38,252 nt of DNA from Dimargaris cristalligena (lineage: Eukaryota). The notes under the pieces are model-generated. The model saw nothing but the letters and a program-made list of their open reading frames with translations, was not told the DNA's origin and made no database searches. How positions within the stretch are numbered: the first letter of the stretch is position 1; each line of letters starts with the position of its first letter. Where the stretch lies: positions 1-38,252 of the forward strand of contig ML002361.1 in assembly GCA_003614675.1 (NCBI GenBank). Direction: 5' to 3'. The position numbers and the translations under genes were made by a program. Shown piece by piece: positions 1 through 38,252 of this stretch.

Positions 1-2353
1 TGGCTGTGGTCGTCCCGGAGGCCAGCATTGACATGGATTTTTTCCGAGCGGGGAGTTTGAGGTCATTGGGCGTTAGTGGGTGTTTTACGGCTTTTCCGAA
101 TGCTTCTAGGTTACCGCCCGTGGGTACCGCATCCTGGGCGGGCTCACCCGTCAACGCGCCGGTGGGTTGGGCCGGATTAGCGGCCACAGGCGCAAGCTCC
201 GGCAACATGGCGGGCATCGGGCGTCCCTTGCCGATATGGTGCCAGATTTTCTCGATCATTTTCTGCAAACTCTCGCAATAGGGCCGTAGACCCTCCGGGT
301 TGACGATATAGAGGTCCTGATTAATGAGCTCCAGTTGCCTGAAATACGTCTTCTGCAGTCGGCTGAGGTGGTGAATTTGGTTGGTGTAGCGCCCCGTCGG
401 TGCGAGCATGGCCAAGGCCTCATCTACATGACCAAAGTAGGGGCGGTATTGGTGCAGCAGTTGGCGAATCTGCTGCTTTTCGTTATCATTGAGGTTCACA
501 AAGGGCCCGCTGGGCCCCTCCCGGGGATTTGTCGGGGTGGTGGTAGAGGGAGTGGCGCCCGAAGCGGTGGTCGGTGCCTTGGGGGCGGTTTGAGCAATTG
601 ACTCGACTGAAGGAGCAGTCACGTTGGCGGACGGTGGTGCTGAAGCAGGAGCAGGAGCCGAAGCTGGATCCTGGGTACCGGGCGGATCCCCTTGGGGAGT
701 TTCGGACGGTGGGGCCGGCTGGGCGGCCTTCGCAGCAGCCTCATTAGCGGCCGCCTGCTGCATAGCCTGGTTGGGCACTGCCCCTGTGAGGGGTGGCAGA
801 TTTCCAGGAGCTACTCCCGGCGGAGGCCGGACCGGCTGGGGGTTCCCTGCGTTTAATTGTTGGGCATGGAGTTGCTGTATTTGGTATGCCCGTTGTAATT
901 TCTGGAGATCTTGGGGGTTAATCATGTTGGGTCGCATCATCATAGCCGCCATATTGGACTGGCCAGGTAACCCGCCGAGAGTGGGACAGACGGCCGTAGG
1001 TAGCGGCTGTTGCTGTTGTGCCTGATGTGGTTGTTGCTGCTGTTGTTGTTGTTGCTGTAGCCGGTGCTGATTCAGCCTCTGAGTCATTATGAGTTGGGCG
1101 GCTTTTTGGCGAATGTTGACAGCGAATTCGGGGGATATGGGCAACTCCTTGCCATTGATTTCGATGCTGATTCCTTCTGGGGGGATAGTTTGTGGCAGCT
1201 TTTTGAAGATTTCCAGCATCAATGCGGCGTTCTGTGCATTGATCCCTGGTTGTGGGCCTCGAACGGGGGGAGCACCGGTGGCGTTAGTAGCCGGGCCCTG
1301 GGCGGCGGATAAGTCGACGTTTGGACGGACAGCGGACTGAGCAACATTAGGAGCTTCGGTAGGCGGGCGAATGGTGGGAGACTGGTGAACGGCGGTGGCG
1401 TTCGCAAGATTTAACTTGTGAAGCTGGTGCTGCTGTTGTTGTTGCTGTTGCTGTTGCTGCTGTTGTTGCTGTTGCTGCTGTTGCTGTTGTTGCTGTTGTT
1501 GCTGTTGTTGCTGTTGTTGCTGTTGTTGCTGTTGCTGTTGTTGCTGTTGTTGCTGTTGCTGTTGCTGTTGTTGCTGTTGCTGTTGCTGTTGTTGCTGTTG
1601 TTGCTGTTGTTGCTGTTGTTGCTGTTGCTGTTGCTGTTGCTGTTGTTGCTGCTGCTGTTTCTGCTGATGCTGTAGTGCATTCTGCCGCTGCAGATGGTTA
1701 AAGATTTGCATTTGAGTTTGGTATTGCGAACTTTTGGGGTCTAGTTGAGAGCGGTACACATTCAACTGAGCTGCTAGCGCGACTGGGTTCATGGAAGCCG
1801 CCTGGAGCATTAGCGCGGGGTTGATAGAGTTTATAACCGAGGCTGGAATAGGCTGAGGCGGCGGAGAAACGAGAGGATTGGCCGGGGCAGTCGGCGGGGG
1901 TCTAACGGCACCGGTGTTGGCGGGTCCAGCAGCCGCGGCCGCTGCCTTGGCGGCGGCTACGGCCATCATTTGGTCATTGAGCTGCTGCTGTTGTTGTTGC
2001 TGTTGCTGTTGATGTTGTTGTTGCTGCTGCTGCTGTTGATGTTGTTGTTGTTGCTGCTGTAGCTGCTGTTGTAGTAGTACCATATGCTGTTGAGTTTTCT
2101 GCTGAATGACGGACATGTAGAGCTTGAGCTGGTTTTCCAATGCCCGATGGTACTCTAGTTCGTTGTTCGTTTCCTCGAAGAGTTTCCGTTCGGCACTGAG
2201 CGCCTGGTGTTGGAGTTCGGCGGCATCGCGCCCCGGTTGAAGCCGGCCGAAAAAGTCCAGCAAACGGCTGTAGACGGTATTCCGAACCTCCATGGAAGCC
2301 TTGCGTTGGTCGCGCCCGGCGGGATCGCCGGCAGCACCTGTGGGGTTGTTCAT
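1..2353 (-). CDS. Mediator subunit 15 (Gal11/Med15)-like KIX-domain, polyQ-rich protein; 3' end lies beyond the window
   Basis: ATG at 2353. The frame is consistent at the start, at the polyQ tracts and at the window edge; it is missing from the ORF track, consistent with no stop in the window. N-terminal MEVRNTVYSRLLDFFGRLQPGRDAAELQHQALSAERKLFEETNNELEYHRALENQL is a KIX-like three-helix pattern. Q-rich tracts follow, then a helical block (LQKTYFRQLELINQDLYIVNPEGL) reminiscent of fungal Med15. Confidence 0.7.
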   Translation of the reverse strand, partial: MNNPTGAAGDPAGRDQRKASMEVRNTVYSRLLDFFGRLQPGRDAAELQHQALSAERKLFEETNNELEYHRALENQLKLYMSVIQQKTQQHMVLLQQQLQQQQQQHQQQQQQQQHQQQQQQQQQQLNDQMMAVAAAKAAAAAAGPANTGAVRPPPTAPANPLVSPPPQPIPASVINSINPALMLQAASMNPVALAAQLNVYRSQLDPKSSQYQTQMQIFNHLQRQNALQHQQKQQQQQQQQQQQQQQQQQQQQQQQQQQQQQQQQQQQQQQQQQQQQQQQQQQQQQQQQQQQQQQQQQQQQQQQQQQQQHQLHKLNLANATAVHQSPTIRPPTEAPNVAQSAVRPNVDLSAAQGPATNATGAPPVRGPQPGINAQNAALMLEIFKKLPQTIPPEGISIEINGKELPISPEFAVNIRQKAAQLIMTQRLNQHRLQQQQQQQQQPHQAQQQQPLPTAVCPTLGGLPGQSNMAAMMMRPNMINPQDLQKLQRAYQIQQLHAQQLNAGNPQPVRPPPGVAPGNLPPLTGAVPNQAMQQAAANEAAAKAAQPAPPSETPQGDPPGTQDPASAPAPASAPPSANVTAPSVESIAQTAPKAPTTASGATPSTTTPTNPREGPSGPFVNLNDNEKQQIRQLLHQYRPYFGHVDEALAMLAPTGRYTNQIHHLSRLQKTYFRQLELINQDLYIVNPEGLRPYCESLQKMIEKIWHHIGKGRPMPAMLPELAPVAANPAQPTGALTGEPAQDAVPTGGNLEAFGKAVKHPLTPNDLKLPARKKSMSMLASGTTTA
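1430..1657 (-). repeat. Coding CAA/CAG repeat giving 76 consecutive Gln
   Basis: Mosaic of CTG/TTG on + strand, in frame with the minus-strand gene. Shorter Q tracts at ~1005-1060 and ~1980-2075. Confidence 0.95.
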
Positions 2354-3413
2354 GACCAGGGTGTGTGCGTGGGAGAATAAAAGAGAGGTGGAGGTGGGGA
2401 GAGGGTGTGGGGGATTGAAGGACGCGGGGGGGCTTTACGGAGATTTAAATGTTGGGGGAATGTGGAGTAGCACGAAGGGAAAAGAACAAGGAATAAATAA
2501 CAGGACTTCGAATCAGGGGATGGGAACAGGAGCTTCCAACAGCGAATGCTATTGACGTCAAACGGCCAGAATGTGGGTACCGGTTTAAATTGGTTAGGAT
2601 TTAAAGATGGATTGAGGAAACCCCGAAACAGGAAAAAGGGTTATGGGACTAACGCGGAAGTGGAAGGCAACCAGTTGGTTACCCTGAGAATGAACCCTAT
2701 ATGCACTACTTCGGCGCATAACCAAGTAGGTTCGATTATATTACTGGCGCCCCCGCTTCTTCATATACCGCGACTACGCGGGGGCTGGTGGATATAATTT
2801 AGTATTATCGTATTTGGCTAGAACAATGTCCGGGTTGTGGTGGTGGTGATTATAGCACTAGATGGAGTGGGGCGTGGACTAGCGACAAAGACAAGATATT
2901 GGCCCAACTCAGCGCTGAGTATTAGGATAGTCGTTAGTGCACTGTTCCGTACAGAACTCGAACGAGCGGGGGGTGTATCATGGGGTCCTTGGGCTTGGTG
3001 AGCAGCGTGCACGCCTTGCATCAGGTGCTTTAGCCAGAGGAATATACAGAAGGAATATTTGAAGCCAAGGCACCACTATCTGTATCGTCTTAAATGGTTG
3101 CTGGGGATTAGAGCTGTATAGGCTTGGCGATAATCTGGTACTGGTGGCTACTACTGGCAACGGGGGGTTTCATTTTCATAGACACACCCCTTGGCGCATT
3201 CCCCTTGACCAATTAGTTTACTTTTCGTCAGCTCCATATACTTCGCTACCCAAAGCCTTTTACTTAATACATTCTCTCATTCGCTGCCTCTCACTCCTTT
3301 GCTATTCCCCCCGCCCCATTCCTCTTCCACATCCTCCCCCTTCTTAGCCGAAGCGCCCTTATAATTCCCCCCTATTCCACCCCCCCGCCTCGGATAGTCA
3401 GCCCACCCACAGC

Positions 3414-4004
3414 ATGCTCGTCCGTATCTACGGCCTTTTGGCCATCCTCTTCACCGTCAGCCTGGTCTTTTCCTTCTACAGCCTGTTTACTGTCGACTGG
3501 GTCCGTTACTCCTCCAGCAAAGTTGGCATTCCCCTCCCCATGTCCATCCGCTACGGTCTATTCCAGAAGTGCTTCTCCTGGAACGACCACTGCGTCCCGT
3601 TCCCCGATCCCGCTGCTGGGGATTGCGACGGGTCCGGCGAAGGGGGTGGCGCCCAGTTCTGCGACCTGTGGCGGGTGGCACGCATCGGCATCATGCTCGC
3701 TGCGGTACACGGCTTGACCACATTCACCGCCCTGGTCAGCACGCTGTTCAGTAGCTCGTTCCTGCAGCGTAAGCGCTGGACCATGAATACCGTGTTCCTC
3801 TCGGGACATGCCCTGTTGCTCACCGTGTCTTTGGGTTTGGTGGCCCATCTGTTCAACGTATCGAGCCAGTTTGGCGCCGGTACAGACTTGGGCCCCGGTT
3901 TTATGGTCGCCCTGGTGGCGGTTATTCTGGATGTCTTCGCTACGGTGATACTGGCCACCGCCGTGCTGGCACACCCGCCCGAATACCAGGTTATCGCCTA
4001 CTAA
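3414..4004 (+). CDS. Claudin-like / SUR7-PalI-type four-TM membrane protein, 196 aa, intronless
   Basis: Four hydrophobic segments; W...YGLFQKC...C in the first loop resembles the claudin-superfamily W-GLW-x2-C-C signature; C-terminal PPEYQVI tail. Confidence 0.7.
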   Translation: MLVRIYGLLAILFTVSLVFSFYSLFTVDWVRYSSSKVGIPLPMSIRYGLFQKCFSWNDHCVPFPDPAAGDCDGSGEGGGAQFCDLWRVARIGIMLAAVHGLTTFTALVSTLFSSSFLQRKRWTMNTVFLSGHALLLTVSLGLVAHLFNVSSQFGAGTDLGPGFMVALVAVILDVFATVILATAVLAHPPEYQVIAY

Positions 4005-4395
4005 GCCAACCTTTTACTGTATTTACTGTTATAAATGCTGAAGGCAAGCATGGAGCCATATTGAAGTTCCCCCCGTACCTAACATATTCCGCTCTTATCT
4101 TACATGTACTTCTATCTACTACTTGGCTATTTACATTTAATGGGAAGATTCAAGGTCACATGGGGGAGATGTTAGGGCCTTCATCTACCTCATCCCTTAC
4201 CTTCACCCCCCCCCTCTCCCACACTTTGTTTCAGACTCCACACGTCCATGTTGCACTAAACGAAACTAACCCAACTTAATTAGCCATGCTTGCGCCAATA
4301 CATATACATAAATAAGTATTCCATCATTACACACTGAATAGTCGGCTTTATTAGAATTGATAACGATTGCCGAAAAGAATTACAAAGTGATGTCT

Positions 4396-5553
4396 TTAAG
4401 CATCATGTCCGCTCTTTAGTAGTTTGAGGAAATTGTCCTTGGTCATTTCGTTAACTGGTTAATGATGGTAATGGTTGGATAATCCAAATAGGGAATGATG
4501 AGATTAGTGGTTAGTGGTTTGTTTCAATTGAGGGATTAACAGGTAATACCGAGCTGTATTAGCTTTAAACGGTACTCGGACGATAGGAAGTGTCACCATC
4601 TAGAAAAATCCCCGGTACAAACACACACATATATATATATAAGAAAACCCAACATATCGACTTACCTTTCGCGTCCGTACTGGGCATATCTTCCGCCTCG
4701 ACACCCCGCTGCTGGTTCTTGATAGCGTTGAACAACCGCACCACGCCGCGCGTCGCCACCTTCCGCAGACTCTTCTCGTATTCCGCGTTGCTAAAATCGG
4801 CCACCACCCGGTCCCGGGACGCCATTTTACGGCGTTCGAGGGACAGCACACGACGGGCCGCATCCTCGAGTTTATGTTCGTTCAACTTACGTTCCACACC
4901 CCGGTTGCGGACCATGATGGGCGCCTTACGGTCGTGGGTGGTGAGTTTGGTGCCGAGAATATGATTGATGGCACTGGCGAAATCGGCGGACGAGGCCGTT
5001 TTGGGCTTCTTCTTTTGGGGCTCAGCACCGAGGTCTAAGTCATCATCATCATCGCCATCATCATCACTGGCATCGCTATCCGCGTCGAGATCGGAAAATT
5101 CGTCTTTTTGTGGGCCTAGGTCGTCGTCGCTGTCGCTGTCGTCTTCACTGTTGCTGGTATGGTCTAGTTCCTGTTGGCCATCACTATCCTCGACCGGGCT
5201 TTCAGCATCTTTGTCTGACAATTGTTCGTGGTCGCTGGGTTGGACCTCCGGGGCGGGTTGTTCTTGGGGCTTCTTCGGGGCTTTGCTAACTTTAGCGCCT
5301 ACCAAATATATCCAAGTGGGGAAAATCCAACAATGATGATAGTAGTAGGGTCAGTTTGTTAGTCTAGTGAGGCCGCAAAAAATGTGAGAATGCCGATTAA
5401 CGACAAAAATTACATATTCGAGCCACCGCGCTATGGCAGGGGAGACTGTGGCTAAAAAGACGGAGTCCTAGTGGACCGTCGTCACCCTCTAACAGTTAAG
5501 GGGACATGACACTTACCCTTCGATTGGCTGGTTTTGGTAGTCGATTTACCCAT
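4396..5553 (-). CDS. RRP15: Ribosome biogenesis protein Rrp15, 3 exons (5553-5517, 5298-4666, 4454-4396), 242 aa
   Basis: Acidic N-terminal region, then FASAINHIL...YEKSLRKVATRGVVRLFNAI and final exon VNEMTKDNFLKLLKSG, typical of the Rrp15p family. GTAAGT donors and YAG acceptors are phase-compatible. Confidence 0.9.
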
Positions 5554-5640
5554 GGTAAGGTTATAAAAGAAACGAGGGGGCAAAACTGACTGAAATGCGA
5601 CTAGCAAGAAGGTATAAACGAAGGAATGGAGAGGGTGGTA

Positions 5641-5880
5641 TGAAAAATTGGCCAATGTGGTGGAAGAGTCCTGGGCTATAGGGCACAGAGACGTTTACAG
5701 CCCTCCTCCATTTGTCCGACGCCCTTGAATTTCTCTCGAATTCACCTCTCCCACTTTTCTTTTTTTCTTCTTATTTTTGGTCTATATTAGAATGTTTCGT
5801 CCCTGTAGGCATAAAATCAACTAGTGGTGATAGTAAATTGTGGGCGAATATAGGGTTAATATATAGTCACGTGACCCTAA
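5641..5880. promoter_or_regulatory. Candidate RRP15 promoter elements: RRPE-like TGAAAAATT, E-box palindrome GTCACGTGAC, flanking telobox-like half-sites
   Basis: TGAAAAATT at 5641-5649; GTCACGTGAC at 5866-5875; TAGGGTTA at 5851-5858 and ACCCTAA at 5874-5880. All lie 90-330 bp upstream of the RRP15 ATG. Confidence 0.4.
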
Positions 5881-6434
5881 TCGATTCTCAGCCAAACCCT
5901 TTAAATTGAATCGAACGATGGGTTTCAAACAATGCGGCAATTTAGATTAAACACCGCATTAAGCCAACTTGGTTGCGAAGGATAGCGATACTTACAATTA
6001 AGCCACAAATTTAGCCAACCCCTCTAATACTCTCTTATTATTTTAATGGGCCTGCAACCATTCTCCCGGTTTAGCGGGGTGTAGCTATCATTAAATAATC
6101 TGTGGCCACTCTATTCTGTATGTACCAACTTTTGAACTATCCAGTACATCGAGTAAACCACGCTGCTTGGTGGCAGCTAGCTGTACAAGGTAAAACCGTA
6201 AAGAGAATCGGTTTATTATCTGGGAGCTGGTGAGTTTGTTTAACACAAGGAAAAATGTTACATTATCAATAATCGAGTCTAGGGTCTGATTGGAGCCAAA
6301 CCGAGTTCAGCCATCGGTTATCGACAAAAAAAATGAAGTGAAGTGAACCCGGTGGGATGCCCCATCTTAATAACCCGATCACCATGCACCAATTGGTAGC
6401 TATACTGGTCATTGGGGGATAGTCTCGTCAGTGG

Positions 6435-8405
6435 TTATAGTTTACGACCGGCCCATTCGTCTAAAGTATCGTCGTCAATATAATCAAAGCGCCACAGGAA
6501 TGCATCGTCCCCGGCGTAGAGGATGCTCTTACAGTCGCGGGTGAACACGCACGATTTCACGGCCTTGGTGGACCGCTTGTGTCGGAGTTCCGAAATAATC
6601 CGGCCACTGGCCAGGTGGAAGACGTAGACCATCCCCTGGGCGTTACCCGCACAGAGGTATTGGTCGTCGAGGCTGATGTCGAAGCGGCATTGGTTCATGT
6701 GGTTGTTACGAATGCGCATTTCCCTCCGGATCTGATACGGTTGGGCAAAGCGGGGTAAATGATAAATCCATAGTTTCAAATTGCATATCAGCTGTTAAGG
6801 TTGGAGTCGTTTGTGTCGCCCAGATGCAGTACGATTCTAGGGTCCCCTTTGAGTCGTCCACCTCCGTAAATTAGATGCGGAGGTAGCGCTCTTAATATTG
6901 GCAACAAATAATGTAATCACCAAAATAGAGAATGTCCTCTATATCCACTTACAGTTCCGTCGTAATCCGCTGTGACTATAAAACCGGCGCCGTTACTGAA
7001 TACAATACCGTCCGGAATTTGCCGAATACAGATAATACTATCGGCCAAGCTCTGGGTGTAGGAGAGGGTCGTAGTGCCTTCTACATCATCGATGAGCGGA
7101 CGGCTAGAATCGGGAGCCCGATCGGAGTCAGAGTCGAGCAACTCCTCCGGAATAGCCCATTGTTCGATTTTACCGCGAGAGGTACCTGTGAAGAAGGAGT
7201 TGCCTGAAGGATGGAAACTCTGCAAGGAGGAAGGTGGGAGGAGTAGAAACATAGATTGATTAGTCAGGTGGAATGGGGTAAAGGGCAATTAAAACTAGTG
7301 GCTGAGTAGAGCCCTAGTCTGATGAACATATATAAAATCTACTATAAATATGCCTTACAATGGCTCGAGTGGTAACCGGTACTTGAAGTACGGTTTGGCG
7401 AGAACGAAGATCCCATAGACGGACGGACCCATCCCGCGAGGCGGATAAGATATAGTGGTCTTTATGAGGATGAGACTGGAGGTCGGTGATAGCACCTATA
7501 TAGTTGGATTAAATAATAAGGTCGGTAGGTGTATAGATAATAGTTAATAAGTAGGTCTGGTCAATACAGTGTAGATGGGGGGGGGGCTCTCTCTAATAAA
7601 TCCGGATCCCTGATTCAGAAGCCATTTATATATACATAGCACAGAAAATCGAATGACAAGGCACCTCCAACTTACCGGTATGTCCCTTGAGACGGCACAG
7701 TTCTCTCGAATAGGCCAGACTAAGCACATGAATCTGGGCATCCGTGCCGGCCGTCGCGAGCCAAGCGTCCTCAGCCTGATGAATCCAGCAGCATGTATAA
7801 AATTCGACAGCGGCCGCCGACGGCCCACCCTGGGTAATGGCCCCTGAATCCTGGGCGTAACCGTGGTTCGCCTGGGCGTCCGCCTCCTCTTCCGCCGAGT
7901 TCGCAGTAACGCGAAAATTGGACATGATATCCAGGTGATCCCCGCAGTGTTCATTATCGTAGACGCTGGCCTGGGCGTCCCCCACGGTGGCCAACAAATT
8001 ACTGGTGTCGTCCGGGTCGCGTTCAATGGCCCCCTGGCGATCGAACGTCTTATGGCACTCTAGGCCGCAGGGCGCGTCACGACGGCGCGGGGCGTTGAGA
8101 AAAAAGGCAATCTGGTGGATGGTCCGGTTATGGTTTTCCCGGAGGATACGCCGCAGGCGCAGGTTTTTGAAGATTTTTTCCTGGGTGACGGCCGGGGTGG
8201 CGACGGGGGTGGTTTCGGTGACGGTGGCAGCCTGAGGGGAACCGGACGATTGGCGTTCCTGGAGAGTCAGGTCGGAGGTTTCCTTCTCCAGCGTGGCTAC
8301 AGCGGCCTCGCTTTTAAGCCGTTTAGCAGCCGGTGGGGCGTCATTCGACAATTCGGGGCTGAGGTCGAGGGACTCGGCCTGGGAAACGGAATCGCTTGAG
8401 ATCAT
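6435..8405 (-). CDS. WD40 protein of the EED/ESC-LRWD1 type, 4 exons (8405-7676, 7495-7359, 7219-6953, 6731-6435), ~476 aa
   Basis: Spliced product has NLLATVG, EFYTCCW, LATAG, LKGHTGAITDLQSHP, ILSASRDGSVRLWD, RFDIS...LCAGNAQG and ELRHKRSTKAVKSCVFTRDCKSILYAGDDAFLWRFD. These parallel EED/FIE blocks (FATVG, [45 protein letters not shown]). All introns GT-AG and phase-consistent. Confidence 0.8.
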
Positions 8406-9192
8406 GGCGAAGGGTAGCGAATGGGGGTAAAGTAGGTAGGCTGTATATAGAATTGGTATAGAGTGAGGGAGATGGCTCTTGGGTTCTGCTGGGAGCTGGA
8501 TTCGGGAAGGGAAGGTCCCTCCCTAAAAATAAACTGGGGTCGTACGGTAGGTAAGCAATGCTTCCACTGAGTGCGGAACGCTTGGAGTTATGCTGAATCG
8601 ACCGATTATTAGTAGACCTCACGGGGTAAATTAGCTTTAGACGAAGGACTATCGAATATCGAATAGGGTAGAGTTGGTTTTAACGGCCGCAACCTGCCTG
8701 GGCTCAGTTTTATTTAATATGGTATGTTTTATTGATACGCTGGCTTGGAAACTACAATGTCATTTAAACGCAAACACAGCTAATAGAGACATGGGTAAAC
8801 TGCTCATGTTTTGTTTACTTTAGCGGTGGGGATTGGACTGCGGCAGATTTCCCCATAATACCCCGTCTACTTTGGCACCTACCTATAAATAAGTACCACG
8901 GGATTGATTAATTTTGGTGGGCATATCTATGAGGGATATCAATCACTCACCTAGTATACCAAAGCTACATACAATCCCAGATAAATCAATCAATCACCCT
9001 CCAACACTAAGCTTTCGAAAGCCTCTGGACGGGGCTCTTCATTGCCAAGTACTCTCCACCTCATTGGCGGTTGAAGCGAACTGGACACCCCCCCCTTTAC
9101 CTTCTGTTACATTGTCCAAGGAACCCTACTACAGTTATTTTCCTCACTACTCAGCCCATCGGGTTCCCCATTGGCCCCAGAATTCATTGACC

Positions 9193-11360
9193 ATGTCCAC
9201 CCGGAAACGTCGTTCGTCTAAAATCGCCAGCGTACAAGTCCTAGAATTAGATCCCAATGGACTTTCTCCGTCGCGGCGATCCGACAAGGCCCGACCTCCA
9301 AGCCCCACGGCTACCGACTGCCCGCCTGATACCATCGCTAGTCTGCTCCTCCGCCTTCAGTCCGAGGTGACCTGTTCAATATGGTAAATAGCAACATTAT
9401 TATGCAAATTACTGCTTCCCGTTTTTGGGCTCCGTTCCGCTCGAATGTTATATTATCAGACGAATGGGATCCAACTGAAATACCGGCCCGGTTCGTTCCG
9501 TTCTAAGGTGCCACTCGGGCGGCCTTATCTAGTCAATATTTAATATGCCTTTACCTTCCTATGACTAACCAGAGCGCGTTCCCTGTTGTATTATCTTTGA
9601 TATATGTAGCCTTAGTATGCTTGAGGAACCCTACTCCACCCACTGCAACCACGTTTTCTGTAAAAATTGCATCTTCCAGTCGCTAGCCATCAAAAACACC
9701 AAATGCCCATTATGCCGTACTTCCATTACCAAGCGCTCCCTAGTGGGCCTGGACCATATGGCCAATGTAGCCCAGGCCGTGTATAAAGTGATCGAGGCCT
9801 TTGAAGCCGAAGTAGGTATGCGCGTGGAAACTAGGGTGCAGACGCTACATTCGGCAGAAGTAAACCACCGAAACCCGCCTACCGGCCAGGCCACGGAGCG
9901 ACCCTCAGAGTCGATCAGTTCACCTCTTCCACCCACCGCCCAACCCCTCCCCCCACTACCGCCGAGCCCAGCGTTGGAATCCCCGGATGTGCTTAACAAT
10001 AACAACGGCCCCACGAATCCAGTCGCTCTTAAACGACCCAGTCGTACTTCAACCGGGAAAACTAAATTAGCCCAGGAAGGGCCGTTGCCAGATCCACCCA
10101 TTGGTGCTAATGGGACTGCCACAACCAAGAAACGAACCAGAGTCGATTCTCCCGATACCACCGTAGACCACGTCCGGATTCTGGCCAGCGGACTAGCACC
10201 TAAAGCAATGGTAAGCAAATTGTTTATATGGGTTAAACCTAGATTAATAATAGCTGCCTGAGCAACCAAGTATCTGCCCAACTATTCACTTTGCTCATAT
10301 AGAATCCCCCGGAGTGGTGTTGACCCCCTCCTACCCTCCCCCTACTAACCCACGAATACCCCAATATGTATATTTTAATGGGTTTCTTTGCCAATCCAGA
10401 AACAACTCGGGAAACTAGTGGACATGGTGGGAGTGTCACTTGCCCCTGACTTCGATGATCAGGTTACCCACTTGGTAATGGAAACAGGTAAGTTGCATTT
10501 TTGCTTTACACGTTAGATGTAGTGTCGACTTCACCGATTTTATTTAGAGCTCACGAGAAACATTCTATTGCGGGGACCCACGAGACTCATTATTTATCTT
10601 GACTGTCACCTCCTCTATTACGTGGTATCTCGTGGTCTCTAATGGCCAACCGTCTCTAGACAAACGGGGTCTGGTCCAGAAGCGGACCAAGAAATACCTC
10701 CTAGCTCTGCTCCAAGGTTGCTGGGTGGTGAATCCCCATTGGATCCAAGCGTCCATCCAACAAGCCTCCCTGGCTTCAGAAGCGGACTTTGAGGTAAAGG
10801 GGGACAGCAAGTCCGGTCCCACTGATGGACCCCGCCGAGGTCGACTGGCCCAAGCTCAAGTCCAGCCCAGCCCTTCCACTCCAGCCTCACCATCATTAGG
10901 ACCTAACCGGGGTCTATTCCCGAAAATAATCTTTATCATCGACAGTAAATTCTCGGACGCGGCGACCCCAATTCCTGATCTAAAGGAGTTGCTTCGGCGG
11001 GCGGGGGGCCAGTTACCGTCGGCGAGTGAGACTTCCCACCTCGCCCAGACGCTCGTCTCTAAAAAGGGCCCGGATTCGCCTACCCTGAAACCAGGAAAAC
11101 CAGGTAAAGTGAAACGCCCACCGGACTACCCCCATTACGTGTTTATATTCGACTCCCAAGTGCCCGTAACCCCTAAACGCAAACCCTGGAAGGAGATCAG
11201 CACCCCGCCGAAGAGCCCGGCTGACGGTGACCGCCAATGGCAAATGCACGGCAGGTGGGTAGGGACAGAGGGTGTAGACGCACTGTCACCCTCCGTCTTT
11301 GTTACTCTGCTGCCCTACACATGGGTCACTGACTCCATCGCCGCCTTTGATTTATTGTAA
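9193..11360 (+). CDS. BRCA1/BARD1-like RING + tandem BRCT protein, 4 exons (9193-9383, 9610-10210, 10400-10487, 10660-11360), 526 aa
   Basis: C3HC4 RING across intron 1 (CSICLSMLEEPYSTHCNHVFCKNC...CPLC). BRCT1 has ASGL, VTHLV, RTKKY and GCWVVNPHW; linker DGPRRGRL; BRCT2 runs GLFPKIIF...LLRRAGG...WVTDSIAAFDLL. Exon lengths sum to 1581 nt. Confidence 0.85.
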
Positions 11361-11575
11361 CCCCGTTGGTGGACGGAAATCGTTTAATATATATCTAGAT
11401 TAGATTTCCCCGGTTGTATTTTTAGCTTTGAATACCTATAAAATCTTCATAGAGCGGCCAATCCCTGTGACGTGGGACTATCAGCTACACCTTATTTACT
11501 AATGTAGTCGTTTAGTAGTCATTTGTTTTACAAGAAAATAGGGCAACCGACCAGGGCCAAATTAGCGGAGCAGAG

Positions 11576-11960
11576 TTGGTCATCAGTCGTCACTTATTAG
11601 GAGGCATAGGGGGAAGCTGTAAAATTTATATTGGGGATACCTATGTGCAGGGAACACACCAAAGGGACATCTATATGATTGACAGTGCCAAGAGTGTCGG
11701 CCAAGAATTGATAAATAGGAAGACATCTGGATTCACGGTTAAAAAACTGGTGGAAGTGGATCTTCGAATGTTAGCTGGGAAAGCTGTTAATGGGATTTCC
11801 ATGGAAAAGGCGGTGCTATGGCATAATCACGTCTGATCGGGCGACGACTAAGGCAAGGGAGTCGGCTGGAATAGTGCTGACTATCCTGCGTTCTAGGACA
11901 ATCTGTCCTAATTCGAACTGAGGCACACCGAGGGAAGCTAGCCTGGGGGAATCCCGAGAA
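11576..11960 (+). mobile_element. Decayed Ty1/Copia fragment (pre-integrase / integrase N-terminus)
   Basis: In order: CKIY...VQG...DIYMI, LWHN(fs)RL, C*LSCVLGQS, SLGESR, against Copia G..LY.L, LWHxRLGH, CxxCxxGK, SLGGSRY. Contains stops and frameshifts. Confidence 0.5.
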
Positions 11961-12499
11961 TAAAGGAAAATCTATCAATTATTTTTACATCTACACTTCA
12001 TTCGAAGTCCTAAACATTTGAATATAAGTTATGCTATTATGTGGCAACTCCCCCCTTGACACCTTTTTAGATTGGGACCGAGATTACATCGACTGGAGGG
12101 TTCGTCCGCTAATTTTGTTTACTTGGGCATTGTTTCAATTCGACGGCTGCACCACGAATAGCGATGCGTTGGCCCAGTGCAATGGTATATCTGATATGGA
12201 TATGGTTAGCGGGACGACACACCGGCTGGTAAATTTCAGTAGTAAATTATAGCCCATCGATTAATATACTAGAGATCTGATGACGAGGCTTGGGTGCTGT
12301 TGGAGTGCTCGGCTACTGCCACCCGTACAGTGGCTTCAATAGGAGTCGCAGTTCCAGAATGTTGGCGACCATCTATAGGTATAGGCGTTGCATACCAAGG
12401 CAACCAATATGCCCCCCACGGGTGGTTCATTCCTTTGGGTCTGTGCCATGACCTCTAGACATCGTTTTTGGGAGGAAAAGTAGCAATGACCTTTACACC

Positions 12500-12690
12500 T
12501 TGTATACTCTGTTTCTAATACCAACAAAAGCTTTTTAGTTACCACAGTGCTACTTGAGTATGGAATACAGAGTCCGTTTTGAATGACGCTATTGTCACTA
12601 TGATTCTCACTGCGGTTGAAGGCTTGGAGCTGCATATTCATGAGAATAAAGACATCTGTAACTGCCACTGGCACTCAGTCGGACAAGTCA
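12500..12690 (-). mobile_element. Decayed Ty1/Copia reverse transcriptase fragment
   Basis: VRLSASGSYR..YSHEYAAP (from 12684), AVRIIVTIASFK (12613-12578) and a frameshifted LK-AFVGI-KQS (12538-12506), against Copia ARLVAKG, YxETFAP, IRxLLAIAA, LKKALYGLKQ. Confidence 0.5.
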
Positions 12691-12958
12691 TTGGAGAGCA
12701 GCTGAGCCAAACACCTGCGTTGTCCTGCATGTCCCGCCCCGTCTATCCCCTGGCTCTCAATAAGTCGGGGGTTTAGCGGCACGGGCTCTCATATATACCA
12801 CCACCATCCATTCCTTGACCGCCCTCACATAACCGTCCTTTTTTCTTGATTCCAGTCGTTTTCATATAGCTATTTTAAAGCCCCCAAGTCTGTATTTGTG
12901 GATATCGAGCTCCCATTTCACTACAAATATCGACTCCATCGAACAGCTTACGTCAAAT

Positions 12959-14873
12959 ATGCCTCGCAAGACCAAAACCAAGAGCAAGGCCCCTTCAACC
13001 AGTATACCCGACCCGCCGTCTAGCAAACCCAAGGGCCAAGGCCCGGCTTCCAAGAAATCTTTCAACGGGGGGTCGACTCAGCCCAATGCAAAGAGTAGTC
13101 GCCACCCAGTCCTTCACCCGGCGTACCCTTTGCACGAACATGGCTTACCCTCGGGCTTTCTCGAATTAGACGAAGACGAACAGTATCGTTTGTCCAAGTA
13201 TCTGGCCTTTACCCTCGATCCCAAGGCCTATTTCGTGATTCAGGAGTCGAGTAAGTACCGTTAGGATTTTCCCTTAATAATGTGACTTTATATTGGAAGG
13301 GCTGCAGCATATCGAACTGGATTCTTACAGGCCTCTGCTAAACCTCTGGACCACGGATGGGGGGCATCGTCTCTCATCGACAAGTTTATAGTCTAACCTT
13401 TTCCCCTTTCCTTGTTCGTCGGTTATTTTGGGGGACGACACTTCCTTTTACTACAACGCATTTCCCCGCAAAGTGGACCAATTTTCCGATGATATCGACG
13501 TGTCGGACGATTCCGACGATTTCCACTGCAACGACCAGGTGGAGTGGGGCGAAGATTGCGATTGTGGTTGGGAGTTCTGTGATGGGGATGGCCTAGGGTA
13601 CGACCCGGAAAATGATTATTACTACTATTTGCCCCGCGCCGATGGATTCGACGATTCTTACGATTCTCTATCAGCGAACCCCGCCACAAATCATGGCGCT
13701 GATATCAATTGTGGGATAGGGCCCGTCAATGACAGCATTGGTCAAAACGGCGAGGATGGGAAGAACGGCGAGGACGGGAAGAACGGCGAGGACGGGAAGA
13801 ACGGCGAGGATGGGAAGAACGGTAAAGATGGGAAAAACGGAAAGGGTGGTAAAGGTGGTAAGGGTGGTAAAGACGGTAAAGGCAGGAAAGATGGGAAGGA
13901 CGGTAAAGACGGGAAGGACGGTAAAGATGGGAAAAACGGAAAGGGTGGTAAGGGTGGTAAAGACGGGAAGGACGGGAAGGGTGGGAAAGACGGTAAAGAC
14001 GGAAAGGACGGGAAGAACGGTAAAGACGGGAAGGGCGAGAAGAACGGTGACGGGAAGAACGGCAAGAACGGCAGCGATTTAAAGGACCCCCACGCATTCT
14101 ACCAGCCTTCGGAAGACTGCGATTGTTTCTTCGAAGAATCGATGTACCATTACGACCACTGGCAACCAGCCGAATCCTCTGAGCACGCATCTGCTGACAG
14201 GAAACTGGCCTATCCTATTGGAGGTCTAACCGACCAGTTCGACGGACTCTCCTTATGCAGTGGCACCACTCCCCATACCGATGGCCACTATGACCTCGTG
14301 GACGATTATGTTCTGGACCCAATGTATTATGGCATACCATCGGTTTACGACAGCTGTTGGCCACGCTTCAGAGAGGATCGGCCCATGTCGCCCCACGAAC
14401 CATCGTTAAAACCGGGCAATAAATCACCGCCCGCACAGCCGCCGAAGCCAAAGAAAGCGAAGGGGAAGGTGAAGAAAAACGATCTTAATCCTTTTACCAG
14501 CGGGAATCCCAATATCAAATATGTCACTGTATACCCTGTGCCCAACACCGAGGGTAAGCCAACCCTAAACTCGACCAGCCAAACGCCCGCCGCTGCGGTT
14601 ACCCAAGCATCGACCTCTATGCCTAGCAGCACTTCGTCTGCCAGATATCGGACTGGAACGGTGGACTCTGGCTCTAAAATAGGAGGTGGTCGTTCGTCGT
14701 CCGGAGGCCGAGTTCCCATTGGTTCAAACCGATCCATTGACCAGACCAATGCCGGCTATCGTTTACTGAGCAAAATAGGGTGGACGGAAGGGACCGGGCT
14801 CGGTGCTCACAGGCAGGGTATCATCGAACCCGTGCCCGTCAGCAAATGGAGCCATCGCCGGGGCTTGGACTAA
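12959..14873 (+). CDS. G-patch protein with acidic/Tyr-rich region and collagen-like Gly-X-Y repeat; likely 2 exons (12959-13250, 13474-14873), ~563 aa
   Basis: Basic N-terminus MPRKTKTKSK; GTAAGT donor at 13251; first AG after the CTAAC at 13393 is 13472-13473 and is in frame. C-terminal IDQTNAGYRLLSKIGWTEGTGLGAHRQGIIEPV (~14736-14834) fits the G-patch consensus. Acceptor position is uncertain. Confidence 0.7.
13740..14072 (+). repeat. Coding 9/18-bp tandem repeat encoding (GKD/GKN/GKG/GED)n
   Basis: 16 Gly-X-Y triplets, one RKD interruption, 16 more triplets, then EKN-GD-GKN-GKN. Confidence 0.95.
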
Positions 14874-15439
14874 TATCCGACGGCCCTAGCTTCGATTTCG
14901 CCCATTTAATTCACCCGTTTTAAGCCTATAATTCGCGACAAATCGGACCTTTGCATATTAGTAGTTCGCTTTCAACATGGGCCATGCTTTTCACATCCCA
15001 AGGTATCTTTTACTTTAACTCCTACCCATCAATTACAAACATATTTATTACAAGATACCGATCAATTTCGTTTGTTTTCAGTACTTTTTTATACGCTATT
15101 ATTTATCACAGCAGGTAGTCACTAAAGGGTAATATCATAAGTTGGATAGGGGATGCACGTGAGATGTCGATCTAACCCCACAGGGCTTGTGACGTTTTAC
15201 GACCCTTGTCTAACGCACATAATATTACTGATGTGTCCCTTCGCGTCCCCTTAATTATCATTCGGCAGTTCGAGTCATCGCTGCTTTGCATTACTCCGGG
15301 TTACCCCAGCCTGACCACAACACGCCATAATCGTGTCTCACTTTCAGTAACTACATTAGCTTCTTATAAAAAGGGCGTCTTCGGTGCACGTCGAAAAAGA
15401 ACAATCAACACAGCTCCCAACACTCTACATCATCACCGT

Positions 15440-15700
15440 TTTAGTTCTTCTATTTATCTTCCTATTTGTACCTATTATTTTCTTATACCCTGAATAAACC
15501 TTCGTCTTAACACCAACATTGACGTTGGACAAACTGGGGTTATCTCTAAACGCTTATATCGTTACAGGGCTGGTATAGCACAGGGAGCACTCTGATGTAA
15601 AGTCGAATGAAGCAAACCTTTTGGGCTATGGCTACTCTAATACCTGGCCACAAAAAACTTGGTCATTAGCTACACTGCCCCTTGCGGATTTCTCCTGCCA
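15440..15700 (+). mobile_element. Decayed Ty1/Copia RT-RNase H junction fragment
   Basis: SIYLPICT (15449-15472), KRLYRYRAG (15548-15574), LLGYGYSNTW (15618-15647), QKTWSLATLPLADF, against Copia SLxYLxxTRPD, KRILRYLKG, LxGYSDADW, KQxxVALSTxEAEY. Confidence 0.4.
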
Positions 15701-16508
15701 CCATTTGCATGCAGCCCACCATTATGTTCCAGTCTCACTAAGTTGTCGGCTGTATTAACAATCTGGTTATTTGAGCCCATATTCATACAATTAAATTGTA
15801 GCAGGCATTTGGTACGTCTAGGCGTATGGTACCCCCCCCCCCCTATTACACAGTAAAAAAAAGTCGCTCTATATAATTCAATAAGCAATTTTAAAGCAAA
15901 TGGTCCTAAAATAACCAATTTATTGTGAGAGTAATAATATGAAATAATTTAAAAAACTTCAATTGCTGACTCAAACATAAAAATAGGCCCCTCATAAACG
16001 GCTACCAGGTTTATAAATAAATCGTTCTAAACGAGAAAGAGTACATTTTCTTTCAAGAACTACTCCCTGTTGATTTTCTAAAGTGCCTATTGTCGCCAAC
16101 TTTGATAAGAGTACAGGTACCTAAATTAAAGCGCCCTGAATAGCCCTATCGGACTCTTATACACTCACTAACCCTCACTAACCCATGCTACAGACAGATA
16201 ATACCGACCTATTGATAGATATTGCATTATGCAGAGCATGCGATCGAATTTGACATTTTGGAACCCGGGACATATTTACCAATATAACCCTTCGGTAATT
16301 ATAGAATTACTAGGGTTATTCTAGTGTAATTAAAAATATCCGTTATAGTTGAACCCCAATAAAAGGCAGATTTATAGTGTTGTGTGCCAATCGGAGTTAA
16401 ATGATGTAGAGTATAAACGGTTTATAATATAGTGATATTACAAAGAAACCACCCAGAACTATGGGGAGGCGGGGGCAGTTAGGTTTGAAAACAACCAATG
16501 AGAGCACA

Positions 16509-16700
16509 CCTTTCCATTCTATTAGTTATTACACTAACCCTTTTATTGGATGGAGAGGCAATTGCAGTATGATGGGTACCTAATGCCTGTGGGAGGGGGG
16601 TACTAAATGGCGGGGGGTACCGTGTGCCTGATACACTGGCACCAAAAGATATGATTGATGGACTATTTATTAAATGTGAAAAATTTATGTGAAACCAATG
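16509..16700 (-). mobile_element. Possible decayed LTR-retrotransposon integrase core
   Basis: PSIISFG...FST...ALGTHH...P.SN...MER loosely follows PxxIISDxG..F.S..LGIxH..P..NG..ER; the catalytic Asp is absent. Confidence 0.25.
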
Positions 16701-17078
16701 GCTCCAAGTACCTATTTTTAAATAAGGTATACTATGTTGTAAAATATTCCCCATATGTAATAGCCGAGCCGTTTTCCCTGCCATATATATTAAACGACAA
16801 CTCCCGAGATGTCAAAAGCTAGTTTGCTTTTCGTCTCTAAGCCACACCATCGCACTCACCGAGAGACCCACAACTTAATCCGAGGAATTGATAGAAAATT
16901 GTATTTATAAAACTCATCAATAACTATCTAACGAAGTAACCATCAAGGTGTGGTGTAAAAAATAAAAGTAAAAGTAAAAATAAAATACTACATAATTTTC
17001 AGCACTAAGTAAACTATGATGGATGGAAACTGGCTAGACTGTTGTCAGGGAACATTTTGATAGTGGTCAATTAGTGCA

Positions 17079-18338
17079 TTAACCGAAAATAGACTTTTTA
17101 ACGCTGCTAAAATAATCCGTCCAGGTTGAACCCTGGGACTGAGTAGATGGGTCGGAGTTCGAGTTATTTTGATTGGCTTCAATTTGAGAACGGGCTTCGC
17201 CACTAAACCAGCGCTGATAAAACGGTCTATCATCATAGACAAAAAATAAGTCTTCGTCTTCGTCCTCCATTTTCTTGGGAGTTGGCTGGTTACCCTGCTT
17301 GCCTTCAGTTGAGTCGGAGGAAGGAACCTCGACCTTTTCCGGGTATTCACCGAGGCCAACAGTGGGCTGGGGTGGACGAAGCTCGTCCATGGGGCCAGAC
17401 TCGTCGGAGTTGAATCCAGAATGATAGACAGGGCTATCCCGGGGACCCAAAGCCTCATTACCGGCTGTTGAACTACCGTCGAAAAAGGCACCAGCCGCCA
17501 AGTTAGGGCGGTATCTGCCCTGCGGGGGTATATAGTTAGAAAGGTCGGAGTTAGCTGGTTCCTCACCAATAGCCAATGAACGCTGGTCTTTTTCGGTATC
17601 ATGGTCCAGCCGGGCCTCTACGGGATTTCCCATGATTTCATTTTTCAACCCCGACTGGTTCATCGGTGGGGGTGGAGGAAATGAGGGTTCATTTGCTGAA
17701 GAGGAATATAGCACCGGGTCGGAAGAACCGCGCTGTTCGAAACTGCCGTGGCCAGTCTCGTTAGTGTCCGCCTCTGGGTTGTTGAAGGGTTTCAAAGGAT
17801 GGTCATCGACGGGGCCAAAAGAGGGGAGACTGGGCTTTTCCGAGGTCTCTCCATCGCCACTCACGAGAGTCTTTTCGTCCTGGCTTGCATTGTAAGAGTA
17901 TGCCTGACTAGCCTCCGAGGTGAAGGGGCTCGTCGAATAATTCGAGTATTCGTTCTCGTATCCGAGGCTGGACTCATGTTTCTGGAAATTTCTTCCATTA
18001 TCAGAAAAACCGGCTAGGTTTACATCCAAGTAACTGGACCGACCAAACTTGTCGTAGCTATTGCCATAGGTTGGGTTCGCCGGCACGTCGAAGGCATAGT
18101 TGTGAGATTGGGGGTCGTAATAATTCGGGGGGCTATTGTTGGTCGAGTACCCGAACTGTCCGTAATTGTCGTAGCTATTGCCGTAGGTTGGGTTCGCCGG
18201 CACGTCGAAGGCATAGTTGTGAGCCTGGGGGCCGTAATAATTCTGGAGGACTTTTCCAGAACCGGCCGGATAAGAGGGAGCAGCGTAAGTGACAGTAGCC
18301 ACCAGAGTAAACATGGATAGGGTCAACGGGACCTTCAT
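17079..18338 (-). CDS. Secreted, low-complexity (Y/N/S/P/E-rich) orphan protein, 419 aa, intronless
   Basis: First ATG at 18338 gives the signal peptide MKVPLTLSMFTLVATVTYA|AP; long open frame; no recognisable domain. Confidence 0.8.
   Translation of the reverse strand: MKVPLTLSMFTLVATVTYAAPSYPAGSGKVLQNYYGPQAHNYAFDVPANPTYGNSYDNYGQFGYSTNNSPPNYYDPQSHNYAFDVPANPTYGNSYDKFGRSSYLDVNLAGFSDNGRNFQKHESSLGYENEYSNYSTSPFTSEASQAYSYNASQDEKTLVSGDGETSEKPSLPSFGPVDDHPLKPFNNPEADTNETGHGSFEQRGSSDPVLYSSSANEPSFPPPPPMNQSGLKNEIMGNPVEARLDHDTEKDQRSLAIGEEPANSDLSNYIPPQGRYRPNLAAGAFFDGSSTAGNEALGPRDSPVYHSGFNSDESGPMDELRPPQPTVGLGEYPEKVEVPSSDSTEGKQGNQPTPKKMEDEDEDLFFVYDDRPFYQRWFSGEARSQIEANQNNSNSDPSTQSQGSTWTDYFSSVKKSIFG
18049..18242 (-). 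repeat. Internal duplication: two ~77-bp near-identical copies 117 bp apart (39-aa period)
   Basis: 18049-18125 and 18166-18242 encode NYY(G/D)PQ(A/S)HNYAFDVPANPTYGNSYD twice. Confidence 0.95.
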
Positions 18339-19384
18339 TTTCGCTAGAGTCGACACAGTTTCCTCACTGCAAATTAACGCGGTAATAACCAAACGGGCTT
18401 GTGGATTGAGTCCGTTAATAGGTGGTCGGACAGCTTAACCGAAAAAAAAAAGTGTCAGGAGGAACATAAAATGAGGGCCTGGCAGCTAGTTACCTGTAAA
18501 GAGAGATTGAAAAGTCAAGGGAATACTAGGGTACGAGGCTACTCTTGTAATAGCCAAAACAAGGGGGCGAAGTAAATAACGAAGCCGCAGGGGAGACGGG
18601 CTGAACGGCAGGAAAATGGGCGATATTAATAGGCAATGGGAGACCCGTTGGCGTGATATATGTAACGCTGCTTTGGGGGAACTGTCTAGGGGATGAGGTG
18701 CGGAAAAATATAGGTACATTGGCACTGTAGTTTAGAGGAGCGGCGAAATATCCATGTTGTGCCTATTGGCAGTGGCTTAATAATAGAAGGCGGAATATTC
18801 GCGGATGTATGGTCTTTTCTCCTGTGTTCACCTCCTTAGCTGACTAGTACAACGCTGGCCGAACCAATCGGCCTGAGCTTACCCGCATCCGAGAATAAGT
18901 AGGTGCGCACAAGAGAAACGGTAGAAGGAAATTGTACATAGGGGGACGGCACGAATAATATCTCATATCGGAAATATCCCAGATGGGGGGAAGAAAAGGG
19001 AGGTAGCCGGGCAATCCTCTCCGCAAAACAAGTTTGTCGCATTTTAAAAATCATGCATTGATACTAGTCCGTTTTACTCAATTACATAACTCCTGTAACC
19101 ACTCCCACTACAAGCAACGTATTGGTGCGTACGCCAGTCGTAGCCGTGTCAAATCGCGGCACAGTCCCGGAAAAGCCGGAACGACTAAACTGCCATTGTT
19201 GCTGGGAGCCTCTACCCTCAAAGCCACTTCTTCGATATCGTTGTATTTATATGTTCGTTTTTGAAAATTATCAAATGCCTTCGTCGGGCACCTCGCCCAG
19301 GAGGTTTGTGGGTCCGGCATTGAATTGTAACACTGGAACGCCCCATGGCAACTTCAAGGTCGCTATATAAGCATGTGTTAACTC

Positions 19385-19820
19385 AGCATCGACTATGCCT
19401 CTTTAAGCCTTTCATATCTTTATGCAATGGCTACTTTGCGTCCTCTAAGGCTTATACTACGGGACTATCGAACCTTTCACTTCCAAAGGGCTTAACATTA
19501 CTACCATATCCTCAATTAATCTCCTAAATACCACAATACTCAATTTCTTACTTGAACTACTTCAGGCCTACCAACTCCATTAACCCGCTAGGACAAGTAT
19601 ACAGTTGATTTCTTCAATCTGAACAAGTCATCAACGAGTATCCACCCCACCTCCTACGCCATTTAATAACTTATGCATACCATGTTAGTCGATATTAACA
19701 GTATAGCCGAACTGCCTGATTTTATGTGCTTGCCGGACTCATCCAACAGTTCCCTAGAGCACCCCTATCCGAACCCCAATTATTATAAATCCCATCCAGC
19801 GGCAAACTCTGTTTTCCTGG
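19385..19820 (+). mobile_element. Decayed Ty3/Gypsy reverse transcriptase fragment
   Basis: IDYASLS (19388), SLCNGYF (19417), KAYTTGL, LPKGLTLLP (19480), LLELLQAYQL(fs)INP, LIQQFPRAPL, LSEPQLL*IP. Same order as Gypsy IDYRxLN, DLxxGY, KTAFxTxxG, MPFGLxNAP, VLxxLxxxxLxLNxxKC, FIxxFxxxAPL, LxxxPVLxxP. No intact YxDD. Confidence 0.45.
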
Positions 19821-20679
19821 CAAGACAAATAAAATCATAACTATACAAGTCAATTTAAATGCGGTTTAAGAGGTTGCTCTCCCGCAGTGCCATGCCGCGA
19901 CTTAATCACGGTGGTAGTGTTTTCATGCTAAAGCAGCGCCAGGCTCCTAGAGTAATTATGATGGTCTTCTTAAAAACCACATATGCTATTTTCAAACGCG
20001 GGAATGAATCATTGCATTCTCCCGTTCTTTAACTAGATATTAGAATGCCGTTTATGTGGGTCGGCGTTTTATATAGTATGACCCTAGTATAAGGACGGTT
20101 TTGCCGAAACAGACATTGGAGTAAAGATCGGAGGCTGAGTTGGTATTGATAATAGAACAAACCCCCATCCTGTGGACAAGGCTTCGACATCCATTCTTGG
20201 GCGGGAAGCCAATGTACAGCCGGGGAAAATATAAGTAAAGGATATTTTTACGGCCTGCATTATTTGGAGATTCCCCCATAACATTGGGGAAATTTAATCA
20301 AATAAATGGCTCTAAGGTAAATCCACTCAGGTCGACAATCGCTGGGGATATATATATATAGCCAAGTCGATGGTTCGACTAGCTATGCATGGTCATTATG
20401 TTGAATGGTTCAGTAATCCAGCTAGTGAACAGCACCATGTTTATAATATATATAAAACGACTCAGTCCACTATCTATGCAGCCTGTTAATTCATAGCGGC
20501 AACCTGTATTCAAAATCGAATACTCGTCCAGGTCTACTATTGGACGGTTTGTGTAACCCGCTTGCTTCCATCCATCAGAGCCTAAACACCTTGCCTACCC
20601 TATTATTTAACTGGAAGGGGCATTTCGCATTGCCCCTTCCTATGTACCCCCCTCCCGTCGTCTCTCTGGATTATAGGAG

Positions 20680-21060
20680 ACCCCGAAATAGGTCGAGTGG
20701 TACACCAGCAGTGGCACTAAACAAATCTTGAGTTACTGGAGGGTTTTCCGGGCCAGCTGTTTCGGTATACTTTTGGCCTGGATATAGAGCCTGATGATTA
20801 TTTTTTGGTCGTGTATAAGCAGATGAGGAGATACAGCATGTTATGTATCTGAAATCCACTGATAGCGTTATTATGGTACCTACAATAGCTACAGGTAGCA
20901 GGTGGATTCTAGGACACACAAGGACTTGACTTAAATATGCGAGAGGTTCAACTGGATTGTATTACCAAAAATCCGTCGGATGAGACCAATAATACCGGTT
21001 AAATAGGAACTACTCGCCTATTTTTCCCTGCCAATATTGTGTAAACTCTTATACAGCCAG
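20680..21060 (-). mobile_element. Decayed Ty3/Gypsy integrase fragment
   Basis: LHNIGREK, NRYYWS (21000-20983), LLPVAI...TLSVDF (to 20851), SSAYTRPKNN (20826), SATAGVPLDLFRG, against H..GxEKT, RYYWP, LxPLP..ISMDF, SxAYHPQTNG, HSxTGxSPFxLxYG. Confidence 0.55.
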
Positions 21061-21488
21061 GCCGAATTTCACTTATATTATGGGTCTTGAGCACTTCCAG
21101 ACCAAGGCCAAGCTAGGACAACACCACTATTCTTTGCCTTAGAGCGGATAGATTAAAACGTCAGCCTATAGATGTAGGCATGAATAGCCACTAGAATAAC
21201 ATAATATCGAGATCTGGAAACAATATTATTACAGTGGGGGGAGGTCAGCAGGGGCAGTGGAAGTACGTATATTCGGTGGGTAGGCGACTTAAAATGAGGC
21301 CAAACTGGAGCGCTTAATCGGATGAGCAGATTGACGCGGGCAAAGTTGGATTGGCAGAGGTAAAATTTGAGACTGGGGAAAGTAAAGATGGTCCCGATTG
21401 GGGCGTGGGGGCCCCTTTTGGTTGGGCAAACATAGGAGGGACCATGGGGGAGGAAGGGTGGTTGAAATCCCGTGGTGGGAACTTTACT

Positions 21489-21680
21489 GGACACTGTAGC
21501 TTTGGTTACTCGTATTTACTTATGGCTGCCATCCAATGGCCTAGTTCATCAATAGCGCAATTTTGTAACAAAATTATCCATGTTTTTATAGCTTTGACGC
21601 GTGATTTGGTCCTACCTACAGCATGGGATCCCCCAATTGAGCCAGTGCAAATTTGGCCTGAAATATACCTTTTCGACTAC
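21489..21680 (+). mobile_element. Second decayed Ty3/Gypsy integrase N-terminal fragment
   Basis: GH...QWP...IAQFC...PIEPVQIWPEIYLFDY keeps roughly the spacing of GHxG..YWP..DI..F..C..PxPxxPWxxIxMDF. Confidence 0.35.
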
Positions 21681-22548
21681 AGTCACTTCCGGTTTAGCGA
21701 ATTAGTATGTGATCAATATAACTCGACTAGAGAGCCCTGTTTCGCACGTCATTTGAGAGAGACAGAGAGGTGGTACTATGGAGATCCTTTGGACATAGTA
21801 ATCCCAAGTGCTAGTCATAAGCGACTAGTTTAACATAATTAGTTCAATCCACGATATCCATAACTCTCTGACGGGTATTGTTGGGTTATTTCATAGTGGT
21901 TGGGGTGATGTCTTTAGGAAAGTCTGTGGTTGGACGGGAGATTGATATTATAACTGTGTTGGTATTTACATAAATATTCTTACTATGGTGTACATAAGTA
22001 TGGCCTTTCCGATTCTACACTATATCAACTCACCACTCGGTAACACAGCCCTCTAAGCGATACTTCCCGTTGCACAGGAAAACCCTCCGAATAACTAGGA
22101 AGTCCTATTGGGTGATTAGTAAACTGATTGAATGGCACCGCCGCCCAGTTGTACTAATTTATGCGGCCCCGCTGGTCAGTGGGCTTGGATAAAAAAATTA
22201 GGGCGTTCATTGTCACACTCTAAGCGACCTTTTCCTACGCTATATATTATGACTACTGTATGTGTGTTACATTAGCCTGGCCGCGGTTGTACTTCGTTGA
22301 AAACGATGGGTAGAATACTACACCCTCCATCCCCACCAATCGTAGTGGTTATACTACGCAAACTATTTAGAAGAGGCATCAACCCCACTAAAATATATTT
22401 ACCTTTTATAAGGGCAACGCCCCTCCTACACGTGCTTTCATCGCTAGCTCATCGGCCGCCAGCCTTGTGTCAACCATTTTGGGATTATTAACCTCTTTTC
22501 ACACACTGTCTTATCCCCCTCCCATAGCTTCGATTTTTCTTTAATATA

Positions 22549-23996
22549 ATGCAACTTCGTGGATTCATCTCTTTACTGGGACTCGCGCTCGTTACCTCGG
22601 TTACCAGTCGCCCCTATCCCGGAACCCTAGCATCTGGCACCTTGCATGAACCAAAGGACCTTATCGACCACCGTGGCTCATTACCACTGCTTCCCCAAGA
22701 AGTATTTGACATGATTACTACTAATACATCATGCGGCGACCTTTGGGCATTGGCCCATGCAAGTAAGAATATGTATAATATGGTCATGAACTGTCCCCAA
22801 CTACGGAGGTTCCTTAAGGTGAGTAATACGACTTACACTACTCCACATGCCTAATGTAATCGGTTTCAATATTAGCCTGGATATACTATTGTCATTTAAT
22901 GTAGACTGCTTGATCGGCATGTTTAGTACCCTCTAGCATTCATGTTTATATTTATATGTATCTATTACATCATTGTGATTTACTTTGTTAAATGAAGCTT
23001 GGTCCCCTACTGGATAAGGACCAAGTTGATTTGTCAGTAGTCAAACAATTCCTTCCAGTGCAGCTGGAGAGCGCGTTAATCAAGAGTGCTTGGAAGTGGG
23101 ATTACGTCGACGTACAGCACGCACTGTCATTTTTCAACGAAAATCAAACAGCAGTTAACGAACAATTCGCGGCGGATGCGTCGTCGTTGCTGAAAAAGGA
23201 ACGACTTGTCACGATAGAATCGGAGTGGGATTACATCAACTACACCCTAATGACCGAATCGCAGCTCAAGGCCGTCTTCCCGCTTCTCCGTATAATACCC
23301 CACATGCCTGCCGATATCATCGCCCAAGTTTATAAAACCTTAATTGACAGTACCCTGAATCCCGCGAAAGTCACCGAGGGCTTCGATATTTGTCAGGACC
23401 AGCAGTCGTCCTCGATTCAGGGTGGATTCCGTAAACAGCGCTGTAATAACTTCCAGCCCATCCTGGTCGAGGAACTGCTGGTCAGTATCAGCGCGGTTCT
23501 CGCAGTCACCAACCAAATCGCCACGCTAAAGGAACTGGGGGTTAAGCTGAATGACTTGCGCGATCCTATCCAGCGCCCACTGCACGGGTACATTGCCCTG
23601 CTGGTTTTGGAATACGGCGGAGCGGAGCACCAAGGGTGGGCCTTCGCCCAGGTGATTCAACGGAGTGTCACTAAGGGCATTGCTGAACTGTTTGGCTTCC
23701 AAAATGCCATCCGATTGCTTCCAGATGAAGACAACACCTCCAACTTGGAACGCATGACCGCCTACCGCCGTTTGAGTGCCGATGCGTATGTCTATGCCCA
23801 CCGTTCCCCCCGCCACGCCCCCGCGCTGGCCATTCGGGTTCGGCGGCTATCGGTTGACAGGCTACTCCATGGAGCCGGTCTATCTGCGCCCGATTCCATT
23901 TGGCTCCCCCGTACCAATGTTAGCCAACTTTTGCAGCCTGTGGATATGATCGTCTCGGACTGGTTGATCCCGCAGGCCAACCCGCAATTCGCTTAG
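22549..23996 (+). CDS. Secreted protein with an N-terminal F-box-like motif, 2 exons (22549-22818, ~22998-23996), ~422 aa
   Basis: Signal peptide MQLRGFISLLGLALVTSVTS|RP. LPLLPQEVFDMITTNTSCGDLWALAHASKNMYNMV (22681-22785) matches the F-box pattern LxxLPxEIxxxI...DLxxLxxVSKxWxxL. GTGAGT donor at 22819 and in-frame AG at 22996-22997. Confidence 0.75.
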
Positions 23997-24821
23997 GGCT
24001 TTCCAACTGAACATCTCCCCTTGTTCGGCCGGAACTCCCCTACCACGGATGTCCCTGATTCTCGATCTAACGACGGGTGCTTTAATGATACGACTTTTTA
24101 ACATCGAACTAATCTAATTTAGCGAGCTTAACGATGCCGATTCTCGTCATTGAGCCACGTATAGACAAATGTATATGGTGTGAAATTAGCCAGTCGATTT
24201 AGTGAAGTGCAGTGGCATTTTGATACGATTCACGCATTCCTACGATTCCCCAGTTGGGGCCAAGGCGGCCTGCCGAATGCCAATGTAAGATGGGGTGGTC
24301 AAAATAAAAAACATACCTCATTGATTGAAAATTTTGGATAAGCCATCAGGCTGGCGTCTGGATAATGAAAGGAAAATCCAATAGACCGGGAGAATACTAC
24401 CAATCGCCTGGTAGCACTTGGGTGTATGAGTAAAAGGTGCTTTTGGTATTACGCCCACTGTAACACTATAGAGATGTAAATAAAAACAACCCTAGCGGAA
24501 TTGCCCCTTTATCCTATATAGTCGGCAACTCTAGCTGCAAAGACGCTGTACTGGGTTTGTGACCAGCCGTCAGTTTTTCAAGTAAAAACTCCGCACACCG
24601 CGCTGGTTGGCCATACACCGCGCCTTGCCTTTCTTTTCCTCTACGCACTGCCGACCCGGGCTATTTAGTCGAATATAGCGCCCATCTCGTATTATTATAG
24701 ACTCTGCCGATCTCCAATACAACCGAAAACGACTATTCGTTAGCCTTCATTCTCTTACGGCTATCCACTACTTCTTGCTTCTCTTACTAGCCCACGCTTT
24801 TCCTTTACTCCCATCCCCGTG

Positions 24822-26084
24822 ATGCTATCGCTTGACCTTCTAGGGTCGTTACAGGCGTGGGCAGCTTCCCACTACCATGAGAGTACTTACGGGCAACTCG
24901 CCCTTTTCACACTGGCCCTAGTAGGCCTAGCTACCCTCACCCGCCACTGGCTCGTCCCCGTGCCAGCCAAAACCCCCGCCGCACTCCACCTTGTGCCGTC
25001 GTCGTCGACGTATCCCCGCCCCCAATACACCCAGGCCCGCCGCATTCCGTTTTACGCGTTCCTATCCGATTTTCTGGCCAATCGCATTGAGATCAAGCAG
25101 CGGGATGGACAGGGTCTGGGGGCCTTGCCCGACTACCTAAGCTTTCCCTTCACGGTGCGAACGGCTTGGACCCTGGTGGTCCGCCTACTCCCGGGGTGGC
25201 TATGGCACGCTAAAGCAAGTGACCGGAAGAATTGGTGCCGTTTCCATGAGCACCGCGATGATCTGTTCGAGGCACTGCTGGGCCGCCAACGGATTGGGTT
25301 TATGCACCGGTTTTCGGACCACGATGAGTCGCTGGACAACGCCGGGGAAAACGACCTACCCCGTATCGCCCAGGAAATGCTCCACATCAACGCCGACGAT
25401 CGGCTCCTCAACCTCAGCACCGGATGGGGTACCCTGGAACTGTACTTGGGGTCCCAGTTTCCCCTGTTTATCACCACCGTATCACCAAGCCAAGAGCAGG
25501 CCCAGCATGCCTATGATTTGATGGAACGGGCGGGCATATCCGAACGCGTGCAAATCGAGACCTGTGACTTCCGCGATCTCCCCCCTCAGGAGCAGTTTAC
25601 CAAACTAGTTTGTCTGGAGGCCCTGGATTGGGTGGGCCAAAAGAATTTGGGCGATTTTTTCCAGCGCTGTGCCGATGTCTTGGTCCCTGGCGGCACGGCC
25701 TTGATTTACTGCACCACCTCGCCGTCCGCGTTCACGGGTAGCTGGTCCCAGTACCTGGGCGAAACCCTGCACTACCACCTGTATACGCTGACCACCATCT
25801 GCCCCGGTCGCGATACGGCCCTGTTCGCCACGTTGAATGACTACCTCGACGAGATCCACCGAGCGGGCTTGGAGGTCGACCTTATCGAAAATATTTCCCT
25901 GGACGCGTCGATGACTTACGCCCGGTGGTTCGAAAACTGGGATCAGGCCCGGCATATTATCCATATGCGGTACGGCGAGGACGTGTACCGCCAATGGGAA
26001 CTCTACCTGGCCTGGTCTAGCTCCATTCTGCTGCGCGGTGGGCTGAGCAAGCACTCCCTGCTGCTACGCAAGCCCATCCGGTAA
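24822..26084 (+). CDS. Divergent sphingolipid C9-methyltransferase / cyclopropane-synthase (CMAS) family protein, 420 aa, intronless
   Basis: N-terminal TM, then RRIPF, SFPFT, ESLD, RLLNLSTGWGTL, CDFRDLP, FTKLVCLEA, YRQWELYLAWS: the layout of fungal C9-methyltransferases, but with altered SAM-binding and catalytic motifs. Confidence 0.8.
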   Translation: MLSLDLLGSLQAWAASHYHESTYGQLALFTLALVGLATLTRHWLVPVPAKTPAALHLVPSSSTYPRPQYTQARRIPFYAFLSDFLANRIEIKQRDGQGLGALPDYLSFPFTVRTAWTLVVRLLPGWLWHAKASDRKNWCRFHEHRDDLFEALLGRQRIGFMHRFSDHDESLDNAGENDLPRIAQEMLHINADDRLLNLSTGWGTLELYLGSQFPLFITTVSPSQEQAQHAYDLMERAGISERVQIETCDFRDLPPQEQFTKLVCLEALDWVGQKNLGDFFQRCADVLVPGGTALIYCTTSPSAFTGSWSQYLGETLHYHLYTLTTICPGRDTALFATLNDYLDEIHRAGLEVDLIENISLDASMTYARWFENWDQARHIIHMRYGEDVYRQWELYLAWSSSILLRGGLSKHSLLLRKPIR

Positions 26085-26805
26085 CGCTCGGATAGCCTAG
26101 ATGGTTATATTCGAAGTGCCCAATCGGTTCATATAATGTAAAACATGTTTTAACGTAATTTCTATCAAATTTTGGAAGCTGTCCATTTGCCTATTCGTAT
26201 AATCTAACCAGTCTGGGGTCTTTTAAGAAAGTATGCTTAGTGCCCAAGTCCAGCCCTCCCGTTTCCCCAATGTTATTCCTACAGCTATTTTTTTCCGGGT
26301 TCTCTATTCATATTGGCCAGGGTTTAGTTTATTATCTAGTAAAACGTACTTTGGCTTATAGGGTGATACACCGCTATGGTTTGAAAGCTCATCGAGTTTG
26401 GCGTGGTTGAGTACAATGTGACTGTCCAATACTGTCTTCTAGATCTAAGCTGGTCGCTGGTTGTAATATGCAGTGGGCCACATGCCACGGGGGAGGGAGG
26501 TGTAAGTAGTGTAGGACCCTCCCTCCCTGTCAGCAACACTGAGTGAGTCACAAGGGCCACAACCCAGTTCCCCATCGCCAAGGGTAATTCGCAGTAATGA
26601 CCCCCGGAGAGAGTGTCAATACTTATTATTATCACATCGACTACTACTAGGCTGGGCTTCTGTTCAAAACTCTATTACTTTCGTCGATCGATTCTCCCAT
26701 TGTGAATTCCTTTCCATACGACTTTCGTGAATTATAGTTGTTTGGGACCTAGAGACGTATCTAATACACCCACCTTAAAATCCCCTGTCGCCAGCATCCT
26801 ATCGC

Positions 26806-28197
26806 ATGTCTACTCCCGCCGCATCCCTCTCAGCCGCCAAGAAGCAGCTCCGGCAAGAGCTGCGAAAGAAATTGGCGACAATAGGCCCCTCGGCCATTGA
26901 GGCCCAGTCCGTGGTGGTAACCAGACAAGTGCTAGCCCTGCCCCAATACAGCCAAGCCCGGCGGGTCTGTGTGTACCTCCACATGAGTAAAGAGGTGACC
27001 ACCAACGGAATAGTGGAAGCCATTTTCCGAGACGGTAAGTCCCTAATTGGATTGCAATTGTAACATGGGCCTCAGTTATCCCATGGATTTCCCAGCTCGT
27101 TTCCGCTGCTATACTTGTATTTTTAATCGCCGACGGTTGAACATTTCCTCCGTACCTTCATTATCCCCTCCTTGTAGATAAACAGTGCTTTGTGCCTCGG
27201 TGCACGCCGTCCACCATGGACATGGTCAGGATCCGAAATATGGAAGACTTCCTTCGTCTCCCCAAAAACAATTGGGGTATTCCCGAGCCGCCTTTATCCG
27301 AGAACCGTACCGATGGTAAGGCCCCGTCCTTTAACTTACAAAATACTGTTGGTCTAAAATGGCCTCGCAATTGCACCGAATATACCCAGCTCTATTATTG
27401 CTGGCTATGCACCTCCACAGTTACATTGTAAAATATGCTATGCAGAACTCTTGGCCATCTAATCACCCCATATAACGTGCCACGTCTTTTATTTGCTCAA
27501 CTAGTGTTTGACCTCGGTGGCCCTGATCTCATTATAATGCCAGGTAGGATAATTTATTAACCCTGGTAATTAGTGGTATCCTTAACCGGCCATTCTGTAT
27601 TCTTGCCATACGTCTAGAGTCGACTAGCAGATATAAGGGGCAAATCCACTCCTAGCAAACTACACGCTGCTAACCCGCCTTATTGCATATACGTATTTTT
27701 ATATTGGCTAGGCCTGGCCTTCGACCAAAAGAAAACCCGTCTAGGTCACGGAAAAGGGTAAATACTCATTTTTTTAACGCAACTAGGCTCTTGGGCTTCA
27801 CTTTGGAGTATCCTAACACATTGGTTAATTACTCATCAATTATTCTCTCGGCAACTTGTCAATATCGGTGCATATACTCCCGGTGATTAGCTACTACGAT
27901 AAATACCTCAAGAAATGTCGCGAATTCGCAGCTCAGCGGAACCAACCCCCGCCCGCTCTCGGTAAGAATGTCGTTTAATATTTCAACTCTCCGAACTTGC
28001 CTTCTCTTAGATACACGGTATTGAATAGTTGACAATGGCCAAAAAACTTATCGAACAGCTATATGTCAATGTATACATTCATTCCCAATCTAACAGTGGC
28101 ACTTGCCTTACAGGAGCAGATATTGGATGAAGATCTGCCACATAACGAGTTGGACGAAAAGCCCGATGTACTTGTGACACCCGATCATGTTTGGTAA
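26806..28197 (+). CDS. FAU1: 5-formyltetrahydrofolate cyclo-ligase, 6 exons (26806-27034, 27178-27315, 27505-27543, 27712-27757, 27891-27961, 28097-28197), 207 aa
   Basis: KKQLRQELR, VYLHMSKEV, CFVPR, WGIPEP, DLIIMPGLAFD, RLGHGKGYYDKY and EQI...LPHNELD are reconstituted by five phase-consistent GT-AG introns (624 nt). Confidence 0.95.
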
Positions 28198-29029
28198 AAG
28201 CGTCCCGTGTTCTCAAAAACTACTGCATTTTTAATACCTTCACACTTTTCATCGAATGGCGCGCCTTTCGAAGATGAAATCCCAAACTAACCGAAAAACA
28301 GTGACAGCTTATCTGAGAGAATATATTACCGGTACTATCGTATCACCTGAATAAATTTAGTTATAGATGTTAGAATCTATACCATTAATGCCGCTTCAAA
28401 AAAATATTATTATTTTTTTGCCGAAATGATATAACGTGTAATTGAACCGTGACGGGTTTTGCCTGTGTCGCGACGAGTAGGGGGCTAGTAATTTATATAT
28501 ATTTATATATATATATCTAAACTTAGAAAAGGCTGTGCCCCTGGTTGTAGTTACGCAGGGACGCGCCATTTTGGCTGCTATTCCAGGACGTAATATAATT
28601 ATGACGCCCATTGGTAAGCTTAGCTCTGAGGCATTTCAACTAATATTGGTAGATCCTCGGCAGTGAATACGCGAGACGTTCCCATGAGAAAATACACTAA
28701 TTGGAAGGAAAAGGGTTAGATCAGCCCAATGCATTACTGCGCTATCATCCAACTATACGCAATTAAACGTGGCCTCCGAAGTAGTATTGGGTTGAAGGCA
28801 CATAGAGTATATAATACATTAACTTTTACCATTCGCATCGACAATAATGGTTAGGCTGGTTTCTGAAACAGCCATTAATGGCGGCACCCCTGGCTAAATC
28901 AAGCAATATTATATGTAGATACACACGGCCACTGTCCTAGATGTAATATTCCCCTACGTAATTATAATTTACGAACTTTACATCTATCGATACCGATAAT
29001 TAATTAAATCGTATCTGCCGCGTCTCAAA

Positions 29030-29320
29030 ACAAAGGACAAAGGGGGCAGTCATTAAAGGATCGCCCTTTGTCCAGAAACCAATATGCCAATAATATGCAC
29101 GATAGTCTCCAAAAGGTTGAGTGCGAAGGACGCTCAGTGCTTATGGATAGAGAAAGTCGGAAAACGTAGGAACGAGGCTACTAATATAACCCATTCGACA
29201 CCTCCCACTATCCACGTTCCAATTCTATACTACCGCAGATGGATTGCAGCTGGAATGCATTTATTGACAGTGTAAAATGAACAATATCCCTTCCAACTAG
29301 CCTTTACGAACAAAAAAAAT
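29030..29320 (+). mobile_element. Possible decayed Ty3/Gypsy RT-RNase H connection fragment
   Basis: YYRRWI (29228-29245)...HLLTV*...FQLAFTNKK in one frame, against Gypsy YYRRFI...LLxK...QxAFxxLK; weak KxKDKGGS upstream. Confidence 0.3.
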
Positions 29321-29499
29321 AGGCATTAATCGCTTCCCCTTAGTCGGAGGATAAAATCCTACCTAAGGGTGAAGGCGAGTTATTGTCGATTACCAATTCA
29401 AGAATGACAAGTCGAGTGGACGAAGAGGGTGGCCACTAGAGGCGATTTTAGGAATTATTTCTACCTGTATCTAGCACAAACTAAATTTCTCTCACATGT

Positions 29500-29596
29500 G
29501 CCCCAGTAGCCTAGTGGTTAAGGCGCCGTGCTTATAGGGACTTTAACCTATACCTAAGCTACGCGGAGATCGCGAGTTCGACCCTCGCCTGGGGCA
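29500..29596 (+). tRNA. tRNA-Ile(UAU) with a 24-nt intron (29537-29560)
   Basis: Acceptor GCCCCAG/CTGGGGC, D arm GCCT/AGGC, anticodon stem CCGTG/CGCGG with TAT at 29533-29535, intron at 37/38, T arm GCGAG-TTCGACC-CTCGC, discriminator A. Confidence 0.95.
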
Positions 29597-29600
29597 TCAA

Positions 29601-29610
29601 TTTTTTTTTT
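29601..29610 (+). terminator. RNA polymerase III terminator (T10)
   Basis: Oligo-dT beginning 4 nt after tRNA-Ile. Confidence 0.85.
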
Positions 29611-29699
29611 GGATGACAATCCTTTTTACTTTCAGTGAAGGTATAGCTCAAGTTAGTGGTCAAGAAAATGGGGTTATGGGTCTAAAACTTACTAAGTAA

Positions 29700-30660
29700 T
29701 CGATTCTTTTGTCGCCAATGTGAAATAGTGAAGCACGCAATTATATCAACACATGGTAATGAATTTTAAGAGATGTCTTGGGAATCCCATGAGATCTTGT
29801 AAAGGAATGCGAAAATCTCCAACGAAGGTCGTGCGTGAGAGTTGTTTGTTAGAAAAATGAAGAGCAAAATATGGACAGCGTTACTTTAGTGGATGAAACT
29901 TTACAATACAAGTGAAGACTATTGAAATCGGAGGGAAACTTAATGGATAACGGGAGATAGGTGTCAACTCAATATGGGTTTCAAGATATCGATTGATACT
30001 GGCTGTTCAGCTTAATCGCGACTGGTAAAAAACTATTTTTTTAAAATTACAGGCTTGCCTTTTTCAATCATATTATATATTTTTTTTGAAAAATTGAACA
30101 GGCTGTTTCCCTTGCCAAGTAACTTTGCCTCTTCGCGCTATCTTGTTTAGAGTATTTTTTATATATATTTATTTTCACATTGCAGCGTTCCATTTTTTTT
30201 TTACTGTGGAGTACTGGCTATCTCTATTGGTGTCAGCCGATGCTGTGTGCTCTCTGAATAGACCAATCCGCGGTCTGATTTGAGCCCCTCTAGAAAAATT
30301 TGTACACACCCTACTATGGTTAAAGTGTAGATAAGATCTATTGTGGTTTTTTAACCAATGGTGTTTAGTTGATTGATATCGTGGAAAGAGAGGGAAAGGG
30401 CGAAATCAAGTATTTCATGGGTTCGGTGGCTAAAGTGACGGTTTGGTATTAACCCTTATGGGAACTGTTATATGGTGACTATGCAAGCTCGGCGCCCTGC
30501 ACGCCTCATTTAGCTCTTTTAGAGGCTTAATTTATATTAGAATACCAACATTTAACTGTTTAGTCGTGGCGTACGCATTCATTGCTTATCCAAGGTATGG
30601 GCTTCCAATGATGCGGCCAACGTGTTCTATCAATTGGGTGATGCTGGTTGCTGTTGTGAT
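29700..30660 (+). mobile_element. Decayed, internally deleted Ty1/Copia-like element (gag knuckle, protease, RT, RNase H traces)
   Basis: CRQCEIVKH (29710-29736, CX2CX4H), IDTGCS (29992-30009), SVDKI...GEIKYFMG (30324-30422), GLIYI...VAYA(fs)IHCLSK (30524-30594), GDAG (30637). Same strand and Copia domain order. The gag/protease part could belong to a different element. Confidence 0.45.
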
Positions 30661-30884
30661 ATAATTGGAAAACAATCCTATGCGAACGGCCGAAAAAATA
30701 ATTGTTTAATGGGTATTTAGCTTCAGACATTTTAATTAAAGTTAGTAAGGGAAACTGGTCAATATATTTTGTAAGGCGTTAGAAAGGCTGGCATCGACTG
30801 GATCAACCCCCTTGAGGAAAATGGAAAGTTGGAGTATGGGTGACTTTACTGTTCTATATCACAGTAACCTGACTTATTCAATGT

Positions 30885-31470
30885 ATCCACTTGGATGCAT
30901 CAGATATATCTTTAGTCAGCGGATAGACCCTGGTTCACTCGGCTGAGCCAGCCACTGAATCAAGTCGGGGTGACAGGGGCCCGGAACTTAGCATTGATCT
31001 GAGAATTTAATACTTGCGCCTAAACTAATGTGTAGCATAGGCTAGGTTTTCCTATACAGGGGAGAAAGGGAGGTGTTTCTTATTCCGGCATGGCCCACCA
31101 ACATGTTATGGTTGAATCCACTGGATAGTCCCAGTATAATTCGAAAGAAGGTCGGAGGAAACTGAGTTGGTATATCGTGTAAGTTCGTGAAGGTCCAGGG
31201 GGCCGCCGTCAAACCAAAGTAGAACCACTAAAGCCCCGGTCGGACCCCTAGGTCAACCCGTTGCCAAGCATTACCTACGTCGGGACGCCATTTTACCTGA
31301 CCGCTTTTGTTACCGAGACTTCCCCCCACTCGAACTCCTGATTTTGGTAAACAAGGGACCTGCCCCCTCCTTAACCTCGGCAGTTAATCCGAGTACGACA
31401 CTTCTATCCGGTCTAGGGATACATTCTTCGAATTCCTCGAGGAGTTCCAGGGGGGAGGTGCGGCGGAAAT
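30885..31470 (-). mobile_element. Decayed Ty3/Gypsy pol fragment (RT, RNase H trace)
   Basis: LELLEEFEECIP, VKEGAGPLF, VKW..DVGNAWQRV (31281), GL*W..FGLTAAPWTF (31218-31189), RYTNSVSSDLL (31177-31145), SDASKW (30904-30887), against LLxEFxDVF, AKWFSxLDLxxAY, MPFGLTNAPATF, RxMNxVLxDLL, TDAS. Confidence 0.6.
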
Positions 31471-31953
31471 CAAGCCCTCCTGTACGTATATCATTATAAT
31501 TTGTAGACATTTGCATCCTTGAACTCCTGTAGAATCCACTTATCCGTCAGCTACGGGACATGTATCACGCCAGATTATGAATACCGCCAGTTGATTGACT
31601 AAATCATACATATACTTTATGGTATTCCGCTTAGGCTCCATTTTAATATAAATACCCATCGACTCCCGGATGTTTCTGCCAAATTACACCTCTCGGATTT
31701 GCGACCACATTAAGTGCAACCTTCCACTCAGATACTACCTTTTGCCATTTCATATACAATTTTTTCCATTTATAGTTCCGTAAGTTGCCCATTTAAATCG
31801 ATCATTGCTTGGGAGGCCCCGCTGAGTTCTATCGTCGTATTGGCCCCAATATATATATACACTATCCTGTGTGTAGCGACTACCTGTACTTACCCATTGT
31901 ATCTGCCTATCCATAATACCTATTGGTTGACAACAGTCATTAATTAAGCGACC

Positions 31954-33906
31954 ATGCTGCGCAATCTCTGCACGGGCCTATGCCTAGGGCTCGCCCTGTC
32001 CCCTTGGGGTGGATCTCTTGTTTCAGCCGCCTTTGACGCCAGCTGTAACTCCAACCTCGTCAATTACTGGGGCCAAAATTCTTACGGAGCGGCTAACCCC
32101 AGTGATTCCCAAAACTGGGAGAAACCCCTCGCCGATTACTGCCGCGACGATACCACGGACGTTCTAGTGCTCTCCTTCCTGCACATTTTCAATTCGGGCA
32201 CCGATCGTTTGCCCGGCACCAACTTCGCCAACCACTGCGACGTGACCTTCCCCGGTACGGATCTTTTGTATTGCCCCGACATTGGTAAAGACGTTAGCTA
32301 TTGTCAGTCCCGCGGCAAGAAGGTCCTGCTCTCGCTGGGTGGCGCGGCCGGTTCTTACGGGTTTGCTAATGATGCTGACGCGGTTAAATTCGCGAGCACT
32401 ATTTGGAACCTGTTCCTCGGCGGTTCGTCCGATACCCGCCCCTTCGGGTCCGTCCAACTGGATGGTATTGATTTGGATATTGAAGGCGGGTCAAGTACCG
32501 GCTACGCCGCCTTCGTCAAGGCCCTGCGCAACATGTACAGTAAGGCGTCCGACGGCAAACATTACCTGGTGGCTGCCGCCCCCCAGTGTCCCTACCCCGA
32601 TGCCTACATGGGCCCCCTTCTGAGCTCCAGCTGGGTCGATATGGTGTTTGTGCAATTCTACAACAACTTCTGCGGGGTCAACAACTTCCCCCGCTTCTTC
32701 AACTTTGAGGAGTGGCAGAACTGGGCCGATAAGGTGGCCGTCAATAAAAATGTCAAGGTGTACCTGGGGGTGGCCGGCTCCCCCAGTGCGGCGAGCTTCG
32801 GTTACGTGGGCCCGGACCGCTTGGCGGAAATCATCAACGACAGCCGGCCTAAATATCCAGCGTTCGGCGGAGTCATGATATGGGACGCCTCCCAAAGTTA
32901 TAACAATAAGGTTGGCGGGTCCAGTTTTGCTCAGTCTATCAAAAGCACGCTGCGCAAGGGCCAAAAGTGCGCCAGCGGCACGCTCCCGTCCGATGACACT
33001 TCCTCCACGGAATACCCCGTCGAGACCAAGACCAGTAACGTACCCATTGCTACTACTACCCGCAGTGTTCCCGCGCCCTCAACCACTACCAGTGACAAAC
33101 CCTCAGTGCCGAGTAAGACTAAGAGCGGATCGCCGAGTACTCCCACCGACCCCAGCGACACCTGCGTGGTTGAAGGAAGCCCATGCACGAACGCCAATCA
33201 GTACACCTGCAACGGCTACGACTTTGCCCAGTGTGTCTTTGGCCAATGGGTGATTCGTCACTGCAGCGAGGACCAGACCGTGGCCTGCTTTCCCTTGGGC
33301 AACGGTGGAGTCTACTGTGACCTCCCCCGCGGACGACCCGTTAAGGACTGTCCCAGTGCGGGGTCGGCCGCTGGCCTATTGACCCGTACCGATACTAGTT
33401 CCAACTCCCTCGTCGCGGGCGCCTGGACCCCTCAGAGCACCACGGTGCAGGTACCTAACCGCAATCCCCTGAGCAACATCCCCAAGCTAGATATTAACTT
33501 CCAGCTGGTGGACCAGGTCAGTCGGCGTTACCGGGCGCTCATGACCGTCCGAGTCACCACGGAAACCCCTATTTCCAAGGATTGGTCCATCACGCTTGCC
33601 ATGCCCGCCGGGCAATCCGTGGACTCGGCCCACTATGATGTATCCAAGACCGCCATTTTCCAGCTTACCCAGACCGCTCCCGCGGGTCTCGTGGGTTCCC
33701 CCTCAAAGGCAGCCACTCCCGCCATCAATATTGAATCCGGGGCAACTTTCCAGGCGGGCGGCCCGAGCCAGATCACTATTTCCTCCAGCTGGTCGAACAG
33801 CCAGGCTACGTTCATGGCCCTTTACGTGGCCCTGGAGGGTACCCACAACAGCAGCACCCCCTTCACTTTCCCCGATGCCTCCATGATTTCGTTTACCGCC
33901 AATTAG
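31954..33906 (+). CDS. Secreted GH18 class III (Cts1-like) chitinase with S/T linker, Cys-rich CBM19-like module and a C-terminal beta-rich domain, 650 aa
   Basis: Signal peptide; NYWGQNS, KKVLLSLGGA, intact catalytic DGIDLDIE (32461-32484), AAPQCPYPD, VQFYNN, FGGVMIWDAS; Cys-rich module at ~33160-33320. Confidence 0.95.
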   Translation: MLRNLCTGLCLGLALSPWGGSLVSAAFDASCNSNLVNYWGQNSYGAANPSDSQNWEKPLADYCRDDTTDVLVLSFLHIFNSGTDRLPGTNFANHCDVTFPGTDLLYCPDIGKDVSYCQSRGKKVLLSLGGAAGSYGFANDADAVKFASTIWNLFLGGSSDTRPFGSVQLDGIDLDIEGGSSTGYAAFVKALRNMYSKASDGKHYLVAAAPQCPYPDAYMGPLLSSSWVDMVFVQFYNNFCGVNNFPRFFNFEEWQNWADKVAVNKNVKVYLGVAGSPSAASFGYVGPDRLAEIINDSRPKYPAFGGVMIWDASQSYNNKVGGSSFAQSIKSTLRKGQKCASGTLPSDDTSSTEYPVETKTSNVPIATTTRSVPAPSTTTSDKPSVPSKTKSGSPSTPTDPSDTCVVEGSPCTNANQYTCNGYDFAQCVFGQWVIRHCSEDQTVACFPLGNGGVYCDLPRGRPVKDCPSAGSAAGLLTRTDTSSNSLVAGAWTPQSTTVQVPNRNPLSNIPKLDINFQLVDQVSRRYRALMTVRVTTETPISKDWSITLAMPAGQSVDSAHYDVSKTAIFQLTQTAPAGLVGSPSKAATPAINIESGATFQAGGPSQITISSSWSNSQATFMALYVALEGTHNSSTPFTFPDASMISFTAN

Positions 33907-34234
33907 GTATACTATTAAGTTATTTACCGACTATTCGACCTTATAGTCATATTTATTTATTTATATTTTAAATGACCGATTACCCGACCACTTCATACTA
34001 GTCGTACTGAGCTCTAGGGGCTATTTTCAGAGAACTTATTTTATAAAGACCTGCACTTACGTGCACCCACGCTAGCAACTGTGTCCTTCGTCGGTCAGGG
34101 AGTCTTGCAGTGTTCAAAATGAAAATAAACAATACTAATAGTAGAATTATAGGTGCTATTTCAGCCAGGCCCACCTGGGCTTGGTTACCCTTGGGATAGA
34201 GGCGCAACGCCCCTTTATTTGATTGATGCATGGG

Positions 34235-34960
34235 TTAAATCAGGCAGTAGTCATCCGAGAGAAAGGTTTCCATCCATTGGCAAACCCCATCCTTACTGGA
34301 GTCGTCGGCACAGGCCACTCCAGCAATGATATTTAAATTGCTCTTGGGTAGGGCAAATGAGACCGCCTCACCGCTTTCCTTGGAACAGAACGCGCTCAAA
34401 ATCACGGCCTGGAAGGCCTCGAAGTTTTCGGGGAGGGCTGACATGGTGGCCAGGGCCAGTAGAGTCTGCTGGGCCCGCTCCTCCATTTGCCAGCGCATAT
34501 TCGTATCCGCTTTCTGGGCCGCTCCGTAGAGGAGTCGGAAAAAAGCCGTGAGTAAATCCGACCGGTTGAGTTTGGCGGCGTAGATAAGGGGCATTTGCGC
34601 TAGTTGGTCATCCGGCACAGTCCGGAAAACCCACGGCAGGAAAACCCGACCGGAATTGATTTTGTGTTCGAACGCGGCCGTGTCGCCGCTACCCAGTAGA
34701 AATTCCAGATAGTCTTCGGCGCTCAAGCTGGCAAAGCGACCGGAATATGGCTCTAGAGTCTGGTCATCGCGCGGCAGGCAATTGGCGATTTGAAACACCT
34801 CCTTCGGTTGGCTCATTTCTAAAACGGCCTTTACGTCGCTCTTCGCGGCGATAGCCCCGTGGCACTTTTGAGTTACAGTTTGGGTGGGCAAGTAGTTAGG
34901 CCTAGCCAATGCTACGCCGAGATAGAGACAAGTTGTAAAGACAATATGGATGGATTTCAT
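34235..34960 (-). CDS. Secreted, helical, Cys-containing orphan protein, 241 aa, intronless
   Basis: Signal peptide MKSIHIVFTTCLYLGVALA|RP, long open frame, TA-rich TATA-like run at ~35105-35115 upstream. Confidence 0.75.
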   Translation of the reverse strand: MKSIHIVFTTCLYLGVALARPNYLPTQTVTQKCHGAIAAKSDVKAVLEMSQPKEVFQIANCLPRDDQTLEPYSGRFASLSAEDYLEFLLGSGDTAAFEHKINSGRVFLPWVFRTVPDDQLAQMPLIYAAKLNRSDLLTAFFRLLYGAAQKADTNMRWQMEERAQQTLLALATMSALPENFEAFQAVILSAFCSKESGEAVSFALPKSNLNIIAGVACADDSSKDGVCQWMETFLSDDYCLI

Positions 34961-35639
34961 GGTGGATTAGGTATATCGTCAAGTCTAGAGCGGCGTAGAC
35001 AATTATTCTATACTAAAGTATTGGCCTCAATGTAGGATAAAAGAGAAGAAAAACGGGGATAATATGGTTAGACGGGCCCTGCAGAAGGCGGCCATATTGT
35101 ACCCTATATATATATGTGTGTGTGAAGTATAGTTTACAATGTGTAGCTTGGCTACATTTATATGTAAAAAAAATTATAATACATGGTACAGTGCTTCTGC
35201 TTCTATTCTCATTGGCTTGCTGCTCCGCTGGGCCTCAATTTTATTCCAAGAACGCATGTGCCTGCCATTGATAAGGAAAAATAATACTATGGGCATAGTC
35301 TCGATGCATGCACATCCCTTCAAGTCAGTTTAGGGATGTAAAAATATCGTATAAAACCTTCGCCTTAGTTGTATCACTCTATCCGTTACCCCAACCCCAT
35401 CCACCTGCCAGCTTTGGGGACCATATACTAGTACCAAGTACAATGGCTGCATTTTATAAAACCCTATGTTTGGCTGGGGGAGGGGGAGTACCCCGTGCGG
35501 CTCCTAATACTGCCAACCACCTCCGCCTCCCGACGCATGTGTACATTTACCGAGTTTTGGTCTTTAAAGTTATAGACCTACTACTACCTCCCCATATTTT
35601 TTTTGCCATTGATGGTGGGGACTGCCATTTTGTTCCTGT

Positions 35640-35945
35640 TGAATTCAGCCCTAAGAGTGCCCTTCTCGCGATTGGCTATTGTTTAGTTGAACAGCCATTC
35701 GGTTCGTGGTCCTATTTTTGCAAACTGGAACATTTTACCTTGGAAAGCCGCCCAACCGCATGGGCATTCCGCTCTTGTATCACATCCCCATATGGAAAAG
35801 TCGCCAAAATAGGCGGAAAGCAATGATAAGATAATAATATGAGATGGGGGCACCCCCGTACCCCCCCCCTTCCCTTGAAAAACGCCCTGTAGTTGAGCTG
35901 CCGCACTCCTAGTGTGGCATATGTACTGGGCGAGACCCATTTTCG
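35640..35945 (-). mobile_element. Decayed Ty1/Copia RT-RNase H fragment
   Basis: MGLAQYICHTR, LSAYFGDFSIWGCDTR, GWAAFQG..FQFAK, TIA...RAEF, against GSLxYLxxTRPD, LxAYxDADWAGxxDxR, GYxFxxG..ISWxSK, VAxSxxEAEF. Confidence 0.45.
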
Positions 35946-36277
35946 TCTTAATCAAAATACCTGCGGATGGTTATTGTGTGCCAGTTGAAGGAAAAAAGGG
36001 GAATATTGATGTAATATGGGAGTTGGCCTCGAACCTCTAAGTTGTAGCAACCTTATCATATACATGGGCATATGGGTGAATTGGGTGCTGCGTTTAATAT
36101 CCGAAAGGCTTTATTGATAGAGAAATAATAAGGTATCCGGATAAAAAATCAACTCAGTTAATGGAAATATACATATAGGCATTAACCAAAACATACGCCA
36201 GCCCGGTGAAAAGAGCCAAGCTGGTTGGTGGAACACGAAGTACCCCACACATTGGGGGATAAGTCATATACGGCACA

Positions 36278-37517
36278 TTATGGCAATTGGCACAGAGGGC
36301 CAGCCGTATGGTGGTAGCTAAAAGCCTTGACAACACCAATATAGTGCAGAATGGCAGCGGCCACCACGAATAGGTGGAAGATTTGGTGGGAGTGAAGCCA
36401 AAAATCAAACCGCCCGGGGGACCACCGCTCCGGCACGCGACCGGCGTAAATGAGGGCACCCACAATGTAAAACAGGGCCATACCTAAAATCCAGGCGAGC
36501 GAGAATGATTTTAAGGCCACCTCCAAGCCATAAATGGTAAGGCCATGCATAAGGGGCACCGCCCCCGAAAGGCCCATTCCAATAAAGAGCATCGTACGCG
36601 CCCAGCGGTACTTGCCCCCTTCAAACCGCTTCGACACGGAGAAATAGGCTGTCATACCCCCCAAAGCGCTAGTGGAGGTCAAGTAGAAGATCAGCCAGTT
36701 TGGATGGCAGTAGAAGGCGTAATAGATGGGCGGAAAGAACGACCCGACAATCAGAAATACAATACCCAAATAGTCGCATTTGTTCCATTGACGAGATACC
36801 TGAAGGCGCGGAGGAAATGTATTAAATCAATACAATATATGTATATATATAGCCATAAAGAAAGTTAACTGCTAATATATGCCACAGATATCTCACTAGG
36901 GCATTCGTTTTCGGAAAGGCCCAATAATCCTGTACCATGGTAATGGAAATCATATCACATCTCCGGGCCGGGAAATGGAGGTGGGGGGCTACGGCTGCTT
37001 TGTAATTCGGTAAACATATAACACAGGAACCTACCGAGTGGGAGTGGCAGCTCACCAAGTGGAAGGTGGTGGAAAGGGATAGACAGGCGACTGCTCCAGC
37101 GATAAAAATGAACATGACCATCACATCCAGCCACTGAACCGTCGATTGATGCTGGACCATAAAACCGGCGGCCAGCCCCCCAAAACCGAGGAACAGAAGG
37201 GCCCCCAGCAAATGGGAGTACACATTGCCGGTTTCGTTGTGAAGGTAAAACAGAGAGCGGAAGCACTGTTTGTAGGACTGGAGGGGCGGTCGGTAGCCCG
37301 TAAGAATATACATATTGTCCTGCATCCAGGCAGGGAGCTCTTCGAAATGGAGTAGTCGGTGGGCGGTCACCTTGAGCGCAGAAGCGAGGTTCTGGGCCGT
37401 ATACGTGTGGGGGTCAGTAGTAGTGCCGGTGGTTAATTTAGACCCACTGTTTTCGGCCGGCAAGCCCAAATGGGGAGCCGACTTGGCCTGCCGTTGTCGA
37501 AGAGTTGCCGAAGGCAT
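36278..37517 (-). CDS. PAQR / Izh (adiponectin receptor, HlyIII) family 7-TM protein, 2 exons (37517-37035, 36799-36278), 334 aa
   Basis: ELPAWMQDNMYILTGYRP, HNETGNVYSH, STTFHLVSCHS|VSRQWNKCDYLGI, PERWSPGRFD, SHQIFH are the PAQR signature motifs; phase-0 GT-AG intron. Confidence 0.95.
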
Positions 37518-38091
37518 GGGAGAATGAAGGTAGAGGGAAGGAGGTACCGGTCAGGTGAAATGACCCGGGCAACAAAGGGAATGGAGCGAAATATATGTAG
37601 AGGCCAACCAAACCAGTTGTCACTAGAGGCCCATATGCCTATGGGCCGTAGACAATATCTCTCACAGGTACTGATGAAAATCAGCCCACCACGAGGTGCT
37701 TATCAGTATCCAGGGGTTAATAATAATATCCTACAAGATATACTCACCTTCATTTTACTAGCAAAGTGGTTACGTAAACCAGTAATATGACTAAGTAAAT
37801 CACCTATAAGACAATTAGATAAAGAAATGGCGAGGTATTGGCTAACAAAAAATAAACTAGTTTAGATACGTGGATTTGGAAGACGATTTCTCTGAATAAT
37901 TTCAGCTTATATGTCAAATCCGTATCGGACGATAGAACCCCCCCCCTTCAAAAAAAACGAAGCGAATTACAGATGGATTCAATACAACTTCTACTCATTA
38001 CAAGGGAGCATCACATGCTGATGGAGTCGTAAAATTATCATATGATTGTGGGGGAAGATCATAAAACGTAAAAATAAATTACAAAATCTTT

Positions 38092-38164
38092 TGGAGGACC
38101 AGGGTATCGATCCCCGTGCCTCTCGCATGCTAAGCGAGCGCTCTCCCATTTGAGCTAGACCCCC
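38092..38164 (-). tRNA. tRNA-Ala(AGC), intronless
   Basis: GGGGGTC-TA-GCTC-AAATGGGA-GAGC-G-CTCGC-TTAGCAT-GCGAG-AGGCA-CGGGG-ATCGATA-CCCTG-GTCCTCC-A, with the G3:U70 Ala determinant and T-rich tracts downstream. Confidence 0.93.
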
Positions 38165-38252
38165 CATCTTGTTTTTGTTTGCTTCATTTTTATGTACCCA
38201 AATTTTTGGCTACTCGTTTTCGAACCGTTCACGACTATCCATCCATCGATTT

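Follow-up and report, generated by a model that had tools for sequence, protein, structure and literature searches.

The gene at positions 22,549–23,996 (forward strand) of the Dimargaris cristalligena DNA analysed here, a window of 38,252 nt in which all coordinates are counted, encodes a protein in which a predicted signal peptide, a divergent F-box-like segment and a helical domain follow one another. It may belong to a fast-diverging family of exported F-box adaptors, restricted to this fungus and aimed at its host, a reading that is put forward tentatively and that we would rate somewhat short of an even chance. Judging from its sequences, the family is a plausible candidate tool for hijacking the protein-degradation machinery of the host. 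The features that are directly supported are the structure of the gene, the presence of signal-peptide-like and F-box-like features and their conservation among paralogues, a C-terminal fold that is new, and the restriction of the family to one species. An earlier note on this DNA had described the gene as a candidate secreted effector; taken as a whole, its observation has been partly confirmed and its effector interpretation appears to be supported in part, at the level of the family.

Gene structure and genomic surroundings

The coding region is divided into exon 1 (22,549–22,818, forward strand; 90 codons), which ends at a GTGAGT donor at 22,819, and exon 2 (22,998–23,996, forward strand), which carries residues 91–422 plus the stop codon and encodes the family-defining helical C-terminal domain with its small beta-sheet. 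The intron between them (22,819–22,997, forward strand), as predicted from the sequence, has 179 nt, lies in phase 0 and reads GTGAGT...AAG. The spliced product of 422 aa is letter for letter the same as the deposited D. cristalligena protein RKP38498.1 (P0029), and the other assembly of this species contains the same 422-aa model (P0001), 99% identical, with three substitutions that all fall in exon 2. The predicted joining of exons 1 and 2, on which the earlier note depended, agrees with the deposited models: the splice reproduces the deposited protein, and two annotations concur. Within exon 1, the signal peptide, the linker and the F-box-like segment lie in one uninterrupted frame, so that their linkage is independent of splicing; the link of the N-terminus to the C-terminal domain is the sole feature resting on the predicted splice. 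Upstream of the ATG at 22,549 there are seven in-frame codons and then a stop, and the next Met after the start is residue 55, within the F-box. Therefore, any product with a complete F-box begins with the hydrophobic N-terminus.

The gene model might nevertheless be an annotation artefact, the real product starting elsewhere (for example, from an intron-initiated transcript with its ATG at 22,992) and lacking the signal peptide, the F-box or both. An in-frame ATG does exist at 22,992, just before exon 2, and GC3 is lower in exon 1 (0.49) than in exon 2 (0.63). Moreover, for one paralogue the 5' exons are modelled differently in the two assemblies (P0010 versus P0024 and P0025), and the models of 8 of the 18 clusters of the family start inside the C-terminal domain, the full architecture being not universal; alternatively, these eight short models could be truncated. 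Such an artefact is considered quite improbable, given that exon 1 is homologous at the protein level to the N-termini of paralogues (tblastn, E 1.2e-5, window positions 22,594–22,818), that 10 clusters can be aligned from the start Met through the signal peptide, that two independent annotations arrive at the same 422-aa model, and that the GC content falls to 0.32 in the intron, between 0.485 in exon 1 and 0.535 in exon 2.

Upstream of the gene there is an intergenic gap of 4,210 bp (18,339–22,548), beyond which lies a divergently transcribed neighbour (P0036; 17,079–18,338, reverse strand) that encodes a Tyr/Asn/Pro-rich repetitive protein with a signal-peptide-like start. No homology was found between P0036 and the N-terminal extension of the paralogue P0024 (best E 3.9). 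This 4-kb stretch had been described as rich in relics of transposable elements; the gap is real, but ORF/Pfam, repeat and dinucleotide tests recovered no such relics in it. In fact, none of its 20 ORFs of at least 55 aa matches Pfam at E ≤ 0.1, no repeats of at least 25 nt, tandem repeats, tRNA or Rfam matches were found within 18,339–22,548, and its dinucleotide indices are indistinguishable from those of the other non-coding parts of the window, with no RIP-like bias standing out. Heavily decayed transposon relics may still be present in the gap. Finally, a tblastn search with all the family proteins found no second copy of the family within the window.

The signal peptide

Codons 1–20 (22,549–22,608, forward strand) have been predicted by hand rules to encode a cleavable signal peptide, which is alignable in 10 of the 18 paralogue clusters. 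The n-region reads MQLR, with a single Arg among residues 1–5, the uncharged core comprises 16 residues (residues 5–20), and the predicted cut falls after Ser20, at the end of V-T-S, with Val at −3 and Ser at −1. The three features expected of a Sec-type signal peptide (a positive n-region, a hydrophobic core of 7–16 residues, and small uncharged residues at −3/−1) are all present, by the same hand rules and the alignment, in the target and in 10 further N-terminal models; accordingly, the N-terminus common to the 10 clusters consists of M-[KR], an uncharged core of 12–16 residues and small −3/−1 residues. No second hydrophobic segment of membrane-spanning length was found in the target protein. 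The clean signal peptide that had been claimed therefore stands in so far as residues 1–20 obey the rules and the N-terminus can be aligned between clusters, and its cleanness is that of a prediction by hand rules.

Codons 21–44 (22,609–22,680, forward strand) comprise the R-P-Y-P start of the mature protein followed by a linker that is variable according to the alignment and the conservation scores. An X-Pro at +1/+2 is present in 11 of 11 signal-peptide-bearing models, and a second X-Pro in 6 of the 11. When conservation is expressed as the mean BLOSUM62 pair score over 18 rows, the signal peptide (residues 1–20) scores 1.55, residues 21–24 score 2.38, the linker (25–44) −0.17 and the F-box segment (45–90) 0.10, while the C-terminal blocks range from 0.00 to 1.81. 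The export signal is therefore among the best kept parts of the protein and the F-box among the worst, a pattern that argues against a strongly constrained F-box and for a real use of the N-terminus. At the other end, no KDEL/HDEL ending or hydrophobic tail was found among the C-terminal family sequences inspected, and the lack of a KDEL/HDEL end fits release rather than retention in the ER.

The hydrophobic N-terminus could also be an uncleaved anchor in the ER or the mitochondrial outer membrane, in which case the F-box and the C-terminal domain would remain in the cytosol of the parasite and the proteins would be membrane-tethered endogenous SCF adaptors. Membrane-associated F-box proteins exist, for example Mdm30 and Mfb1 of yeast, and an anchored protein would need no host-translocation step; in addition, acidic residues are absent from positions 1–33, and the hydrophobic core is directly followed by an Arg. 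However, a core of 12–16 uncharged residues is short for a membrane span (the 19-residue Kyte–Doolittle maximum of the N-terminus is 1.40 in the target and 0.96–2.0 across members), the positive charge lies N-terminal of the core, and the −3/−1 residues are small in all 11 models. The combination of short core, N-terminal charge and small −3/−1 residues fits a signal that is cleaved off, leaving the mature protein in the lumen, and we regard an anchor as unlikely.

The F-box-like segment

Codons 45–90 (22,681–22,818, forward strand) encode a divergent F-box-like segment, recognised by a sub-threshold match to PF00646 and by the match of the paralogue P0011. The PF00646 match of exon 1 covers residues 46–83 (22,684–22,797, forward strand, inside exon 1) on profile positions 2–39 of 43, with 12.4 bits and E 0.16. 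A 58-aa fragment reaches 13.4 bits (E 0.077) with PF00646 and 12.5 bits (E 0.13) with PF12937, against curated Pfam cut-offs of 20.5 and 24.3 bits, respectively, and the full-length target has no Pfam F-box match at E ≤ 1. The match begins 25–26 residues past the predicted cleavage site, and the LPxE motif expected of F-box domains, where it opens helix 1 ahead of a spaced series of hydrophobic positions, is present in the target as L48-P49-Q-E51. In F-boxes, this motif forms the core of the contact with Skp1. The earlier note had announced a well-matched F-box about 24 aa past the cleavage site and had named PF00646/PF12937 as the check: the position, the LPxE motif and the location of the PF00646 match in the expected region agree with it, as does P0011, which lies above the cut-off, but "well-matched" is too strong for the target, whose scores are below the cut-off and whose match is absent from the full-length scan.

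Further support for an F-box comes from the rest of the family. A [LIMA]-P-x-E segment occurs in 8 of the 10 signal-peptide-bearing clusters, all eight F-box-like clusters being among those 10, and the P and the E are invariant in the eight aligned members (8/8), whose pairwise identity is 10–33%. At E ≤ 10, PF00646 matches 7 of the 8 family fragments in the same register (29.3, 18.1, 17.1, 15.9, 14.1, 13.4, and 12.4 bits), the fragment of P0024 being the one with no match at this threshold. P0011 is the sole paralogue above the Pfam cut-off, with the 29.3 bits of its fragment and 25.0 bits (E 1.7e-5) at full length. The other families matched by the segments are PF12937 and PF15966, both of them F-box families, and the lone non-F-box family is DUF5902, matched by the fragment of the target (E 0.14). 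The UniRef automatic name "F-box domain-containing protein" is carried by the target and six other clusters. On the negative side, a search of the PDB with the segment profile returned the F-boxes of FBXW7 and Skp2 at no better than E 0.9–1.5 (two of the four matches). As part of the full-protein AF2 model, the segment contains helices at residues 50–59, 62–81, and 83–90, which are merged and have a pLDDT of about 57–61. From these comparisons we conclude that residues 45–90 are a diverged F-box by descent, one that may still be functional.

Alternatively, these could be secreted or secretory-pathway proteins that act through their conserved helical C-terminal domain, the F-box being a decaying ancestral relic that does not bind Skp1, at least in the target. 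A parallel is one recognised member of the SSGP-71 effectors of the Hessian fly, which is also devoid of an F-box according to the part of the source available (PMC4617103). In the Dimargaris family, the signal peptide and the well-kept C-terminal blocks (0.85–1.81) are well conserved in comparison with the F-box segment, only one of the eight F-box-like segments passes the Pfam cut-off, and in P0005 and P0008, two paralogues with a signal peptide, the sequence at the F-box position cannot be recognised as such. On the other hand, the invariance of P and E at such low identity and the seven segments that still match the profile in register argue for selection on the Skp1-contact motif, and the relic is held to be possible, on balance doubtful.

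The C-terminal domain

The earlier note had described a domain of about 330 aa without WD40, LRR or Kelch repeats, and this description holds: exon 2 matches no Pfam family at E ≤ 10, and none of these repeats was found in it. A search of NCBIfam with six members gave no matches either. When AF2 was run with the family alignment, the model reached a mean pLDDT of 72.8 and a pTM of 0.72, with values of 75–95 over most of residues 160–410 and below 50 in the signal peptide and the linker; with the single sequence, the pLDDT was 34.8. The predicted fold is all-helical except for strands at residues 167–171, 355–359, and 365–372. The most conserved motifs of the family lie in this domain, with AVLAxTGQFxKLxEL, LEYG, and LAIRVRRST as consensus examples.

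No structural relative emerged for this fold. Foldseek against the PDB gave no matches at E ≤ 0.001, and the best Z of VIA-align over 48,161 chains was 5.6 (designed helical repeats, eIF3), within the stated noise for helical proteins; both searches were dominated by the C-terminal domain. When the protein or either profile (F-box segment or family) was used to search PDB sequences, nothing came up below E 0.36. In the ESM Atlas, the leads all scored under 0.9, with F-box clusters at ranks 18 and 20 (score 0.82). According to the model, the C-terminal 330 aa or so are confidently predicted to form a helical fold, for which Pfam and the PDB offered no relative.

The paralogue family and its history

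An exhaustive phmmer search with exon 2 as the query, against 1.84 billion representatives (cut at E ≤ 0.001, with clusters at 50% identity), retrieved 18 clusters, 12 of them at ≤1e-10 and three at ≤1e-30. Exact look-ups showed that all 18 contain only D. cristalligena proteins, which come from two assemblies, and the identity of the paralogues to the target is 20–34%. Word-indexed searches found the same gene in the other assembly only, and a search with the family profile found two proteins. As a control, the adjoining methyltransferase gene (24,744–26,084) was searched in a related collection, where Dispira simplex has an orthologue that is 54% identical and Dimargaris verticillata one that is 52% identical. 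Proteomes of other Dimargaritales are therefore present, which makes the restriction to D. cristalligena informative, with low coverage of assemblies as a caveat. On these sequence searches, the family is apparently restricted to D. cristalligena.

The order of signal peptide, F-box and C-terminal domain is found in 8 of the 18 clusters of an alignment of 22 rows built from the longest family models. In a maximum-likelihood tree of the C-terminal domain, which is midpoint-rooted only, the family splits into two clades, each with 100/100 support, and four of the clusters with signal peptide and F-box fall in each clade, that is, on both sides of the deepest split. The terminal branches are long, with a median of 0.91 changes per site. 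The presence of the architecture in both clades and the length of the branches indicate that the combination of signal peptide and F-box is probably ancestral to the family and that, by its sequence divergence, the family is a fast-evolving one.

Proposed mode of action

We infer a mechanism in four steps, namely export, host entry, Skp1 docking, and target choice. The signal peptide would take the protein into the ER of the parasite, where it would be cut after Ser20, and would prevent the F-box from meeting the Skp1 in the parasite's cytosol. The protein would be secreted at the haustorial interface and would reach the cytoplasm of the mucoralean host, where the LPxE F-box could dock on the highly conserved Skp1–Cul1 core of the host. 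Finally, the helical C-terminal domain, which is strongly different between paralogues, would pick the host proteins for ubiquitination.

The reading of the family as exported adaptors is favoured by the location of signal peptide and F-box in the same exon, by the N-termini shared by 10 of the 18 clusters, by the invariant P and E, and by the occurrence of the architecture in both clades. Against it stand the sub-threshold F-box, its low conservation, the unconfident AF2 model in this region and the short models of 8 of the 18 clusters. A sequon (N-X-S/T) at N59, inside the F-box, also counts against it, as it could be glycosylated in the ER, and so does the fact that no known host-translocation motif was found. 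The claim of the earlier note that the gene encodes a fungal effector redirecting the ubiquitin ligase of a host cell therefore keeps its footing at the family level, where the architecture, one Pfam-significant F-box and the occurrence in a haustorial mycoparasite alone speak for it, but is weakened by an F-box that is poorly conserved and, in two signal-peptide-bearing paralogues, unrecognisable.

In its most far-reaching form, the proposal would be that at least 8–10 F-box adaptors, exported by the Sec route and recognising their substrates through a helical domain of a kind not seen before, have evolved within the lineage of D. cristalligena. These would be injected via haustoria into other fungi, plug into a nearly identical host Skp1–Cul1 and mark host proteins for destruction, the signal peptide doubling as a safety device against the parasite's own SCF. 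This extended scenario is speculative, and we give it a rather low, though appreciable, probability. Bacteria, viruses, and a gall midge are known to hijack E3 ligases. If the Dimargaris family binds host Skp1, such hijacking would have arisen independently in a fungus, and the family would supply a naturally diversified set of degraders that bind their targets through a new fold. If the injection of exported adaptors is also true, this would be the first effector family by which a fungus that parasitises another fungus hijacks a ubiquitin ligase. To our knowledge, the effector biology of mycoparasites and early-diverging fungi is almost unexplored, and this family offers a test case for the passage of fungal effectors across the haustorial interface, since both partners are fungi that can be grown in culture.

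Comparison with known systems

A literature search found no report combining Dimargaris and F-box, nor the phrase "secreted F-box". Mention of F-boxes is absent from the main text, as far as it was available, of a study of zygomycete secretomes (PMC9391592), of one on the genomics of Kickxellomycotina (PMC9866270) and of a 2026 study of mycoparasite effectors (PMC13188720). In the accessible part of a comparative study of Ascomycota, the link of F-box domains to eukaryotic pathogenicity is described as unclear (PMC8146833).

The canonical F-box proteins (PF00646/PF12937) resemble the Dimargaris family in that helices follow an LPxE-type motif and a putative substrate-binding domain lies C-terminal to both. 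They are cytosolic or nuclear and carry no export signal; the Dimargaris target scores below the cut-off of these profiles. Among bacterial effectors, AnkB of Legionella, VirF of Agrobacterium and the RipG/GALA proteins of Ralstonia are, like the Dimargaris family, F-box proteins of a parasite for which entry into host SCF ligases has been proposed. However, these bacterial proteins reach the host through type III or type IV secretion and not by way of a Sec-type signal peptide, LRR or ankyrin repeats serve as their target domains, and bacteria acquired them from eukaryotes, while the Dimargaris family is a fungal gene family. In Ralstonia, RipG7 binds Arabidopsis SKP1-like proteins, as reported in the portion of the source available (PMC4617103). 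Effectors of this type tend to form families that are confined to one parasite lineage, in which they have expanded and diversified, as is found here (18 clusters, 20–34% identity to the target), and to carry a recognisable repeat-type target domain (LRR/ankyrin), of which exon 2 gives no sign (0 Pfam families at E ≤ 10).

Another fungal example is NLS_30765 of Rhizophagus clarus, a predicted secreted effector candidate with an F-box-like match (PF12937, 2.8e-07) and no other homology, according to the text available (PMC4746824). Like the Dimargaris protein, it is fungal, F-box-like and predicted to be secreted, and its proposal as an effector is, as far as that text goes, purely computational (PMC4746824). 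It differs in being a single candidate of 542 aa in a plant symbiont, with no known paralogue family in the part of the source at hand and no known link to the Dimargaris C-terminal domain, the comparison being one of descriptions only. Finally, the SSGP-71 effectors of the Hessian fly (Mayetiola destructor) bear their F-box at the N-terminus and associate with Skp proteins of the host, as stated in the available part of the report (PMC4617103). According to the same portion of the literature, they contain leucine-rich repeats and their binding to plant Skp has been shown experimentally, whereas the Dimargaris family has a new predicted helical fold, a fungal host and is known from sequence alone. 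The likeness is that of a eukaryotic parasite with a large, diversified and lineage-specific family, in which an F-box follows a secretion signal, the C-terminal target domain is variable, and some members have no F-box (PMC4617103; genes with signal peptides, PMC7330099; both as available in part). By analogy of architecture and family history, the SSGP-71 family is the nearest precedent for the candidate adaptors of D. cristalligena.

Other genes and gene-poor stretches of the window

Next to the studied gene, on its downstream side, lies a CMAS-type methyltransferase (24744-26084, +), whose orthologue has been named sphingolipid C9-methyltransferase by one source. The orthologues from Dimargaris verticillata and Dispira simplex share just 52-54% identity with this protein, and the sequenced Dimargaritales are therefore deeply diverged. 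Another gene of the window codes for a GH18 chitinase (31954-33906, +; Pfam E 7.5e-20), noteworthy because the hosts of the parasite are chitin-walled. It has a signal-peptide-like start, a Ser/Thr/Pro-rich linker and a Cys-rich stretch, and for its long C-terminal part no Pfam match was found. At 36278-37550 (-), a HlyIII/PAQR-type membrane protein is split between two adjacent ORFs in different frames, 36822-37550 and 36278-36826, which cover profile positions 1-75 and 72-224, respectively; this split is a frameshift or a short intron. Besides the gap upstream of the studied gene, two further stretches of low GC content, 15000-17078 (0.385) and 26085-31947 (0.429), are gene-poor and without long ORFs. 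The second one contains a tRNA (29500-29596, +) that at 97 nt presumably bears an intron; it was detected by Rfam with 57.8 bits and not called by ARAGORN. A tRNA-Ala(AGC) at 38092-38164 (-) was called by both ARAGORN and Rfam.

The upstream neighbor and a paralogue with two gene models

Upstream of the studied gene, a divergent gene (17079-18338, -) codes for a product with a signal-peptide-like N-terminus, MKVPLTLSMFTLVATVTYA, followed by a low-complexity body rich in Tyr, Asn, and Pro. Within this body, a unit of about 39 aa occurs twice in tandem, seen in the DNA as a direct repeat (18029-18132 and 18146-18249) that is 87% identical. A Pfam search of the product gave no matches. A Tyr/Asn/Pro-rich sequence is also found in one paralogue outside the window (protein models P0010, P0024, and P0025), the annotation of which differs between two assemblies: in one of them it is a 528-aa protein with a long N-terminal extension of this composition, and in the other it is divided into two genes, of 126 aa and 442 aa. 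The first exon has a signal-peptide-like start in either version. Similarity between the upstream neighbor product and the N-terminal extension of P0024 was not found.

X-Pro dipeptides after the predicted cleavage site

In the family alignment, all the signal-peptide-bearing paralogue models (11 of 11) present an X-Pro dipeptide directly after the predicted cleavage site, and six of these 11 have two of them (RP-YP, RP-QP, RP-RP, HP-HP, LP-GP). Residues 21-24 of the studied protein (22609-22620) form the best conserved short block of the family, with a mean BLOSUM62 pair score of 2.38 over 18 alignment rows. The X-Pro start of the predicted mature paralogues is reminiscent of the substrates of secretory-pathway dipeptidyl aminopeptidases of the Ste13 type.
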